Shown: one piece after another, positions 1 through 64,000 of the stretch
Position numbering within the stretch: position 1 is the first letter of the stretch
How the letters are laid out: each line of letters begins with the position of its first letter
IMG/VR virus record: IMGVR_UViG_3300035208_003581
Coordinates: 1-64,000 of that record
Source of the DNA: a virus
Lineage: Duplodnaviria; Caudoviricetes
Length of the DNA: 64,000 nucleotides
Direction: 5' to 3' (one strand)
Notes under the pieces: generated by a model
What the model saw: only the letters and a program-made list of their open reading frames with translations
Database searches by the model: none
Told to the model about the DNA's origin: nothing
Translations under genes and position numbers: made by a program

Positions 1-122
1 TAGTAAAGACTGTAGGTTTAAAAACAGCAATAGATATTATGCCTATATTAGGGGAAGGCATTGCTTTACGGGTAGATCCTACTAATAGCGCTGTGGATCG
101 CGATGTACTTATTAAACCCTAA
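1..122 (+). CDS. 3' end of an upstream gene (partial, hypothetical)
   Basis: The frame starting at 3 is open (VKTVGLKTAIDIMPILGEGIALRVDPTNSAVDRDVLIKP) up to TAA at 120-122. Confidence 0.55.
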   Translation, partial: VKTVGLKTAIDIMPILGEGIALRVDPTNSAVDRDVLIKP

Positions 123-248
123 ATGCGAGGTTGTTTTTAACTTCGAGCGCGAATTATAAAGCACTCACGATAAAGCCAGTCACTTATCGTGCATTGGGGA
201 TATAATGTTTAATTTATTGATTTATACTTATGAAAGTTAAGGTGATTT

Positions 249-908
249 ATGTTTCAAGATATATTTTATATGATATGTTGGCCGTTAATTTGGGTATGTG
301 TTTTATTAAGTATTTCTATACATGATTATTTTTCTCATAGACATTTATTATTGAACTTCAATAAATTAAATTCAGATTTCAGAGATACTTTAGATACCAC
401 TCTACAAGAATTAAAATCACTTACAGTTAAGTTACAAAAAAATGATGTTTATGAACCAATGTGTGAGTATAGTTTTAATACTCTATTATATATAATACCA
501 GGTATATCATTTATATTAGATACAGATGGTAATTTTGATCTCATTACAAATGTTGATATTTTAGGATGGAAATCAGAAGATTTAATAGGTAAACATTTTT
601 CAAAAATCATACATACTGATTATGTAAATGAAATTAAAAGAGAAAATGTTCTTTTAAAATATAAAAATACGTCTCCTACAGAACAACCTAAAATTTTTGA
701 TGAGAGAAGAACTTCTCCACGAATTACTCAAAATTTACACATACAATTATTGCATAAAAATACAAAAGAGATTGAAGATGCAGATATGTATATTTATGGT
801 TTAGTTACATCATCTGGTCGATGGTTTGGGGATATAAATTCAGATGATAAAGAGTTTATAGGATCAATAGGAATTATTGAAATAAAACAAAATATAAATC
901 AAGATTAA
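249..908 (+). CDS. Membrane-anchored PAS-domain protein (paralog 1)
   Basis: N-terminal hydrophobic helix (ICWPLIWVCVLLSISI), coiled linker, PAS signature IPGISFILDTDGNF..ILGWKSEDLIGKHFSKIIHTDY, C-terminal FIGSIGIIE strand. No output domain. Confidence 0.8.
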   Translation: MFQDIFYMICWPLIWVCVLLSISIHDYFSHRHLLLNFNKLNSDFRDTLDTTLQELKSLTVKLQKNDVYEPMCEYSFNTLLYIIPGISFILDTDGNFDLITNVDILGWKSEDLIGKHFSKIIHTDYVNEIKRENVLLKYKNTSPTEQPKIFDERRTSPRITQNLHIQLLHKNTKEIEDADMYIYGLVTSSGRWFGDINSDDKEFIGSIGIIEIKQNINQD

Positions 909-965
909 ATTTTATATTTATATTTATTATTTAGGAGTGAGGTTAATAGTAAAATATCAAGAAAG

Positions 966-1616
966 ATGGACGGTATGAATATGTATTTTAGTATAATAAT
1001 AGTATTTTTTGGTTTAATTATGTTATTGATCATATTACAAGATCGTAAATTTAAAAGTAACTTACCGTATATAATTAGTGATAATGATAATCAATTAGAA
1101 AATTTAAAAGAATTAACAGAAAGATTAAATGCTGCAGAAAAAAAGATAAATATTTTTGAAAAGCAATTTGAAGAGAAATATTTTACTTTGATTAATTTAA
1201 TACCATTAGGTGTATATATTCTGAATAAAGATGGATTGTTTACATTTGTAAGAAATTTTGAATTTTTGGGATGGGAATCAAGTGAGCTATTAGGTAAACA
1301 TTTTTCTATTATCATACATCCAGATTATATAAATGATGTTAGTAGGGATATTGTATTACCTAAATATAAAGGTAGATTAACAGGATCAAAAAATGCACCT
1401 GGCTTATTCGATGAGAGAAGAACACCATTTTCTGATGACCAAAATCGGATTACTCAGAATCTCTTTATTTGTATGATACATAAAGATTGGTGTCAATCAT
1501 CTGATTGTTCAATGGTTAAGAAAGGATTAGTGTATTCAGCAGGTTATTATGATTCGATTGTAAGAGATCCAAATAAAGGATTTTCTGGTACTGTAGGTGT
1601 TATTAAATTGACTTGA
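966..1616 (+). CDS. Membrane-anchored PAS-domain protein (paralog 2)
   Basis: TM helix (FSIIIVFFGLIMLLIIL), coiled coil, PAS motif IPLGVYILNKDGLF..FLGWESSELLGKHFSIIIHPDY. Shares FDERRT and RITQNL with the previous ORF. Confidence 0.82.
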   Translation: MDGMNMYFSIIIVFFGLIMLLIILQDRKFKSNLPYIISDNDNQLENLKELTERLNAAEKKINIFEKQFEEKYFTLINLIPLGVYILNKDGLFTFVRNFEFLGWESSELLGKHFSIIIHPDYINDVSRDIVLPKYKGRLTGSKNAPGLFDERRTPFSDDQNRITQNLFICMIHKDWCQSSDCSMVKKGLVYSAGYYDSIVRDPNKGFSGTVGVIKLT

Positions 1617-1632
1617 AGTAGGTGGTATAATA

Positions 1633-1911
1633 ATGAGTGATGGTCATTATCATTTTGTAAATAGTAAATTGGTTCCTCCTCAACAACAAAGTAGTAACAA
1701 TAATAATGAGGATTGGTCACGATGGTCAATGTATGTTTTACGTGAATTGGACAGACAAAATAATAATTTAGAAAGTTTACGAAAAGTAGTTTCTGAGCAA
1801 AATGTAGCTATTGCAAAGTTAAATGTTAAAGCGGGTATATGGGGTATTATGGGTGGTGCTATTAGTGGTTTAGTAGCATTAATTATGTGGTTTATGAAAA
1901 GTCAAGGTTGA
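1633..1911 (+). CDS. Small coiled-coil protein with C-terminal TM helix (XhlA/holin-like)
   Basis: Coiled coil (VLRELDRQNNNLESLRKVV) followed by a Gly-rich TM segment (AGIWGIMGGAISGLVALIMWF); RBS AGGTGG upstream. Confidence 0.55.
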   Translation: MSDGHYHFVNSKLVPPQQQSSNNNNEDWSRWSMYVLRELDRQNNNLESLRKVVSEQNVAIAKLNVKAGIWGIMGGAISGLVALIMWFMKSQG

Positions 1912-1915
1912 TAAA

Positions 1916-2293
1916 ATGGATATTTCTGTTCAAGTCATAAAGCAGTTTGCAGAATATGGTGGGTATATAGGTATATTAACTGCAACATTTATTTTAATGA
2001 TGACTGGTGCAATAATTTATCTATGGAAATACATTCAGAAAATACAAGGTCAAATAGAATTAAATCAAAAAGAATATCAATTATCATTAAAGTCTTTTCA
2101 AGATGACTTTTTAAATATGCAGCAGAAAGCTCAGATTACTATAACAGATCTTCAGAATAAACGAGTTGATGAATCTAAAGAAGTACGTGTACTTTTAATG
2201 GATTTTTCTGACGAAAATAATAAAGTTATTAGAGGTCTTACTGAAGCTATCAATGCTTGGAAAGAAGCTTTTATTATTACTAATAAGGGTTAG
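1916..2293 (+). CDS. Holin-like protein (BhlA/UviB-type topology)
   Basis: N-terminal TM (YGGYIGILTATFILMMTGAIIYLW) followed by a long soluble coiled coil. Confidence 0.5.
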   Translation: MDISVQVIKQFAEYGGYIGILTATFILMMTGAIIYLWKYIQKIQGQIELNQKEYQLSLKSFQDDFLNMQQKAQITITDLQNKRVDESKEVRVLLMDFSDENNKVIRGLTEAINAWKEAFIITNKG

Positions 2294-2296
2294 TGA

Positions 2297-2548
2297 ATGC
2301 TAAATTTTTTTAGAAAAATTTTTAATAGATCTGATTTAAATAGTACTACATCAGATACTGATAATGCTTCATTTATTAAACAAAACAAAAGTAATTTTGA
2401 TGAATTTATATCTAAAGTACGTATAAATGAAGATCATATTGAAATACGGAATATGTTTGAAGATAGAAATAGTGATTTAGCTGCATTAAAAATACAATTG
2501 GAAGAACTTAAAAAACAAGCTATAGATATTTTAGGAGAACAAAAATGA
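2297..2548 (+). CDS. Small coiled-coil hypothetical protein
   Basis: Tightly packed ORF with amphipathic N-terminus MLNFFRKIF; its stop overlaps the next start (ATGA). Confidence 0.55.
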   Translation: MLNFFRKIFNRSDLNSTTSDTDNASFIKQNKSNFDEFISKVRINEDHIEIRNMFEDRNSDLAALKIQLEELKKQAIDILGEQK

Positions 2549-3006
2549 ATTCTGATGAAAAACTTGATGCTATTTTGAAACTTATTCAAAATTTAATTAC
2601 ACCCATGACAAAAACTTTAGATGAAATGAAAAAATCTTCTGATGAGATCAGTAAGTCTACATCAAGTCGATATATAGTACTTATATCAATGACTATTATT
2701 GCTTTTTTTGTATTTGGATCTCAAATATTTGTAATAAACAAAATGAATAATGTTATCTCTAGAATAGATGAAGTTTCAATTCAATCAAATATAAATTCTG
2801 TTCAATTTGAAGACCTTGCAAAAGTTACTCGTGATTATACTTCTTCCCCTGAAGTAGAGAAGAAAATAAATGATATGTTAATGGCTAATAAATACCCATC
2901 AAAATATCAGATTTCAAGAATGATGAAATCGTTTAGAAAACCAAAATCACAATTGGTACAACGAATATTAAATGCTGAGTTATTGGATTCAATAACAGAT
3001 AAATAA
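2545..3006 (+). CDS. Single-pass membrane protein with coiled coils
   Basis: Central TM (YIVLISMTIIAFFVFGSQIFVI); RBS AGGAG. Confidence 0.6.
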   Translation: MNSDEKLDAILKLIQNLITPMTKTLDEMKKSSDEISKSTSSRYIVLISMTIIAFFVFGSQIFVINKMNNVISRIDEVSIQSNINSVQFEDLAKVTRDYTSSPEVEKKINDMLMANKYPSKYQISRMMKSFRKPKSQLVQRILNAELLDSITDK

Positions 3007-3020
3007 TATTTCAGCATTAA

Positions 3021-3046
3021 TCTTTTTATGTTTAAGTGAATTAGGT
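3021..3046 (+). promoter_or_regulatory. Putative late-promoter motif TCTTTTTATG-N10-TTAGG
   Basis: Similar motifs recur in intergenic gaps at about 5919, 9792, 12342 and 23832, and on the minus strand at about 18598-18623. Confidence 0.4.
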
Positions 3047-3082
3047 AATACTTATTGTTTTTATAAAAAAAAGGAGAATGAA

Positions 3083-4243
3083 ATGTTACGTGTTATCCAT
3101 AGTCAATCACAAGATGGTTTAATAATTTTAAGTGATATTGAGGATGGTGTTAGATTCAGTTCTCGAATTATATTAGATAATGCAGCTCGTTTAGCTGCAA
3201 AACAACCAGTATATGTTCCATATTATAACCCAGATGATCCTACTCAACCTGGATTTGTAGATTTAGATGAAACTGATAAAGTTTTATTGTCAGCAGACCA
3301 TGGTTGTATAGCTGGATTAGTTGATGCAGGATTAGCTACAGTTGAGATTTTCGCTGCTGCAGATATTTTAATTCCAACAATAGTTTCGGTAGAATTAAAT
3401 GATGATGTCTTTGTTGGTGGGTTAGTTGTTATAGGTACAAAATTATTATCCACTTTACCATTTGTATCATCATTAATAATTACTGGTGACGGTGCTGTTA
3501 CCTACACAAGAGCAGAAGTTATTGCTGGTGGTGGTACATGGACTGATACACAAATTGCATTACCTGCTACATTAATTACAGGTGTTGTAGAAACTACATC
3601 TGAAATTACTGTTACTGCTGATGGTCTTACAGTTACACCTGTTGTTGAAGTTGCATTAGGTGCTACAACAGTTCCTGTAGTTACTACAGCAGTATTAAGT
3701 GATGGAGATGACCCAAATATACTTACAGTAACTGGTACTGGATTCTTATCAATATTACCAGATACTTCGTCAATAATAATTACTGGTAGTGGGGCTGTAA
3801 CAATATCAAAAGCAGATGTTTTAACTGGTAGTGGTACATGGACAGATACTGAGGTGGTTTTACCAGCAGCATTAATAACTGATGTAGCAGTAGGAACATC
3901 ATCAGTAGCTATTGAAGCTGATTCTGAAACATCAACACCAGCTACCGTTATTACATTAGGAACTCCAGCTACTCCAGAAATTACTACAGCAGTATTAGAT
4001 ACAGATTTAACTATTACAGGTTCAGGTTTCTTATCTATACTTCCAGAGTTATCTTCAGCAGCAATTACTGGTGATGGTGCTGTTACATTAACTCAATCAC
4101 AAGTTGAAACTGGTTTAGGTACTTGGACAGATACTTCAATTGTCATTCCAGCAGCATTGATTGCTGGTGTGTCAGCTACAACATCATCTGTAGCTGTTAC
4201 AGCAGATGCTGATACAAGTTCCGTAACTGTTATAACGGCATAG
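3083..4243 (+). CDS. Virion decoration-type protein with three Ig/IPT-like repeats
   Basis: Three ~95-aa repeats (L.V.G..[FL]LS.LP..SS..ITG.GAVT.......G.GTWTDT....PA.LI); T/V/A/G-rich; strong RBS AAGGAG. Confidence 0.65.
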   Translation: MLRVIHSQSQDGLIILSDIEDGVRFSSRIILDNAARLAAKQPVYVPYYNPDDPTQPGFVDLDETDKVLLSADHGCIAGLVDAGLATVEIFAAADILIPTIVSVELNDDVFVGGLVVIGTKLLSTLPFVSSLIITGDGAVTYTRAEVIAGGGTWTDTQIALPATLITGVVETTSEITVTADGLTVTPVVEVALGATTVPVVTTAVLSDGDDPNILTVTGTGFLSILPDTSSIIITGSGAVTISKADVLTGSGTWTDTEVVLPAALITDVAVGTSSVAIEADSETSTPATVITLGTPATPEITTAVLDTDLTITGSGFLSILPELSSAAITGDGAVTLTQSQVETGLGTWTDTSIVIPAALIAGVSATTSSVAVTADADTSSVTVITA

Positions 4244-4247
4244 TTAA

Positions 4248-4589
4248 ATGAATGATATTCAAATAAGTGAATACTTAGATGGGAGATTAGTTGAATTCCG
4301 TGGGGCACAATGGAGGCCCCACGGAATTTATCCCCAAAATTATTTAAAGAGATTGCAGGGAGACATGGAATTAATGTTTCGTGAACTATCTTCTTTAAAT
4401 TTTAAAGGTTTAATTTATGAACCAAAGTTAAATAAGCAGTTACATTTAATGAAAATTGCTTTGGATAAAGCAAAACGTGCTCGGTATTTTGATCATATTG
4501 AATTTACTGAGTTTATGAATAATTTTTATGTTGAAAGTAGAAATTTTTTAGAAACACTATGGAGATTAAGAATTAAGAAAGAAATTTAA
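4248..4589 (+). CDS. Hypothetical protein
   Basis: 113-aa ORF filling the gap; no recognisable motif. Confidence 0.55.
   Translation: MNDIQISEYLDGRLVEFRGAQWRPHGIYPQNYLKRLQGDMELMFRELSSLNFKGLIYEPKLNKQLHLMKIALDKAKRARYFDHIEFTEFMNNFYVESRNFLETLWRLRIKKEI
4294..4328 (+). terminator. GC-rich 13-bp hairpin (terminator or mRNA stabiliser)
   Basis: AATTCCGTGGGGC-9 nt loop-GCCCCACGGAATT, a perfect inverted repeat 50 nt after the stop of the Ig-repeat gene. Confidence 0.55.
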
Positions 4590-4668
4590 ACAATATTTTA
4601 GATTAATAACATATTAATATTGTTTATTAATAGTAGGGTATAAAACGTAAAACATACTGGAGATTAAA

Positions 4669-5193
4669 ATGGCTAGAATAGGTGTCATACGAACAGATGT
4701 TGGTGCTGTATTTTTAACTGACATTGAAACAGTATCTCAATGGGCAGCCTCTCTTGAACCTAGAGGTCAAGAAAGACGTGTTTACAGACCAAACCCTGAA
4801 GTTGCTACAAATACATTTTACAGTATTGTAGATATTCTTTTAGCAGATGCATTAAATTTAACTGCTGCTGAAGCAGCAGCGGCAGCTCCACTCTTAATTT
4901 TAAGAGCATTGCCAACTACTGGTACTATCAATGTTAGTCAAGCTAACATTGAATTTGATTACAGTGGTATTGATGCTGCTGCTGGTGATTTAAGTGGTGG
5001 TATTGAAGCAACTACTTATCAAAATTTAGTAGATGAACTTGCTCCTAACTTTGTAGAAACAGGAGTATTTTTAACTTCTTTTAATAGTGGTGTTATTTCT
5101 AAATATGCTGATGCTACATTTTCTGTGGAAGGTGTGGCAGGAGCCGCAATTGAAGTTGTTAGTTCAGATGATGGTGTTACACCATTTGCATAA
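4669..5193 (+). CDS. Putative virion structural protein
   Basis: Ala-rich acidic 174-aa ORF with RBS GGAG. Its N-terminus (AVFLTDIE) weakly echoes that of 3083 (LIILSDIE). Confidence 0.5.
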   Translation: MARIGVIRTDVGAVFLTDIETVSQWAASLEPRGQERRVYRPNPEVATNTFYSIVDILLADALNLTAAEAAAAAPLLILRALPTTGTINVSQANIEFDYSGIDAAAGDLSGGIEATTYQNLVDELAPNFVETGVFLTSFNSGVISKYADATFSVEGVAGAAIEVVSSDDGVTPFA

Positions 5194-5268
5194 TATGAAG
5201 ACACCCTATGTTAGAGATAACATAGCTAATGTTAATATTTATTAACAGAAACGTATCGGTGGGTTGTT

Positions 5269-5514
5269 ATGACATCTGTAAAAGAACTTTATGCAATAAG
5301 TGATATTTATTTTGCTGCATATTTGCGTATTTTTAAATGTGACTTAATTAGAAGTAAGAAAGATGGAAATCGCACTTTGTTTTTATTTGCAGATACTCCT
5401 CAATTACAGGATTTAAAAATAAAGTACTATAATAAATCAGATGAATCTAAAGTAACACCTTTAGATTTTGCTAATTCTGTTAAGGATTTGAAATCCCTTT
5501 GTTATATGAGTTAA
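5269..5514 (+). CDS. DUF5659-like small protein
   Basis: SDIYFAAYL...KDGNRTLFLF...YYN pattern resembles this small phage family (from memory). Confidence 0.55.
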   Translation: MTSVKELYAISDIYFAAYLRIFKCDLIRSKKDGNRTLFLFADTPQLQDLKIKYYNKSDESKVTPLDFANSVKDLKSLCYMS

Positions 5515-5533
5515 CATTAAATAGGTATATTTT

Positions 5534-5914
5534 ATGACCTATGCAATACGTGGTAGTAATAGAACCTTTCAAGTTCTTTTTGTCAGAGGATCAACTGGGA
5601 TAGCAGTTTCAGTTACTAATCCTACCATAACAATTTTTCACTATGATGATATTGATGGTATTACAGGTAATAATAAAATAATAGATGTATATAATGCTAC
5701 TTTAATACCTGATTCTGATATTGGTCAATACCATTATGTATGGTATGTTCCATCATCAAAATTAATTAATCAAATGCATTATACTATTTTTAAAGGTTTT
5801 GATCCATCTACCAATTTAAATATTGTGTTAGAGGAATCATTTTCTATTGTTGATGGGAATACATCTTCTAATGGTTTAATTAGAAATATGACATCTTCTT
5901 TTATCAAGTACTAG
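5534..5914 (+). CDS. Ig-like beta-sandwich virion protein
   Basis: IGQYHYVWYVP resembles IGEYYAAISIP in the N-terminal domain of the next gene. Confidence 0.5.
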   Translation: MTYAIRGSNRTFQVLFVRGSTGIAVSVTNPTITIFHYDDIDGITGNNKIIDVYNATLIPDSDIGQYHYVWYVPSSKLINQMHYTIFKGFDPSTNLNIVLEESFSIVDGNTSSNGLIRNMTSSFIKY

Positions 5915-5963
5915 AATTTCTTTTTATATTTTTACTAATTGGATATATTTTCAGGAGAAAATT

Positions 5964-6857
5964 ATGTCAGTTGCATTTATACGTGGTCAACAATTAGGTA
6001 GAGAAGACTTAAATATATTTTTACGTAACTCTTCTGGTATGCCAGCAAATGCAGCAGTTATCACTTATGCTATTTATGATAATACAACAGGTATAGAAGT
6101 TTTAATTGGTAGTGATGCACGTCAGCCAGTTAATCCCGCTATTGGAGAATATTATGCTGCAATTTCAATACCATCAGATGCAAATATAGGTGATTTTAGG
6201 ATACGGTGGACGTTTAAAGAAACATATACATCACAATTAGTTCAATGTGTTCAAGAATTTAATATAATTGAAAGTGGTTTAAATTCACAGTATCAAGATT
6301 ATGGCACATTGATGAATGGACTCATTGATAAGATGAGAGTTTATTTACGTGATAATAATCCAGATCGTAACTATAATTTTAGACCACCTACTGGTGAAGG
6401 TATAGTGAATCAGTATAATAGAGTATTTGGTTATATATGGGAAAATAATGAACTTTATGAATATTTAGATGGTGGTGCTGGTTTAGCAATGATGTATCCT
6501 CCTAGAACATATTTTCCAACAGTTGAAACTCTATTACAGAGTTACCCAGAATGGAAAATGCTTGTTGTAACAGGTGGTATGGTGTTAGCACTTCAAGCAT
6601 TGATGATAAATTGGATAGCAGAAGAGTTCGATTATTCAATTGCAGGAATTTCTTTATCTATTGATAAATCTTCAAAATATGAAGCTGCAAAACAAAATGC
6701 AGAAGAGCAATTTGATAAATATGTTGAAGCTGCAAAGAAAACAGTTAAAGTAACTAAAGGTTTACGTCAACCTAGATACAGCACTGGATTTAGGAGTGCT
6801 CTTGGTCCAAATACAGGACGTAATATTATGACTCCAAGAAAGTTTGCAGGTATTTAG
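5964..6857 (+). CDS. Putative head-tail adaptor/neck protein
   Basis: Ig-like N-domain plus a helical domain (LIDKMRVYLRD; FDYSIAGISLSIDKS..Y) typical of adaptor proteins; gene position fits. Confidence 0.55.
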   Translation: MSVAFIRGQQLGREDLNIFLRNSSGMPANAAVITYAIYDNTTGIEVLIGSDARQPVNPAIGEYYAAISIPSDANIGDFRIRWTFKETYTSQLVQCVQEFNIIESGLNSQYQDYGTLMNGLIDKMRVYLRDNNPDRNYNFRPPTGEGIVNQYNRVFGYIWENNELYEYLDGGAGLAMMYPPRTYFPTVETLLQSYPEWKMLVVTGGMVLALQALMINWIAEEFDYSIAGISLSIDKSSKYEAAKQNAEEQFDKYVEAAKKTVKVTKGLRQPRYSTGFRSALGPNTGRNIMTPRKFAGI

Positions 6858-8129
6858 ATGTCTGTGTGTCCAAAATCTCCTAATAATGTCAGTATATTAT
6901 CTCCATTTTTACCTAATGCTCTTGATATTAGATGGGATGACCCCTCAATTTTAACAGAAAATTCAGATTTTGAAATTTTAGGGGTAAATATTTATCGTTC
7001 TTTTGATAGTGAATATGGTCCGTTTAAAAAACTTAATGATGTCCCTATGGCATCTAATTTTTTCAGAGATCAAACAAAGATAGATGTAATTATAGATGAA
7101 GATGTGAGTAATAGATTTTTATCTCGTGGGAATAATGCGAATGGTAGTTGGGTATTTCAAACTGTACAATTTCCAATAATGAAACAAGCATTTAATACTG
7201 AGGTTAGAGAAGCAGACCACCCGAATGATGTTCAATTAAAGATTAATGGATCTGTTATACCTGTATTTAAAGTGGATGGTCATAGTGGTCAAGTGTCTTT
7301 GATTACTTCTTCTATTTTTAATCCTATTTCTGAAAAAAATGAATTGGCAATATTACCAACAGATTCATCAATAGTTACTTGTACTTATAGATATTTAAGT
7401 AATCCTATATACACTGCATTAAATCAGAGAATTTTTTACAGGATCACTACTGTGGGTATTGACTCTAATAATATAGTTGTCGAGACTCCTATTCAAGAAA
7501 TACAATCTTTTTCTCACCATGAAATTGAAAGATTAGACTGGATTTGGCGTGAAGCAATTCGTCGTAATAGATGGATATTAGAACAAGGTGGTGAGCGTGT
7601 AAAAGTTTTTTTAAGAAAATATGTTGGAATACAATGTTCATGTTGGGATACTGAGAAAAAGCATCCTATAAATGATTGTATGCTGTGTTTTGGTACTGGT
7701 ATTTTAGGTGGGTATGATGGGCCATTTGATATGATACTTGCTCCAGATGAATCAAGTAAACGTAAAAATCGTACTGAATACGGATATCATGTTGAACATT
7801 CTTGGGAAACTTGGACAGGTCCAAGTCCATTATTATCTCATCGTGATTTTATAGTTAGACAAAATGGTGATAGATATAGTTTAGGTGCTGTGACAGTACC
7901 TTCATCTCGTGGTATGATATTACAACAGCATTTTTCAATGAATATGTTTGATTCATTAGATATTCGTTATAAAGTACCTATTATAGGAACTTCTGAATTA
8001 TCATATCCACAAACAAGATTTCAAAATGAAGGATCAAATGTTTATCCTCAAATTACTGAAAAATCATTGATTCCAGATGAGAGAGAATTGCGTGGTAGAA
8101 CAGTAGTGTGGGAAAACATAACATATTAA
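6858..8129 (+). CDS. Putative head-closure/neck protein with FN3-like and Zn-binding domains
   Basis: FN3-like start (PNNV..LDIRWDDP..GVNIYRS), CSC...CMLCFGTG Zn motif, beta-barrel C-terminus (DFIVRQNGDRY). Confidence 0.55.
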   Translation: MSVCPKSPNNVSILSPFLPNALDIRWDDPSILTENSDFEILGVNIYRSFDSEYGPFKKLNDVPMASNFFRDQTKIDVIIDEDVSNRFLSRGNNANGSWVFQTVQFPIMKQAFNTEVREADHPNDVQLKINGSVIPVFKVDGHSGQVSLITSSIFNPISEKNELAILPTDSSIVTCTYRYLSNPIYTALNQRIFYRITTVGIDSNNIVVETPIQEIQSFSHHEIERLDWIWREAIRRNRWILEQGGERVKVFLRKYVGIQCSCWDTEKKHPINDCMLCFGTGILGGYDGPFDMILAPDESSKRKNRTEYGYHVEHSWETWTGPSPLLSHRDFIVRQNGDRYSLGAVTVPSSRGMILQQHFSMNMFDSLDIRYKVPIIGTSELSYPQTRFQNEGSNVYPQITEKSLIPDERELRGRTVVWENITY

Positions 8130-8130
8130 T

Positions 8131-8658
8131 ATGCAAATAATATTTGAACCAAAACTTTTTTTACCTATAGTTAAGTTAGGTAATTTAAACCATAGATTTT
8201 TAAATGGTTTAGCTAAAAAAATAGTTTCAATAATAAAACAAGAAATAAAACAAGAAAGTTTTGATGGTGTTTCAAAAGATTTAATTAATTCTTGGAGTTA
8301 TAGAGTTTCAGGTGATTCTATTCATATATTTTCAAACCATGATGCATTTAAAGATGATAAAGACAAAGAAGTTGAAGAAGAAGAAGTTGAAAAAGTTGAA
8401 GAAGATAATAATGTAGATGAAACTGTAGAGCCTGTTGTTGAAAAAGTTTATAAAATGAAGTCACGTCGTGTATCTATTACAAATAAAGGAGAAGTCACCA
8501 CTCAAAAAACGACAGCTAGAACTTTGTCTAATGGAGAATGGTTATTCCCATCAAGTCAAACTCCAGCATTTATGGTAAGAGCAAATAAACGTATCCTGAA
8601 AATGTTATTTGAAAGTATTCAAAAATATGTTATACAAATTACTAAGAAAAGAATGTAG
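8131..8658 (+). CDS. Putative neck/tail-completion protein
   Basis: LINSWSYRV..SIHIFSNH..FMVRA pattern resembles HK97-gp10-like completion proteins; carries an acidic insert. Confidence 0.4.
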   Translation: MQIIFEPKLFLPIVKLGNLNHRFLNGLAKKIVSIIKQEIKQESFDGVSKDLINSWSYRVSGDSIHIFSNHDAFKDDKDKEVEEEEVEKVEEDNNVDETVEPVVEKVYKMKSRRVSITNKGEVTTQKTTARTLSNGEWLFPSSQTPAFMVRANKRILKMLFESIQKYVIQITKKRM

Positions 8659-8665
8659 GTAGGCT

Positions 8666-9421
8666 ATGCAAATTGATTTAGATAAAGACCTAATTGTAAT
8701 AGGTAATGTTGTTGGATCACATACAGTAAGAGATATCAGTGTGACAATTAAGTATGGAGAATCAGTAAGATTGAACTCTAAGCAAGTATCAAAATCAATT
8801 GATCTCATTCATGATATAGAATCAAAAAAATTACGTATTGATTCACGTTTATATAAATCAAATTTGTCTATGAAAAAACAACATAATATCAAGGATGATA
8901 AAGTTTCAAAAGTTGTTGATATTGGTTTTAATGATTTAAAGAATTCAGTACAGAATAACACACAAGCATTATCTGATATGTCTAAAATTATTCAAGATTT
9001 AGTATTAGAAATGAAAAGTATGCATTCAGAATCATTAAGAGAAATACCTAGCCCTAATATTTGGAATGGTTTACTTTCTAAGGTATCTGAAATAATTTCT
9101 GAATTGGGAGATATAAAAGTATCAATATCTAATATGGATAATATTGCTATAGGGAATGATATATCTTTAGACGATTCAAGATTTGAAGATTTAAAATCAT
9201 TATTGAAAAAAGAAATAAGTTCCATTAAATTTTCCAGTATCTCAACTAATGAACTGAGTAATGGGTATACAGGTTTTGTACCAGATGTATATATACCTTC
9301 AAAATTAACTGGTTCTGTTGAGGTAGTTGATACTAAAATAACAACTGAATCTGTAAAATCAGATGGGTCGAAGATGAGAGATAACTTACGTGCTTTAAAG
9401 GCATTGAAGGACGATAAATAA
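8666..9421 (+). CDS. Coiled-coil hypothetical protein
   Basis: 251-aa ORF with helical heptads and a C-terminal LRALKALK helix. Confidence 0.6.
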   Translation: MQIDLDKDLIVIGNVVGSHTVRDISVTIKYGESVRLNSKQVSKSIDLIHDIESKKLRIDSRLYKSNLSMKKQHNIKDDKVSKVVDIGFNDLKNSVQNNTQALSDMSKIIQDLVLEMKSMHSESLREIPSPNIWNGLLSKVSEIISELGDIKVSISNMDNIAIGNDISLDDSRFEDLKSLLKKEISSIKFSSISTNELSNGYTGFVPDVYIPSKLTGSVEVVDTKITTESVKSDGSKMRDNLRALKALKDDK

Positions 9422-9484
9422 TAATGTGGGTAATAGATAGTAACTATCTTAAAACTGATTTTTTCTATGGTGTAATAAATATTA

Positions 9485-9781
9485 ATGATTAATGAGCCTT
9501 TATCATTTGTATTTTATTTTGAAAAGAATCTTTATTTTGCACATTGTGTTGATGGTGATGATGGGTCTGTTAATAGGTATCTTGTTAAACAGATAACGAA
9601 AAAAAATTATGACAAATTGTATAAAAATACTTCTGAACTTATAAATATTTATGATATATATAATATATTTACTGATTCTGAAATTTTTGTTGTGGACATA
9701 CACATAGGTTGTATGTCAATAGTTAATCAATGGGTGATCGAATATAAATATTTACCTGAAAAAATAAGACATGATGATTGA
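9485..9781 (+). CDS. Hypothetical protein (DUF6575-like)
   Basis: EPLSF..NLYFAHCVD..RYLV..YLP pattern; flanked by its own intergenic gaps. Confidence 0.4.
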   Translation: MINEPLSFVFYFEKNLYFAHCVDGDDGSVNRYLVKQITKKNYDKLYKNTSELINIYDIYNIFTDSEIFVVDIHIGCMSIVNQWVIEYKYLPEKIRHDD

Positions 9782-9865
9782 TAATGAATTTTTCTTTTAT
9801 AATATTTATACGTAGATTACAAAATATGTAGTTATATGTAACTGATTAATAAAAAGGAGTTTAAA

Positions 9866-10855
9866 ATGTTTGGAGTAGGACTTGACATTGGAACAATGAA
9901 TATCATTAGTTCTCGAAAAAATGAAGCAGATGATTTAGTGGTAAAACGTATTCGAGATGCATTTTTGGATTTAGACCTAGATGCTAAAAAAATGTTGAAA
10001 CTTACAAAAGTAAGTTATATTGAATATAGTGATAAAATAATAATTGTTGGTGACAATGCTTTAAATACTGCTAATATTTTAAAGAAGGATGCACGTAGAC
10101 CTTTAAGTAAAGGTATAATATCCCCATCTGAAATTGATGCAGTTGAAGTTCTTTCAGTCATGATCAAACAAGTTTTAGGTAAACCACAGAAAAAAGATGA
10201 AGTATGTTACTATTCAGTACCTGCAGCTCCTGTAGATGATCCTACTCGTGATGTTATTTACCATGCTAAAGTTTTTAGTCGTATTGTAGAAGATTTAGGT
10301 TATAAAGCTATAGAATCAAATGAAGCTCTTGCTATTATATTTTCAAATTGTGCTGAAGATGGATTTTCAGGTTTGGCATTTTCATATGGTTCTGGTATGG
10401 TAAATATAGCATTATCGTATCATACTTTAATGAGTATGTCATGTTCAATATCTAAAGGCGGTGATTGGATTGATACTCAAGCTGGGAAAGCTCTTAATTT
10501 AACAGCATCCAAAATGTGTTCAATTAAAGAAAAAGGTATTAATTTATTAGATCCAAAAGATCGCACTGAGGAAGCAATCAGTATTTATTATAAATCATTG
10601 ATTGAAGAATCTATTCATAATATGGTTGAGCAGGTAAATAATCTTGGAGATTCTGAATTCCCTGAAGCAATTCCTATTATTCTATCAGGAGGTACATCAC
10701 AAGCTCAAGGATTTTTGGAGCTATATAAATCTATTTTTAAAAATTATAAGGATAAGTTAAAGTTAGATATAAGTGAAATTCGAATGGCAAATAACCCATT
10801 AACAAGTGTTTCTGAAGGTTTGTTGTTACAAGCACTTCAGGACAGTGAAGATTGA
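9866..10855 (+). CDS. Actin-fold ATPase, volactin-like
   Basis: Phosphate-1 GLDIGTMN, connect-1 NEALA, phosphate-2 SYGSGMVN, GGDWID, adenosine LSGGTS, connect-2 PLTSVSEG; RBS AAGGAG. Confidence 0.88.
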   Translation: MFGVGLDIGTMNIISSRKNEADDLVVKRIRDAFLDLDLDAKKMLKLTKVSYIEYSDKIIIVGDNALNTANILKKDARRPLSKGIISPSEIDAVEVLSVMIKQVLGKPQKKDEVCYYSVPAAPVDDPTRDVIYHAKVFSRIVEDLGYKAIESNEALAIIFSNCAEDGFSGLAFSYGSGMVNIALSYHTLMSMSCSISKGGDWIDTQAGKALNLTASKMCSIKEKGINLLDPKDRTEEAISIYYKSLIEESIHNMVEQVNNLGDSEFPEAIPIILSGGTSQAQGFLELYKSIFKNYKDKLKLDISEIRMANNPLTSVSEGLLLQALQDSED

Positions 10856-10865
10856 GGAGAATTTT

Positions 10866-11162
10866 ATGAAGAGTTACAAAGGTATCCCATTGAAAGACGG
10901 AATGGTTGTTAAAACTGAGAGTAAAAATGTTACATCTTTAAAAGATGTTGAAGAAAAAAGAAAGTCAACATTGGAATCTGAACCTATTCAAGATAAAGAG
11001 ATTGAAGAAGATAAAGAAGAGTTAGATTCTTCAAAATTAAACCATATGCTTAAATCTGAACTTGAAAAAAAAGCAAAAAGTATGGGTATTTCTGTGACTG
11101 ATAACATGACAAAAAAATATTTAATTAAAGAAATTATTAAAAGTTATAATCATAAAGCATAA
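10866..11162 (+). CDS. Small protein with C-terminal Rho-N/HeH-like helical motif
   Basis: Start moved to ATG 10866 (RBS GAGGAG); motif LNHMLKSELEKKAKSMGI...MTKKYLIKEI. Confidence 0.6.
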   Translation: MKSYKGIPLKDGMVVKTESKNVTSLKDVEEKRKSTLESEPIQDKEIEEDKEELDSSKLNHMLKSELEKKAKSMGISVTDNMTKKYLIKEIIKSYNHKA

Positions 11163-11165
11163 CCT

Positions 11166-12311
11166 ATGTCTTATTATTGGTTAGTAAATTCTACAAAAAA
11201 AAGATTGATTAAAGAATTGAAAGGTGTGTTTACTGACCATCCTTATTATTCTAAAATTGTACCATTTATTCAAGATAAATTTTCTTTCTCAGAACGCCCA
11301 CAATATGGTATAATATTAAAATCATCTTCTGGAAATAAAGTAAATCTTAGCCCTCAGAATTTTATTGGTACTATTAAGAGTTATTGTACTAAGGCTTATA
11401 TTGATGGTTATCAAGGAATGTTCTTAGAATGGTTAAGGGAAGATACATTATCATTAAAAAATAATAATGGTATTTTCCCAACAAACCCAGGTTTCTATAA
11501 AATAGAAGTGATTAGTGTAAATGAACAGAAAACATCTGGTTCTATAATTGTTGATTCTACTCATTCTATATTTGATGAGCATATACTTACTGCTATTACT
11601 GGGCTTGAAAATACAGCTTTATTAGAAAAAGAACCTATTCTAGGTACTGTGCGTTTATATTTAGGCAATAGTTTGTATGGATTAACTGAAGGTGTTGATT
11701 TTGAAATTTCTGGTAAAAATATTACATTCTTAACACCTTTATATCCATATACTGATGTATATGCTGATTATAAAGTTTTTATTGGGTCTAGTGGTCCTTA
11801 TCAATTCAATTCTTTTACATCGAATAATGAGATATTGCCTGGAGTGGTACTTGCATTTGGGAATCGTATTTTACAAGGTGATCGTTGTGTCATTATGGTC
11901 ACAGATACTCGTATTAATGCTTATGACGAGTATGGTGGTCGCTATGATATGACATTTGAACTTGATACTATTGCAAGAGATCCTATTCAAGCAGAGCAAA
12001 TATCAGATTTTGCTTCAGTATCAATACTACAATTGATGGATACATTAGCTAATGAAGGTATTGTACTCACTGATGGTCCTAATTTAGGTGGTGAATCAGA
12101 AGAAGTTTATGATGAAGAAGGTGATGAACAGTATTATTCTTATAGTTTTTCTTTATCATTACAAACTGATTGGGCATATTACAAACCGTTACCTATAATG
12201 ATTCATAAGATATTATCTGAGGATGTTCTTATGGAGATGAAAATTACAGATGAGGATTATAGTGATAGAATACAGTCTATCACTAATTTAGATATTGAAA
12301 AATTTTATTAA
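11166..12311 (+). CDS. Putative tail terminator/completion protein with inserted domain
   Basis: Lies shortly upstream of the sheath; fold pattern LIKELK..F / FELDTIARD..QAEQISD / YSYSFSLSLQTDW. Confidence 0.5.
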   Translation: MSYYWLVNSTKKRLIKELKGVFTDHPYYSKIVPFIQDKFSFSERPQYGIILKSSSGNKVNLSPQNFIGTIKSYCTKAYIDGYQGMFLEWLREDTLSLKNNNGIFPTNPGFYKIEVISVNEQKTSGSIIVDSTHSIFDEHILTAITGLENTALLEKEPILGTVRLYLGNSLYGLTEGVDFEISGKNITFLTPLYPYTDVYADYKVFIGSSGPYQFNSFTSNNEILPGVVLAFGNRILQGDRCVIMVTDTRINAYDEYGGRYDMTFELDTIARDPIQAEQISDFASVSILQLMDTLANEGIVLTDGPNLGGESEEVYDEEGDEQYYSYSFSLSLQTDWAYYKPLPIMIHKILSEDVLMEMKITDEDYSDRIQSITNLDIEKFY

Positions 12312-12397
12312 TTTTATATTTCATGTAATTAAATATTTTTATCTTTTTATGTTTTGAGTATATTGAGTGAATTAATATGTAACAGGAGGAATAAGAT

Positions 12398-12814
12398 ATG
12401 CCAGTTTATAAATATCTATGTAAATCATGTGGGTTAGAATTTGATAAATTAGTTTCTGTATCAGATGCTAAAAAAGAATCTGATTGCATAAGTTGTAGTG
12501 GTAAAGCAAATAAAATGATTACATCAGCTAATTTTAATTTTAAATCAAAACAGGAACAAGGTTCTACTGGTATTCATGATATTGATTATCCTAATGTAGA
12601 TAAAGCTGTTGGTCGTTCAGCAGAAACAAAATGGATCGATTTCAGAGATCGGCGTGAAGTTGCAGATCAAGCACGAGACGCTTATAATGCTAAATATCTT
12701 GGTAAGATAGCTGTTGATTCTCATACTGATGAGTATTATAAAGTATCAGATTCTAAAGTTAAGTATCGTAGAGAAGTGGCAAATGAACTAAGTGATGCAT
12801 TATCACATAGTTAA
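12398..12814 (+). CDS. FmdB-family zinc-ribbon protein
   Basis: MPVYKYLCKSCGLEFD...CISC...KMITSANFNFK signature; RBS AGGAGG. Confidence 0.8.
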   Translation: MPVYKYLCKSCGLEFDKLVSVSDAKKESDCISCSGKANKMITSANFNFKSKQEQGSTGIHDIDYPNVDKAVGRSAETKWIDFRDRREVADQARDAYNAKYLGKIAVDSHTDEYYKVSDSKVKYRREVANELSDALSHS

Positions 12815-12858
12815 GTCAATTTAAATAGAAGTAAAAGTAAATTAGGAGGAATTTTATC

Positions 12859-15800
12859 ATGGCGTTAGGAACTGGGCCTTTTGAATCACACGTGTTTCCT
12901 GGTGTATATACTCAGACTGTTCGAGAACGAGGAGGCGGTCCCCCTGCAGGAATCAGACCTATAGTATTTATAGGTGTCGGTCAAGAATACTTAGAGAATA
13001 AAGACTTTGAACTTGTTCGTGGCTCATCGTCAACTGTTGATCAACAGATTGTCAAAGAAGATGAATCTGTACGTATTGTGTTAGATGAGACAAATCCATC
13101 TAATCCTATTCTTGGGTTAGCTGATGGATCTCATTCAAAATTCAGAGTTAGAAATTGGCCTATTGTTTTGGGTGATGGTCGAGGAACCACTTCTACTAAT
13201 CCTCAATCCGTGACAGTTACTGTGGATGGTATTCAGGTGGTTGTAGCTCAAGTCAATGGTTCTGAGGGTTATGTAACCCTTCAATCAATTCCTTCTGAAG
13301 GTGCAGATATTAAGTGTACTTATTATTTTAATCGTACAGATACACAGATTACCGATGATGTTAGTGATCAAGTTACACCAGATTATGCCACATTATATTC
13401 TAATGCAGAGACTTGGGATATCATTAGTGGTATTAATGATACTTTAGATCTTACAATTGCTGATGGTTCAGAGCAGACAGTTACATTAACTGCTGGATCT
13501 GGTATTACAGCCTTACAAGTTGTAGCAGATATTGAATTAGCACAAATTTCTGGTCTTACTTCATCTGTTTATGTTGACTCTGAAGGAAATAATAAAGTTA
13601 AATTATTAGCATCTACTGAGATAACTATTGGAAATGGTAATGCTAATTCACTTTTTGGATTTTCAGCAGGTCAAACTTCTGGGAGAAATAAAATTTTCAA
13701 AGTTTTCCAAAGACCTATTGTTGATGGATCAAATGGTGGTATTACTACTAATGAAGTAGCAAATATCATTGTTAAAGTAAATTACTTGGAAGTTACAGCA
13801 TATACATTAGATGGGGTAAATGGTGTAGTTACTCTTAAAACACCTCCAGCAGTTGGTTCAACTGTTACTGTTGAATATTATTTCAACACATATCAGGATA
13901 CATTTGATTATTTACCTCATACTGATATTACTAATGTCGGTGCCTGTGGTGTTGCTCCTGGTAGCAGAGATTATACAAATCTTTCAGACTTTGTTGTTCA
14001 AGACGGTAAGATTCATTGGGGAACTTCTGTAGCTATTTCTGCTGGTGAACGTTCAGCAGGAGCGGAGCCTTTTGATTCAACTCAAATATCTTCGTTATTG
14101 ATTGATAATAGAATGTATCTTGATCAATGTACACGTTTTGTTGATACTTCTGTATCTCCATCAATAGTTTCTGATAATCAATTCATACTCCCACTTATAC
14201 CAACAAGTGGTAATGGTCGTGATACGTTACTTGGTTCTTCATTATACTCATCAGTTACTTCTGGTCGCATAGATTTACCAACTAACCGTCCAGATCTTGT
14301 TATTGCTTATAGAGGTCGTGATGTTCGTGATGCGATGAATAAAGGACCTATTACAGTGTTGGAAGTAGATTCTGCCACACGTAAGATTAAAGTGGCAGAA
14401 ACAGTACCGCCAGGTGAATATGTTTATGCTACTTATTGGCATAATGTTATTCGTGATGATACATATACTTTAAGCTGCACTACAAAAGGATCATCTGGTG
14501 TGGGTAAATATAGCATCCATTCACAGTTAAATGATGCAAATATGTATGCAGTACTCTTTGGAACGAAGAATGTTGGTTTATCAGAAACCATTCAATGGCC
14601 TTCTGGTGTGGAATTAAAACCATACGCTCATTTTTTTGGTGGTTCTCCTATACCCGAAGAGGTTACTATTACATTCAGTGATTCTGATGGATTACCAGCT
14701 ATTTTCACAAATTCTGAGCCAGGACCATATAATTTGTTTGATGGTACAAGTGATCAATTTTTTTACAACATTGATAATGATGGTGCTGCTGTTGTAGACC
14801 TTGGTGATGCTGCACCAGCATCATTGGTTGGTGATATTTGTGGAGATACCATTAATACTGTTGGAGCTACTGCATTAAACATTACTGTAAATGGTACTGC
14901 TATTGCTGTAACACTTCCTTCTGGAGCTTCAACACCATTAGAGGGTGCTTTGTCTGTTATATTAGCAATTAATACGGCATCGCAATCAGCAATTACTGCT
15001 GATATTGCCGAAAAAGTTGGTACTGGTGCACGAGCACGATTGAGATTATATAGTTCTGTATCACCTACAACTCCTGATACTGTTAGTTCTGTAAGTGTAC
15101 AATCTGGTACAGCCAATGCTGTATTAGGTCTAACTACAAATACAATTTCTACTGGTATACAAAAAGCAGTTGCATTACCAGCAACTATGTTAAATACCAT
15201 TGAAGAGCCTATAGTAATTACTTCTGGTTTAAATGATACTTTTAAGGTTACTTTTGAAGGTATTCCTTATGAAGTTACACTGACAGCAGGATCTCGTACT
15301 GCAGCTCAAATAGCTTCTGATATTAATACTGCTACAGGTGCTACAAATGCTGTGTCAACTACTATAGATGGTAGTAATTATTTAAGATTAAATTCAATAG
15401 TAACTTCACTTGATTCTAAGATTACCATTGGTAATGGTAATGCCAATTCAATATTAGGATTTACTACTGGATCAGTAGCAAGTTTACGTTTACCTAATGC
15501 TTTAAGTATTGTTACAGCTTTGAATGCTTCAGCAGCATTTAAAGTATTAGCATTAGCACGAACAGTGACACAAGCTGGTGTTGGAACTGTTTTGCAGATT
15601 GAGTCTCTTACTGCAGGTTCTACGTCATCAATTGCTTTTGGCACAGGGTCATTGAGTGCATTTAATAATACTGGTCTTGGTATTATTCCTGGTACATCTG
15701 GAGATGTTGGAGAGGCTGTTGGTAGCTATTATGTTGTTTCATCAAGTAATGTTACTTCTGGTTCAGGTACTGGAACAAATAATATAGGTTATCCTGGTCA

Positions 15801-17085
15801 GACATATACGGATGAAATTACAGGATTACAGTTTACAATTCTTGAATCTACATCAGGAAGCTATACTGATGGAGAAGGTTTTACTCTTAATGTAGTAGAA
15901 GAAATCCCTACAGATTCAAATACACCTGTACTTGCAATTCCAGGTATTGAATTAACAGTATCAAATACTACTAATGTGACTGTTGGTGATACTGGAATAG
16001 TCCAGACATTCAGTAAATCAGGTTCAGAACCAGCTATCGGTGATTTTTATTATCTTTCATACGCATATACAAAAGAAAGTTTTAGTACTGAATTATTTAC
16101 TTCCGATGAATTAAATATTATTAAAGCTATGTATGGTGATGTATCTGTTGATAATCAATTGTCTTTGATGGCTCAGATTGCATTTGATAATGGGTTACCG
16201 TATTTAGGTCTCAAACAAGTTCTCAAATCTGGTACAGGCAGTCAAGCAACAGCTCAGGCATTCATTGAAGCAATAAATGAATTGTCACAACCTTTATCAA
16301 ACCAAACAAGGCCTTACATTTTAGTACCATTAACTACTGATACAAGTGTTATTTCTTACTTAAAACAACATTGTACAATTCAGGCTAGTCCACGTTATGG
16401 TAATAAACGTTTAGGATTTTTTGGATTCTCATCTGGTACACGTCCTTCAGATGCACAATTGATTGCTAAGTCAATTGCATCTGACCGTATGCGTTGTGTT
16501 TATCCTGATACTGCTATTGTAGCAATTACTGACAGTGTGGGTGTTGAAACTGAATATGTTGTGGATGGTACCTTCCTTGCAGGTGCATTAGCAGCAAAAA
16601 TTATGAATCCATCTCGTGACTTTGCAACACCATATACCAATACTGTTATTAATGGGTTTAAACGTTTAGGTCGTCGTTTGGATGCTCCTACACAAAGTCA
16701 AACAGCTATTGCAGGTATTAATGTTTTAGAAGATACTGCGACAGCAATTAAAGTTAAACAAGGGTTTACTACGGATATGAGTGATTTACTTACTCAGATT
16801 CCTACTATGACTCAAATTGATGACCTTGTGCATGAGCTTCATACAAATCGTCTAGTGAAGTATTCTGGTATTAAGTATCTCAGTGGTATGACAACAGATA
16901 TCCAAGCTGATTCAAACCAAGTTATGAAGAGTTTGAAACAAACTAACATTATCACTGGTTATTTACCAGCAGTTGCTACACCTAGCGTAGATGATCCAAC
17001 TTTAATACGTGTAGAAACATATTATGCTCCTATATTCCCATCTCTGTATATTCTCGTAACACAAAATGTTAGAGTTCGTATATAG
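12859..17085 (+). CDS. Contractile tail sheath protein (1408 aa, multiple inserted domains)
   Basis: N-terminal FPGVYTQ..IVFIGVG; C-terminal sheath core (RMRCVYP, GTFLAGALAA, AGINVLE, DPTLIRVETYYAPIFP..YILVT). Confidence 0.9.
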   Translation: MALGTGPFESHVFPGVYTQTVRERGGGPPAGIRPIVFIGVGQEYLENKDFELVRGSSSTVDQQIVKEDESVRIVLDETNPSNPILGLADGSHSKFRVRNWPIVLGDGRGTTSTNPQSVTVTVDGIQVVVAQVNGSEGYVTLQSIPSEGADIKCTYYFNRTDTQITDDVSDQVTPDYATLYSNAETWDIISGINDTLDLTIADGSEQTVTLTAGSGITALQVVADIELAQISGLTSSVYVDSEGNNKVKLLASTEITIGNGNANSLFGFSAGQTSGRNKIFKVFQRPIVDGSNGGITTNEVANIIVKVNYLEVTAYTLDGVNGVVTLKTPPAVGSTVTVEYYFNTYQDTFDYLPHTDITNVGACGVAPGSRDYTNLSDFVVQDGKIHWGTSVAISAGERSAGAEPFDSTQISSLLIDNRMYLDQCTRFVDTSVSPSIVSDNQFILPLIPTSGNGRDTLLGSSLYSSVTSGRIDLPTNRPDLVIAYRGRDVRDAMNKGPITVLEVDSATRKIKVAETVPPGEYVYATYWHNVIRDDTYTLSCTTKGSSGVGKYSIHSQLNDANMYAVLFGTKNVGLSETIQWPSGVELKPYAHFFGGSPIPEEVTITFSDSDGLPAIFTNSEPGPYNLFDGTSDQFFYNIDNDGAAVVDLGDAAPASLVGDICGDTINTVGATALNITVNGTAIAVTLPSGASTPLEGALSVILAINTASQSAITADIAEKVGTGARARLRLYSSVSPTTPDTVSSVSVQSGTANAVLGLTTNTISTGIQKAVALPATMLNTIEEPIVITSGLNDTFKVTFEGIPYEVTLTAGSRTAAQIASDINTATGATNAVSTTIDGSNYLRLNSIVTSLDSKITIGNGNANSILGFTTGSVASLRLPNALSIVTALNASAAFKVLALARTVTQAGVGTVLQIESLTAGSTSSIAFGTGSLSAFNNTGLGIIPGTSGDVGEAVGSYYVVSSSNVTSGSGTGTNNIGYPGQTYTDEITGLQFTILESTSGSYTDGEGFTLNVVEEIPTDSNTPVLAIPGIELTVSNTTNVTVGDTGIVQTFSKSGSEPAIGDFYYLSYAYTKESFSTELFTSDELNIIKAMYGDVSVDNQLSLMAQIAFDNGLPYLGLKQVLKSGTGSQATAQAFIEAINELSQPLSNQTRPYILVPLTTDTSVISYLKQHCTIQASPRYGNKRLGFFGFSSGTRPSDAQLIAKSIASDRMRCVYPDTAIVAITDSVGVETEYVVDGTFLAGALAAKIMNPSRDFATPYTNTVINGFKRLGRRLDAPTQSQTAIAGINVLEDTATAIKVKQGFTTDMSDLLTQIPTMTQIDDLVHELHTNRLVKYSGIKYLSGMTTDIQADSNQVMKSLKQTNIITGYLPAVATPSVDDPTLIRVETYYAPIFPSLYILVTQNVRVRI

Positions 17086-17095
17086 AATCCCATTA

Positions 17096-17126
17096 AAATG
17101 AGGGTCTTGTAATAAGACCCTCATTT
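17096..17126 (+). terminator. 13-bp hairpin after the sheath gene
   Basis: AAATGAGGGTCTT-GTAAT-AAGACCCTCATTT, a perfect inverted repeat 10 nt after the stop. Confidence 0.8.
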
Positions 17127-17200
17127 CCCACCTTTAAAATTATTTTAATTTGTTAATTTAATATACTTATTGGTATGATTTATATTAAAGGAGATCACAA

Positions 17201-17557
17201 ATGGCTTCAAATGCAAAAATTTCAATGACATTACAATACCCGCCAGAAGATAATGCTAGTGATGTTCAAATACCTAAAATTGTTAATATTACTGGTTTCA
17301 CTGAGAAGGTAGATAGTACATTTGTTTTGTCAATTGGTGATGGGTTAGAGTTGAATCTTGGTTCTGTAGAATCTGCAAAAGCAATATATATATCAACTAC
17401 TGAAGAAATTACTGTGCATCTTAATTCATCAATTACTGGGTTCATGTTAGCTGCAGATGGTGTGTTTTTATTGGTAGGTGGTCCAAGTGCTATAGAATCT
17501 ATAACAGTTGATGTCACTGTTGAAGGTACATCAATACGTTTGTGGGCAATTGAGTAG
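17201..17557 (+). CDS. Small beta-rich putative virion protein
   Basis: 118 aa with RBS AAGGAG; composition resembles a beta-sandwich. Confidence 0.55.
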   Translation: MASNAKISMTLQYPPEDNASDVQIPKIVNITGFTEKVDSTFVLSIGDGLELNLGSVESAKAIYISTTEEITVHLNSSITGFMLAADGVFLLVGGPSAIESITVDVTVEGTSIRLWAIE

Positions 17558-17558
17558 A

Positions 17559-17801
17559 TTATCCTAAAAGGATAATCTTGTATGAAGATAGAAGTTTATG
17601 TGTTCTGTTTATTTTTTTCATACTGTTTATTTTATTTCTTTTAACAGACCAATTATCAAGTTCAGATTTTGAAAAGAAATAGGGCTTTTCATTTTTATTT
17701 ACAGGGCATACGTTACCTTTATAAACTAGATTATAAAATGAATTTTTTGTCATATTTAGATATGTAGCAGCTTCTTCTGTATTTAAGAATTTTTCTGACA
17801 T
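17559..17801 (-). CDS. Excisionase/MerR-like helix-turn-helix DNA-binding protein
   Basis: FLNTEEAATYLNMTKNSFYNLVYKG...YFFSKSELDNW is the HTH_17 pattern. Confidence 0.85.
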   Translation of the reverse strand: MSEKFLNTEEAATYLNMTKNSFYNLVYKGNVCPVNKNEKPYFFSKSELDNWSVKRNKINSMKKINRTHKLLSSYKIILLG

Positions 17802-17814
17802 GAGTCACCCTATC

Positions 17815-18573
17815 TTAATTAAATAACATTTCTTTTAACATGTTTTCAGATTGTGGACTATGCTTAATACCTGTCATGAATTTTACAAATTCATCACCAA
17901 TTTTATTTATTATATATTGAATAGAACCTGGTTGTATATTTTTTTGTAAGTTTTTACTTTCATCTTCTGCTATTTCAGTAAGAGTATCACCTTCGAGAAA
18001 ATAATTTTCAAATACATTTTTAATATCAATTTCATTTTTCCAAGGTATTGTTCCTAAATATTTTTCAAACTCACCTAAAATCATGTCCCAATCTTTTGAA
18101 TTAGTAGTATCTAGTACAACTTGATTTTTTTGAAATGTTTCATCAAATTCATTTTCTTTTGATTTGTCCCTAAAAGATTTAGAATCTTTAACATTTAATG
18201 CATATTGTTTTGCTTTATGATAAAGCAATTTTGAAATTGATATTGGGTTCATATCATTAAATTTTGTGTCTTCAAACCATTTTTTCTCAATTAATTCTTG
18301 TATGAATCCTTGAAGTGTATCATTCATGTCTTCTGTGTTTTTTATATATAGAATACTTTTGAACAAGCTTCTAATTAGATTGAAAGTCTTTTTTGCTTCT
18401 TCTAATGTTATTGATTTATCAATTTTTTCAAATTCTTGCATTAAATATTGTATCCAGAATTCGGGATTTGCTTTTTTTAATGCTGATGCTAAGAGTAAGA
18501 ATTTTTCTTTAGTTGAGAAAGACATGTAAATTTTTTTATACATTGCACATAAAATTTTTGATGATTTAAGCAT
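17815..18573 (-). CDS. Sigma-factor-like protein (region-4-like HTH)
   Basis: Start moved to ATG 18573 (RBS GGAG). C-terminal VFENYFLEGDTLTEIAE..IQPGSIQYIINKI resembles sigma region 4; a region-2-like helix EDMNDTLQGFIQEL lies upstream. Confidence 0.55.
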   Translation of the reverse strand: MLKSSKILCAMYKKIYMSFSTKEKFLLLASALKKANPEFWIQYLMQEFEKIDKSITLEEAKKTFNLIRSLFKSILYIKNTEDMNDTLQGFIQELIEKKWFEDTKFNDMNPISISKLLYHKAKQYALNVKDSKSFRDKSKENEFDETFQKNQVVLDTTNSKDWDMILGEFEKYLGTIPWKNEIDIKNVFENYFLEGDTLTEIAEDESKNLQKNIQPGSIQYIINKIGDEFVKFMTGIKHSPQSENMLKEMLFN

Positions 18574-18670
18574 TTTAATCTCCATAAAAGTTTTATACCC
18601 TATTAACTGTTGGTATAAAAGTATTATTTTATATTTTCAAAAAATTTTAAAATATTTATTTAGACTTTGT

Positions 18671-18686
18671 ATTATAGATCTATAAT
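18671..18686. promoter_or_regulatory. Perfect 16-bp palindrome with TATAAT on both strands
   Basis: ATTATAGATCTATAAT in the divergent intergenic region. Confidence 0.5.
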
Positions 18687-18703
18687 TCTTTATGGAGGTA
18701 TAC

Positions 18704-20023
18704 ATGAGAATCACATTAAATAACGGTGTTAATTTTGAATTGGATTTAGAGGAAAAAGATTTACCATTTTTGTTTAAGTTTTTCAATGGTATGCTTACAG
18801 AACAACAAGAATACCAAGAAATCCAAGAACCACAAGAAATCAAATCTCAAGAAGTTAAAGAAGTTAAAGAAGTCCAAGAAGTTAAAGAAGTTCAAGAAGT
18901 TCAAGAATCTCAAGAAGTCCAAGAACTTCAAGAGCTTCAAGAATCTCAAGAAGTCCAAGAACTTCAAGAGCTTCAAGAATCTCAAGAAGTCCAAGAACTT
19001 CAAGAGCTTCAAGAATCTCAAGAAGTTCAAGAAGTTCAAGAAGTTCAAGAACTTCAAGAGCTTCAAGAATCTAAAGAAGTTAATAAAAAAATTAATAAAC
19101 ATCAGACAGTATGTCTTGTAGATAATTGTGATTTACCCTCTAAATGTAAAGGTTTTTGTCAGAAGCATTATGCAGCCTTTTCTTATTATACTAAGAAAAA
19201 AACTCCAGAAAAATTTTATGTGTTAAATCCAGTACATAATGATATTGAAACCCATATTGTTTGTATTGTAGATGGATGTTCTAATACAGTGCATAAAAAG
19301 GAAATGTGCGAAAAACATTATAAAATGTATAAGAAAAGTATGGATACCGTAGAAAATTTACCTAAAAAGGTGATAGAGATTGAAAAAGAGTATCGTTTAA
19401 AGAAAACATTAGAGTTATCAAATGTTGATACTGATAAATTAGCATTTGATCTAGATATCATGTTTATCAGACATGGTGAGCATTGGTCATGGTCTAATGG
19501 GTTATCTAGTGGTATGGTGCAAATAGATCTCACAGCTTCTCCTCCAATTTTGATATTTTTATCAGATAGAAATATGAATTGGACTGGTAAGTTATATGAA
19601 CAGAATTTAATTGTTAAAATATGTGAGGAGCATATTATTAATAGTATATATATTGGAAACAGTAAGCATACTCTTGAGAAATTCAAAGGGTATTATTTCC
19701 TCCCAGATGAGTATGATTCAAGATTAAAGATGATTGCACAACAAGATATTGTTACAGATGTGATGAATTTTAAATCAGGACATATTTTTCAAGTGTTTAA
19801 ATTAGAGTTTGAAGATGGTTTAATTTCAGAAGCTACTGTATTTGATCATGCAATTCCAAACACACAGGAAGTGTCTTCTCAAAAGGATATGATTGAATAT
19901 TATAATGGCGAACAAGCATTGAATTTCATACTCAAAGATCCTAAAGTGAATGATAAATTTATATTTGTATATAAAGGTGACCCATTTGAGTCAGAACACC
20001 CATTTATAAAATTTAAAATTTAA
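18704..20023 (+). CDS. Protein with Q/E tripeptide repeats and two C-x4-C-x9-C-x2-H zinc fingers
   Basis: Start ATG 18704 after GGAGG; fingers CLVDNCDLPSKCKGFCQKHY and CIVDGCSNTVHKKEMCEKHY. Confidence 0.65.
   Translation: MRITLNNGVNFELDLEEKDLPFLFKFFNGMLTEQQEYQEIQEPQEIKSQEVKEVKEVQEVKEVQEVQESQEVQELQELQESQEVQELQELQESQEVQELQELQESQEVQEVQEVQELQELQESKEVNKKINKHQTVCLVDNCDLPSKCKGFCQKHYAAFSYYTKKKTPEKFYVLNPVHNDIETHIVCIVDGCSNTVHKKEMCEKHYKMYKKSMDTVENLPKKVIEIEKEYRLKKTLELSNVDTDKLAFDLDIMFIRHGEHWSWSNGLSSGMVQIDLTASPPILIFLSDRNMNWTGKLYEQNLIVKICEEHIINSIYIGNSKHTLEKFKGYYFLPDEYDSRLKMIAQQDIVTDVMNFKSGHIFQVFKLEFEDGLISEATVFDHAIPNTQEVSSQKDMIEYYNGEQALNFILKDPKVNDKFIFVYKGDPFESEHPFIKFKI
18806..19081 (+). repeat. 9-nt-based coding tandem repeat, including 3 perfect 36-nt units
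   Basis: CAAGAAGTCCAAGAACTTCAAGAGCTTCAAGAATCT x3 at 18911-19018 within a CAAGARNNN tract. Confidence 0.9.
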
Positions 20024-20041
20024 AATTTAAAATTTAAATTT
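20007..20041. repeat. 7-nt tandem repeat (TAAAATT x4 plus one variant)
   Basis: Directly visible; spans the stop codon at 20021-20023. Confidence 0.8.
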
Positions 20042-20077
20042 ATTCACAATTAAATAAAAATAGTTTATATTAGGTTA

Positions 20078-20905
20078 ATGGAAAATAAAATTCTCATACA
20101 GAAAAATTTCACAGGTTATAATGCAGAGTATATCACATTTAGAACAGGATCATCTTATCAAGATGTAGTTCAATTGTATAATAATACATTTAATTATAAT
20201 TCTGATTTTCCTATATTTACACATTCTTCTATATATTCATTCTACGAAGCTTTATTTTTAGGTCGTGAATTACCAAACATAATGATTTTTAATGATATTG
20301 GACATTACTCTAACTTATTAGCGGCATGTTTATTTTTGTATAAGAAAGATGTGTTTTCAGTGAGAACATTAGAAATAGTATCGTACATAGATAAAATAGA
20401 GAGATTTGGATCTATAGGGTTTATATCCATACCAGAACATTTATCAAAGATTTTATTTTATTTAAACACATTGTTAACGAGTATTGATTCTGATGATTCT
20501 TATGATAGAATACTCAGACTTTGTGTATCTGTTTTACACGGATATTTAGACATGGGGGATGTAGTTAATGTTATTTTGGATACACCAAATAAACCAGTTA
20601 TATTGAAAAAATGGGGGGATGAATTTATCCTTGCTGAAATTCAGCATATGATTGATATAGATATACTTTATACTTATGGGTTTAAAAATGGTTTATGCTT
20701 TTTAAATGGTGAACTTATTTTTTTCATGAAACCTCCATTTTGTGGTAAAGTTGTTGAAAGACTATCAAAAAAAATTATTACATCTGAAATGCATGTACAA
20801 AAGTTAGATAATTTTTTAATAATTTCATCATTAGTGAGAGATTTTTGTACATCGCATGATAAAGATTTTATAATTTCTATATGCGATAGGTTTTATAATA
20901 CTTAA
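20078..20905 (+). CDS. Hypothetical protein
   Basis: 275-aa ORF; no motif recognised. Confidence 0.6.
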   Translation: MENKILIQKNFTGYNAEYITFRTGSSYQDVVQLYNNTFNYNSDFPIFTHSSIYSFYEALFLGRELPNIMIFNDIGHYSNLLAACLFLYKKDVFSVRTLEIVSYIDKIERFGSIGFISIPEHLSKILFYLNTLLTSIDSDDSYDRILRLCVSVLHGYLDMGDVVNVILDTPNKPVILKKWGDEFILAEIQHMIDIDILYTYGFKNGLCFLNGELIFFMKPPFCGKVVERLSKKIITSEMHVQKLDNFLIISSLVRDFCTSHDKDFIISICDRFYNT

Positions 20906-20916
20906 AGGAGGATACA

Positions 20917-21399
20917 ATGAGAGATGTAAGAACTATTAGACCTGATCGTAAACCAGTTCGTAAAATGATAGCTTCAAATACTCGTATACAGGATTTGAAA
21001 AAAAGATTAGCACTTCGTAAAGCTAACGCAGAACGACCTGTCCGTGCAGAACGACCTGTACGCGCAGAACGATCTGTCAGACCTGTACGCGCAGAACGAC
21101 CTGTCCATGCAACACGACCTGTACGCGCAGAACGAAAAGTATCAGCTCGTGATATTCAGAGTTCAAAAAATCGTATGTTGTTAGCTAAAAATTTAAATGT
21201 TGCTGCTGATGCTTTGAATGCAATTGAAGAAGCTCAAAAAGTAGAAGGTTTAACTGCTGATATTAAATCAGCTCGTAGAGATTTAGCATCTATTGTTGAA
21301 CATATGGCTGACATTATAGATACTCATCGTCCTGAAAGTATTCGAGCTTTTCGTGAACTGAAATTAGTAGAAGCAGGATTGCGTAAATTTCCAGTTTAA
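20917..21399 (+). CDS. Basic protein with AERPVR repeats
   Basis: RBS AGGAGG; Arg-rich N-terminal half, helical C-terminal half. Confidence 0.7.
   Translation: MRDVRTIRPDRKPVRKMIASNTRIQDLKKRLALRKANAERPVRAERPVRAERSVRPVRAERPVHATRPVRAERKVSARDIQSSKNRMLLAKNLNVAADALNAIEEAQKVEGLTADIKSARRDLASIVEHMADIIDTHRPESIRAFRELKLVEAGLRKFPV
21028..21135 (+). repeat. 18-nt coding tandem repeat (GCAGAACGACCTGTHCGY), about 6 units
   Basis: Encodes AERPVR-AERPVR-AERSVR-PVR-AERPVH-ATRPVR-AER. Confidence 0.9.
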
Positions 21400-21430
21400 T
21401 TGTGAGAGAAATTTTTTATTATAGGGGTTT

Positions 21431-22096
21431 GTGATGGCTGAAGATTACATTTACAGAAAAGGTGCCTCACCAAATACCAAGGTGGCAGTAAGCCAGAAAA
21501 ATAAAATTTTCTCTTTCAGCACTGGTTCTTCTGGTGAAATGAACCAAATGGGTAACCTAGCAAGTTTTGATTTGAATGAGAGTCGTGGTGTTGATCCTGT
21601 TCGTGGTGTTGGTTTTGGTGACCATGTGGCAGAATTAGTTCCTTCGGTTACAGAACCTATGACTATTTCATCATCGCGTGCAATGTTGTACTTACAATTT
21701 TTTCATCAAGTACTTGGATATAAGGGTGGTGCAGAAGGTTTAGTAAGGTCTTTGAAACATCATAGATGGCCTTTTGATATAAAACAAGAACTTGTTTTAT
21801 CTCATCTGGCAGATTCTGAAGCATCTTCGAATCTTAAAGGATTACAAAGTACATCTGGTGATAGTGCCAAAGCTATCATTACATATTTTGAAGCTTGTTG
21901 GTTAACTAGTTATAATTCTTCTTATCCTGCTGATTCTGCAATTGTCAATGAAGACATAGAAATTATAGTATCTGATGTTTTAGATAATGCAAGTGGGTAT
22001 AATTACAGTGAATTATTGTTTGATAATGATATGTCTTCTATTGATAAATCAAGTGATATTAAACGATCAATAAGATATTCAAAAACCACCTTGTAA
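21431..22096 (+). CDS. Tail tube protein
   Basis: Tube-like motifs (VDPVRGVGFGD..ELVP, WPFDIKQE, ITYFEACWLTSYNSSY..IVNEDIEI); lies upstream of the chaperones and tape measure. Confidence 0.75.
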   Translation: MMAEDYIYRKGASPNTKVAVSQKNKIFSFSTGSSGEMNQMGNLASFDLNESRGVDPVRGVGFGDHVAELVPSVTEPMTISSSRAMLYLQFFHQVLGYKGGAEGLVRSLKHHRWPFDIKQELVLSHLADSEASSNLKGLQSTSGDSAKAIITYFEACWLTSYNSSYPADSAIVNEDIEIIVSDVLDNASGYNYSELLFDNDMSSIDKSSDIKRSIRYSKTTL

Positions 22097-22152
22097 TTTA
22101 TTTTCATATACTATAATATACTTTCGAACATGTAACTACTAAGGAGTTATTA

Positions 22153-22713
22153 ATGGATCTCAATTCTTTATCTGAAGGATTATCACAGCTTATTAATTAT
22201 GGTAAAGTAGAAATATCTTTTACTATTCAAGGTATTAATGTTATTTTGAGATCTCTTTCTTCGGATGAAGAAATACGTATATCTCATAAAATGAATGGTA
22301 TTGAAAGTGATGGTATTGAATATTTACAAACATATAAACTTTTAATGCTAGCATATTCTATTGTACAGTTAAATACTATTGATTTAAGAGATATCGTTTC
22401 TTTGCCAAGAAAAGATAAATCTGGGAAGATAGAAAATATTCTTAAAGAAGATTATGTTTTTGATATTATTAAGACATGGGCACGTTCTAGTTTGAATGTT
22501 TGTTTTAAAAAATATGGAGAACTTCTTGCTATTTCTGAACGTGAAGCTGAAAAGGGTATTGAATTCGAGATTATAGATAAAAAGTCTGAAATTTCTAGAT
22601 TACAAGCTAAAATTGATGAATTGAAAGGTGATTCATCTGAACCAGAACATCCAGCAGAAACTATTTTTGAAGAAGAAAAAAAAGAAGCTGAAGATAAGTT
22701 ATCTGAATCATAG
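22153..22713 (+). CDS. Putative tail assembly chaperone
   Basis: Lies between tube and tape measure; VILRSLSSDEE..LAYSIVQLN motif. Confidence 0.6.
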   Translation: MDLNSLSEGLSQLINYGKVEISFTIQGINVILRSLSSDEEIRISHKMNGIESDGIEYLQTYKLLMLAYSIVQLNTIDLRDIVSLPRKDKSGKIENILKEDYVFDIIKTWARSSLNVCFKKYGELLAISEREAEKGIEFEIIDKKSEISRLQAKIDELKGDSSEPEHPAETIFEEEKKEAEDKLSES

Positions 22714-22724
22714 TTGGTCATATC

Positions 22725-23828
22725 GTGATTGACAAATCTGAACAACCTGAGAATGTATCAGATCTTTCTACGGAAAGATATAAAAGGCAAAAACAAGAAC
22801 AACAACATCGTAAAGAACGATGGTTATGTAGATATACAGACCTTGAAGAAATACTTTTCAAAGGATTTCTTATTCATTTTGTACGGATAAATGGTTATAA
22901 TTTTGTCTTTAAAACTTTGAATGCAAATGAATTTGAACATATTAGATATCATATGCATTTGGATCAAGAGAGTTATTATTTAAATCAAATATATTTTATT
23001 GCATATTCAATATTTATGTTTGATGGATTGAATGTGCTTTCAAATAGAACACATACAATACCTATTTTAATAAAATATATAAAACAATTTAGTCCATATA
23101 CATTAACATGTTTATCACATTTATTATCTGATTTAAATAATAAATGTATTCAATCTGGTAGATTGGTAGAAGCATATTGTTATGAAGATGTTTCTCGTCA
23201 AAAATGGTTGGAGATGAAGTTATTTTTATTGAATGATCCAAATATTACAAGTATAGACGGGACTCAAAATCTTGGTTTAAACACATATCAAAAAGTTTGG
23301 ATGTCTCTAAATAACCTTGAAGATACAAAAATAACTTATGAACATGAATGGGAAAACGCTAAATTTATTGCTTCTGCATTTAATTCAAAGGGTGTTCGTT
23401 CTATTAATTCTTCAGATCAAAGAAGAAAAGATGCAGAACAAAAAGAACGTGAATTAATTAGAACAGGCGGTGTGAGAGAAGAAGATGGAATTATTAGAAT
23501 TGAAGCAAATACAAATGAAGAGTTAATGGAACAACTCGAAAAGAGTATACGTGGTGAAAAAGATTGGCATGATAATGTGGTTGAAACATATGAATTAAAA
23601 GTTAAAGAAGATCATATTAAAAAACAAGAATCTTTAGATGCTATTTTAAAAGAAAGAGAAAGTATTATTGAAAAAGAAATAGTTGAAAACCCGCGTAAAT
23701 TTTATAGTGCTGAAGAAGCAAAGAATTCTCTATCGGAACGTATTAAACAAAAATATGAAGAAACACCATCGATGAAAATATTGAGAGAAGTTTCTGAAGG
23801 AAAAAGATTCGTAGAAAAAATTAAATAA
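22725..23828 (+). CDS. Putative tail assembly chaperone 2 (paralogous N-domain)
   Basis: FVFKTLNANE..IAYSIFMFDG matches the preceding gene; long charged helical C-terminus; GTG start. Confidence 0.55.
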   Translation: MIDKSEQPENVSDLSTERYKRQKQEQQHRKERWLCRYTDLEEILFKGFLIHFVRINGYNFVFKTLNANEFEHIRYHMHLDQESYYLNQIYFIAYSIFMFDGLNVLSNRTHTIPILIKYIKQFSPYTLTCLSHLLSDLNNKCIQSGRLVEAYCYEDVSRQKWLEMKLFLLNDPNITSIDGTQNLGLNTYQKVWMSLNNLEDTKITYEHEWENAKFIASAFNSKGVRSINSSDQRRKDAEQKERELIRTGGVREEDGIIRIEANTNEELMEQLEKSIRGEKDWHDNVVETYELKVKEDHIKKQESLDAILKERESIIEKEIVENPRKFYSAEEAKNSLSERIKQKYEETPSMKILREVSEGKRFVEKIK

Positions 23829-23875
23829 GAATCTTTCTATTTTTATTCTTATATAGAATCTTTATATGAAGGATT

Positions 23876-26800
23876 ATGAAAATGGCAGATCGTGATGTAT
23901 ACGAGCAGATATATAAGTTATCTATAAAAGGGCAAGATAAAGTCCTATCTTCATTAGGAGATGTTCATAAATTATTATTGGATATTTCCGATGATTTTTC
24001 ATTTAAGCCTACAGGTTTTCAAGCTGCACTTAAAGAAACCGAACAATTAAAGTCTAATTTATCTGAAATGTCTAAATCCGTTCAAAGTTTTAATAAGAGC
24101 GGAATTGGAGATATGAAACGCGGTTTCAATGATACTGCAAAGACCGTTAAAAAAGTATTGAAGTCTATTGATGGTATGAATGTCATTTCTTTTAAAGAAA
24201 TGTTCAGTGAAAAAATTTCAAAAAAAGATGTTAAAAATGCCATTTCTCCTGGTGTAGCTGCTGCTATTGAAGATGCATATGCTGAAGGTTCTAAGCGTGG
24301 GAGTTCCGAATTAACTGAGCAAACTTTCAATGCTTTTGAAGATATAAAGAAAAAATTCCCTAATTTAGCAAATACATTTCAATTAATAGATGAGAATAAG
24401 ATACGTGATTTAAAGTCTAAATTAGAAGATTTGAAAATCATATCAAAATCAATGGGTGAGGAATTTGATGGTAGTATGTCTAATTCTTTTACCCGTGCAG
24501 ATCGTTTATTGTCTAAAATTGAAAATAAAGATGTTTTTGGGTTAGATGGTCAGAAAGTATATGACTTGACTAATGATTTAGAAGATGCTGCCAATAGTAT
24601 TGGTGATAGTTTAAAATCTTCCTTGAAAGATTCCACAGATGACTTTTCTAAAGCACTTGATAAATCTTCGGATCATATTGAAAAAGTTTCAGGAGCTGTA
24701 TATAAAGCATTTCATTCAATGTCATCTCCTGATGCAATGTTCTCAGCAGTTGGTGATTTAGGTAATTTTCTGAAAAAAGATGTATCTGGGTTTCTAAAGA
24801 AGAAACCAAAAACTGCAATGGGTAAGGGTGCAAAGGGAGCTGCTGGTTCTGCAGGGGGTGCAGGGGGTGCAGGGGGTGGTGTTGGTGCTCTTTCTAAGAT
24901 GGCTGGTATGATGGGTGCTGCTCTTGGGGCATTAGCTGCTCTTGGGGCATTAGTGAAGCTTATTATTGAAGCTGATAGTGCTATTACAGATTTAAATAAA
25001 TCTATATTTGAAGGTGTTTCTGCATCTGATATGATTGCAGATTCTTTTAACAAATCTGCTGTAGCTGGTTTTGATCTAGAAGATCGTTTAAAGACTATGC
25101 AAACGGCTGCACTACATTTTGGTTTTTATATGAAATCTGGTGTAGGGTCTGAGGATTTTATAAAGACTATTGGAGCAATGAATAAAGCAGGATTGAGTTT
25201 TTCTACTATCTTAGGTGATACAACAGATGGTGTGAAAAATTTACAAGATGCTGTGCAATTTGCAAATATAATTGCTAGAAATTTTGGTATATCCATAACT
25301 GAAAGTGGTGAAACTATAGGTGATTGGTCTAGAAATTTAGAGATGTCTATGGCAGATATTAGTGAGTCATTCAAACAAATGCAGGTACAAGCTACTGATG
25401 CTCGTATGGATACAAATAAATTTTTCAATCTTGTAAAGGATGTCAGTGCAAATTTTGTTCTATTTGGTGTGAGAACACAAGAAGTATCTTCAATGTTAGC
25501 ATTATTAGGTAAAACTGTAGGTCCTAAAAAAGCTGCTGAAATGTTACAAGGTATGACCACAGCTATGAAGGATATGAATGATCAAGATAGAGTACGGATG
25601 GTTGCATTAGCTGGAGTAAATACTGTTCAAAGTTCTGCTATTGGATATCAAAAACGTGCTTCTAAATCTTTAGATAAATTAAATGACCAAGTTGTGAAAT
25701 CTACTGGAGTTAACATTCAATCATCAGCTAATTATAAAAAAGCTATCAATGGTGATTTGGATGCATATCAAGCTTTACAAAAAGAATTTGGTGACACAAA
25801 AGCATGGGAAATGATGAATGGATCTATGTATAAATTATCCTCAAATATGGCAGAAGTTAAAAGTGGTACCGTTGGTATGGCAAATGCCCTTGCAGGTATG
25901 GATTTAACAGCTCAATTAAAAGTTCAATTTAAAGCAGTAGAAAATATCACAGGTCCAATAGAAAAAGCTACAGGAATACAAGCTATGTTAGCACGCCAAC
26001 AGTTGGGTATGTCCATGGAACAATGGAAAGCTCAACAAAGTATGGCTATGACATTAGCTAATGAATATGAAGTACAGAAAGATTTAGCTAAACAAGGTAA
26101 AAGTAAAGATTTTGAATGGAAAGGTGGGAAATTACTATCTAAAGAAACAGGTCAAGTTGCTGATAAAGCTGATATGTTAGGTCAGTTAAGTGAGGAGCAA
26201 CAATCTAAATTAGATGCTATGAATAAAGGCATTAATGAACAAGGTAATATTGCAGAACAACAGAAAAACGCTACAATAAGTATGTCAGATATGATGAAAG
26301 AGAGTTTTACTAAGATGCTTGGTAAACTCGGTCAATTAGTTGGGGGTCTTTTTGGCATTGCTGCAAAATATTTAGGTGATGATTCTCTTAATGTACAATT
26401 TCAAACCATGAAAGCTATGAATGGTTTAGGTCATGATTTTAAAGGTAATGCAGCACTACAAGCAGAATCAGTTAAATTAACGGAAGAGAGCAATGATATA
26501 TTATCATCTATACCATCTGGATCTTCTACAAAAGATATAATGTCAGAATTGATTGAGAAAACATTAGGTGGTGCTGCATTTGATCCTAAAGTGTTAGAAG
26601 ATGTATTGAAATCTGAGAAAATGAATAAATCAGGTACATTGAACGATATAAAAATGGCTACTGGAGTTGCAGTATCATCTATGCTTCCTGGAGGGTATGC
26701 TGGATTAGAATTAGCAAGTAAATTACCTTCTGTAGGTGGTTTTAATGTAGCTGAAAGTTTAACCACGGACATGGGTGCATACAACAAATCTGACCTATTA

Positions 26801-27844
26801 ACTGGTAAGAAAAGTTTTAAATTCCAAAAAGAATTTGATGCTATGTCACTTGCTATGTCAAAAGGTGGTACTGAAGCTGTAGAAGGTATCAAGAAGTTAT
26901 CTCAAGAATTATCTAAAACTATGAGTCCAGATGATTTAAAGTTGTTTATGGAAGCTGTTGTCAGAGCTAGAAACTCAATGGATCAACAAAAAGTAGCTGG
27001 TGAATCTGTAGAAGGTATCAAGAAGTTATCTCAAGAATTATCTAAAACTATGAGTCCAGATGATTTAAAGTTGTTTATGGAAGCTGTTGTCAGAGCTAGA
27101 AACTCAATGGATCAACAAAAAGTAGCTGGTGAATCTGCAAAACAAAAAAGTGTTCTTCCAGAAAACATACCAAATAAAGGTATGTTACCTGCAGAAAAGA
27201 AAGCTTTAAATAAAGTTCTTCCAAATAAAGAGGTTGCAAAAAAACAACAAAAGAGCTTAGAAGAGAATGCAGATAAATCTAATTTACTTGTAGAGAAACA
27301 AAAAGAACAAGTTCAAAAAAGTGAAAAAACAGTAGAGGTTTTGAATGCTATTAAAGCAAATGGAATACCATTTGTAAAAGATCAAGTTATGGCAGATGCT
27401 GTGTTTGATGGCACTTTACGTGCCTTAATACGTTATGACTTAGAGAAAAAATATGGTGTTTCATTAAATAAGTTAAAGGATAAAGATTTGACTGATATGT
27501 CAAGTCTTGTAAAATATGCACGTGGACAAGTACCTAATTTTAATGATACTCAAAAACCTGCTGAAGATTTTATGGTATCTAAAAGTGGTTATGTTAAACT
27601 CAGTGCAGGTGATGTGGCATTTAACCCATCTGAAGCTGCAAAAGGTGTTCGTGGTCGTGCAGGTTCTTTTGCAGGTAAAGCAATGTCTGCACTCGGTGAA
27701 TTTGGAGGAGGAGGTGGTGTTGTAATCAATAGAAACCAAAGTAATGTATTTAACATACAAGGTGGTGATGTTGGTCAGATGCAAAAAGCAATCACTCAAG
27801 CATTAGAAAATGATAAACGTAAAGAGGCAGAAGGTTTAAGATGA
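23876..27844 (+). CDS. Tape measure protein
   Basis: 1322-aa helical A/K/S/M-rich protein with a Gly/Ala hydrophobic segment (MAGMMGAALGALAALGALVKLII); lies between chaperones and baseplate genes. Confidence 0.85.
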   Translation: MKMADRDVYEQIYKLSIKGQDKVLSSLGDVHKLLLDISDDFSFKPTGFQAALKETEQLKSNLSEMSKSVQSFNKSGIGDMKRGFNDTAKTVKKVLKSIDGMNVISFKEMFSEKISKKDVKNAISPGVAAAIEDAYAEGSKRGSSELTEQTFNAFEDIKKKFPNLANTFQLIDENKIRDLKSKLEDLKIISKSMGEEFDGSMSNSFTRADRLLSKIENKDVFGLDGQKVYDLTNDLEDAANSIGDSLKSSLKDSTDDFSKALDKSSDHIEKVSGAVYKAFHSMSSPDAMFSAVGDLGNFLKKDVSGFLKKKPKTAMGKGAKGAAGSAGGAGGAGGGVGALSKMAGMMGAALGALAALGALVKLIIEADSAITDLNKSIFEGVSASDMIADSFNKSAVAGFDLEDRLKTMQTAALHFGFYMKSGVGSEDFIKTIGAMNKAGLSFSTILGDTTDGVKNLQDAVQFANIIARNFGISITESGETIGDWSRNLEMSMADISESFKQMQVQATDARMDTNKFFNLVKDVSANFVLFGVRTQEVSSMLALLGKTVGPKKAAEMLQGMTTAMKDMNDQDRVRMVALAGVNTVQSSAIGYQKRASKSLDKLNDQVVKSTGVNIQSSANYKKAINGDLDAYQALQKEFGDTKAWEMMNGSMYKLSSNMAEVKSGTVGMANALAGMDLTAQLKVQFKAVENITGPIEKATGIQAMLARQQLGMSMEQWKAQQSMAMTLANEYEVQKDLAKQGKSKDFEWKGGKLLSKETGQVADKADMLGQLSEEQQSKLDAMNKGINEQGNIAEQQKNATISMSDMMKESFTKMLGKLGQLVGGLFGIAAKYLGDDSLNVQFQTMKAMNGLGHDFKGNAALQAESVKLTEESNDILSSIPSGSSTKDIMSELIEKTLGGAAFDPKVLEDVLKSEKMNKSGTLNDIKMATGVAVSSMLPGGYAGLELASKLPSVGGFNVAESLTTDMGAYNKSDLLTGKKSFKFQKEFDAMSLAMSKGGTEAVEGIKKLSQELSKTMSPDDLKLFMEAVVRARNSMDQQKVAGESVEGIKKLSQELSKTMSPDDLKLFMEAVVRARNSMDQQKVAGESAKQKSVLPENIPNKGMLPAEKKALNKVLPNKEVAKKQQKSLEENADKSNLLVEKQKEQVQKSEKTVEVLNAIKANGIPFVKDQVMADAVFDGTLRALIRYDLEKKYGVSLNKLKDKDLTDMSSLVKYARGQVPNFNDTQKPAEDFMVSKSGYVKLSAGDVAFNPSEAAKGVRGRAGSFAGKAMSALGEFGGGGGVVINRNQSNVFNIQGGDVGQMQKAITQALENDKRKEAEGLR
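26877..27137 (+). repeat. Perfect 129-bp tandem duplication in the tape measure gene
   Basis: Copies begin at 26877 and 27006; encodes VEGIKKLSQELSKTMSPDDLKLFMEAVVRARNSMDQQKVAGES twice. Confidence 0.95.
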
Positions 27845-28410
27845 GTTCTTCTTATATCCCGCCTAATATGACGGTTGGAGAAAAAAGACTCGACCGTATA
27901 CCGTTTATTTTTGGTATAAAATCACCAACTGGTGAGTTATTAGAACGTTATATTTTAGTATGTAATGTAAATCCAGAATCATTAGATATTAGAATGGTGA
28001 AAAAAATAGAACGGATTCAGACAAAAACAGGGTGGATGGAACAACATTGGGGTGAAGAGTTAGATGAGATAAATGCAGTACAAAGTACTGGAGCATTTAT
28101 AGACCCAGTTATAGGTGTAACTGGTGAAGCAATATTGAGACGTGGTACAATTGCATATGATAATTTTCAAGATTTAATAGAGTTGTATCGTAATAATGGA
28201 TCTATATATGATGATTCTGGTAATATAATTTTTCAAGGTAAAGTAATTTTAAATTATGGTGGTGCTGTTGGTTCTGAATATAAACACGAAGGATATTTTA
28301 TTAATTTTAGTGTGAGTGAAGGATCTGATTCACCACATAAATTTGAAGTTAATTGGACTTTTAAGGCTGAGAAAAGTGCATACCATGTTGGGTATAATGG
28401 AAATATATAA
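27841..28410 (+). CDS. Baseplate tube-initiator-like protein 1
   Basis: VNPESL..QTKTGWMEQHWGEELDEI..EGYFINFSVSE..PHKFEVNWTF pattern; directly follows the tape measure. Confidence 0.65.
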   Translation: MSSSYIPPNMTVGEKRLDRIPFIFGIKSPTGELLERYILVCNVNPESLDIRMVKKIERIQTKTGWMEQHWGEELDEINAVQSTGAFIDPVIGVTGEAILRRGTIAYDNFQDLIELYRNNGSIYDDSGNIIFQGKVILNYGGAVGSEYKHEGYFINFSVSEGSDSPHKFEVNWTFKAEKSAYHVGYNGNI

Positions 28411-29354
28411 TGTTTGATCCTGCTATATTACAGAATTTGTCGGAGATAGTACCATCATTTGCTCCCTATGGTTCTGTTATTATGGTTGATTCATTAGCAG
28501 TAGAATCTAATACTACTCGTTTAGTTAATCCTATTCCTATGATGTTTAAATTGAAAGTACCTGCGTTACCAAAAAGTATTAATTCAAATTCAGTTTCTGA
28601 TATGTATGCAGATTCTTTTTTACTGGATAATCAATTGCAATCTATTGTTGATCAAACTTCATTAACCACTAGTGACTCTTATTTTTTAAATGAATATGCA
28701 TCGTATAAAAAGGGAGCTGCAAAGTCAGAAAAATCTTTGAATTCATTTGCATCATCTCGTGTGGATAGTTGGGTAACTGCTTCAAATAATTATCAAAATA
28801 GTATACGTTCAAAAGAACCAAATAATAAATTAGAAGCATTACGTAATGATCAGAATATTCTCATTGAAAATTATAAAAAAATAAGTGGTATTACACCATT
28901 GGTGATGTTAATTAATCCTAGTTCATTTGATATTGGTATGAGTAAATTAATTATTGATGGTACTTTTACTAGGGAAGGATATATTAATGAACATTGGGGT
29001 GAACAGTTAGATACAATCACATGCAGTGGTAAAATTGGGGCATATCATACTTATTTTAAATACAATAATGAAACAATTTTAGGTGTAAATCGTTCTTTTA
29101 AATTAGGTTCTTTAACTTATCAAAATTTAATTGCTTTACTTATGATATATAAACATAATGGTTGTGTTCGCACTGATTTGATTAACCCACAAAGAATTTC
29201 TACAGTAGGAAGTGTTTTAATGTATTATGATGGCTATACATATGAAGGAAATTTTAATAGTTTTTCATTTAAAGAAAGTGCTGATAACCCATTTAATATG
29301 GAATATGATTTTGAATTTGCGGTATCATTAACTCATGATGAATGGACTAGATAA
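28410..29354 (+). CDS. Baseplate tube-initiator-like protein 2 (paralog)
   Basis: INPSSF..TREGYINEHWGEQLDTI..EGNFNSFSFKESADNPFNMEYDFEF matches the previous gene. Confidence 0.65.
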   Translation: MFDPAILQNLSEIVPSFAPYGSVIMVDSLAVESNTTRLVNPIPMMFKLKVPALPKSINSNSVSDMYADSFLLDNQLQSIVDQTSLTTSDSYFLNEYASYKKGAAKSEKSLNSFASSRVDSWVTASNNYQNSIRSKEPNNKLEALRNDQNILIENYKKISGITPLVMLINPSSFDIGMSKLIIDGTFTREGYINEHWGEQLDTITCSGKIGAYHTYFKYNNETILGVNRSFKLGSLTYQNLIALLMIYKHNGCVRTDLINPQRISTVGSVLMYYDGYTYEGNFNSFSFKESADNPFNMEYDFEFAVSLTHDEWTR

Positions 29355-31958
29355 ATGCCAGTATCAATGAGACCACCTTCATTTAGAGGATCATATAAGC
29401 AGAGGAATGTATCTAGAACTGCCCCAGATGCATTTGTGAAAATAAATGGACATGTTAATTTAGCTCAATGTTCTGGTTGTGATAAAGTGTTTGATATTAA
29501 TCCTTATATCAGCAGTATTAGTACAGATTTAAACATAGATTCTGTGCCAGGTTCTGCAACTATTCAATTAGCTATTCCTAGACACGATATAAATAATTTT
29601 TATGCAGATGGTAAATTTATTATACAAGAAATGATGGAAGTTGAAATTTTTATAAAAGGACATTTCCTTGTATATGGAGTTCCCCAATACTACCCTGTTT
29701 TTTGGGGGTTAGTTACTCAAATTAATGAAGGTTTTAGTTCTGGTGAAAATACAGTATCATTATCTTGTGCTGATATATTGAAATGGTGGGAAAAAACAAG
29801 ATTGAATGTTAATCCATCATGGTATGAAGCTGGTATGACCAAGTTTGGGAATATAGCATTATTTGGAAATATGTTTGCAGGTTCTAACCCATATGATGTT
29901 ATTTTCAGTTTAAACCGTAACATATCTGGTGATATGTTTGTTGGTTTACAATCATTAAGTGCTACTGAACCAGATTTTTTCAAACAATCTGGTAAATTAG
30001 CTATTGCTTCTATTATGGCATATTGGCGTCAACGATTTGCAAGATTGAAAAATTCACTTGTTTTATATGGTATGAATGGTACAAATATAAGTGCAAGTGC
30101 TTTAAATGATGTAGAAGATTCTCTCTCTAAGAAAATTGATTCTACTAAAAACAAAGCTATAAGAAATGTATTATTAAATAAATATAAGACTTTAGCAAGT
30201 GATTCTTTACATAAGTTAAAGGATGAAAATGGTAATTCTTTTCTTGATCCTACAGCTCCAAATATAGTTGGTTTTAAGAAATTATTCTCACAAGCTGGTA
30301 ATGTGAATTTATTTGAATCTGAATATATGTCTAAATTAGAAATAGCAAATACTGTGAAAGATGTCATTAATTATGAATTTTATATGGATACTACAGGAGA
30401 TATAGTATTTAAGCCTCCTTTTTGGAATTTAGATGTTAGTGATAACCCTATTTCTGTTATTAAAGATATTGATATCATAGATTGGGATTTGAATGCTTCT
30501 GAAGCTGAAGTTGTTACAAGTCTCACTATGAAAGGTTCGTTTCGTTCTAATGCTGAATATTCTGGTATACCATCTGAAATAATTCCTACTGCTGTAGTTA
30601 CTGATTATAAACTTATGTCACAGTTTGGGTGGAGAACCCATGATTATAGTTCAGAATGGTTAACAGATGCTCGTTCATTATTTTTTCATGGTTTGGATGT
30701 TCTTGATAATATTAATGCACGTAGATTTTCAGGTTCTATTACTATACCAATACGTGCAGAATTGCGTTTAGGTTTTCCAATATATTTAGAAGAACGAGAT
30801 GAATTTTGGTATGTACAAGGTATCAGTCATAATTTCACATTTGGTTCTCGTGCTACTACACAACTCACATTGACACAAAGGCGTTCAAAATTTGTACCTC
30901 CTGAGAATTTTTTGAAATCTCTTGATAATACTGGGTATTACAATGAAAGTTCAAATAAGGGTGTTGTATCAAATCCAGCAAGAGACCCAGAAACGGGAAA
31001 ATTAAAAGGACATCCTAATATTATTATGGTATATTCTAAAGGTTCAAAGGATATGACTGATAATGATTTTAGGTCAATGTCATCAGGTGTTCAAACTGAT
31101 AAAACACAAAAAGAAGCTTCAAAAGAAGCTGCAAAAAAAGCAGCTGAAGCAAAAAAGAGAACATCTGATAAAGTTATGGTAGACCAAGTTCGGGGCTTAA
31201 CTGCTGCTACAGAAGAAATGTCAAATGTAAATGATGCTTTGAATTTTATATATTCATATGGGAATACTGGTTTATCAGAGTATACATATGCTAAAGCTAC
31301 TCAAGAAGTAATTAAAGCAGGTGCCTTATCAGAGGCCTCCATTGATTTAGTTGAAACTGGTAGAGGTACGGATGGTAAACCTAAAAAAAATGCTTCAAAA
31401 GAAAAAGGATTAAAAATTGTATTTCCTGTATCTGATTCAAGAGGATATGAACATATTGGTAATTATGCCTATGGTAGAGGTTTAACTATAAATGGAGGTG
31501 GTATAAAGAAAGTATCTGATGGAATAACATCTCAATCAAAACAAAATTCTTTTAATGGTGCTACAGTTGTTTCTCAAAATAAAAGTGCAGAATCTTTTGC
31601 TACTATGTCTCCGTCTTCAGAGAAAAATAATGATCCAGTTTATGATAATGAAGGTTCTGGTACTCAAAAAATTTCTACAAATACAGTACGAGATCCAATG
31701 AATGTTGAAGTTGATTCATTAATGCGAGGTAATTCAATGGCTGCATTGTATCCAACCAGTGATACAGCAGTATGTAAATGCTCAGTATCTCGTACTAATT
31801 TAAATATAGTTAAATTACTTAAAGAACGTGGTGTTGTTGGTGAAACCAATGTAGAAAATATTGACCTTGATAAAGTATTTGAGAGACTTTATGAAAAAGA
31901 CTTTTCATCATATGATGACCACGCTCATTATGAAGAAGTCTTACGTGGTGGGAAATAA
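29355..31958 (+). CDS. Baseplate hub protein (gp27/gpD-like)
   Basis: GSATIQL, VFWGLVTQI, YEFYMDTTGDIVFKPP, GSITIPIRAELRLG, WYVQGISHNF..TQLTL hub motifs. Confidence 0.75.
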   Translation: MPVSMRPPSFRGSYKQRNVSRTAPDAFVKINGHVNLAQCSGCDKVFDINPYISSISTDLNIDSVPGSATIQLAIPRHDINNFYADGKFIIQEMMEVEIFIKGHFLVYGVPQYYPVFWGLVTQINEGFSSGENTVSLSCADILKWWEKTRLNVNPSWYEAGMTKFGNIALFGNMFAGSNPYDVIFSLNRNISGDMFVGLQSLSATEPDFFKQSGKLAIASIMAYWRQRFARLKNSLVLYGMNGTNISASALNDVEDSLSKKIDSTKNKAIRNVLLNKYKTLASDSLHKLKDENGNSFLDPTAPNIVGFKKLFSQAGNVNLFESEYMSKLEIANTVKDVINYEFYMDTTGDIVFKPPFWNLDVSDNPISVIKDIDIIDWDLNASEAEVVTSLTMKGSFRSNAEYSGIPSEIIPTAVVTDYKLMSQFGWRTHDYSSEWLTDARSLFFHGLDVLDNINARRFSGSITIPIRAELRLGFPIYLEERDEFWYVQGISHNFTFGSRATTQLTLTQRRSKFVPPENFLKSLDNTGYYNESSNKGVVSNPARDPETGKLKGHPNIIMVYSKGSKDMTDNDFRSMSSGVQTDKTQKEASKEAAKKAAEAKKRTSDKVMVDQVRGLTAATEEMSNVNDALNFIYSYGNTGLSEYTYAKATQEVIKAGALSEASIDLVETGRGTDGKPKKNASKEKGLKIVFPVSDSRGYEHIGNYAYGRGLTINGGGIKKVSDGITSQSKQNSFNGATVVSQNKSAESFATMSPSSEKNNDPVYDNEGSGTQKISTNTVRDPMNVEVDSLMRGNSMAALYPTSDTAVCKCSVSRTNLNIVKLLKERGVVGETNVENIDLDKVFERLYEKDFSSYDDHAHYEEVLRGGK

Positions 31959-34036
31959 TGTCAGGTGCTCGTAGATCAGTTTTGAATAAATTTACATCAA
32001 GTGCAACGTCACGATTTCAATACTTACGTTATGCTGAAATTTTACGTGTCGATTACGAATCTCTTATAGCTGATATAAAATTTATTGATTCTACTGGTAC
32101 ACGTTCTGAAGTACCACTCACACAAGCTATGGTTGGACCTCGATCTTTTTTAGGTGGTATACCAGAGATAGGTAGTGTTGTAGTTATTGGGTGGCGTAAA
32201 TTTGCAGAAGCAAATGCGGTTCCAGTTATTCTTGGATATATTCCTCGTGGTTATCTATCTAAGATAGAATATGAACCGACTAGTTTAGTTGATCCAAATA
32301 GTACAGCTCCAATAGATGAGTTTCCTGAGTTATTTGGTACTTCACGATCTAAATATCGTAAAATATATCCAGGTGATATATTAGCTTCTTCTTCAAGAGG
32401 AGCTGATTTTATTTTAGATAGTAATGCAAGAATGTACTCGTCTGGTGGAGATGAAGTTTTTCTTAAATCAGATGATCATAGTTTTTCAGTGAACACATTA
32501 AATGATATACGTTCACTTGCATCTGGAAGACACACTAGTGGTCTAATCACTCGTAACAAATTATTATTTGTTGAAGATATTTTTAATGAGGATGGGATGA
32601 TTATAACTGATCATCCTGCAAAGACTATATTAGAAGATTGGGGTTGGTTATCTGAAGATGGTGTTTTATTACCATCTATTGACTTTTCTTTTTTTAATAA
32701 AATCATTCTTCCAAATGGTAAACCATATTATGTTGTACCAGGTCCACAAGATTATAATAAATCTTATAATGCTCAGATATTTTCATACACTGAGGATAGA
32801 TTAGAGTTAAGTCATTTGTCTGATGGTACTTTGAGGGTAACAGAAGCTATTGATGGTGTGGAAATTGATCGTGAGTTACCTCTTATTGAACGTGTTTATG
32901 GTACTTATGTTGGTAATTCTATTCTATCAGATTCTGATAGAAACTTATATGGTAGGGTTTTACGACCAATTTTATTTACGGGTAATAATGTAATACCTGG
33001 GGATGTAATACCTGGTTTTGTACCATGTTCTCGTGGTATTGACGCAGAAGATGAAAGATTAGCTGCTGCATATACTTATATTTTAAATCGTGTAGATGGT
33101 CGCGGTAAAATTTTTATATGCCATGATAAACAAGGTCATGGATATTATCATTTTCCATCTACTTCAGCAGATCACCCACTTGGTGCTGGTAAATCATTAT
33201 CTTTGAATACAGTTGGTAATATTAAAACTGTAATTGGTAAAGATTTAAATGGTACAAGTGTTGATATCACTACATCGGGATCACTTGATGCAAAACTTGG
33301 TAAAAATGATGATGGTTACAGTATTAATTTAGATACTGTTGGTGCAGCGTATATTAATTTAAAAGGTAAAGATTCTAATGGTTTTAGTTATAGATTTTTA
33401 TGTTCTGGGCAAGCAAATGAACAATACCAAAACAGTAAGTCTGTGATAGTTACAGGTTCATATAAAGAAATTGTAAGTGGAACTAAAGACGCTCAATATT
33501 CAAAATACACATTAAAAACACAAGGTGAACTTTCTGAATTCGTAGGAGAAAAAAAATCAATTACTGTAAAAGCAAATGTTGATGCTTCATACGGTGAGGG
33601 TATTGCCGAAACTGTTATTCAAGGTGATTTTGAACAGACAAATATGCTTGGTAGTCATAAAACAAAACTTCTAGCTGGGGATAAAGTTGTTGAAATTGTT
33701 CTTGGCAATAAGAAAAATACCATTATAACTGGTAATGTTACAGAAGACATTACTACTGGTAATTATGAAATAAAAGTTAAAGCTGGTAATATTACATTAG
33801 GTACAAAAGCAGGGAACATTGATATTTCTACAAAAGCTGGTACCATTACATTGGATGCAACATTACCTGTTACCGTAAAAAGTGCAATTAAAGTTGTTAT
33901 TGATGCTCCTATGGTTGATATTGGTAAAGTGCTTGCAGGTGGAGTTGTTTCTGGTACTGGTCCACCAAATCCAGGTGGTCATCTTGATTATATCACTGGT
34001 GTACCTATCATGGGATCTCCTACAGTTAAGGTTTAA
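31958..34036 (+). CDS. Central spike protein (gp5/gpV-like)
   Basis: OB-fold N-terminus (GGIPEIGSVVVIGW) and C-terminal beta-helix repeats (GN....I..GN). Confidence 0.75.
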   Translation: MSGARRSVLNKFTSSATSRFQYLRYAEILRVDYESLIADIKFIDSTGTRSEVPLTQAMVGPRSFLGGIPEIGSVVVIGWRKFAEANAVPVILGYIPRGYLSKIEYEPTSLVDPNSTAPIDEFPELFGTSRSKYRKIYPGDILASSSRGADFILDSNARMYSSGGDEVFLKSDDHSFSVNTLNDIRSLASGRHTSGLITRNKLLFVEDIFNEDGMIITDHPAKTILEDWGWLSEDGVLLPSIDFSFFNKIILPNGKPYYVVPGPQDYNKSYNAQIFSYTEDRLELSHLSDGTLRVTEAIDGVEIDRELPLIERVYGTYVGNSILSDSDRNLYGRVLRPILFTGNNVIPGDVIPGFVPCSRGIDAEDERLAAAYTYILNRVDGRGKIFICHDKQGHGYYHFPSTSADHPLGAGKSLSLNTVGNIKTVIGKDLNGTSVDITTSGSLDAKLGKNDDGYSINLDTVGAAYINLKGKDSNGFSYRFLCSGQANEQYQNSKSVIVTGSYKEIVSGTKDAQYSKYTLKTQGELSEFVGEKKSITVKANVDASYGEGIAETVIQGDFEQTNMLGSHKTKLLAGDKVVEIVLGNKKNTIITGNVTEDITTGNYEIKVKAGNITLGTKAGNIDISTKAGTITLDATLPVTVKSAIKVVIDAPMVDIGKVLAGGVVSGTGPPNPGGHLDYITGVPIMGSPTVKV

Positions 34037-34037
34037 T

Positions 34038-34628
34038 ATGCCTTTAGTACCTACTGCATTACAAGGTTTAATGACACCACTTGCTAGTGCGGGTTCTATT
34101 GCAGGTATGTATTCTCCACAGTTGATTTTAGGTTTATCAAATGGTATAACAGCATATCTGCTTACACTCCAAGTGAAAACAACAGATGTTGGTACATTAG
34201 GAGTAGGTATAGGTACAGGTAAAGTTATTATTACACCTCCACAATTGGTAGGTCCATTAATGGGTGCAGCATCCTCAAATTCATTAACAGGAACATATGT
34301 AGCAGGATTAATGTCTGCTATAGGTACAGCAACTGCTTCATTTATTGTTAGTGCTGGTATGGTAACATCTCAACATCCAACAGTAGCTATAGGGTCTGGG
34401 ATAGGTCAATTTATCCCCACAGGTCCAAGTCCATTGCAGGGTCAACTCATGGGTATGCTTTCAGCATCAGGGTTTACAGGGCAATATTTAGTATCTTTAG
34501 CGACTGCAGTAGCACAAGGTATAACACAGGGATTAGGAACAGCACAGATTATACAAGTGATTACAGGTACACCTATAACTCCTCCACCATTACCTGGTTC
34601 TGGTGTTGGTATTGGGAAATTAATATGA
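34038..34628 (+). CDS. Hydrophobic three-repeat protein following the spike
   Basis: Start moved to ATG 34038, just after the spike stop; three ~65-aa repeats ending in G.G.G motifs. Confidence 0.65.
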   Translation: MPLVPTALQGLMTPLASAGSIAGMYSPQLILGLSNGITAYLLTLQVKTTDVGTLGVGIGTGKVIITPPQLVGPLMGAASSNSLTGTYVAGLMSAIGTATASFIVSAGMVTSQHPTVAIGSGIGQFIPTGPSPLQGQLMGMLSASGFTGQYLVSLATAVAQGITQGLGTAQIIQVITGTPITPPPLPGSGVGIGKLI

Positions 34629-37600
34629 GTTCTATTAAATTAAATTTAGATGGTTGGGTGCTTAGAAAACCTCGTGTTGCTTCAGCAAATGCAATTACGA
34701 CATCATCTCCAGATACTGTAGAAAATCCTTCTTTTGATCCACAAGAGCGAGCAGATTATTTTGTTAGTTGTATGAATAACAGTCAATTACGAGATTCTGA
34801 ATTTGCATGGTCAAAAAGTACATCTGATAGATTGAGAATGGGATACTCTGATGTAGATCAGAGATGGGTACCACTTCCAGGTATATCACCTATAAATATT
34901 GGTATGATACAAAATGACCCACGTATAAAAGTACCGTATTTACCAAATATTAATTTTAATTACAGATTTTTTATAACAGATCCAAGTGCTCAGAATCTTA
35001 TAACATGTAATTTGGTGACATCATTTTCAAATCCAGTATCACTTTCATCTGGTGTATTTGAAATTAATACTGATACTCTTGAAATGAATTTTTCTCAGGA
35101 TGATGTTGATATATATGAGGGAGAAAATGTTTATTATCAAGGTCATCAATTTGTAGATATTAAAGATCCATTACGTGCAAATATTGGATTAATGTCTTCT
35201 ACTGGTTATAGATTAGCATTATCTCCTATACCAGAACATGGCATGCATCCAATTATAAGAATTGGTTATCAGATATCATTACATACTATTGAAGTAGACA
35301 CTGAGAGTAATTTTACATCAGTATCATCAGGTACTGTGCAATGGAGTTTAGATAAAGGGACATTAAATTTTAATACATCAGATATCATTTCTAATGAGAC
35401 ATCACCAGTATATTATTGGGGTGTATATGATTATATTTCAACACCAGGAACATCACCATTATATAATCCACAAATAGGCACAGTTAATTTAACGGGTATT
35501 GTTGGTACATACCCTGGATCACTTCCATTAAATGATTCAGATTTGATAATATATTTTACAAATGGTGTTGATTATAAACAAATTGAGAAAACTATTGAGG
35601 TTGACGAGCATTCTACAGTAGTAAAATATGGTACAGCACAAGTTCGTTTGGATAATGGTTTGGTTAAATGTAATGTTTCAGAAGTTCGTAAGTATTTAGG
35701 GTGGCAAGTTTATGCTGTTTTAGGAGATTTTAATTTAGATGGGGAAGACATTAAATTACGTTTATTCCGTTCATTTGTGAATAAAAATGGTGCAGATGAA
35801 ACTATATTTGATGTATCTTGTTTTGTATCTATAAATAATGTTACTTTTGTTGAAAAGTTAATTGCTTCACCTATATTACCAATTCCAATATCACCAATAG
35901 AACCACCTATCTCAGGATATGATTCTCCAAGTTTTACAGTATCAGGTGAGTTTGATTCTATATTAAAAGATTTGAAAACATATACTGGTGTTGGTGATGG
36001 CTTTATCATCGACTATCATAATAGATTGTTGACATTATGTGAGAGAAAATCTTTCAATGTTACTCTTAATGCTGTTTCACCTCATTATAATTTCCCAGAT
36101 GTTGGTATTTTAGAGTATGATTTTCAATTAAATAGAATACCTGAAAGTGGTCCTATTCAAGCTCTTACAGAAGATGACTATATTTTAGATTCAAATGCAG
36201 GTGTAGTATTTTTTACTGATAGGAAAGGGAAAGTATTATCACAAAGTACTACTGGTTATGTTCTTTCTAATGATGTTTTGCAAGATACAAAGGTGAATTT
36301 CACATCTGTGTTAATCGGGAAACAATTAGTTATTTTAAGTGGGGCAAATAAAGGGTCATATATAATTGAATCTGTACTTTCTACACATCAGATACAGATT
36401 TCATCAGACATACCGTTCCTATCTATTTCAAAAACATCATATGAAATATGGGATAATCCTGAGATTTTATGTGATAGAGTATGGGAAGAAACTACAGTAC
36501 CAGAGGATTTATTTAAACTTTATCGTGAATCACCGCTTGGATTGATAACAAATTCACCAAGATTGTCTGTCCCAATTGTTGATGTAAATTCTCGATTATC
36601 ATTTATGGTTAATGGTAATAATATTACTGTAGAATATGTTAATGATGATACTGATTTCACTTCAACCATTCAAGGTACTGCACAAATATCAATAACTACT
36701 GGTAATGTTAATTTTTCAACAGATGATATTTTGGATAATGCGGGATTTACTGTATATGGTTTTCTATGGTTATATCGTTCAGAATATATTCTTAACTCTA
36801 GTAATGGTGCAATAATATTAAACACACCATTATCATCTGGTGAGCGTTTAAAAGTATATTATTATTTAAGTGAAGATGAGTCATTTATAAATGAATATCT
36901 TCCTATAAAAATTTTAGGTGAACAAGCTACATTTACTGTTGGTTCAACAATAGCACATTTTAATCCTGATAATAAAGGTACACTCTCTTCTCGTGGTGCA
37001 TTAATTTGGATAGGTAATAAAGAAACTGATGTAGGTAGGTATTATAGATTAAATAGTGTGAAAACAAGTGATAAAGTTTCTATTAATTGGGATACAAATA
37101 CTATTCAAGTTTCAACACCTTTTACTTCTGAGAGTGAAGTTATTATTGAGTACCATGTAATGGATTCTTTTGGCGGTGAGATTTCATTTTCTTTAAGTTC
37201 TTATCCTATTTTTCTACCAAAATTTGAAATAATTAGTGGTGAAACAGCATTTGAAGTATATGGAGAACAAACTGCACTTTATAGCCCAGGAAAATTCATT
37301 TTATTAGATGATAGTGAAATTTATAAAGTTAGTGAATCTATATCACAGACTACATCAACTATAGTTGTTGTAACTACTCCATTTAAGTCTAATTTTTCTT
37401 TATCAACTCTTAAAATTACCAGTGAAGAATTACAAGCAAATTATTTTGAACCAATAGCATATAAATTTGAACAGACAATATTGAATTCGTATGAAATGGT
37501 TTTTAAAGATTCATTTCAAATGAAGTCTGGGACAGTGTTGGATTTAGACGATGACTTTTATATGGTTTTGCGTTCTTTTATAGATGAAAATGGGAGAACA

Positions 37601-40600
37601 CATGTTCAAGTGAGTAGTAAATTTTCTCGTGAATATACATATTCTTATGGTGTGTTAGAAAGGTCAATTCGACCAGTTTTTACAGATTTTTCATCAGCAT
37701 TTATATCTGATATGAGTATGTATATTTCTCAACCTGTTACATTAAATATTAGAAAATCAAATTCTTTAGAAACATTAATACTTGGAAATGATTATACAGT
37801 ATCTGAATCAGGTTTGGTAACACTCCTTACCACTGTTATTAGTGGTGGAGATTCTGTAGAATTAAATTATACTGGTAGAAAATTTTATCCTGTATCAACT
37901 AATTTTACTGGTAAGTATATCTATAGGATAATCCCATCTGCAAGTAATGGGTATCTAGGAGCTACATTAAAAGCTACATATACTGTATATAGCCCTGATA
38001 CTTTTTATTTTCGTGTTGAGCCATTTCAGACTATTTCAAATGAAGTGAGTGTTGCATTAGGAGAGATTGCAGTTGTTGGTGTACCTTCTTCTGGTCCACC
38101 TTCACCACCACCCCCACCACCAGGATTGAATGAAAAAGGTGGTGAGTCTTTTTATTGGAATTATGGCGATCTCAGTGATAGTGATTCAGTTTCAAGACGA
38201 TATCTTTTATTCTATACTGATGTAGTAAATGCCTTTGAGGATTTCTTTAAATATTTTGATGGTAGAGTAGTTGGTGATGTAAATGGTAAATTTTTATTTG
38301 ATGGTAATTTACATTCTGGTAATCCTGTTGAACCAAGTGTAGCTACAAACCACATAGACTCTGTAATCTACACAGACCCATTATGGCCTGTTTTTCCAAG
38401 CCCACCATTTCCATCTGGTTTCCCATTTAGAAGATCAAAGGCTATGTGGAAAGGTTCAAAATATAGTAGATTTTATCCAGAACGTGGTGTGTTCTTTACT
38501 ATGAGTTCTCCTTCAGAAGAAGGAGGTCTAACATATGCATTTCCTACTGAATTTCAAAAAGAGATTGCAGAAATAGGTCGTGAAGACCTTGCCTCAGTAT
38601 CAAATGTAAAGATGAGATTGGCACGGACTCGATTATTGAATATTGTCAATTCAGGTGTTAGTTCTGCTACATTGGAAGTAGAGAGTACTCTCGCAAACAG
38701 TGAAGAATTAAGATTTACTAATGAGACTTTTACAACACCGTCATTTGAAATAGGTGATCAATTATCTGTATCTCGTCCTGGTTACCCATTACCATTAGCA
38801 ATAGCACAAATCGTATCAAAAACAGATACATCACTAGTAGTACTATTTTTGCAACTAGATATAGCACCAATAATACCAACTACCCCTCAAGCATTATCAG
38901 TTGATTTATTACCAAATGACACTGTATCTCATAATGTATATTGGTGGGTAGATAATGGGGATGGTGATCCTATATCAGCTATTGAATATTATAGACAAGG
39001 TTTTGATTATATTGCAGATTTAAAAGAAGGTAAAATAATCAATATAACATTCCCTATACCAATAGGTCAGGTTCCAATTGATCCTGAAACATATATTGAT
39101 GGGGTATTAAGTTTCGGTAATAAGTTAACAACTCCATATAGATTCCCAGCATTAGATGGTTCTGTTAAAAATGATCAAGGTGATTTATCTATTCCGTATC
39201 TGAGCCCGTCATCAGATGTAGTTGATTTTAATAGTATATTTTCAATTGAGAACTTAAATATTTCAAGTATTGAAAATGAAACTATTGAAGGTTTTAAAGG
39301 AGATAATGGTTCAATATCAATAGATTTGAGAACATTTGATCTTGGTAAGTCTCCTACAGGTTTAAATTTATATGATACTTTATATATTTTAACAGGTTCA
39401 AATTCTGGGAAGTATTTAATTACAAGTATTACAGGTACAAGTGTTGGTGTTTCAAAATTCAAACACCAACAAGATAACTATGATGTGCTTAACCCAAGTT
39501 TTACTTGGGATGTATCGTATACAGTGTACGATGGTGTTGGTCCAACTGTGAGATATACTAGTACAGATGGTCAGATTCTATCGGATTTGAACACATTAAA
39601 AGATACTACTGTAAATTTCTTGACTTTGGGTAATGAAGTACAGACAGGTGATACCATAGTTATTAATAGTTCTTCTAATTATTTTAATAATGGTACATAT
39701 ATAGTTTTATCTGCTACAAGTACAGAATTATCCATACAATGTTTTAATACTGCTGAATCAAATATTGATTATGTTGTGGAATATGGTACAGCACGTGTGA
39801 ATAGCACACATGGTTACTTTAGTGTAAATAATATATTATCAGATACATATTCACCTGATTTTTCATTTGTGGTAAAAGGTGATATATTAGTAGTAACTAC
39901 AGGTAAGAATATTGGTAAATATGTGGTTGATACTGTATACAGTACAGTGTTTCAAGTTATGATAAGTGGTTCATCAAGATTATTAGAGAGTGATACAGCC
40001 ACACTTACATTATCAGATTCATCTCTAACAACAGTATCGGATTATTTTCAAGTAAGTGATGTAGGTCGTTATATACTGATTACAGATTCTGTTTCATATG
40101 ATGGGGAATATGTTATTTCAAGTGTGTTGAGTCCGAATAAAGTAGTATTATCTGGTCTTATTATAAGTTCTGATGAGTCTTGTAATTTCTCACTTGAGTG
40201 CTCATATCATATTGATAATGTCCGTCGAGGGTCATCATATGTGACATCGTGGAAACAGACACTTTTAAATGAGCAGTCTGCATTACAAGATATAAATTTA
40301 CAAAATAAAATACAGATTTTATTTTACACATTGTATAGTGAGACACCTAATATATCAGGTATTTCAGGTTCTGTTATTAGCACATATATATTTAAGGATA
40401 TTGGTAAGGATTATTCTACTGCTGAATCTGGGGATTGTTTAGAGATCACAAGTGGTGACAATATTGGTTTTTATTTTATAGAAGAAATAAATGGTGATGA
40501 GATAACAATAGACACTACAGGAAATGAATTTGTTCTTATTGGTGAATCATCTTTATCATATAACTTATTTAAAGGTAATTCAAGATTTTCTGAAGATTTG

Positions 40601-40954
40601 AGAAATCCTATTTTATCATATCGTAATGAGATCATACATATGCTATCTACAATAGATGAAGCATTATTATATGCAACTATAGGTTTAAATGTTGATTATG
40701 GTGATCCAACTAATATATATTTAAATGAACGTAATGTATATGTGGATGAATTTTTATTTAATTTATCTCTTCTTATAGAAGAGATTGAAAATGCAGTAAC
40801 ATATATTGATAAATTATATGATAAAAGATTTTCTTGGATTGATTTTAGAATAAATCTTGAAAAAGGGACATTGCCAAAAATTGAAAGACTTGTGTCTGAA
40901 AGAGATAAAAATATTTTAGAACTAGAGAAGAAAATACTTATGTTAAACTCTTAG
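34625..40954 (+). CDS. Very large multidomain baseplate/tail-associated protein (2109 aa)
   Basis: Repeated beta domains (GT.Q.S...G..NF...DI; G....I..G.N.G.Y.I), a poly-Pro linker and a helical C-terminus. Confidence 0.6.
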   Translation: MSSIKLNLDGWVLRKPRVASANAITTSSPDTVENPSFDPQERADYFVSCMNNSQLRDSEFAWSKSTSDRLRMGYSDVDQRWVPLPGISPINIGMIQNDPRIKVPYLPNINFNYRFFITDPSAQNLITCNLVTSFSNPVSLSSGVFEINTDTLEMNFSQDDVDIYEGENVYYQGHQFVDIKDPLRANIGLMSSTGYRLALSPIPEHGMHPIIRIGYQISLHTIEVDTESNFTSVSSGTVQWSLDKGTLNFNTSDIISNETSPVYYWGVYDYISTPGTSPLYNPQIGTVNLTGIVGTYPGSLPLNDSDLIIYFTNGVDYKQIEKTIEVDEHSTVVKYGTAQVRLDNGLVKCNVSEVRKYLGWQVYAVLGDFNLDGEDIKLRLFRSFVNKNGADETIFDVSCFVSINNVTFVEKLIASPILPIPISPIEPPISGYDSPSFTVSGEFDSILKDLKTYTGVGDGFIIDYHNRLLTLCERKSFNVTLNAVSPHYNFPDVGILEYDFQLNRIPESGPIQALTEDDYILDSNAGVVFFTDRKGKVLSQSTTGYVLSNDVLQDTKVNFTSVLIGKQLVILSGANKGSYIIESVLSTHQIQISSDIPFLSISKTSYEIWDNPEILCDRVWEETTVPEDLFKLYRESPLGLITNSPRLSVPIVDVNSRLSFMVNGNNITVEYVNDDTDFTSTIQGTAQISITTGNVNFSTDDILDNAGFTVYGFLWLYRSEYILNSSNGAIILNTPLSSGERLKVYYYLSEDESFINEYLPIKILGEQATFTVGSTIAHFNPDNKGTLSSRGALIWIGNKETDVGRYYRLNSVKTSDKVSINWDTNTIQVSTPFTSESEVIIEYHVMDSFGGEISFSLSSYPIFLPKFEIISGETAFEVYGEQTALYSPGKFILLDDSEIYKVSESISQTTSTIVVVTTPFKSNFSLSTLKITSEELQANYFEPIAYKFEQTILNSYEMVFKDSFQMKSGTVLDLDDDFYMVLRSFIDENGRTHVQVSSKFSREYTYSYGVLERSIRPVFTDFSSAFISDMSMYISQPVTLNIRKSNSLETLILGNDYTVSESGLVTLLTTVISGGDSVELNYTGRKFYPVSTNFTGKYIYRIIPSASNGYLGATLKATYTVYSPDTFYFRVEPFQTISNEVSVALGEIAVVGVPSSGPPSPPPPPPGLNEKGGESFYWNYGDLSDSDSVSRRYLLFYTDVVNAFEDFFKYFDGRVVGDVNGKFLFDGNLHSGNPVEPSVATNHIDSVIYTDPLWPVFPSPPFPSGFPFRRSKAMWKGSKYSRFYPERGVFFTMSSPSEEGGLTYAFPTEFQKEIAEIGREDLASVSNVKMRLARTRLLNIVNSGVSSATLEVESTLANSEELRFTNETFTTPSFEIGDQLSVSRPGYPLPLAIAQIVSKTDTSLVVLFLQLDIAPIIPTTPQALSVDLLPNDTVSHNVYWWVDNGDGDPISAIEYYRQGFDYIADLKEGKIINITFPIPIGQVPIDPETYIDGVLSFGNKLTTPYRFPALDGSVKNDQGDLSIPYLSPSSDVVDFNSIFSIENLNISSIENETIEGFKGDNGSISIDLRTFDLGKSPTGLNLYDTLYILTGSNSGKYLITSITGTSVGVSKFKHQQDNYDVLNPSFTWDVSYTVYDGVGPTVRYTSTDGQILSDLNTLKDTTVNFLTLGNEVQTGDTIVINSSSNYFNNGTYIVLSATSTELSIQCFNTAESNIDYVVEYGTARVNSTHGYFSVNNILSDTYSPDFSFVVKGDILVVTTGKNIGKYVVDTVYSTVFQVMISGSSRLLESDTATLTLSDSSLTTVSDYFQVSDVGRYILITDSVSYDGEYVISSVLSPNKVVLSGLIISSDESCNFSLECSYHIDNVRRGSSYVTSWKQTLLNEQSALQDINLQNKIQILFYTLYSETPNISGISGSVISTYIFKDIGKDYSTAESGDCLEITSGDNIGFYFIEEINGDEITIDTTGNEFVLIGESSLSYNLFKGNSRFSEDLRNPILSYRNEIIHMLSTIDEALLYATIGLNVDYGDPTNIYLNERNVYVDEFLFNLSLLIEEIENAVTYIDKLYDKRFSWIDFRINLEKGTLPKIERLVSERDKNILELEKKILMLNS

Positions 40955-40966
40955 TGGAGTGAGAAA

Positions 40967-41134
40967 ATGTCTGAAAATTTTGAAGATAAAAAAGAGTATA
41001 AATGGATACAAAAAGATCCTTATGAAAACATAAGAAATGCAGTGATAACTCCATTAGAGGAATTAAAAAAAGAACTTATAGCAGAACGTAATAAACTGAA
41101 ATCTCAAATTAAAAATTTGAAGAAACAAAATTAA
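40967..41134 (+). CDS. 55-aa coiled-coil protein (not in ORF track)
   Basis: MSENFEDKKEYKWIQKDPYENIRNAVITPLEELKKELIAERNKLKSQIKNLKKQN; RBS GGAG; fills the gap exactly. Confidence 0.7.
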   Translation: MSENFEDKKEYKWIQKDPYENIRNAVITPLEELKKELIAERNKLKSQIKNLKKQN

Positions 41135-41135
41135 T

Positions 41136-43016
41136 ATGGCTGAATGGGATAGTTTTAAAATACCTGGAACTGAAGAAATTGCAGATTTAGCAGATTCTGT
41201 AAGTAAACCTTTAAAGGGTATACGAACAGTTCTTAATCTTATAATGACAATAATGGATATTGCTAAAGCATTCCTTATTGATTTAGGTAACCCAGTTAAA
41301 GCATTACTCGAAGCATTAGTTTCTGTTATTATTAATTTATTAAATAATTTGAATCAAACAGGTAGTGTGTATTCATTAATGATAGTACCTGGATATCAAG
41401 GTCAAACATATCTGGATTTAAAGGGTGGTATAGAAAGATTTAAACGTACATTTTCAGATTCTATAAATGATACTGCTGATGCTCAACGTCCTCAATTTAG
41501 TTCGAGTTCTATTGTTGATACAGGTGCTTTTTTCTTGGTATTTGATAGTGGTGATGCTGGAGCTGTATTTGAAAATTTTTATAAATTATTCAAAGCAATG
41601 GGGATTTCAATTGAGTCTAATATGCCAGCACCAAGTAATATTAGAGGTTATCCATCTAATAAAGATGGCGAGTTAATTATTTCTAGTTTAGATATGTTAA
41701 AACAAAGTACTAAACCAGAAGCTGCTACTATTATGTGGGATACTACTACTACAACTGGAGCATCACTACTAGATGCATTTATACCACCAAAATGGAGAAT
41801 AGAACGTGATAGTACAAAAGAAGGTACTAAGTTATTAATAGATGAAACTGTTAAAAATGCTAATGGTGACGAGGTAGTTATACAGAGACAAGTTTATGAT
41901 GAAACCGGTAGACCTGTATATGAATATGAGTATTCTGAAGATATTGATACTAATGATAAAACTTTTTGGATAGGTGGCCTTCTTACAGGATCTTACCAAT
42001 GGATTGATAAAAGTGTTAATCCTGGAGATACTTGGTATTATCGTATACGTGGACTTATTGGAGATCCACAATCAGAAGTGATTGATGGTGTTCAAAGATT
42101 AAAAAATGGTCTTCTTGGAGTACCATCATCTCCAATTATGGTTGTGATGCCACCAGAGATGTCAGATATAGATTTCAGTAAAGATGATCCTGTAGCAGCA
42201 TTACTTGATACTTTATATGCGGGTTTAATTTTAGGTTTCCATTTACCATACAAAACAAGTCCTCAATTCACAGGTCATGGTCTTTTATATGAATATTTCC
42301 CATGGATATCCAATTATTTAACTGATGAAAAAGGTGATTTTTTTATTGTATCCCGTATGACATGGGCAGCTAGTTTAAGTGACTTTACAGCACATGGTAT
42401 CTCCAAATCAAAGGAAGTATTCCAAGCATTTTGGGATAAGTATAAAGAACACGGTAATGAAATTACTGATCTTATAAATACATATGGTCAAAAGGATGAA
42501 AGTTGCCCATATTTAAATGAAACTTCAATACCAGGACATAATATAGATACTTTTAGACAAGCTGTATATGAAGTTTTAATCCCTATTACGGGTACAATGA
42601 AGTTAAGTGGTACACCACCTAATTGGACTTCTGTTTTCAGAATAAATCAAATGATACCAGCAGAAGTATTTTCTATGATTCGTAAAGTAGAAGCAGAAAT
42701 AAGAGGATTATCTGAAGCATATGCTGGTGTAGTCGGTGATATTATTACATTTATTGGAATGTTAGAGAATAAAATAGATGCATTAAATGAACTTATCACA
42801 TATATTGAATCTATTATTGATTTATTTAAATCATTTTCATTTCCAGGTATGTATATGCTTTATATTGAACCACAAGGAGATGGTATTTCTGGTATAGTAT
42901 CTGCATTAAATTCAGCTACAGGTGGTCCAGAGCCAAGTCCTAATAATTTTACTGCTGGTATATGCTTAGTTTTTGGTGCACCTTTAAGTACATTTTTTGA
43001 TTTAATTGCAGGTTAA
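41136..43016 (+). CDS. Baseplate-region protein with FN3-like core and amphipathic helical ends
   Basis: PAPSNI..ATIMWD..YQWIDKSVNPGDTWYYRIR FN3 pattern; related N- and C-terminal helical modules. Confidence 0.55.
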   Translation: MAEWDSFKIPGTEEIADLADSVSKPLKGIRTVLNLIMTIMDIAKAFLIDLGNPVKALLEALVSVIINLLNNLNQTGSVYSLMIVPGYQGQTYLDLKGGIERFKRTFSDSINDTADAQRPQFSSSSIVDTGAFFLVFDSGDAGAVFENFYKLFKAMGISIESNMPAPSNIRGYPSNKDGELIISSLDMLKQSTKPEAATIMWDTTTTTGASLLDAFIPPKWRIERDSTKEGTKLLIDETVKNANGDEVVIQRQVYDETGRPVYEYEYSEDIDTNDKTFWIGGLLTGSYQWIDKSVNPGDTWYYRIRGLIGDPQSEVIDGVQRLKNGLLGVPSSPIMVVMPPEMSDIDFSKDDPVAALLDTLYAGLILGFHLPYKTSPQFTGHGLLYEYFPWISNYLTDEKGDFFIVSRMTWAASLSDFTAHGISKSKEVFQAFWDKYKEHGNEITDLINTYGQKDESCPYLNETSIPGHNIDTFRQAVYEVLIPITGTMKLSGTPPNWTSVFRINQMIPAEVFSMIRKVEAEIRGLSEAYAGVVGDIITFIGMLENKIDALNELITYIESIIDLFKSFSFPGMYMLYIEPQGDGISGIVSALNSATGGPEPSPNNFTAGICLVFGAPLSTFFDLIAG

Positions 43017-43019
43017 CAA

Positions 43020-43844
43020 ATGGCTTTTAATTTCTTAGGGACATTTTCTACAGGTCAATATAAATTATTGAAAGAATTTTCCCTTTTTCAAAAAAGGGAT
43101 ATAGAAAATAGAATTAATTATTTAACTGGAGAGATAAGAAGAACAGGAGTATTAACAGTTACTTTTGATACTGAGACTGGATTAATAGATACTATCAGTG
43201 CTTCTGGTAAAAAAAGTATCCTTGGTAAAATATTTTCTGCATATACTTTATTAGGTGGTATCCCTAAAAATGAATTGCCAATCAGAGCATTTACTGACCC
43301 AGTTTTTTTACCACCTGGTACTCCATCTGGTTTAAGCACTCAGTTCTCTAATAAGAGGAATATTCGTAATTCATTTCGTAATGATGCATATGTTGGGATG
43401 TTAATTGGTAATTTAAAACAATGGATAATTAATTCAATTAAATTTAAACGTGAGGATTTAGAGTTTAAAATAAAAAAATTAGTTGATTGGTCTGACCAAT
43501 GTTCTATGGAAATACTTATGTTGCAAATAGTTGGAGATATTACTGGTAATGAGTCATTAGAAAAAACTATTATCAGCTCAGTTCCAGAGGCAACTCGTGC
43601 ATGGATAACAGAGAGAACTAAATTATTAGTGGAAGACACACAAGAGGATTCATCAAAAAAATTAATAGTATTATCATCATTAGATGATATGATTACTTTT
43701 TTAGACGAAGAGGCATATTCACAATCTCATCCTAGTGTTACTATTGATGATAGTGATATTTTTGGATATTCAGCAGGAAAAATTCAAGAAAGTTTTGATA
43801 CAAATGCTTCTATAGAGGATGATATTACAACTGTAGAGAAATAA
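43020..43844 (+). CDS. Hypothetical baseplate-region protein
   Basis: 274-aa ORF in a tightly packed operon. Confidence 0.55.
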   Translation: MAFNFLGTFSTGQYKLLKEFSLFQKRDIENRINYLTGEIRRTGVLTVTFDTETGLIDTISASGKKSILGKIFSAYTLLGGIPKNELPIRAFTDPVFLPPGTPSGLSTQFSNKRNIRNSFRNDAYVGMLIGNLKQWIINSIKFKREDLEFKIKKLVDWSDQCSMEILMLQIVGDITGNESLEKTIISSVPEATRAWITERTKLLVEDTQEDSSKKLIVLSSLDDMITFLDEEAYSQSHPSVTIDDSDIFGYSAGKIQESFDTNASIEDDITTVEK

Positions 43845-43847
43845 TAC

Positions 43848-44909
43848 ATGAGTTATGATTTTAGATTAGACATATTGTGTCCCCATAAAGTTATTTTAGA
43901 AGAGTTAGTACTTACTAATTTTCAAGAATTACGTACAATTAGTAAATTAGCATCTTCTATTGTTGAAGTATGGGTTGATTCAAATTTAATACCAAATGAT
44001 GGTTTATATTCTAAAGCAACTACAGCGGCTAAAAATACTGGTGTTTTACAGATAGTACGTGATTTAAATGATACAATAGAAGTTTCAGTTGATGATGGTT
44101 CTATGCAAACATATATAATTAAATCTGGTTTAGTAACACTATATCAAATTATGTCAGATTTAAAGAAAAAAATGAGTGGTGTTGATCTTACTATTCAAAA
44201 TAATATTTTAAGATTTTCAACACAATCAAGGAATAAAAATTCTAAGTTAGTATGGGGATCTGGTTCAGCTCATCTTACATTAGGGTTACCTAATAACAGA
44301 GTATATGTAAGCAATGAGATTGTTCCAAGTTGGAATATAGTAAATGATCCAATTAGTATTGAATCTAGAATGGTGTATTTTAATAAACCATTGAAATGTT
44401 CTGATAGTATAATTGAACTTACTTATTATACATCTTCTGATTATTGTCGTAGATGTAATGGGTTACGTATAGAAAATGATTTTATATATAATGATCTTGG
44501 TGAAAAGGTTTTAGTAAAAGAAGAAAATTTATTATTACAAGAGTTAGATAAAGCTATCATAACTATAAAAAATTCTAATCCTTTTCATTTATGGATAGGT
44601 ACAAGAATAGCATCATTATCTGGGAGTAAATATCTTAATGTAATAAAATCAGAAATATTATCAGAGATAACAGACACATTATCTAATTTAAAGGATATTA
44701 AAATACAACAAGCACAGATACAAGAGGTAACACCTGGAGAATTCCCTGATGTGCTTCAAATATCTAAAATGAATCAACTTGAATCTGATATGACTATTCT
44801 TGAAATAACTATTGATGTTATATCAAGAAGAGGTAAACAAGTATCATTAAATCGTTATTTGAAATTATCTATTGATGGATCAACTCAAGGTTATTTAAGA
44901 AGAGGGTAA
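43848..44909 (+). CDS. Baseplate wedge protein (gp25-like C-domain)
   Basis: LLLQELDKAIITIKNSNPFHLWIGTRI gp25-like motif; CRRC; lies directly upstream of baseplate J. Confidence 0.7.
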   Translation: MSYDFRLDILCPHKVILEELVLTNFQELRTISKLASSIVEVWVDSNLIPNDGLYSKATTAAKNTGVLQIVRDLNDTIEVSVDDGSMQTYIIKSGLVTLYQIMSDLKKKMSGVDLTIQNNILRFSTQSRNKNSKLVWGSGSAHLTLGLPNNRVYVSNEIVPSWNIVNDPISIESRMVYFNKPLKCSDSIIELTYYTSSDYCRRCNGLRIENDFIYNDLGEKVLVKEENLLLQELDKAIITIKNSNPFHLWIGTRIASLSGSKYLNVIKSEILSEITDTLSNLKDIKIQQAQIQEVTPGEFPDVLQISKMNQLESDMTILEITIDVISRRGKQVSLNRYLKLSIDGSTQGYLRRG

Positions 44910-44913
44910 TTAC

Positions 44914-47900
44914 ATGGCTTTTAATGCTCCAAATATATCATTACCTGATAATTCTGGTTTTTCTAATTATATTGTATATTCGTCAAATATAAAAGAACAC
45001 TTTATATATGGTAATGTTGATCCCAATACAATTGATGTACAAGTACAAATACGCGGAGGTGGTTTTGTATCTGATTCTACATTAGTTGCTTTAGATTTAC
45101 CAAATTTTATAATACCTAATCAATCAAACTATCCAAATGGAATTACATTAATTCCTGGTGTAAACCAAATTGATATTCGTGCAATTGATGTAAATGGTAA
45201 TGTAAGTCCAATCTCATCTGTTCTTATAACATATGTTACAGATAAAGAACTTTCATTACAAATATCACAGCCTACAGGATTGCAAATATATCGTCACCGA
45301 GATGAAATTACATTAACAATTATTGGTGATGGTAATGAAAATATTGTAGGGTATAATGTTTATGCTTCTAAAGAATCTGGGGGTATATCTACTGGATATT
45401 TTAAATTAAATAAATCTATTATTTCTGAATATGTTAATGAGTTTGAAGATTTACAAGTTTCTAATGAACAGATAGTATATTCCCATTCAGATGGAAATTT
45501 ACATATACTTCTTACAGAAGAAGATAATGATGGATCTGTTCAGCGTGTTATTTCAGATTCTGTTATACCTTTAGTTAATACACCAAGTAGTCAAATTACT
45601 TCTATTTCTGTGGTGGGTAAAAATACCCTTCCAACATATTCATTTACTCATAATAGATTAAGTACAGAAGATGATGGTATCACAAATAATGAACAATTTA
45701 TTGATGTTACTGATGATCAACCTTTATACTATGTTGTAACGGCAATTGGTTATGATTCAAGAAATAGAGAATATCTTGAAAGTAAATATAGTTCTGAATT
45801 AGTAGGTGTTCCTTTAATTATTGATTCAACTATAAAAGATATGGTACCAATATCACGTCAAGATATCATTTTGGATGAGATTAAAAGTATTCAGAGAGTT
45901 AATCCTTCTGTGAGTTTAATACCAGGGTCATCTACTCGTGATATTCATATTGATCCACCTGCATCTGAACTTGAACGTTTAGCATTTATATCAGATTTTA
46001 TACATCGATCACAAAGTTTTCTTACTCTTATGGAGATTGATGATGCTAACCATGATGGTATTTCAGACCCTGTAGCAACATCCCCATATAAATTAGCTTT
46101 GAAATCAGCATTATTTATTGTTGATAATGATGATGTGCAGTATCTCATTGATGATGCATTTGATAAGTTAGCTGGTAATTATAATACTCCAAGAAAAGGT
46201 GCCCAAAAATCAATTGGTCAAGAAGTTTTCTATACCACAAAAAAACCCACAAAAACACTTACTGCTGAACGTGGTGCTATTGTATCCACAACTTCTAATA
46301 CAGATCTTGGTATACCATCGGTATCGTATGAAGTCACATCCCAAGTCTCTATGCAAATAACAAATATTGATTCTTATTATGTCCCATCTCGTCGTAGATG
46401 GGAAATAACTGCAAATATACGTGCATTGGATACTGGATTAGCTGGTAATAGACCAGCTAATCAAATTGATAAAGTAACATCTGGTGCTGCTGGTTTAAGT
46501 GTTATAAATTTAGAACCAACACAGTATGGTTATGATATTGAATCTAATAGTTTATTAGCTGAGAGAGCTATGCTTGCATTATCTAGTGTTGATTCTGGAA
46601 CTAAAGGTGGTTACTTAGCATCTTCTATTAGTGTATCAGGTATTCAAGAATCACTTGTTATTTATGCTGGTCATCCATTAATGATGAGAGATTGGGATGA
46701 AGTACGTAAAAAACATATTGGTGGTAAGGTAGATATTTGGATTAAAGGATTGAATGAACAGGAAGTTACTGATACATTTTCTTTTTCTTTTGATATTGTT
46801 CAAAATAAAAGATTTGAGATAATTGATTCTACTAATTTTATTTTTAGATCATTAGATTCTACTTTAACTGAAAATAATCCACTTGTTGAAATGTTAGATG
46901 ACCCAATAAAAGGATATGGTTTTAGGAATACTACAAAAGGTTATGATTTTGATCTTACTGATGTAGTAATTGTTGATTATCGTACCATTCAATTAAGCAG
47001 TTTAGTATCACAGCCAAGTTTTGATTTTGATGATATAATTGTTGGAGACTATCGTTATCAGTCTTCAAATTATTATATACCAATTCGTCAACCATTACGT
47101 AGAGTTATAAGTATTATTGGTGAAGTATCTGGTACCTTAGATTTTGAACATGGTTATAGTCTTTTCAAATTAGATGATCCATTACTATATGGAGAATCAG
47201 TTAAAAGTAATGACTATATTGCTATTTATCCATATAATGGTATACCTTCTGGTGCATCAATCATTGTTAACGATGAAATCCATATTTTAGTAGGTACTCG
47301 TTCAGAATTACTAAGATCTATAGGTGTAGATCTGACATCTATTAGAGTATTTAATTCTACTAGAACAATTGAATATTCTGGACCTGAATCATCAAATCCT
47401 GATTATCTTATTATTCCTGGTACAACAAATACAGCAGCTAGTATTGTGCGTGTCCAAGGTGGTTCTATTTTTAATGGACAACAAGTATCTATTGATTATG
47501 AACACGATGAAAATTTTACTGTACGGTATGTTGTGAATGACCTTATACGTATTGTGCAAGAAAAAATTGATTCAAAAAAACATATTACTGCTGATGTATT
47601 AGTTAAACAGGCTATTGAGAATTCCATAACTATAGAAAACACAGTAGTATTAAATTCAGGTTCGGATAGAGCATTAGCTGATAGTAAAATACGTACTGGT
47701 GTTTCAAATGAAGTTTCTTCACGGAAGATAGGAGGCGGTATTCATCAATCTGATATAGTTAAAATTTATGAAGAAACACCTGGCGTGGATTATGTAATAT
47801 TACCATTTTCTACAATGATATGGTCTGATAGTTCTCAAATGATTAGAGATGAATTATTGAGTGATTATATTGAGTTACCATCACTACATTCTGGCAGTAA

Positions 47901-48336
47901 TAAAGCATACATACTTATTACTGCATTATCATCAAATACTATTGATGGTGGTGGTTACGAAAATCAGCATCGAGGTGTTTTTAAAGATGGTCAGATTATT
48001 ACTTTAGTAACTAATCTTGAAACTATATGTGATGAATATGATAGAGCGTATATCATTGGAAAAAATGGTGCTATTATTGTTGGGTATTCTGATGATGCTA
48101 CTCTTATAGCTGATGGGTTTATTGAAGATGTGGATATAGCTCAAGAGAGATTAAATAGGACATCAAATAGAATTGTATTAAGTCTTGAATTTGATCCTAA
48201 TATGGTGATGCCTGATGATCATACTTGGACATGTTCATACATAGTATATGGAGACACAGGAGCGCGAGATTTAAATGCAAATAAATTGGAAGCATTAACT
48301 TTAGGTGATTTTAATATCATTTATAGTGAGGGATAA
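44914..48336 (+). CDS. Baseplate J/gp6-like wedge protein
   Basis: DKLAGNYNTPRKGAQKSIGQEVF, GLAGN.PANQI, GYDIESNSLLAER, GGKVDIWIKG, IHQSDIV..PGVDYV. Confidence 0.85.
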   Translation: MAFNAPNISLPDNSGFSNYIVYSSNIKEHFIYGNVDPNTIDVQVQIRGGGFVSDSTLVALDLPNFIIPNQSNYPNGITLIPGVNQIDIRAIDVNGNVSPISSVLITYVTDKELSLQISQPTGLQIYRHRDEITLTIIGDGNENIVGYNVYASKESGGISTGYFKLNKSIISEYVNEFEDLQVSNEQIVYSHSDGNLHILLTEEDNDGSVQRVISDSVIPLVNTPSSQITSISVVGKNTLPTYSFTHNRLSTEDDGITNNEQFIDVTDDQPLYYVVTAIGYDSRNREYLESKYSSELVGVPLIIDSTIKDMVPISRQDIILDEIKSIQRVNPSVSLIPGSSTRDIHIDPPASELERLAFISDFIHRSQSFLTLMEIDDANHDGISDPVATSPYKLALKSALFIVDNDDVQYLIDDAFDKLAGNYNTPRKGAQKSIGQEVFYTTKKPTKTLTAERGAIVSTTSNTDLGIPSVSYEVTSQVSMQITNIDSYYVPSRRRWEITANIRALDTGLAGNRPANQIDKVTSGAAGLSVINLEPTQYGYDIESNSLLAERAMLALSSVDSGTKGGYLASSISVSGIQESLVIYAGHPLMMRDWDEVRKKHIGGKVDIWIKGLNEQEVTDTFSFSFDIVQNKRFEIIDSTNFIFRSLDSTLTENNPLVEMLDDPIKGYGFRNTTKGYDFDLTDVVIVDYRTIQLSSLVSQPSFDFDDIIVGDYRYQSSNYYIPIRQPLRRVISIIGEVSGTLDFEHGYSLFKLDDPLLYGESVKSNDYIAIYPYNGIPSGASIIVNDEIHILVGTRSELLRSIGVDLTSIRVFNSTRTIEYSGPESSNPDYLIIPGTTNTAASIVRVQGGSIFNGQQVSIDYEHDENFTVRYVVNDLIRIVQEKIDSKKHITADVLVKQAIENSITIENTVVLNSGSDRALADSKIRTGVSNEVSSRKIGGGIHQSDIVKIYEETPGVDYVILPFSTMIWSDSSQMIRDELLSDYIELPSLHSGSNKAYILITALSSNTIDGGGYENQHRGVFKDGQIITLVTNLETICDEYDRAYIIGKNGAIIVGYSDDATLIADGFIEDVDIAQERLNRTSNRIVLSLEFDPNMVMPDDHTWTCSYIVYGDTGARDLNANKLEALTLGDFNIIYSEG

Positions 48337-48337
48337 C

Positions 48338-49120
48338 ATGACTCAGACTCCATACCCATTAGTTTTTAATGGTAAAGATTATAATAGAAGAGTTAAAGCA
48401 GAGTCTGATATTATAGTTCGTAATATGATGTCATATCTACCATCATATTATTTATCTTCTATACCATCAACTAATTATGCTATTGAAATGCAGGCTTTTT
48501 CTAAAGAATTAGCTAAAATAAAAGTTATTTTAGATGATATTAGCCAAGATCAAATATTTATTAATACACGTTCTGAATTTCTTTATCAGGTAATTGGATA
48601 CTTGATATTTGCTAATGGTGAGTTACCATCTACTACATTTAATGATATAGAATTTAAAAATTTTCTTTTAGCTATTATTACTATTTATTTTCAAGGATCA
48701 ATACCAGTTTCAATAAAACATGGTATTGAATTATTTTCTGATCGAGAAGTTATAATCACTGAAGATTATTTAGAAATAGAAAATGGTTCGGAAGGTTATG
48801 ATATATCGGATCAATTTTCATTTGAGATACAATTTCAAATTGATGGTAATTCAATTCCAGAAAATTTTATTGATTTAGATAATAATATTAGTTTAATATT
48901 AGATATTATTAGACCTGCTCATACGCTTTTTAAATTACGTTATATTTTTTCGGATGATTATGAATCATTAACAAATATAACAGATGAGTCATCTTTTAAA
49001 TTACAGAATTATACTTACGATGATATAAGAACAAATTGGAATGGGTTATATTCTGTGGATAGGTTAGGGTCTAAAAAAGAATCAAGTATTGTAGGTGAAA
49101 ATGTATCTTATCAATTTTAA
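48338..49120 (+). CDS. Baseplate wedge protein (gpI/gp7-like)
   Basis: Start moved to ATG 48338; YFQGSIPVSIKHGIELF and ILDIIRPAHT motifs. Confidence 0.7.
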   Translation: MTQTPYPLVFNGKDYNRRVKAESDIIVRNMMSYLPSYYLSSIPSTNYAIEMQAFSKELAKIKVILDDISQDQIFINTRSEFLYQVIGYLIFANGELPSTTFNDIEFKNFLLAIITIYFQGSIPVSIKHGIELFSDREVIITEDYLEIENGSEGYDISDQFSFEIQFQIDGNSIPENFIDLDNNISLILDIIRPAHTLFKLRYIFSDDYESLTNITDESSFKLQNYTYDDIRTNWNGLYSVDRLGSKKESSIVGENVSYQF

Positions 49121-49140
49121 AATTTTATGGGATATCCACA

Positions 49141-52100
49141 ATGACAGTATATGATTCAATAGGTAATCCAATTATACCTTTTGGTACTGAAGGTTTTCTA
49201 TATGGTAATCCTGGTACTTATATCAATAGGTATTTAAGGACACAATATGGCCCTATTGTACGAGGTGATGGTACAGGTGCAATTGCAGATGATCCTTCAG
49301 ATGTTATTGTTTATATTAATGGAACACCTGTAACTGTTGTTGCTGTATTTGGTTTATTAGGTATTATTGTCCTTGAAAGTTCACCATTGACTGGGGATGA
49401 TATTAGAGTTAACTATACACATTTATCAAGACCTACAGTAGAGATAAGACGTTTAAATTCTAAAGAATTTGTATTAAATGCAGATGGTAAATCCTCGTAT
49501 CAATACCAAAAATATCAATGCACTAATGTTCTTATAGATCCAAGTTATTCTGATAAAAATGGATTTAATGGTGGTGTACAGCCAACAAATCCAACATCAT
49601 ATGGATATTTTTATAGAGCGTATGAACGTGCATATTCAATAGCATTAAATGACCCTAATTTATTACTGTTAAATAGTCCACATCATCGAGTATCATACCC
49701 AGCATTTAATCGTATACTATCAGAAATACTTGTTAGTTATGATTGTAATATTTTACCAGAAGATCATACTCTATATCCATGGGTACAAGAAGGTGATGGT
49801 ACTGCAAGTATACTTAATGGTATTCTTACACTTGTTGATTCATCTAGTGGTATATTTCCAGATGCTAAAGGTTTTTATTATTACAGGCCTGAAAATTTAT
49901 CTTATTTATATAATGCATCATTATCTTTTAGAAATCGAATTATTTCTTATACATTGAATGGATGTTTTACAGGTGTTGCTGCAGGTATTTTGGATGGTAA
50001 CCATACATCTATTTTATCATTTATTGAATATAATGGTATTAAATATATTGGGATTTTAAAAGATAATGGTGATGAAACTATATTTGATTCTTACGAATCA
50101 TATCCATTAAATTGGTCTGATTACAATATATATAGAATAACGAAAACTGTAGATTCATTAAAAGTTTTTGTGAATAGTGATTCTGTTGAAGTGATATCTG
50201 TACTTACAAATGAATTAGCAAAACAAAATGAATTAGAAATAGCACTTAATTTTCAAAGTGGTGTTTTTATTGGTTCTATGAATAGAGAATGTGTTAATGT
50301 TTCAGAATGGGATTATATTCGATATCTCATTACACCAACTTCAATAAGTGAATCATCTCATGTAACTAATATATTATATGAATGTAACCAATTACCAGAA
50401 GTATCATCACAGCCATGGTTTACATTGGGTAGATTTGGTAGAGAAAAAATAATTGGAGATGATTATCTCCATATCACAAAGTATTCTGCATCTATGCATG
50501 CTGGTATAGATGAAAATGGTTTAATTAGTGGGGAAGTTTTTGGATACAATCGTGATGAACCTTTTCTTTCTTCAGATGCTAAAATTGTAATAGACTGGAA
50601 TGTTAGATCTCCGATATGGACACATAGTATTAATTCAAAGGCATTAGGTATTTTTTCACATAATAACGAAAAAAATATTTCAATTTGTTTTTTGAGTGAT
50701 AGTTCAATTCCAAGTTTATCATATAATGGCCAAACATTACCAGATTCAGATCCTGATAATCCATGGATAGTCACAGGTGAAGGGATTGTATCTATAGTTG
50801 ATAATGTATTAAATATTAAAGATTATTCTTCCTCATTGAATATGAAATATACTTGGGTTGATATATATGAGCAAATATTAAGTTCCAGTTTTATTATTGA
50901 ATATTCAAATAAAATAAATGATTTCACACCTGATTTTGTAGGATCTTCTGTCATAGTTCAAGGTGATAATTTTGAAATTTATATTGAACATACTAATGAT
51001 GATGGTGATAAAAAAATAGTTTTTTTAGATGATGGAAATGTTCTTGCTTCTATTAATTTTGATTGGAGTGATAATATATTTCATTCATATAAGGTTATAT
51101 TTAATATTACATCTAATCTTGTTCTATTTTTTATTGATGATATTTTATCTACTACATTTCCATTTACTGACATTTCAGTAAGAGCACAGCCTGAATATTC
51201 TCTATCATTTGGATCTTTTCAGTTTGAACGGAATGGAACAAATTCAGATGTTGATTGGGATTATATCTATGCTATACCATTACGAGATGATACATCAGGA
51301 TATGTAGGTATTTATTTAGGTGGTGATGAATCATTAATAAGTTCGTATAATGTATCCCCTATCTCTGATTTAACCAGTTATCATGATTACCGTATTATTT
51401 GTGACCCAATTGGTGATGTGACTTTATTCGTAGATAATATCCCTAAGATAATTATAGATTACAAAGATTTACCTACATTTGAAAATTCATTTTTTAATAT
51501 ACCAGGAAGTGGTCCAGGAGTATATTTTGGGTCATTTGATAGTAGATCAATTGTTAAAAGTGAATGGGGTCATATTAGATATACTATTTCTGGTGCGTAT
51601 GGTAATACACTTATAGCACCACATCATCAAATATTAAATCATCAAAATGTTATGGCAAGTCCTGATCATTTATTTACAAATGGACATACACATACTAATT
51701 TTGAGACTTCATCAACAGGCATACCTATTTCTCAATATTACGATGGTAAATTGGCAAATGATGCATACACTATTTTGAATAATACTACTCCAATAGTTCC
51801 AATTACTGAAGAAGCCATACTAACAAAAGTTGAAACTCCAATAAGTACATTCAATGACCCATCATTGATATTAAATGATTCTCATTTTTTAGTTGGTGAT
51901 GGTATTAACGTAGTTAATATTGAAGTCTCAGAGAGAGGTTTATATAATACTGTTGATATAGTATGTAAGAAAAATGGTAATGATACTGATTTAATTTATC
52001 CAGCAGAAGATGTATTTTCTGGATTAGAATTTTCTGAACAACATGATGAAGTTATAAATTCACAATTAAATACAGTTGGAACATGTTTCTTTTTAAATGC

Positions 52101-52395
52101 AGTGAGTGATTATGAGTACACATCTCAAACTGTACCTGCAAAGTCATTATTAAATTCATCGAATCTTATTTATGCAGGATCAAAGTTTAACGAGAATCAC
52201 CCTGAATTACTAATTGATATTTCAAACGAAGAAGTATATTCTACACAAGAAGATGAAGCATTAGAAGCATATTTGACATATACATGGGGTGGTAACATTT
52301 TGAATGACCCTAATTCAATTATGGAAAACAATGTGATTACAGGATTTATTTTAAATGATTTCACTTTAGGATCAATTGTAGATGTACTTCCTTAA
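49141..52395 (+). CDS. Baseplate/tail protein with three lectin (LamG/ConA)-like domains
   Basis: Three copies of Y....LP....PW / H.Y.I / W.[YH]I.Y; short LN..F.LN motifs. Confidence 0.55.
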   Translation: MTVYDSIGNPIIPFGTEGFLYGNPGTYINRYLRTQYGPIVRGDGTGAIADDPSDVIVYINGTPVTVVAVFGLLGIIVLESSPLTGDDIRVNYTHLSRPTVEIRRLNSKEFVLNADGKSSYQYQKYQCTNVLIDPSYSDKNGFNGGVQPTNPTSYGYFYRAYERAYSIALNDPNLLLLNSPHHRVSYPAFNRILSEILVSYDCNILPEDHTLYPWVQEGDGTASILNGILTLVDSSSGIFPDAKGFYYYRPENLSYLYNASLSFRNRIISYTLNGCFTGVAAGILDGNHTSILSFIEYNGIKYIGILKDNGDETIFDSYESYPLNWSDYNIYRITKTVDSLKVFVNSDSVEVISVLTNELAKQNELEIALNFQSGVFIGSMNRECVNVSEWDYIRYLITPTSISESSHVTNILYECNQLPEVSSQPWFTLGRFGREKIIGDDYLHITKYSASMHAGIDENGLISGEVFGYNRDEPFLSSDAKIVIDWNVRSPIWTHSINSKALGIFSHNNEKNISICFLSDSSIPSLSYNGQTLPDSDPDNPWIVTGEGIVSIVDNVLNIKDYSSSLNMKYTWVDIYEQILSSSFIIEYSNKINDFTPDFVGSSVIVQGDNFEIYIEHTNDDGDKKIVFLDDGNVLASINFDWSDNIFHSYKVIFNITSNLVLFFIDDILSTTFPFTDISVRAQPEYSLSFGSFQFERNGTNSDVDWDYIYAIPLRDDTSGYVGIYLGGDESLISSYNVSPISDLTSYHDYRIICDPIGDVTLFVDNIPKIIIDYKDLPTFENSFFNIPGSGPGVYFGSFDSRSIVKSEWGHIRYTISGAYGNTLIAPHHQILNHQNVMASPDHLFTNGHTHTNFETSSTGIPISQYYDGKLANDAYTILNNTTPIVPITEEAILTKVETPISTFNDPSLILNDSHFLVGDGINVVNIEVSERGLYNTVDIVCKKNGNDTDLIYPAEDVFSGLEFSEQHDEVINSQLNTVGTCFFLNAVSDYEYTSQTVPAKSLLNSSNLIYAGSKFNENHPELLIDISNEEVYSTQEDEALEAYLTYTWGGNILNDPNSIMENNVITGFILNDFTLGSIVDVLP

Positions 52396-52409
52396 ATTTT
52401 AGGTGTATC

Positions 52410-53066
52410 ATGGTAAGCGACTATTTAAGAAGAATTTCTAAATATATTGAAAGTGAATCTAATTTAGATGATGCTGAAATATCACGTAGAAAAAAATGGC
52501 TAGAAGATGCAGAGAAAATCACTGGTAAAAAATTCAGAGAATCAGATTCAAATGATTATTTGGATGGGGAATATGATGAATATGATATTATTCGTTATAA
52601 TATAGATGCTTTATATCATGCAGGTCCAGATCCAGATTTAAAGAAAAATTTTAAAAATGGAGCTGGACTTTTTGGGTCAGTTTTATTTTTCACGCATAAA
52701 GAGGGTGGGGCATCAACTGGTGATGGCACATATGTTTATGCTATAGATAAAGATTCATTGGATATTGCATCTGATTTGACCAGAGAACCTTTATGTGCAA
52801 ATACACCTGAAGTGAAGTATCTAGTTAAAGAGCTTGAATCAATTGTAAATATCAACGAATATAGAGAGAATTATGATATATCTGAAGATATGTCAGATCA
52901 AGATATGCTTGCAGATTTGGCAATGGATTTAATATTAGGGAATACTACTTTAATTAAATATGATTTTTATGATGCTGGAGATTTAGATTGGAAAATACAG
53001 AGATGGAGAGTAGAAATAGATATGAGTGCTCATGGGAATTTGAATAAATTAATTCCTATGCAATAG
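52410..53066 (+). CDS. ADP-ribosyltransferase-fold-like protein, possibly degenerate
   Basis: ALYHAG..F..GLFGSVLFFT...AS..DGTYVYAI resembles the first ART strands; no clear catalytic Glu strand. Confidence 0.4.
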   Translation: MVSDYLRRISKYIESESNLDDAEISRRKKWLEDAEKITGKKFRESDSNDYLDGEYDEYDIIRYNIDALYHAGPDPDLKKNFKNGAGLFGSVLFFTHKEGGASTGDGTYVYAIDKDSLDIASDLTREPLCANTPEVKYLVKELESIVNINEYRENYDISEDMSDQDMLADLAMDLILGNTTLIKYDFYDAGDLDWKIQRWRVEIDMSAHGNLNKLIPMQ

Positions 53067-53119
53067 ATAATTTTTAATAATCGTTAATTGATTAATTTTT
53101 TTATAAATAGGAGAATAGA

Positions 53120-53776
53120 ATGCTTTCTAAAGAAAAATATTATGGAGTTAAAGACAAAATGACTGCTTCTTTATCTAGTAAAGACAAATATACTGGTCCA
53201 AAAGGGACTTTTTATGGTTTTATAGGACCTGTTATTGATTCACCCTCTCTTGAGAAATTAAAATCAAGTTCAGAACACATTCCTGTTTTGGAAAAACACA
53301 ATCTTATTGTAAAAGATATGTCAATACTATTAGCTCGACTGATAAAAGATAATCAAGAAGCACCTTTTGGTGCTTATGTGCTTGCCGTAGGTAGCGGGGA
53401 TACAGGTTGGAATGTTATGAGTCCTCCTGCTGCTACTGATTCGCAACGTGCTCTCTATAATGAAATAGAGCGTAAAACATTTGCTACTACTCAATTTATT
53501 GATGATGGTGGTAGTCAAGTGGCATATCCAACAAATATTGTTGATTTTATAACAACATTTACAGAATCTGAAGCAGTTGGGCCACTGGTAGAAATGGGTT
53601 TATTGGGTGGGAATATCTCTACAAATTTAGCTATTAAAAATCCTGTTCCTGCTGGTACATACGATGCTACTGTTGATTTAACAGCATATGAAACTATGAT
53701 TAATTATTTGACTTTTCCAGTTATAAATAAGCCAGCAACTGCTTCATTAACATGGGTATGGCGTCTTACATTTTAA
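53120..53776 (+). CDS. Tail-fibre attachment/collar-like baseplate protein
   Basis: LAVGSG..ALYNEIERK..FTESEAVG.LVEMGL..YLTFPVINK..LTWVWRLTF pattern. Confidence 0.65.
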   Translation: MLSKEKYYGVKDKMTASLSSKDKYTGPKGTFYGFIGPVIDSPSLEKLKSSSEHIPVLEKHNLIVKDMSILLARLIKDNQEAPFGAYVLAVGSGDTGWNVMSPPAATDSQRALYNEIERKTFATTQFIDDGGSQVAYPTNIVDFITTFTESEAVGPLVEMGLLGGNISTNLAIKNPVPAGTYDATVDLTAYETMINYLTFPVINKPATASLTWVWRLTF

Positions 53777-53799
53777 TTTAGCATTCTAAGGGTGACCCG

Positions 53800-56352
53800 A
53801 TGAATAAGAAATTTTCTGGTACAGTAACACGTTATCTTGATCCTGAAAATAGATCCTATGAAACTGTAGTATTTCAAAGTTCGAAACCAGTTCTTGATAG
53901 CGAGTTAAATTTAAAACAAGATGTTTCGTTAGAAACTGGTTTATTTGATACCATAAAATCTTCTATTCCAAGTGGTTTTATTTATGGTGATTTTTTAAAG
54001 GATTCTGTTGATTTCGAAATTACTGGTGCTGCAAATACATTTTATTTTAAAAATAAACCTACAGCATTAGTAAATGGATTTAAAATAGTAGCTGAGTTTA
54101 CTGATTCAGATGTTGTTGGTGAAAATTTAATTACATTATCAGCACCGCCATCATCTGGTCTTCGTACTGATTTAGTTTTTATGGAAGTGTGGCGTGCATT
54201 ATTAAATGCATCCCCTGATGTAGAAAATAAATCATCTGGTGGACGTATTTTTAGATATGGTAATACTGGTATAACTAATGATTCTCTTAATTATGTTGAT
54301 GATATTTTAGATCCTACTGCAAATATAGAAACTACAAAAAGAGTTCAAATACAATATCGTTTTAGAGTATTTGATGGTGTTGATTTAGATACTTATCCTA
54401 ATGGTTTAGGAGATAAAAATATTTATGGTTGGGGAGCTGCTGGTTCTGATTCAACCTATAATTTTTCTAATATGGAGTCTATAAACGGTGATCCTGGTTT
54501 ATGGAGATCTGGTAACGGTGATCCAGATACATCTGGTTTAGATACTATAGATGGGTATACTTATGCTATCCCTATTTGTGCAGTATTTAGGCGTAATACA
54601 ACTGCATTCTCACAGACATCAAATCATAATGGTGGTGTTGTATACCCAGGACCATCAGATCGTCCTGATGGTTTATTTTCAGATGTTATATCACTTGGTG
54701 ATATTTTGGACATGAGACATGGGGTATCATTATCTGGGTGGGATTATAGTGAGATTTTAGAAAGAAATTTTAATGCATTATTGGATAATACTTTAAGTCA
54801 GCATTATCAAAATACTTCAGCAATTCCTGGATATACAAATGGTTCAAAGGGGTGCAATGTTCTTCATTGTGATGAAATTGGGATTAGTTCAGGCGGTTTA
54901 GGGGGTTCAAAAATTGGGGAGCATGATGGTGTTCGAAAAAGATTTTCTGATAGAGCTATTATTGAACACCCCATAGTTATTGCTACACCAACAAATGATG
55001 GTACTCCTACTGCTACATGGGTAGCAGGTGCAAAACTTATTATGGATTTAAGTAGTTTTAATCCATATCCATATACAACCTTAGATGTAGCTTCTGCATC
55101 ACCTGCTGGTACAGTAATTACTGGTGTTCGTTCTGCTTATTTTGACGGAGATGGTGTTACAACAGGTAAGGTAGAGGCACAATTTCAATTAATTCGTGAT
55201 TTAGGTACAGATCAAGTACAATTATGGTTATCTGATACAGGAGAATGGTTAGGTGAAAGTTGGGATTTATGGCTTGAACTTGAAGTGAGCTATCCATCTG
55301 GTTGTGGACTTACATTCACACCAAATAATGATTTTGATTCTGATTCTTTTACAGAGAATGATTCTGCATTAAGAATTGCTGCAATAACTGATTTTTCTGA
55401 TTTTGTATTACCTGAATTTGTTTATAATAATCGTGAAATTCAAGATATGTATGTAACCACATCAAAAACAATAGATGTATATTCCTTAGATGATGTTACT
55501 ATTATATTACCCGAAAGATTTTCAACTATCGTATCAGTTACCGAAGACCCTCTTGGTAGTCCTGTGGTTAAAACTGTTGATGAAGCTGTAGCGAATAATC
55601 CTGATAGAGAATTAACTATAATTTCTGGTGATCCTCTTTCAGCTCCAAATGTGCTAGTTAGAGTTGTATACACAGCTATACGACCATGGAAAAATATTAC
55701 TGGATACTATCATGCTATATATTATGCTTCAAAGGCATTTCAATGTTTGGGTGATGTTGAGCTGGTTAATGCTTCAAATTTATCTTATAGAGCATTACAT
55801 ACTAGTTCCTATATTTATTCATTGACAGCAGGTACTGGTACTAATGGGACACCTTATCCATTTGAAGTACCACATATTCATATACCAGTTCATAAAGGTA
55901 CCCATACATTTAATGGTGAACATGAGTTAGATTCACCGTTAGATGCATTTACAGATGACTTTGATGCAGCATCTGGTTTTTTACGTGTAGATCAAAACAT
56001 ACCATTTATACCAATTAGCGAAGCTACATTACAGCGAACAATATCAACGCATGTTGATATTGAAGGTAGATCATTTTATCCAAACGTGCCTATTACTGAA
56101 TATCGACCAGCAGCATTTGGTAAAAATTTATCTTTTCCACAACGACATAAAGTATTTGTACCTGTTCTTGCAGAATTATTAGATGATTATGGATTTTTAC
56201 CTAAACATGCATTAGTCATGATCATAATGACTCGTTGGGCTGATTTTGATCAAGAAAATAACATCAGATTTGTTGACACACCATCTGATGATACTACTTG
56301 TGCTGCAGTTTATAAGTTAAAAGGTAATTTATTATTAAATAGAAGGAATTAA
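53800..56352 (+). CDS. Tail fibre/baseplate protein (DUF4815/DUF6519-like N-terminus)
   Basis: SYETVVFQSSKPVLDSELNLKQD, RTDLVFMEVW, ETTKRVQIQYRFRV, YAIPICAVFRRN, RPDGLF motifs. Confidence 0.65.
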   Translation: MNKKFSGTVTRYLDPENRSYETVVFQSSKPVLDSELNLKQDVSLETGLFDTIKSSIPSGFIYGDFLKDSVDFEITGAANTFYFKNKPTALVNGFKIVAEFTDSDVVGENLITLSAPPSSGLRTDLVFMEVWRALLNASPDVENKSSGGRIFRYGNTGITNDSLNYVDDILDPTANIETTKRVQIQYRFRVFDGVDLDTYPNGLGDKNIYGWGAAGSDSTYNFSNMESINGDPGLWRSGNGDPDTSGLDTIDGYTYAIPICAVFRRNTTAFSQTSNHNGGVVYPGPSDRPDGLFSDVISLGDILDMRHGVSLSGWDYSEILERNFNALLDNTLSQHYQNTSAIPGYTNGSKGCNVLHCDEIGISSGGLGGSKIGEHDGVRKRFSDRAIIEHPIVIATPTNDGTPTATWVAGAKLIMDLSSFNPYPYTTLDVASASPAGTVITGVRSAYFDGDGVTTGKVEAQFQLIRDLGTDQVQLWLSDTGEWLGESWDLWLELEVSYPSGCGLTFTPNNDFDSDSFTENDSALRIAAITDFSDFVLPEFVYNNREIQDMYVTTSKTIDVYSLDDVTIILPERFSTIVSVTEDPLGSPVVKTVDEAVANNPDRELTIISGDPLSAPNVLVRVVYTAIRPWKNITGYYHAIYYASKAFQCLGDVELVNASNLSYRALHTSSYIYSLTAGTGTNGTPYPFEVPHIHIPVHKGTHTFNGEHELDSPLDAFTDDFDAASGFLRVDQNIPFIPISEATLQRTISTHVDIEGRSFYPNVPITEYRPAAFGKNLSFPQRHKVFVPVLAELLDDYGFLPKHALVMIIMTRWADFDQENNIRFVDTPSDDTTCAAVYKLKGNLLLNRRN

Positions 56353-56357
56353 TTACA

Positions 56358-58997
56358 ATGCCATCAAAAATTAATCCTGGATTATTAAAAGTTGGTTCTG
56401 GTAAATCATCACAAGATAGTGTATCTGTGTCTTCACTTGATTTTGCTAATATAATTGATTTCCAAGCAGCATTAGATGGTCATATAAATGATCCTAGTGA
56501 TGCTCATTCAGCAAATTCAATTTCAATACTAGATACTTATGAAAAATATGATTCTACACAGGTAGAAGGATCTTTAACTGAAATATCTGATTTACTTCCT
56601 ATTACTCCAAATGTATTGGGATCAAATGTATCTGGAATACCTAATTCTGGTGTTCCAAGTTGGGGAGCCATGGATGCTTCTGTATCTGGAGCATTTACAT
56701 GCAATACTGCCGATCATGGTCATCATTCATGGTTAGACTTAGGATCAACTAATCAAGGTAGTTCTCCTGAGAATTGGATGGCAGAATCATCTAGTTTAAT
56801 TCCTTCTACCATCACAACTTTTTCTGTATCTGGTATATTATATCCAGCAGATCGTGGTGTATTGTGTTTACTTTATTCTCCAACTGGAGAATTTAATAAT
56901 AGTGATGAAGAAATAGTTGCAATGTTGAATTTATCAGCTCATTTTGATGAGACTCGTCGTAGAAATCCAGCAGTAGGGTATAAACAGTTAGATTACACAC
57001 CTGCTGGTACTGGTGTCGATTTATTTACATTAACAAATCGATTACCAATGTTGAAAGAGTATTCATCTGCACCTTATACTCCATTTGAATACAATTATTT
57101 AGCATATCAATTAGCAACATTTTCTACAAATACATTTGATTTAACAAGTCTTTTAGGTAGTTATAATATATCATTAACTGTAGATTTTGGTAGTCTAAGA
57201 TTAGTACATTTTAAAACATTCACAAATGTTTTAACTGCTAATTATTCACAATCAAATATTTATGGTGAATCAAATAAATATGATATCTACAGTGATGTTG
57301 TGAATGCAGCACCTGTTGGTACAGGTACGTATACAGTGGAACCAATATATCCTCTTGGAACTGAAACAGCAACAGGTGCTGCTGCTGGTGCAGCAGGTGG
57401 TACAAACACATTGACAGCTAGTGGATTTACTTCTGGTGATGTGGGTAAACTCATTACCGTTTCTGGTAATGGTAATGATGGTGATTATCAGATTTTACAG
57501 TATATTGATGCTGCAACAGTAAAGGTGATACCAGATTGGTTAGGATCAAATGGTGCTGTATCAATTGCATGGGTAAGTCCTATAATTAAGAAAACAGTTG
57601 GTGTTAGTTCATATAATAGCGGTAATGCTTTTAAATTTGGTATATCAGAGCCAGATGTATTTAATTATACTTATGGTACTAAATCATCAGTAGATTCAGA
57701 TGTTACTATTCCAAGTATAGTAGAGCCAATAGTAGTTGGTCTTGATGAGTTTGGAGCTATTGATTTACCTATACCATATTATGAATTAGATAATTTTGAT
57801 TTGGAAAACAGTCCAGATGGTTATAATAGAGAAAAAGGTAATGCACCTTCATCAAGTGATGCTGGTATAGTGAACGGTGTTTTTATCTCTGGTGATGATG
57901 CTCAGAATGTTGATGCAGAGATAAATTTACATTTATATAAACCTGTTGGTGGTGAAACAGTTGTTGGTGTTGGTGCTACTGGTAGAACGATTTTAGTTAA
58001 TACATATGATGATTCTCTAATTGGTAAAAGTCAGATAGAAGATTTTACATCTTCTATCATGCATTACTCAATGGATTCTGCTGATGTGTGGCCTGATATT
58101 TATAATTTTGATTTTTTGAGATGTTCAGTAACACCAAAAAGTCATGCACTTGGTGGACTCAGCGTATTAAATTTACCTGGAGATGTTCCTGGTTCAAACA
58201 CATTAAGTGCCCCTAATATATTTACAGTTGGAGGTGCTTCTTGGTTTACAGAGGAAGCTGATTTAGGTCGTATTTTACATATTGCAGGTTCATCAAATAA
58301 TGATGGTGATTATTATATTTCACAAATAGTAAGTGGTAATATCATCAATGTTATACCAGATTTTCCTAGTCCCACATCAGATTCAGATGTGCTTGCACAT
58401 ATAGCTGGTAAACGTGGTGACTCTCTTACTTTAGTGGGTGCTAACGGTGATAAACATGCTGCTGTATATGGGGGTAGATTACAATATCCATACTTAGATT
58501 TATCTACTACTGCTTATCCATCAGGTAATGATGACCTAGCATCAAATCCTTATTCTACAGATGCTGCTGATACAATACGTTATTTTCAACGTGCGTTTGA
58601 TACTGAAGCCCCTGTAAATATGGGTAAATTAAAAATAACAATGCCAGTAGGTTCTGATTTATGGGCAGCTATTGCTGCAGATGTATTTACAGGTGATTTA
58701 GCTATTGATCATTCTGGCGGTGCTGTAGTATTAATTAAAGTACCAGGTATAAGTGGTTGGTTAGATTTAGGTCGTTATAATGGTGATCCCGATTTGAATA
58801 AAGAGAATGATTATTATGGTTGTTTAATCACTCAAGAGGTTATTTCTTCAAATCAAATAATATTTACATATGCTACAGATTTTTATACTCAAAATAACGG
58901 TGGTGATGAATATCCATTAGCAATAAGAGTTGGTTTGGTAAAAAATGGTACAGGTGAATTTTTATCGTTTGAAGAAATTGAATGGATTGCATATTAA
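56358..58997 (+). CDS. Tail fibre-like structural protein
   Basis: LDGHINDPSDAHSANSISI fibre motif; two G....V.G...NDGDY.I repeats. Confidence 0.6.
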   Translation: MPSKINPGLLKVGSGKSSQDSVSVSSLDFANIIDFQAALDGHINDPSDAHSANSISILDTYEKYDSTQVEGSLTEISDLLPITPNVLGSNVSGIPNSGVPSWGAMDASVSGAFTCNTADHGHHSWLDLGSTNQGSSPENWMAESSSLIPSTITTFSVSGILYPADRGVLCLLYSPTGEFNNSDEEIVAMLNLSAHFDETRRRNPAVGYKQLDYTPAGTGVDLFTLTNRLPMLKEYSSAPYTPFEYNYLAYQLATFSTNTFDLTSLLGSYNISLTVDFGSLRLVHFKTFTNVLTANYSQSNIYGESNKYDIYSDVVNAAPVGTGTYTVEPIYPLGTETATGAAAGAAGGTNTLTASGFTSGDVGKLITVSGNGNDGDYQILQYIDAATVKVIPDWLGSNGAVSIAWVSPIIKKTVGVSSYNSGNAFKFGISEPDVFNYTYGTKSSVDSDVTIPSIVEPIVVGLDEFGAIDLPIPYYELDNFDLENSPDGYNREKGNAPSSSDAGIVNGVFISGDDAQNVDAEINLHLYKPVGGETVVGVGATGRTILVNTYDDSLIGKSQIEDFTSSIMHYSMDSADVWPDIYNFDFLRCSVTPKSHALGGLSVLNLPGDVPGSNTLSAPNIFTVGGASWFTEEADLGRILHIAGSSNNDGDYYISQIVSGNIINVIPDFPSPTSDSDVLAHIAGKRGDSLTLVGANGDKHAAVYGGRLQYPYLDLSTTAYPSGNDDLASNPYSTDAADTIRYFQRAFDTEAPVNMGKLKITMPVGSDLWAAIAADVFTGDLAIDHSGGAVVLIKVPGISGWLDLGRYNGDPDLNKENDYYGCLITQEVISSNQIIFTYATDFYTQNNGGDEYPLAIRVGLVKNGTGEFLSFEEIEWIAY

Positions 58998-59014
58998 TAT
59001 TACAGGTTTAAAAA

Positions 59015-62000
59015 ATGACAGAGTATAATTCACATTTAAATGATTTACTACATTTTGCTATAAACAATATGTTGAATAAAGTCCATATAACTTCAAAAGA
59101 TATGAACTCACAAAAGGTTAGAGGTGATAATTCTTTTGTTACTGGACTTGATAATGTGGGGAGTACAGGTTTAATAGATTTTTGGTACCCACTTGGATTT
59201 AGGAAACCATCAGCAACTGATCTATCTACAAATTTATTTAATTTCAATTCAAATACATCCACACCTAAATATGGTCGTATTGGTACTGTATTTGGAATTA
59301 CTGAAATAGCATATTCTGATAAGGATACTGCAAATAAGGGTGCATTATATCTTGCTCCATGTAGATTTATACATGACAGTGAAAACCTTCAAACTACAGG
59401 TGTGGTTGCAGGTGATATTTTATTTATTTTAGATACAAATACTTTTCATGTTATTGAATCTGTACTAGGGAGTGTTTTACAGTTTGCAGATGGGTCTTTT
59501 ACATTAACTGGTGATGTAAATGCATCTATTTTAAAATTAATACCTCAATCATTACTATCTATATCTGGACCAGATACTGAATTAGGTAAAGAACAAACAT
59601 TTATATTTTATGACCCAAATAGTCCTGTTGAAACTAACCCTGATTATTACAGATCTAATCTTAGTGAGTTAGATCAATATAGATTACGACCATTATTTCC
59701 AAATAGATCAAATATACGTATTGATGCTATTTTTAAGACTACTCTTGAGAATATGAATGAAGATTGGGATTTTCAATTAGTACTTTATCCCGATGATGGT
59801 ACTGGTAATCCTGACATAACAAAACCTATATTTGATAGACAAGTTATAATTGACACATCTTTACCAATAAGTGAGCAAGCACTTATTGTTGATTATATAC
59901 AAGGTGAAATAAGGTTAAGTGTCCCCTCAGTTGCTGGGGGGATGCTTAACCCTAATTCAGTTTCAGGACCATTAAAATTATGGGCGGCATTTGCCGTTAT
60001 TAGCAATGGTATTGTAAATAGTGTAAGTAAACTTCAAAGTTTACCACAAGTAACATCTGGTGATGGGCGTACTAATGTAGAATCGTATATTAAATATGAT
60101 TCAGATAAACAATTATGGTCTATACTTTCTGGTAAAGGTTATCAGAGTACAGTTCCAAGTGAGAAACCAAAACATGGATTTGGTATCACAGAATTCAGCT
60201 CAGATGAAGCAATTCCAGCATTTTATTTTGATGAAATTACAGAGTCTTGGAAAGTTGTATCACATGGTTCTGATACTGTTGATGTTGGTGCGGTTAATTT
60301 AGAATCAGCTGTTAAAGATGTAAATAATGGTAAAATTGGATTTTCATTTGTGGATGGTGAATCTGGTCTTCAATATAATAAAGATGAATTAAGATTATCT
60401 TCAAATATTACTCGTATAACTGGTTCTCAAAAAAAAGGTTCTGTATCAAACCAACAAAAGAATCATAATGGTATATTTTCAAATAACTCAAATATATCTA
60501 CAGATGGATCTGCACGTAAATATTCAAAAATTATAATTTCAGAAGAATATAATTATACATATACATTATCAGCATCAAACCATGTATTGGATTTAACGAT
60601 TGGTATTGATGAGGATATTAATTTAGATCTAGCTGGGTCTTATATTCCTGTAACTGGTGTTACATTAGGATATTTTGTATCTACGATACCACATGGATTT
60701 AAACCAGGCGATATGGTAGAGTTTGATAGTGCTATTATAGGATTAATGATCAATGCATTTTTTAGTTTCTACATTACAAATGGTTCTATTATTTCTGATA
60801 CTCAATTTAAACTTTCAGATACCTATGCAGATGCAATAGCTGGTACATCACATAATTTTTCAAATGTCGTTTCTAGTGTAAACATATTTAAAGCAGTTAA
60901 AAATTCATATGCTGGTAAATATGTTGCTGTAAAAGGCACTTCTAGTTCAATGTTTTCAAAAATAATTTCTAACACACATAATTCTTTATATACTGAAGAT
61001 GCTTGGACAAATTCAGAGGGAAATGGAACTATAGGACCTGGTATTGCTAATATTTATAATTGGTATTATGGTGTTAATAGAGAACAGTTAACATTATCTC
61101 AGTATATAGGTACTTCTACAGCTCCTTTTAATGGTGGTTTTTTTGATGGGGATAATATATGGCTATTCCCATATATTATGAATGGGGTAGATAATTTAAC
61201 ATTATTGAAAATAAATCAAATTTCTAAAAAAATAGATAGTTTTCCTTTACCTGTAGATATATATACATTTTCATCATGTGATACATGTGTATTTGATGGT
61301 TTATTTATTTGGATATATTCAACTCCATATTATTGTTATAAGTTTAATACAAAAACTTATGAGTATACAAGTTATACTACACCATATAATTCAACAGCAT
61401 TTAGATCAATATTTGATGGGGAAAATATTTGGTTGGATTGTGGATCTGATGGTATATATATTATAAATATACTAACAAATGAATATGAAAATATATCTAT
61501 AGTTGGTGGTTATAATTATATTTTATTTGATGGTGAGAGTATATGGTTAATACCATATACTTCTGATAACTTCTGTAAAATTTCAAAATCAACACATTCA
61601 GTAGAATATATACCTAATCCAATTTCAGGATCATGGTTGTTTTCTAGTGCTGTGTTTGATGGGGAACATATTTGGTGTATCCCTGATCAATCAACTTATT
61701 TTTTGAAAATTGATGTATCAACAAATTTGATGAAGGAAATACCACATATTTACACTGGTACAAATTTTTTCAGAGATTCTGCTTTTGATGGAGAACATAT
61801 TTGGTGTATTCCACATGACACAGATACTTTAGTATGTATTGATATTTCTGACGAGCACTTTTATGATTTCCCAGGGTTTTCTGGTGAACAATACAAAAAT
61901 ATCCTATGTGTGGATGGGAATTTATATGTATTTCCAAATGGTGATGGTACAAATCTAACAATTTTACATCCTTTAAATTTCCCTAAAAATATAATTAATT

Positions 62001-64000
62001 CTGAATCAATTACAACTAAAAAATTACAAATATCAGGTACACATGAAATCGAAGAACTCAGTACATTATCTACTATTTCTCAGAAGACATGCTTTCATAG
62101 TTTTGGAGATATTGGTGTAACTGTATCTGATGGTTATTTTAGAGTATATGATATTAAAAATCCATCATCTTTAACACTTCTAGGTTCGTATAATGTAGGT
62201 AGTTATACTTATGTTGATGTGTACACTAATGGTAAATATGCTATAGTATTGAAAGATGATACAATAGAATTGTTAAATATGAGAGTTCATACAAATATTT
62301 ATAATATGAGTACATATTATATTACTGGTGGTAGGGGTAAATTAGAGATTATTGATGGTGTTTTATTTGTATCCAGTACTACAGGTATTGTAATATTAAG
62401 TATAGAAAACACTGGTTGGTATGTTATTAATACCATAATAGGTTCTGAAGTATATGATTTTAAAATAAAAAATGACTTGTTAGTAGCGTCTACTTGGACT
62501 TCTCCAAGGGGTATTCATATTTATAATATATCAGATGTATTTAATGTGTATTCTATATATACTCCATCTGATATTGGTTTATATTGTTATGGTTTAGATA
62601 TTGTTGATAATTATGTATATCTAATTATTTCAAATTCCATTAGAATTTATGATATTACAATTTTAACTTCACCTGTTCTTTTACAGACTTTATCTCTGAG
62701 CAGTTTAGGATGTAATTTTGGTTCATCAACAAAATTGTTTATTGAAGGTGATTATTTATATTTATACAATACACATATTTACATATTTAATATTTCAAAT
62801 AGAGCATTTCCTGTATTAGAAACATTTTATGATATTTCAAGTACATTTTTATATAAAAATAATCAATATGTATATTCTATTTCTGGAGATAATATTTATA
62901 CTTATAAAATAGATACCATGAAACTTGGTAATGCACATACATCTTCGTTATTATCTAAAAATATTTATACTTCTAGATTAGAAGTGTCAACTAATTTAGA
63001 AGCAAAATCTATAAACGTTTCAGATGGTATTGTAAGTAATGGACGTATTTCTGCTTGGGGAAATATACGTTCTAATGATTTAATATCAGATAAATACTCA
63101 AACCTCAGTATGCTTTCTGTGATGAATTGGTCATCACTTAGTTTTACAGGATTTCCAACTAACCTAACTAGTATAGCATATGCAGATGATACTTCTACAC
63201 GAGAAAATGGACCTATTTGTTTGGTAGTTGGCGGTGCAGATATTTGGGAATCTTTTGATGGTAACTACTTTTCTATTAATATAAATAAAACTTTGGATGA
63301 TGTTACTCATAAAGTAGTATATGGTGATGGTAAATATGTTATAACGGCCACTGATGGTGGTAATGATTTTCCTATTAGTGTTACAGACGATGGTGTTAAT
63401 TTTACAGATTCATCTTCAATCTATAATCAACAAGGCCTCGCACATAATGGTCTATCAGGAGTTAATTCAATTTGGGTTTTAGTATGTGCAACAGGTGTAT
63501 TTTCTCAAAATGTTATCTATACCTCCCAAGATGCTACGAGTTGGACATCAAGATTGACTAGTGCTAGTATATCGTTTAATTCGGTTGCATTTGGGAAAAA
63601 TAGTTCTTGGCAAGATCTTTGGGTAGCAGTAGGGTATGAAGAGATATGGTATTCATCCGATAGTATAACTTGGTATGCAGCATCTTCAGTACCTTCTAAA
63701 CAGATATTATCTGTAGTATGGTCACAAGGTCGTTGGATTGCTGTATGCTCCAATAATACTATTCTCACATCTCCAGATGGGGATATATGGACAGCAATTG
63801 AAAATGTTTTTCCTTGGGCAAATTTTGACTTAGGTGGTAGCGGTGATGATTTAATAGATATTAAAACAGATGGTAATAATACTTTTGTTATTGTTGGTAA
63901 TAATGGGGTTATTGGAATATCCATATATCAAAATATATGGAAAAGAGCAGATTGTGTATACCCTAACATAAGTACAGTTCCAAATATTGTTGCATTAGAT
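59015..64000 (+). CDS. Giant receptor-binding/tail-fibre protein with several beta-propellers (partial, at least 1662 aa)
   Basis: ATG at 59015 (MTEYNSHLNDLLHF..), same frame open at the window end. Seven FDG..IW..P-type blades (61142-61935), LVIVD-like repeats (~62050-62900), Asp-box-like S.DG..W/F repeats (~63250-63800). Confidence 0.8.
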   Translation, partial: MTEYNSHLNDLLHFAINNMLNKVHITSKDMNSQKVRGDNSFVTGLDNVGSTGLIDFWYPLGFRKPSATDLSTNLFNFNSNTSTPKYGRIGTVFGITEIAYSDKDTANKGALYLAPCRFIHDSENLQTTGVVAGDILFILDTNTFHVIESVLGSVLQFADGSFTLTGDVNASILKLIPQSLLSISGPDTELGKEQTFIFYDPNSPVETNPDYYRSNLSELDQYRLRPLFPNRSNIRIDAIFKTTLENMNEDWDFQLVLYPDDGTGNPDITKPIFDRQVIIDTSLPISEQALIVDYIQGEIRLSVPSVAGGMLNPNSVSGPLKLWAAFAVISNGIVNSVSKLQSLPQVTSGDGRTNVESYIKYDSDKQLWSILSGKGYQSTVPSEKPKHGFGITEFSSDEAIPAFYFDEITESWKVVSHGSDTVDVGAVNLESAVKDVNNGKIGFSFVDGESGLQYNKDELRLSSNITRITGSQKKGSVSNQQKNHNGIFSNNSNISTDGSARKYSKIIISEEYNYTYTLSASNHVLDLTIGIDEDINLDLAGSYIPVTGVTLGYFVSTIPHGFKPGDMVEFDSAIIGLMINAFFSFYITNGSIISDTQFKLSDTYADAIAGTSHNFSNVVSSVNIFKAVKNSYAGKYVAVKGTSSSMFSKIISNTHNSLYTEDAWTNSEGNGTIGPGIANIYNWYYGVNREQLTLSQYIGTSTAPFNGGFFDGDNIWLFPYIMNGVDNLTLLKINQISKKIDSFPLPVDIYTFSSCDTCVFDGLFIWIYSTPYYCYKFNTKTYEYTSYTTPYNSTAFRSIFDGENIWLDCGSDGIYIINILTNEYENISIVGGYNYILFDGESIWLIPYTSDNFCKISKSTHSVEYIPNPISGSWLFSSAVFDGEHIWCIPDQSTYFLKIDVSTNLMKEIPHIYTGTNFFRDSAFDGEHIWCIPHDTDTLVCIDISDEHFYDFPGFSGEQYKNILCVDGNLYVFPNGDGTNLTILHPLNFPKNIINSESITTKKLQISGTHEIEELSTLSTISQKTCFHSFGDIGVTVSDGYFRVYDIKNPSSLTLLGSYNVGSYTYVDVYTNGKYAIVLKDDTIELLNMRVHTNIYNMSTYYITGGRGKLEIIDGVLFVSSTTGIVILSIENTGWYVINTIIGSEVYDFKIKNDLLVASTWTSPRGIHIYNISDVFNVYSIYTPSDIGLYCYGLDIVDNYVYLIISNSIRIYDITILTSPVLLQTLSLSSLGCNFGSSTKLFIEGDYLYLYNTHIYIFNISNRAFPVLETFYDISSTFLYKNNQYVYSISGDNIYTYKIDTMKLGNAHTSSLLSKNIYTSRLEVSTNLEAKSINVSDGIVSNGRISAWGNIRSNDLISDKYSNLSMLSVMNWSSLSFTGFPTNLTSIAYADDTSTRENGPICLVVGGADIWESFDGNYFSININKTLDDVTHKVVYGDGKYVITATDGGNDFPISVTDDGVNFTDSSSIYNQQGLAHNGLSGVNSIWVLVCATGVFSQNVIYTSQDATSWTSRLTSASISFNSVAFGKNSSWQDLWVAVGYEEIWYSSDSITWYAASSVPSKQILSVVWSQGRWIAVCSNNTILTSPDGDIWTAIENVFPWANFDLGGSGDDLIDIKTDGNNTFVIVGNNGVIGISIYQNIWKRADCVYPNISTVPNIVALD

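Follow-up and report, generated by a model that had tools for sequence, protein, structure and literature searches.

Membrane-anchored PAS proteins without an output domain in huge phages, and the small membrane proteins encoded beside them

Two tandem genes of a Caudoviricetes virus encode PAS proteins that belong to a real and conserved phage family, anchored in the membrane at the N-terminus and ending at the PAS domain without any output. No sensor module is more widespread in biology than the PAS domain, and nearly every PAS domain described so far acts on an output carried by its own polypeptide. The original prediction knew of no described phage module of this kind, and in this it was right: the membrane-anchored, output-less PAS family is undescribed. 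We propose, with roughly an even chance of being correct, that the PAS gene and an adjoining small gene, s92, form a portable cassette of a membrane sensor plus its partner, and that the two PAS copies studied here (PAS1 and PAS2) arose by a lineage-specific tandem duplication in a clade of huge phages.

The locus and its two PAS proteins

The window, by which we mean the whole stretch of 64,000 nucleotides that was analysed (positions 1 to 64,000 of IMG/VR record IMGVR_UViG_3300035208_003581), is part of a 123-kb contig (G000) and carries the genes of interest at its very start, such that the context upstream of PAS1 is missing. Six ORFs on the plus strand were confirmed between positions 249 and 3006, each at the coordinates first assigned to it. 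These genes, the neighbouring features and the subdivisions of PAS2 are as follows:

3-122, plus strand: 3' end (39 codons) of a gene cut by the contig start, open at its 5' end
166-191: inverted repeat with a 9-bp stem, in the 126-nt spacer before PAS1
249-908, plus strand: PAS1, 219 aa; TM helix, long helix and PAS domain, no output
966-1616, plus strand: PAS2, 216 aa; TM helix, long helix and PAS domain, no output
981-1037, plus strand: membrane anchor of PAS2, residues 6-24; N-terminal stub outside, remainder cytoplasmic
1083-1199, plus strand: long helix of PAS2, residues 40-78, leading into the PAS core; pLDDT 87-95
1200-1613, plus strand: PAS core of PAS2, residues 79-216; from the AF2 model and Foldseek
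1368-1451, plus strand: subtype-defining insertion of PAS2 between F helix and G strand, residues 135-162; a confidently modelled loop
1633-1911, plus strand: s92, 92 aa; W..WS.YVL.EL.R motif, coiled coil, C-terminal TM helix
1916-2293, plus strand: s125, 125 aa; N-terminal TM helix and coiled coil; first gene of a trio
2297-2548, plus strand: s83, 83 aa; small soluble coiled-coil protein; middle gene of the trio
2545-3006, plus strand: s153, 153 aa; one internal TM helix; last gene of the trio
3083-4243, plus strand: g386; acidic and repeat-rich; opens the collinear late gene block

The intergenic gaps from PAS1 to s153 are 57, 16, 4, 3 and -4 nt, followed by 76 nt to the next gene, and a Shine-Dalgarno-like motif is found at every start of the six ORFs. 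The tight packing of the four small genes (gaps of 16 nt or less) was confirmed, as was the presence of one TM helix in three of their products, at residues 69-87 in s92, 18-36 in s125 and about 44-62 in s153; s83 has none. The same seven genes are present in a 99% identical strain from another sample (L032), and the arrangement is therefore not an assembly artefact. PAS1, PAS2 and s92 show 0 differences between these two strains, and g386, which is the anchor for all synteny comparisons below, is hypervariable between strains. The gene end at 3-122 gave no significant tblastn match in loci L003-L007 or in G001, the complete relative described below; it had been considered as the C-terminus of a CmpB-like gene, an idea that was dropped when no similarity was found. 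Four independent assemblies end 30-250 nt upstream of a PAS or s92 gene.

With 43% identity (E 8e-35), PAS1 and PAS2 are clearly paralogs, and the claim that they are tandem copies with a TM helix, a probable coiled coil and a PAS domain but no output was borne out by the ORFs, the alignment and an AF2 model. PAS1 is the more diverged paralog and has a shorter insertion loop, with every invariant residue of the subtype kept. Near the N-terminus of each protein is a single, strongly hydrophobic helix (residues 6-24, Kyte-Doolittle 2.2-2.9). The net charge of its N-flank is -2 to 0 in 7/7 PAS orthologs and that of its C-flank is +1 to +3 in six of the seven. Because the positive-inside rule holds in these 6/7 orthologs, the sequence places the PAS domain on the cytoplasmic face of the membrane and an N-terminal stub of 3-8 residues (5 in PAS2) outside. 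Judging from the model, the long helix of PAS2 is a probable dimerising coiled coil.

The AF2 model of PAS2 (pLDDT 88.8, pTM 0.71) contains the five-stranded antiparallel sheet with flanking helices by which the PAS fold is recognised. Its top Foldseek matches in the PDB are all PAS or LOV domains, many of them at a probability of 1.00, and include 3lyx, NifL (2gj3), FixL, Aer and LOV domains with TM scores by target of 0.6-0.78; the fold is thus well supported, and the ESM Atlas agrees with the PAS assignment both by features and by structure. The curated models stay just under their cut-offs, TIGR00229 scoring 22.7 bits for PAS2 and 18.2 for PAS1 against 22.9, and Pfam PAS scoring 15.1 and 12.8 for the two paralogs against 22.6. 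Because of the insertion, these models align with the N-terminal half only, and homologs found by profile do exceed the Pfam cut-offs; the PAS call therefore rests on the HMMER search described below, the ESM Atlas and the fold search. Searches with Pfam and NCBIfam found no kinase, GGDEF, EAL, SpoIIE or HTH output in PAS1 or PAS2, and both proteins stop at the last PAS strand.

A PAS subtype shared with bacterial signalling proteins

The phage domain belongs to a subtype of PAS of approximately 150 aa, set apart by an Arg-rich insertion, about 28 residues long, that separates the F helix from the G strand. In this insertion P145, D149, E150, R151, R152, R161 and T163 (PAS2 numbering) are invariant in 31/31 aligned phage and cellular sequences. 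An exhaustive HMMER search yielded 3009 matches with profile E-values down to 1e-62, the best of which are HisKA/HATPase, GGDEF and SpoIIE proteins. At the metagenome loci with cellular relatives, all 80 of 80 encode long multidomain proteins; in the cellular relatives a coiled coil lies just before the PAS and 200-900 residues follow it, and the inspected N-termini lack a TM helix without exception (13/13). The bacterial kinases, GGDEF proteins and SpoIIE-type phosphatases therefore resemble the phage proteins in the homologous PAS, in the insertion with its P, DERR, R and T, and in the preceding coiled coil. They differ in being soluble (those inspected) and in carrying outputs after the PAS, whereas the phage form is anchored and ends there. 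On the tree, a single branch sets all seven phage copies apart, which takes 1 label change where shuffled labels take 6.9 on average; support for this branch is moderate (SH-aLRT 75). Probably the phage PAS was captured once from soluble bacterial signalling proteins, an origin suggested by these sequence comparisons, with the anchor gained and everything downstream lost.

In an alternative reading, the phage PAS is a decoy that would pair with host proteins of the same subtype and switch a host response off, either by forming dead heterodimers or by dragging its partners to the membrane. PAS domains are dimerisation modules, for example in VqmA (PMC8284805). Several features would suit such a role: identity between phage and cellular PAS domains (31-49%) is as high as that among the phage domains (34-39%), the cellular relatives share the N-terminal order of coiled coil then PAS and yet are soluble with outputs, and the phage protein amounts to a sensor that has been cut short and given an anchor. 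However, no host target can be named, and a decoy leaves unexplained why a membrane partner, either s92 or a CmpB-like protein, is encoded beside PAS in every lineage with both flanks visible. The ligand-side loop is moreover conserved, though a pure decoy would not need it, and we regard the decoy as unlikely.

A PDB sequence search with a profile of the two paralogs gave no match, and a search with the 31-row profile picked up kinase domains, which some of the aligned proteins contain, and otherwise only weak ARNT/BMAL PAS matches; the subtype therefore has no close solved relative, and these PDB searches returned no solved structure with its Arg-rich insertion loop. Among isolated phages, 8 kb of window DNA matched nothing significantly, and the same was true of s92 in a tblastn search; tblastn of PAS2 found no match in 50,697 phage records. 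The PAS and s92 families are accordingly absent from cultured phages. A scan of IMG/VR with a single PAS protein returned no locus, and one with the alignment returned one locus, identical to L003.

Gene neighbourhoods in six lineages

Six lineages were compared, which is a small sample. PAS and s92 are adjacent, with gaps of 1-16 nt, in three lineages: that of the window, L114 and G001, the last being a complete relative of 358 kb. In G001 the pair lies 170 kb from the other genes, in an unrelated region of small genes on both strands, and only PAS1, PAS2 and s92 map to this place (58.2-59.0 kb). The proposed clustering of the PAS genes with the first of the small genes held up, with s92 as a recurrent neighbour. 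The pairing is not obligate, since L004-7 have PAS without s92, and s92 relatives without an adjoining PAS gene are found in L010 and in a 48-kb contig of a smaller phage, where the relative lies between the portal and head protease genes. Nine family members share the s92 layout, in which the coiled coil leads to a TM helix at the C-terminus, and four of eight s92 relatives match phrog_1103; a scan of bacterial genomes found no s92 copies in prophages. A complex prediction for PAS2 with s92, run without controls, scored 0.00 and speaks neither for nor against binding.

The s125-s83-s153 trio behaves differently. Positions 1916-99400 of G000 are collinear with 226442-356891 of G001, and in both G001 and L033 the trio precedes g386 without PAS. 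The homologs of s125 are 58% identical in G001, 52% in L033 and 35% in L031, where this distant homolog has no adjoining PAS, and those of s153 are 38% and 39% identical in G001 and L033, respectively. Genes of the size of s83 occupy the matching position (94 aa in G001, 82 aa in L033, 93 aa in L031), and their sequence similarity to s83 is not significant. An additional idea, that s92, s125 and s153 are mutual paralogs, was rejected (hhalign probability <4%). In L007 and L004-6, all four small genes are absent from the flanks of the PAS gene. The trio is therefore a unit separate from PAS-s92 and separately inherited. Of the single six-gene cluster originally envisaged, the PAS-s92 part stands, but the trio recurs without PAS in two lineages (G001 and L033), and PAS recurs without the small genes in L004-7. 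An absence of linkage between the PAS genes and these membrane genes in related genomes had been named in advance as evidence against the cluster; it was found in part, with s92 still adjoining PAS in three lineages.

In L004-6, L007 and the P0023 contig, the gene preceding PAS encodes a CmpB-like, multi-pass membrane protein (ABC_trans_CmpB, PF06541; L007:149-643 scores 37.1 bits against a cut-off of 25.9), and the PAS proteins of these CmpB-PAS lineages are only about 35-50% identical. This gene was not found in the window's own contig, which misses its upstream end. PADLOC models of known anti-phage defence proteins matched neither the six proteins nor the CmpB-like partner at E<=0.01.

The PAS-s92 pair, the trio and, in other lineages, the CmpB-like genes lie in a variable island of genes for membrane proteins immediately ahead of g386, where the late gene block begins. 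Two explanations build on this position. T4 head assembly starts in association with the membrane, and by analogy the island might encode membrane helpers of morphogenesis that nucleate or organise the assembly of a very large virion, with PAS serving only as a protein-binding module. In five of the six lineages the PAS gene is indeed directly ahead of g386 and the collinear late genes, the smaller phage has its s92 relative between portal and head protease, and the G001 homolog of s125 has a weak, sub-threshold match to Phage_scaffold (E 1e-4). Yet the relocated PAS-s92 pair of G001 lies 170 kb from the late block, the conserved loop of signalling type has been kept, and no significant match to assembly proteins was obtained, leaving this explanation very unlikely.

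The second explanation takes the genes for dispensable membrane morons, active for example in superinfection exclusion or envelope modification, which would have gathered at a recombination-prone junction with no functional link among them. Close relatives differ strongly in which of these genes they have, and the breaks of the four independent assemblies short of PAS or s92 are as expected at a polymorphic junction. Against this, PAS and s92 are still adjacent after relocation in G001, and the adjacency of CmpB-like and PAS genes persists across lineages despite the divergence of their PAS proteins; we give the moron explanation little credence.

Lysis, sensing and comparable systems

The original prediction favoured a single environment-gated lysis module of all six genes, in which the PAS pair would time the holin-like proteins s92, s125 and s153. 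The six genes share one orientation with little DNA between them, three of the four small products cross the membrane once, and the island lies within the late gene block, where some phages (P2, lambda) keep their lysis genes. The protein s92 resembles XhlA in size and layout (about 70-90 aa, coiled coil then C-terminal TM helix), and the ESM Atlas has an XhlA-named cluster near s92 (score 0.90, 16% of members with PF10779), a match of lead level only. XhlA, a membrane protein of the Bacillus subtilis prophage PBSX, is reported, as a prediction, to act together with the holin XhlB (PMC5589764). However, at E<=10 the XhlA model (PF10779) matched none of the small genes of G000 or G001, and the BhlA model (PF10960) matched no small gene at all. 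Among the eight s92 relatives, XhlA was found once at E 0.38, a holin PHROG once at E 0.061 and a hemolysin PHROG once, none of them significant. Of the XhlA/BhlA-like topology first noted, the XhlA layout was confirmed for s92.

The surrounding genes likewise offer no lysis context. Models for Amidase_2, Amidase_3 and Phage_lysozyme matched nothing in G000 or G001, and the only SLT domains of G001, at 81.6 and 149.6 kb, are >22 kb from both PAS-s92 (58 kb) and the trio (226 kb). Unlike XhlA, s92 has no holin or endolysin gene beside it in any locus examined, whether in the window, G001, L114 or L010, and no significant sequence match ties it to XhlA. In G001, the product of a 175-aa gene located three genes before the trio had by eye resembled a permuted NlpC/P60 peptidase and hence an endolysin; this candidate was rejected as unsupported because Pfam and the PDB gave no match and PHROGs gave phrog_1128 ('enoyl-CoA hydratase-like'). 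With no holin-model match and no lysis enzyme near, the description of the small genes as holin-like was not upheld, and as the six genes are also not inherited together, a lysis module comprising all of them is improbable. Any link of PAS or its neighbours to lysis is a minority possibility.

A version confined to PAS-s92 can also be conceived, in which the PAS dimer would gate s92, s92 would control membrane integrity, and a PAS1/PAS2 heterodimer would shift the set-point of what amounts to a sensor-coupled lysis clock. The cue would be the energy or redox state, or a metabolite, read from the cytoplasmic side. Such a clock would be a phage timing device of a new kind, without homology to known holin-antiholin pairs, but we doubt that it is the correct account.

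In the preferred reading, that of a portable sensor and its membrane partner, the PAS gene family would be confined to one clade of huge phages, and its proteins would be held at the inner membrane by the N-terminal anchor together with the dimerising helix. We infer that the PAS dimer reads a cytoplasmic cue via the conserved pocket and loop, which might be the energy or redox state or else a small ligand. Because the PAS proteins have no output domain, the signal would be handed on by direct contact, through the PAS helix, to the membrane partner, which would be the small, tail-anchored s92 or, elsewhere, the CmpB-like protein. Contact with the partner would in turn tune a late membrane event. 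What the analysis shows directly is the anatomy and fold of the proteins, their conservation and membrane orientation, and the synteny of the genes; the sensing, the contact and the process under control are inferred.

Several known systems share part of this scheme. In T4 lysis inhibition (RI/RIII-T), a sensor acts on a membrane protein by direct contact, but the likeness is conceptual: RI does its sensing in the periplasm and does not belong to the PAS proteins, whereas the phage PAS is cytoplasmic and no holin has been identified beside it. Aer, whose PAS domain is among the fold matches, has a membrane-bound cytoplasmic PAS that reads the energy state of the cell; it also carries HAMP and signalling domains, whereas the phage PAS has no output. 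VqmA-Phi of vibriophage VP882 provides a precedent for a phage-encoded PAS sensor, being derived from the host, reading a small molecule and steering the phage programme (PMC8284805). It differs from the phage PAS described here, which is membrane-tethered and without a DNA-binding domain, in being a soluble transcription factor whose output is an HTH at the C-terminus.

What sets the phage family apart is that the sensor and its strictly conserved Arg-rich loop have been kept, the output discarded, and a tether and a membrane partner added. If the PAS does sense, it would show how a huge phage reads the internal state of its host late in infection, and it would represent a minimal system for PAS signalling purely by contact. 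The small phage versions would also be convenient proteins with which to find the ligand of a subtype with >3000 matches.

Short stand-alone PAS and LOV proteins are likewise effector-less and must signal by protein contacts. Short LOV proteins are soluble flavin photoreceptors and differ from the phage family in having no membrane anchor; by motif reading, moreover, the LOV cysteine position does not appear to be conserved in the phage proteins. Among the nearest neighbours by features in the ESM Atlas is a 67-member viral cluster of short (187-aa) PAS proteins.

Genomic setting of the six genes

The window covers the initial 64 kb of its 123-kb IMG/VR source contig (G000), whose GC content is ~30% and whose estimated completeness of 27% implies a huge phage. 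A DNA search with 8 kb of this sequence found no similar genome among isolated phages; a complete relative of 358 kb (G001) was identified via its PAS protein. G000 1,916-99,400 shares its gene order with G001 226,442-356,891, most protein pairs being 35-73% identical; this collinearity is the main frame for our conclusions on gene order. The same seven genes recur in unchanged order in L032, a second strain (99% identical) that came from another sample. The genes considered here, the small ones numbered by length in amino acids, are:

249-908, + strand, PAS1
966-1616, + strand, PAS2
1633-1911, + strand, s92
1916-2293, + strand, s125
2297-2548, + strand, s83
2545-3006, + strand, s153
3083-4243, + strand, g386, first gene of the collinear late gene block

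The first six, which sit at the extreme contig start with their upstream sequence lost, exist as originally predicted, in the same orientation with gaps of 57, 16, 4, 3 and -4 nt and a Shine-Dalgarno-like motif 5' of each. PAS1 and PAS2 are indeed paralogs (43% identity, E 8e-35), and hydropathy agrees with the membrane helices claimed for them (one strong N-terminal helix each), for s92 (C-terminal), s125 (N-terminal) and s153 (internal); s83 has none. The s92, s125 and s153 families are mutually unrelated in family-versus-family comparison. Starts led by Shine-Dalgarno motifs generally disfavour a Bacteroidota host; the clear motifs (AAGGTG, AGGTGG, AGGAG) at 7/7 gene starts in window 240-3082 argue for a host with such initiation, hence probably not one of the Bacteroidota.

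The phage PAS proteins

Against TIGR00229, PAS2 scores 22.7 bits and PAS1 18.2 (cut-off 22.9), and Pfam PAS scores lower still; because of an insertion in the domain, curated PAS models align over the N-terminal half only. An exhaustive HMMER search with a two-paralog profile recovered 3009 proteins, 70 at E<=1e-30, the best of which are histidine kinases, GGDEF proteins and SpoIIE phosphatases with a Pfam PAS call where the profile aligns. A confident AlphaFold2 model (31-sequence alignment; pLDDT 88.8, pTM 0.71) runs from a membrane helix through a disordered linker and a long helix (40-78) into a PAS core; all top Foldseek matches in the PDB are PAS or LOV domains (3lyx, NifL, FixL and Aer among them; highest TM by target, 0.78), and the ESM Atlas concurs by both features and structure. 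The domain belongs to a subtype of ~150 aa whose F helix and G strand are separated by a loop of ~28 residues:

1368-1451, + strand, subtype insertion loop with invariant P145, D149-E150-R151-R152, R161 and T163

These invariants are kept in 31/31 aligned sequences, including PAS1 and PAS2, and a PDB search with PAS profiles found no solved structure having the loop. Bacterial kinases, GGDEF proteins and SpoIIE phosphatases contain >3000 members of this P...DERR...R.T subtype (relatives P0003-P0150), which may merit study in itself.

In cells the subtype lies within a long multidomain protein (80/80 metagenome loci), and the 13 cellular relatives whose N-termini were inspected are all soluble, with a coiled coil directly before the PAS domain. 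The phage form has retained the pre-PAS helix and gained an N-terminal membrane anchor, and it stops at the last PAS strand, so that PAS1 and PAS2 lack an output domain, just as had been proposed. The positive-inside rule places the PAS domain in the cytoplasm and leaves only a stub of 3-8 residues outside the membrane, so these proteins have no means of sensing the periplasm. In a tree of 147 domains, the seven phage-type proteins (PAS1, PAS2, P0019, P0021, P0023, P0028 and P0038) fall on one side of a branch (SH-aLRT 75), which takes 1 label change where shuffled labels need 6.9 on average, a pattern that would fit a single capture of the domain by phages.

Output-less PAS proteins exist elsewhere, as exemplified by the short LOV proteins. 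That phages borrow host PAS sensors is seen with VqmA-Phi of phage VP882 (PMC8284805), which is, however, a soluble transcription factor, whereas the window proteins are membrane-tethered and output-less. Full-text literature searches turned up neither a jumbo-phage paper mentioning PAS domains nor any account of PAS and holin genes forming a phage module. The PAS proteins described here, tethered to the membrane, lacking an output and recurrently accompanied by a partner, constitute a genuine phage family that is conserved and had not been described.

Gene order before g386

Gene order upstream of g386 in the window and in related contigs
Window: PAS, PAS, s92, s125, s83, s153
L114: PAS, s92
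L007: CmpB-like, PAS
L004-6: CmpB-like, PAS
P0023 contig: CmpB-like, PAS, then 140-, 83- and 143-aa genes
G001: 175-aa, 126-aa (TM) and 170-aa genes, then s125, s83-like, s153
L033: 179-aa and 164-aa genes, then s125, an 82-aa gene, s153

One main rival is the original reading of all six genes as a single lysis module. Its single cluster holds in part: PAS and s92 adjoin in three lineages, but the s125-s83-s153 trio recurs before g386 without PAS in G001 and L033, and PAS occurs without the small genes in L007 and L004-6. G001 has only one PAS gene; at 58 kb it is separated by 1 nt from a homolog of s92 (43% identity). The small genes around the two are unrelated, the late block is 170 kb away and the CmpB-like gene of G001 28 kb away. 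The homolog of the gene 5' of this PAS lies at 96 kb in G000, indicating that PAS and s92 relocated as a pair. In the distant phage L031, genes sized like s83 and s153 come after an s125 homolog, without a PAS gene beside them, and s92 relatives occur without PAS in L010 and, between portal and head protease, in a 48-kb phage contig. Directly adjoining PAS is a membrane-protein gene in 6/6 lineages with usable flanks (s92 in 3, CmpB-like in 3). From gene order we conclude that there are two separable units, [PAS(xN)-s92] and [s125-s83-s153], and that both, with the CmpB-like gene, populate a variable island of membrane-protein genes before g386.

Assemblies break near this junction in 4 independent cases (window 1-248 and the starts of L032, L114 and L010), 27-248 nt 5' of a PAS gene or, in L010, 106 nt 5' of s92, which points to structural polymorphism in the population, or to a repeat, at this site; a hairpin with a 9-bp stem lies nearby at window 166-191. 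Unrelated membrane morons gathering at a polymorphic junction are another main rival.

Upstream of the G001 trio (L024:4898-5802; G001 224.9-225.8 kb), the 175-aa protein, also present in L033, matches phrog_1128 ('enoyl-CoA hydratase-like', E 3e-10), and the 126-aa membrane protein is Trp-rich. By eye, a His motif near the start and a Cys motif near the end of the former recall permuted papain-like peptidases, a likeness that Pfam, PHROG and PDB searches did not support. In the related L004, a TnpB/Cas12f-like gene (2629-3870; OrfB_IS605, Cas12f1-like_TNB) lies in the late region ~6 kb 5' of the CmpB-PAS pair.

Lysis, proposed mechanism and the late gene block

The holin similarity predicted for the small proteins was not recovered: none matches a holin family, and Pfam XhlA and BhlA match none even at E<=10. 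Among eight s92 relatives, one matches XhlA (E 0.38), one a 'hemolysin' PHROG (E 0.022), one a holin PHROG (E 0.061) and four phrog_1103 (function not assigned); in the ESM Atlas, unnamed viral clusters come foremost for s92, with an XhlA-named cluster at lead level only. With no significant model match, the likeness of s92 to XhlA (a membrane protein for which joint action with the holin XhlB is predicted; PMC5589764) is therefore confined to layout. Amidase_2, Amidase_3 and Phage_lysozyme models have no match in G000 or G001, and the two SLT domains of G001 (81.6 and 149.6 kb) are far from both PAS-s92 and the trio. PADLOC models gave no match. Lysis control by these genes keeps a low probability, since holin sequences vary widely and a huge phage may have its lysis genes dispersed, but nothing found here points to it, and the proposed link to lysis is unsupported.

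The mechanism that we favour builds on established parts: membrane anchoring, cytoplasmic orientation, a PAS fold with intact subtype loop, absent output, conservation over the phage clade and a recurrent membrane-gene neighbour. A PAS dimer would sense a cytoplasmic cue and signal by contact, through the PAS helix, to s92 or to the CmpB-like protein, and the signal may affect a late membrane event. Two further main rivals are decoy pairing with host proteins that carry the same PAS subtype, which the truncated-sensor anatomy would fit, and a role as membrane-bound assembly helpers.

Within the late block, g386 encodes an acidic protein with Thr/Ser-rich tandem repeats and differs from L032:2928-3803 at 38 positions in 876 nt (29 non-synonymous, 9 synonymous), against only 2 differing positions between the same strains across the ~2.7 kb 5' of it; this would suit a rapidly evolving protein exposed on the virion, or a tract of recombination. 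An actin-like protein of 329 aa (window 9866-10855) matches Pfam Volactin (PF25216) end to end (E 4e-69) and is 67% identical to its G001 counterpart. A 443-aa protein (window 18692-20023) with an HNH endonuclease match (phrog_5351, E 4e-12) is only 24% identical to its G001 counterpart, and its gene is thus possibly a mobile homing-type insertion.

What the first reader, a model, noticed from the sequence alone, without database searches (positions are those of the whole stretch)
8666..11162. Volactin-like actin embedded in the neck module with candidate adaptor proteins
Seen: a complete actin ATPase motif set, with Ser in place of the usual phosphate-2 Asp (SYGSGMVN). It is flanked by a coiled-coil protein (8666) and a small Rho-N/HeH-like protein (10866), between head-completion genes and the putative tail terminator. 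From memory, the sequence (GLDIGTMNI, VGDNAL..ANI....RRP..G, PA.P.D, YH, GGDWID, AISIYY, GGTS...GF, PL.SV..G) resembles haloarchaeal volactin more than MreB, ParM or FtsA. Established: PhiKZ-like jumbo phages use tubulin PhuZ for capsid trafficking and nucleus positioning. Inference: this is an actin-based late-stage counterpart (virion or DNA trafficking, or host shape remodelling), with the neighbours as filament-cargo adaptors.
Basis: partly seen in the sequence, partly recalled or inferred. Interest (0 to 1): 0.78.

Follow-up and report, generated by a model that had tools for sequence, protein, structure and literature searches.

The report
Huge-phage volactin actin with adaptor
A fragment of a roughly 450-kb uncultured phage encodes its own actin of the "volactin" family and a coiled-coil partner whose conserved tail probably docks on it, so these huge phages probably build actin filaments while assembling virions, which no paper I could find describes.

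Summary
ORF 9866-10855 is a full-length Pfam Volactin (PF25216) protein (E 4e-69), with no other family at E<0.1. AlphaFold gives pLDDT 96, and the nearest solved folds are the filament formers MamK, BeeR and MreB. Ser in place of the phosphate-2 Asp is real, but it is a family-wide signature (SxGxGMxN).

The gene is a core gene of a huge-phage clade. At least 480 IMG/VR contigs encode a relative, and 68 of 69 loci chosen by the downstream terminator-like gene carry the actin directly upstream.

The 8666 protein is a plausible adaptor:
- It is present upstream of the actin in 72/73 and 63/64 loci.
- It has a conserved C-terminal strand-plus-helix tail, modelled at pLDDT 92-94 in a read-through co-fold.
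- The one relative without the actin (L153) has also lost the tail.
- The same tail ends the gene upstream of chromosomal volactin genes in 10/10 Planctomycetota loci examined.

The 10866 Rho_N-like gene and ORF 9485-9781 are lineage-specific insertions and are not adaptors. The family is not mainly haloarchaeal: 80 of 201 sampled Planctomycetota genomes carry it. The function (late-stage virion or DNA positioning) remains inference.

This scan has found the same system before on other DNA. I found no publication on it.

The parts
9866..10855 (+). Volactin-family actin (329 aa)
   Evidence: Pfam PF25216 E 4.4e-69, full length. AF2 pLDDT 96, pTM 0.93. Foldseek best matches MamK TM 0.74, BeeR 0.72, MreB 0.6-0.7. 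Strong Shine-Dalgarno sequence.
9878..9904 (+). Phosphate-1 motif GLDIGTMNI (D7, G9, T10)
   Evidence: D7, G9 and T10 are conserved in the huge-phage actins (151/152), in 13/13 planctomycetal copies and in 5/5 MreB.
10319..10327 (+). Connect-1 NEA with catalytic-type Glu153
   Evidence: E153 is present in 152/152 huge-phage actins, 89/91 representatives and 12/13 planctomycetal copies.
10379..10405 (+). Phosphate-2 motif FSYGSGMVN, with Ser173 and Asn180 in place of the two acidic residues of MreB
   Evidence: S173 in 152/152 phage actins, 89/91 representatives and 12/13 planctomycetal copies; Asp in 5/5 MreB. N180 likewise, against D/E in MreB.
10685..10699 (+). Adenosine motif SGGTS
   Evidence: G275 is invariant and G276 nearly so across all groups.
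8666..9421 (+). Candidate adaptor (251 aa): N-terminal domain, coiled-coil middle, conserved C-terminal tail
   Evidence: Partner HMM hit upstream of the actin in 72/73 and 63/64 loci. No Pfam family.
8666..8845 (+). Adaptor N-terminal domain (about 60 aa, strands plus helices)
   Evidence: pLDDT 86-97 in the co-fold. Conserved across 50 orthologues. Retained in L153, which lacks the actin.
9272..9418 (+). Adaptor C-terminal tail (about residues 203-251: F/Y-I-P, a short strand, then the helix MRDNLRALKALK)
   Evidence: pLDDT 74/81/94/92, strand 228-232 and helix 235-252. Tail regex matches in 58/75 loci against 5/919 background ORFs. The same motif ends the upstream gene in 10/10 Planctomycetota loci. 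Lost together with the actin in L153.
9485..9781 (+). ORF98, a lineage-specific insertion between adaptor and actin; not part of the conserved system
   Evidence: No homologue in 81 related loci and absent from L003. pLDDT about 60 in the co-fold.
10866..11162 (+). Small Rho_N-like protein (98 aa), an accessory insertion
   Evidence: Rho_N below threshold; PHROG 3281 E 8e-7. A homologue is seen in only one related phage (contig behind L003/L056; L005 and L006 carry identical copies). In relatives the actin abuts the next gene.
11166..12311 (+). Terminator-like 381-aa protein, the conserved downstream neighbour
   Evidence: Found in 74/81 loci. Atlas: SP10_terminator cluster score 0.91, Phage_tail_terminator_9 by structure. 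Not confirmed by Pfam or PDB.
8131..8658 (+). 175-aa protein, conserved upstream neighbour of the adaptor (context)
   Evidence: Seen just before the adaptor in most loci. Function unknown.
6858..8129 (+). 423-aa virion-type protein (context)
   Evidence: Found in 67/81 loci. Weak PHROG 1004 'virion structural protein' hit. The atlas finds only viral clusters.

Best explanation
The window encodes a two-part phage cytoskeletal system. The first part is an ATP-binding actin of the volactin family that most likely polymerises into filaments. The second part is a coiled-coil adaptor whose conserved C-terminal strand-plus-helix tail docks on the actin, while its phage-specific N-terminal domain holds a cargo. 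Both genes sit in, and are probably co-transcribed with, the head-completion/tail-terminator/sheath block. I therefore infer that the filaments act late in infection, to position or bring together very large virion parts (or packaged genomes) that diffuse poorly in the cell.

Shown: family membership, fold, an intact nucleotide site, core-gene status in the clade, and the conserved pairing with a tail-bearing partner in both phages and Planctomycetota.

Inferred: polymerisation, tail-actin contact, the cargo and the timing.
For: - Family and fold: PF25216 full length and no sibling family. pLDDT 96. Nearest solved folds are the filament formers MamK, BeeR and MreB, not Hsp70 or kinases. MreB is separated by a long, fully supported branch.
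- Nucleotide site: conserved in 152/152 phage copies.
- Conservation: the actin is one of the better-conserved proteins of the block (67% and 59% identity, against 33-61% and 25-46% for the block's other proteins apart from the 297-aa one).
- Core gene: at least 480 viral contigs. 68/69 loci chosen by the terminator-like gene have it directly upstream, median gap 31.5 nt. No intrinsic terminator is predicted between 8131 and 13000.
- Adaptor: present in 72/73 and 63/64 loci. Tail motif in 58/75 loci against 0.5% of background ORFs. The tail is modelled at pLDDT 92-94 after about 150 floppy residues. L153 lost the actin and the tail together but kept the N-terminal domain, while its nearest relative L170 has both. 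The same tail ends the coiled-coil gene directly upstream of chromosomal volactin genes in 10/10 Planctomycetota loci.
- No tubulin in four 92-100% complete relatives.
- Precedent: VolA forms dynamic filaments in vivo (PMC10869688).
Against: - No experiment exists on any phage member.
- The folding tool gives neither coordinates nor PAE, so I could not see what the tail touches. It might pack on the adaptor's own N-terminal domain.
- The actin-loss/tail-loss coincidence is a single event.
- Ser and Asn replace both acidic residues of phosphate-2, so hydrolysis, and hence filament dynamics, may differ from MreB or ParM.
- The structural identity of the neighbours rests on weak hits.
- Late timing is inferred from gene position only.
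- Some family members are fused to ParB-type HTH domains, which points to DNA as cargo in at least part of the family.
Confidence: 0.55

Rival explanations
1. A ParMRC/AlpAC-type DNA-positioning system. The adaptor binds phage DNA, through its N-terminal domain or the basic run after the tail helix. The actin filament then moves or segregates phage genomes, for replication, packaging or plasmid-like carriage, and does not move virion parts.
For: The known prophage actin AlpC works this way with the adaptor AlpA (PMC4446434, PMC5539076). Natural ParB-HTH-volactin fusions exist (P0152, P0183). Adaptor tails end in basic runs. In L153 the tail is replaced by a histone-H1-like KKxPAKK repeat.
Against: No iteron or centromere-like array lies near the genes or within the first 20 kb of the window. 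The cassette is fixed inside the virion-gene block, directly before the terminator-like gene, in nearly all relatives. No DNA-binding family is recognised in the adaptor.
Confidence: 0.2
2. A non-polymerising actin-fold ATPase that acts as an assembly factor or chaperone for neck/tail joining, with the 8666 protein as its substrate or co-factor.
For: The position between neck-type and terminator-type genes. Both acidic phosphate-2 residues are replaced. Viral Hsp70-type proteins share the fold at a distance.
Against: The best structural matches are all filament formers, and no Hsp70 appears near the top of the PDB list. There is no substrate-binding domain. The family's founding member polymerises in vivo. 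The same actin-plus-partner cassette sits in bacterial chromosomes with no virion genes nearby.
Confidence: 0.12
3. Host-cell remodelling. The phage actin reshapes or enlarges the infected cell, or competes with a host actin system, echoing volactin's role in Haloferax cell shape.
For: VolA affects the rod-to-disk transition. Huge virions may need more room.
Against: Relatives range from 30% to 65% G+C and so infect varied hosts. The adaptor's N-terminal domain is phage-specific and survives without the actin. Placement in the virion operon is unexplained by this reading.
Confidence: 0.08

Closest known systems
Volactin (VolA, HVO_2015) of Haloferax volcanii; Pfam PF25216 (Schiller et al. 2024, PMC10869688)
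   Same: Same Pfam family, matched over the full length at 233.8 bits. The model hits only H. volcanii among 14 control genomes at E<=1e-10. VolA forms dynamic cytoplasm-spanning filaments.
   Different: The host is an archaeon and the role is cell shape; here the gene is a phage gene within a virion operon. I could not obtain the VolA sequence, so I made no direct alignment, no tree placement and no check of its phosphate-2 residue or of its neighbour's tail.
Chromosomal volactin-type actin plus upstream coiled-coil gene of Planctomycetota (apparently undescribed; possibly related to the MamK-like 'saltatorellin', bioRxiv 10.1101/817700)
   Same: Same Pfam family, found in 80 of 201 genomes and up to 312 bits. 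Same Ser/Asn phosphate-2 signature. Same gene order, with a coiled-coil partner ending in the same strand-plus-helix tail.
   Different: It forms a separate, well-supported clade. The partners' N-terminal parts are unrelated. There are no virion genes nearby. Identity with saltatorellin was not tested.
AlpC/AlpA of Corynebacterium prophage CGP3 (PMC4446434, PMC5539076)
   Same: A phage-encoded actin-like protein working with a dedicated adaptor.
   Different: AlpA binds alpS DNA sites and serves viral DNA replication and transport. The present system has no detectable repeat sites, lies in the virion block and belongs to a different actin family. AlpC itself was not compared here.
PhuZ tubulin spindle of nucleus-forming jumbo phages
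   Same: A phage-built cytoskeleton in very large phages; capsid trafficking is the model for what the present system might do.
   Different: PhuZ has the tubulin fold, not the actin fold. Four near-complete relatives of this phage have no tubulin match.
MamK, MreB and BeeR (nearest solved structures)
   Same: Same four-subdomain actin fold, TM 0.6-0.74; all form filaments.
   Different: Only 12-19% sequence identity. Pfam MreB_Mbl does not match the window protein at E<0.1. Phosphate-2 has Asp in MreB and Ser here.

Membership tests
Volactin family (Pfam PF25216) | Full-length match to the family profile above the gathering score | tested here: met
   233.8 bits against a cut-off of 35; profile positions 3-321 of 321.
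Volactin family (Pfam PF25216) | No equal or better match to sibling actin-fold families (MreB_Mbl, FtsA, ParM/StbA, Actin, HSP70) | tested here: met
   No other Pfam family at E<0.1. MreB lies across a long branch with 100% support.
Volactin family (Pfam PF25216) | Family signature SxGxGMxN at phosphate-2, with the phosphate-1 Asp and connect-1 Glu intact | tested here: met
   S173, G175, G177, N180, D7 and E153 are shared with 152 phage, 91 representative and 13 planctomycetal sequences. Whether VolA itself has the Ser was not checked.
Volactin family (Pfam PF25216) | Actin (ASKHA) fold with four subdomains | tested here: met
   AF2 pLDDT 96; Foldseek matches to MamK, MreB, BeeR and actin.
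Volactin family (Pfam PF25216) | Dynamic filament formation in vivo | not testable with these tools
   Shown only for VolA (PMC10869688).
Volactin-type two-gene cassette (partner with docking tail, then actin) | A coiled-coil gene upstream of the actin that ends in the conserved strand-plus-helix tail | tested here: met
   Window tail MRDNLRALKALK. 72/73 and 63/64 phage loci. 10/10 Planctomycetota loci.
Volactin-type two-gene cassette (partner with docking tail, then actin) | Physical contact of the tail with the actin | tested here: inconclusive
   The tail is modelled at pLDDT 92-94 in the read-through co-fold, but no coordinates or PAE were available.
ParMRC / AlpAC-type DNA segregation or transport system | Centromere-like repeat array next to the genes | tested here: not met
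   No iteron array in 4000-13000, and no non-coding tandem array in 1-20000.
ParMRC / AlpAC-type DNA segregation or transport system | DNA-binding adaptor | tested here: inconclusive
   No DNA-binding family in the adaptor. Basic runs follow the tail helix in relatives.
PhuZ-type phage cytoskeleton | Tubulin/FtsZ fold GTPase | tested here: not met
   The protein has the actin fold. No PF00091 match in the window's record or in four near-complete relatives.

The most novel reading that the evidence does not exclude
Phages with roughly 0.35-0.6 Mb genomes depend on their own actin machine because heads and tails of that size can no longer find each other by diffusion. The filament, recruited by an adaptor that is itself tied to the neck or portal region, moves or aligns virion parts. 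The cassette (actin plus tail-bearing coiled-coil partner) derives from a widespread, so far unstudied bacterial actin system that is present in about 40% of the Planctomycetota genomes sampled.
Probability: 0.3. Interest if true: 0.85.

Novelty: new variant of a known kind. Interest (0 to 1): 0.72.

Why it matters
Phage-built cytoskeletons are known from one tubulin (PhuZ) and one prophage actin (AlpC). A second, actin-based system would show that very large phages repeatedly need active intracellular organisation. This one is a core gene of a large clade of huge phages and is wired into the virion operon. It also offers a simple two-protein system (an actin plus a roughly 45-residue docking tail) that can be tested in vitro. 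The same analysis shows that "volactin" is not an archaeal curiosity. It is a major bacterial actin family with a conserved partner in Planctomycetota, a phylum whose cell biology is unusual and poorly understood.

Tried and rejected
- I could not obtain the Haloferax VolA sequence. `genome search` needs a genome handle, and the acidic candidate P0193 proved to come from a Planctomycetia MAG. There is therefore no direct comparison with VolA, MamK, ParM or AlfA in a tree; only MreB served as outgroup.
- The diverse alignment A1 was too variable for pattern seeding.
- The word-indexed homologue search found nothing for the fast-evolving adaptor. Position plus a profile worked instead.
- Alignment A4 (unpaired adaptor rows) was mis-registered onto the actin columns and was discarded. 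The paired read-through alignment A5 replaced it.
- PHROGs, Pfam and PDB sequence searches left nearly all neighbours unnamed, so 'neck', 'terminator' and 'sheath' stay at lead level.
- The sigma-70 promoter scan was no better than shuffled sequence.
- Model coordinates are not exposed, so I did no contact or surface-conservation analysis.
- I rejected the idea that the shared reading frame of adaptor, ORF98 and actin means read-through, because eleven stop codons intervene.
- I rejected prophage origin for the Planctomycetota copies: no virion-block genes lie beside them.
Full report
**What is there**

The window is the first 64 kb of a 123-kb IMG/VR viral record that CheckV rates 27% complete, implying a phage of roughly 450 kb. 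It has about 30% G+C and almost all genes are on the + strand. ORF 9866-10855 encodes 329 residues behind a canonical AAGGAG ribosome-binding site. Pfam matches it to Volactin (PF25216) over the whole profile at E 4.4e-69 (233.8 bits, cut-off 35), and no other family reaches E 0.1. No solved structure is detectable by sequence. An AlphaFold2 model built on 60 diverse relatives has mean pLDDT 96 and pTM 0.93. Its best matches among solved structures are MamK (TM 0.74), BeeR (0.72) and MreB/Mbl (0.6-0.7), then FtsA, EutJ and eukaryotic actin, all at 12-19% identity.

**The motifs**

Aligned against 152 huge-phage copies, 91 database representatives, 13 Planctomycetota copies and 5 MreBs, the phosphate-1 Asp/Gly/Thr, the connect-1 Glu, the adenosine Gly-Gly and the connect-2 Gly are all present.
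- Ser occurs in 152/152 phage copies, 89/91 representatives and 12/13 planctomycetal copies, while all five MreBs have Asp.
- The second acidic residue of that motif is Asn throughout the family.
- SxGxGMxN is therefore a family signature.

What this does to ATP hydrolysis is unknown.

**How widespread**

The exhaustive search found 957 clusters (at 50% identity) with E<=1e-3 and 303 with E<=1e-30. The word-indexed search gave 1,327 hits. The best 120 are all PF25216 at 50% identity or more, and many come from contigs of 140-620 kb. At least 480 IMG/VR viral contigs encode a relative. Among GenBank phages, only two uncultured huge phages (485 and 595 kb) match. BFVD has no close viral relative; the best hit is Bacillus phage G Gp506 at TM 0.56.

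The family is not mainly haloarchaeal. 80 of 201 sampled Planctomycetota genomes carry it, with scores up to 312 bits and at sites deep inside complete chromosomes. Five of these genomes, checked directly, also have a canonical MreB.

In a FastTree of 115 rows:
- MreB is separated by a long, fully supported branch.
- The window groups with the other huge-phage actins, with only weak support (86).
- Planctomycetota form their own clade (support 100).
- The 595-kb GenBank phage falls elsewhere, so phage volactins are not one lineage.

**Neighbourhood**

Gene order is conserved in relatives whose actins are 67%, 59% and 47% identical: 423-aa protein, 175-aa protein, 251-aa protein, actin, 381-aa protein, Zn-ribbon protein, 1408-aa protein. 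Across 81 loci, the 423-aa gene is found in 67, the 381-aa gene in 74 and the Zn-ribbon gene in 67; many of the misses are loci cut by contig ends.

In the reverse test, I chose loci by the 381-aa gene alone. Of 69 such loci, 68 have the actin directly upstream, with a median gap of 31.5 nt. The actin is thus a core gene of the clade and probably shares a transcript with its neighbours, since no terminator is predicted between 8131 and 13000.

What the neighbours are is less sure. PHROGs gives only weak connector and virion hits. The atlas links the 381-aa protein to tail-terminator clusters. Pfam and PDB searches add nothing except a DUF2460 domain.

**The candidate adaptors**

*The 8666 product.* It has three parts: a conserved N-terminal domain of about 50-60 residues, a variable helical middle, and a conserved C-terminal tail.
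- A simple tail pattern is found in an upstream ORF in 58 of 75 loci, against 5 of 919 background ORFs.
- A profile finds the protein upstream of the actin in 72/73 actin-selected loci and 63/64 terminator-selected loci.
- Zero to four variable genes may separate it from the actin.

*ORF 9485-9781.* In the window this ORF is the variable insert between adaptor and actin, and it has no homologue in the related loci.

*The 10866 Rho_N-like protein.* It occurs in only one related phage, so it is an accessory and not an adaptor.

**Three tests of the adaptor idea**

1. *Co-fold.* Adaptor, ORF98 and actin share a reading frame. I therefore folded the read-through of 8666-10852 (stops read as Gly) with a paired alignment of 16 equivalent read-throughs plus actin-only rows, after checking the register. 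The adaptor's N-terminal domain is confident (pLDDT 86-97) and the middle is floppy (31-65). The tail rises to 94 and 92, as a strand (228-232) plus a helix (235-252). That pattern suggests docking, but the tool returns no coordinates or PAE, so I cannot say what the tail docks on.

2. *A natural experiment.* L153 is the only terminator-selected locus without the actin. It keeps the adaptor's N-terminal domain, but the tail is replaced by a KKxPAKK repeat. Its nearest relative, L170, has both the actin and a normal tail. This is a single event.

3. *The bacterial loci, which I consider the strongest evidence.* In all ten informative Planctomycetota loci, the gene directly upstream of the chromosomal volactin gene is a coiled-coil protein ending in the same motif, for example GVAANLAKLKNLQ and GVSNSLNKLKSLKG, compared with the window's MRDNLRALKALK. 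A short strand lies a few residues earlier. The phage-adaptor profile aligns to these proteins only over the last 45 residues or so, in register. Neither partner has a Pfam family, and no virion genes lie beside the bacterial copies.

A conserved tail paired with the actin gene across phages and bacteria, on otherwise unrelated proteins, is what a docking peptide would look like. ParR-ParM, FtsZ-FtsA and PilN-PilM are established examples of peptides binding actin-fold proteins (my own knowledge, not checked here).

**What it most likely does**

The best-supported reading is a filament-forming actin with a cargo adaptor, used late in infection. Polymerisation is inferred from the fold neighbours, the strong conservation and VolA's behaviour. 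Late timing and a virion-related cargo are inferred from the fixed position in the virion block and from the adaptor N-terminal domain surviving without the actin. Four 92-100% complete relatives have no tubulin, so the system does not work alongside a PhuZ spindle.

The main rival is an AlpAC/ParMRC-like DNA-moving system. In its favour, ParB-HTH-volactin fusions exist in the family and adaptor tails end in basic runs. Against it, no centromere-like repeats are present and the genes are not placed with replication functions. A non-polymerising chaperone role and host-shape remodelling are less likely.

**Novelty**

In the paper library I found no description of actins in huge phages:
- The volactin papers do not mention phages.
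- The jumbo-phage reviews and the huge-phage survey mention only tubulin or nothing relevant.
- None of the listed hits of a search that included PF25216 contained that accession.

A phage actin with an adaptor is known in principle from AlpC/AlpA. I therefore class this as a new variant of a known kind. This scan has already reported the same system on other DNA. Those notes agree with what I found, and I tested their central claims independently here.

Noticed in passing
P0122, P0124 and L007:6372-8456: Volactin genes of about 700 aa are split by inteins (LAGLIDADG or HNH type) inserted at or shortly after the phosphate-2 motif. Several representatives in the exhaustive search show the same two-stretch pattern.
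   Followed up: partly
P0152, P0183, P0177 (database proteins): Natural fusions exist. A ParB-type HTH domain precedes the volactin domain in P0152 and P0183. In P0177, from a Planctomycetota MAG, the volactin domain is followed by Wzz, GNVR and a ParA/MinD-like P-loop domain. These suggest DNA-linked and envelope-linked roles in parts of the family.
   Followed up: partly
L171-L183 (Planctomycetota genomes G001-G201): 80 of 201 sampled Planctomycetota genomes carry a PF25216 actin, sometimes two in tandem. In the ten loci examined it is always preceded by a coiled-coil gene with the same C-terminal tail. This looks like an unstudied bacterial actin-plus-adaptor cassette.
   Followed up: partly
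L153:5443-6000: This is the only relative without the actin. Its adaptor homologue keeps the N-terminal domain but ends in a histone-H1-like KKxPAKK repeat in place of the docking tail.
   Followed up: yes
L017:6274-6912, L021:6292-6948, L023:6303-6950, L170:3856-4674 and others: A subclade has an extra conserved protein of about 215-270 aa (…WHEPTQFDPLRHGPPYLP… …ADKHEEFVYLL…) between adaptor and actin. It is absent from the window and could be a third component.
   Followed up: no
window 18847-19081: A tandem array of 26 copies of a 9-nt unit (36-nt super-unit) lies inside ORF 18692-20023, which has an HNH-endonuclease match. It encodes a Gln/Glu-rich repeat.
   Followed up: no
window 12859-17085 and orthologues of 11166-12311: The 1408-aa putative sheath, and 17 of 36 orthologues of the terminator-like protein, share a DUF2460-type domain. 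This fits the idea of a domain reused among virion proteins.
   Followed up: no
BFVD entry G3MAP7: Bacillus phage G (about 500 kb) Gp506 is an actin-fold protein and the nearest BFVD match (TM 0.56, 12% identity). It is a different family, but a second case of an actin fold in a huge phage.
   Followed up: no
G203 (record behind L029, 528,957 bp): IMG/VR classes this 100%-complete relative as a provirus, which would be unusual for a phage of this size.
   Followed up: no
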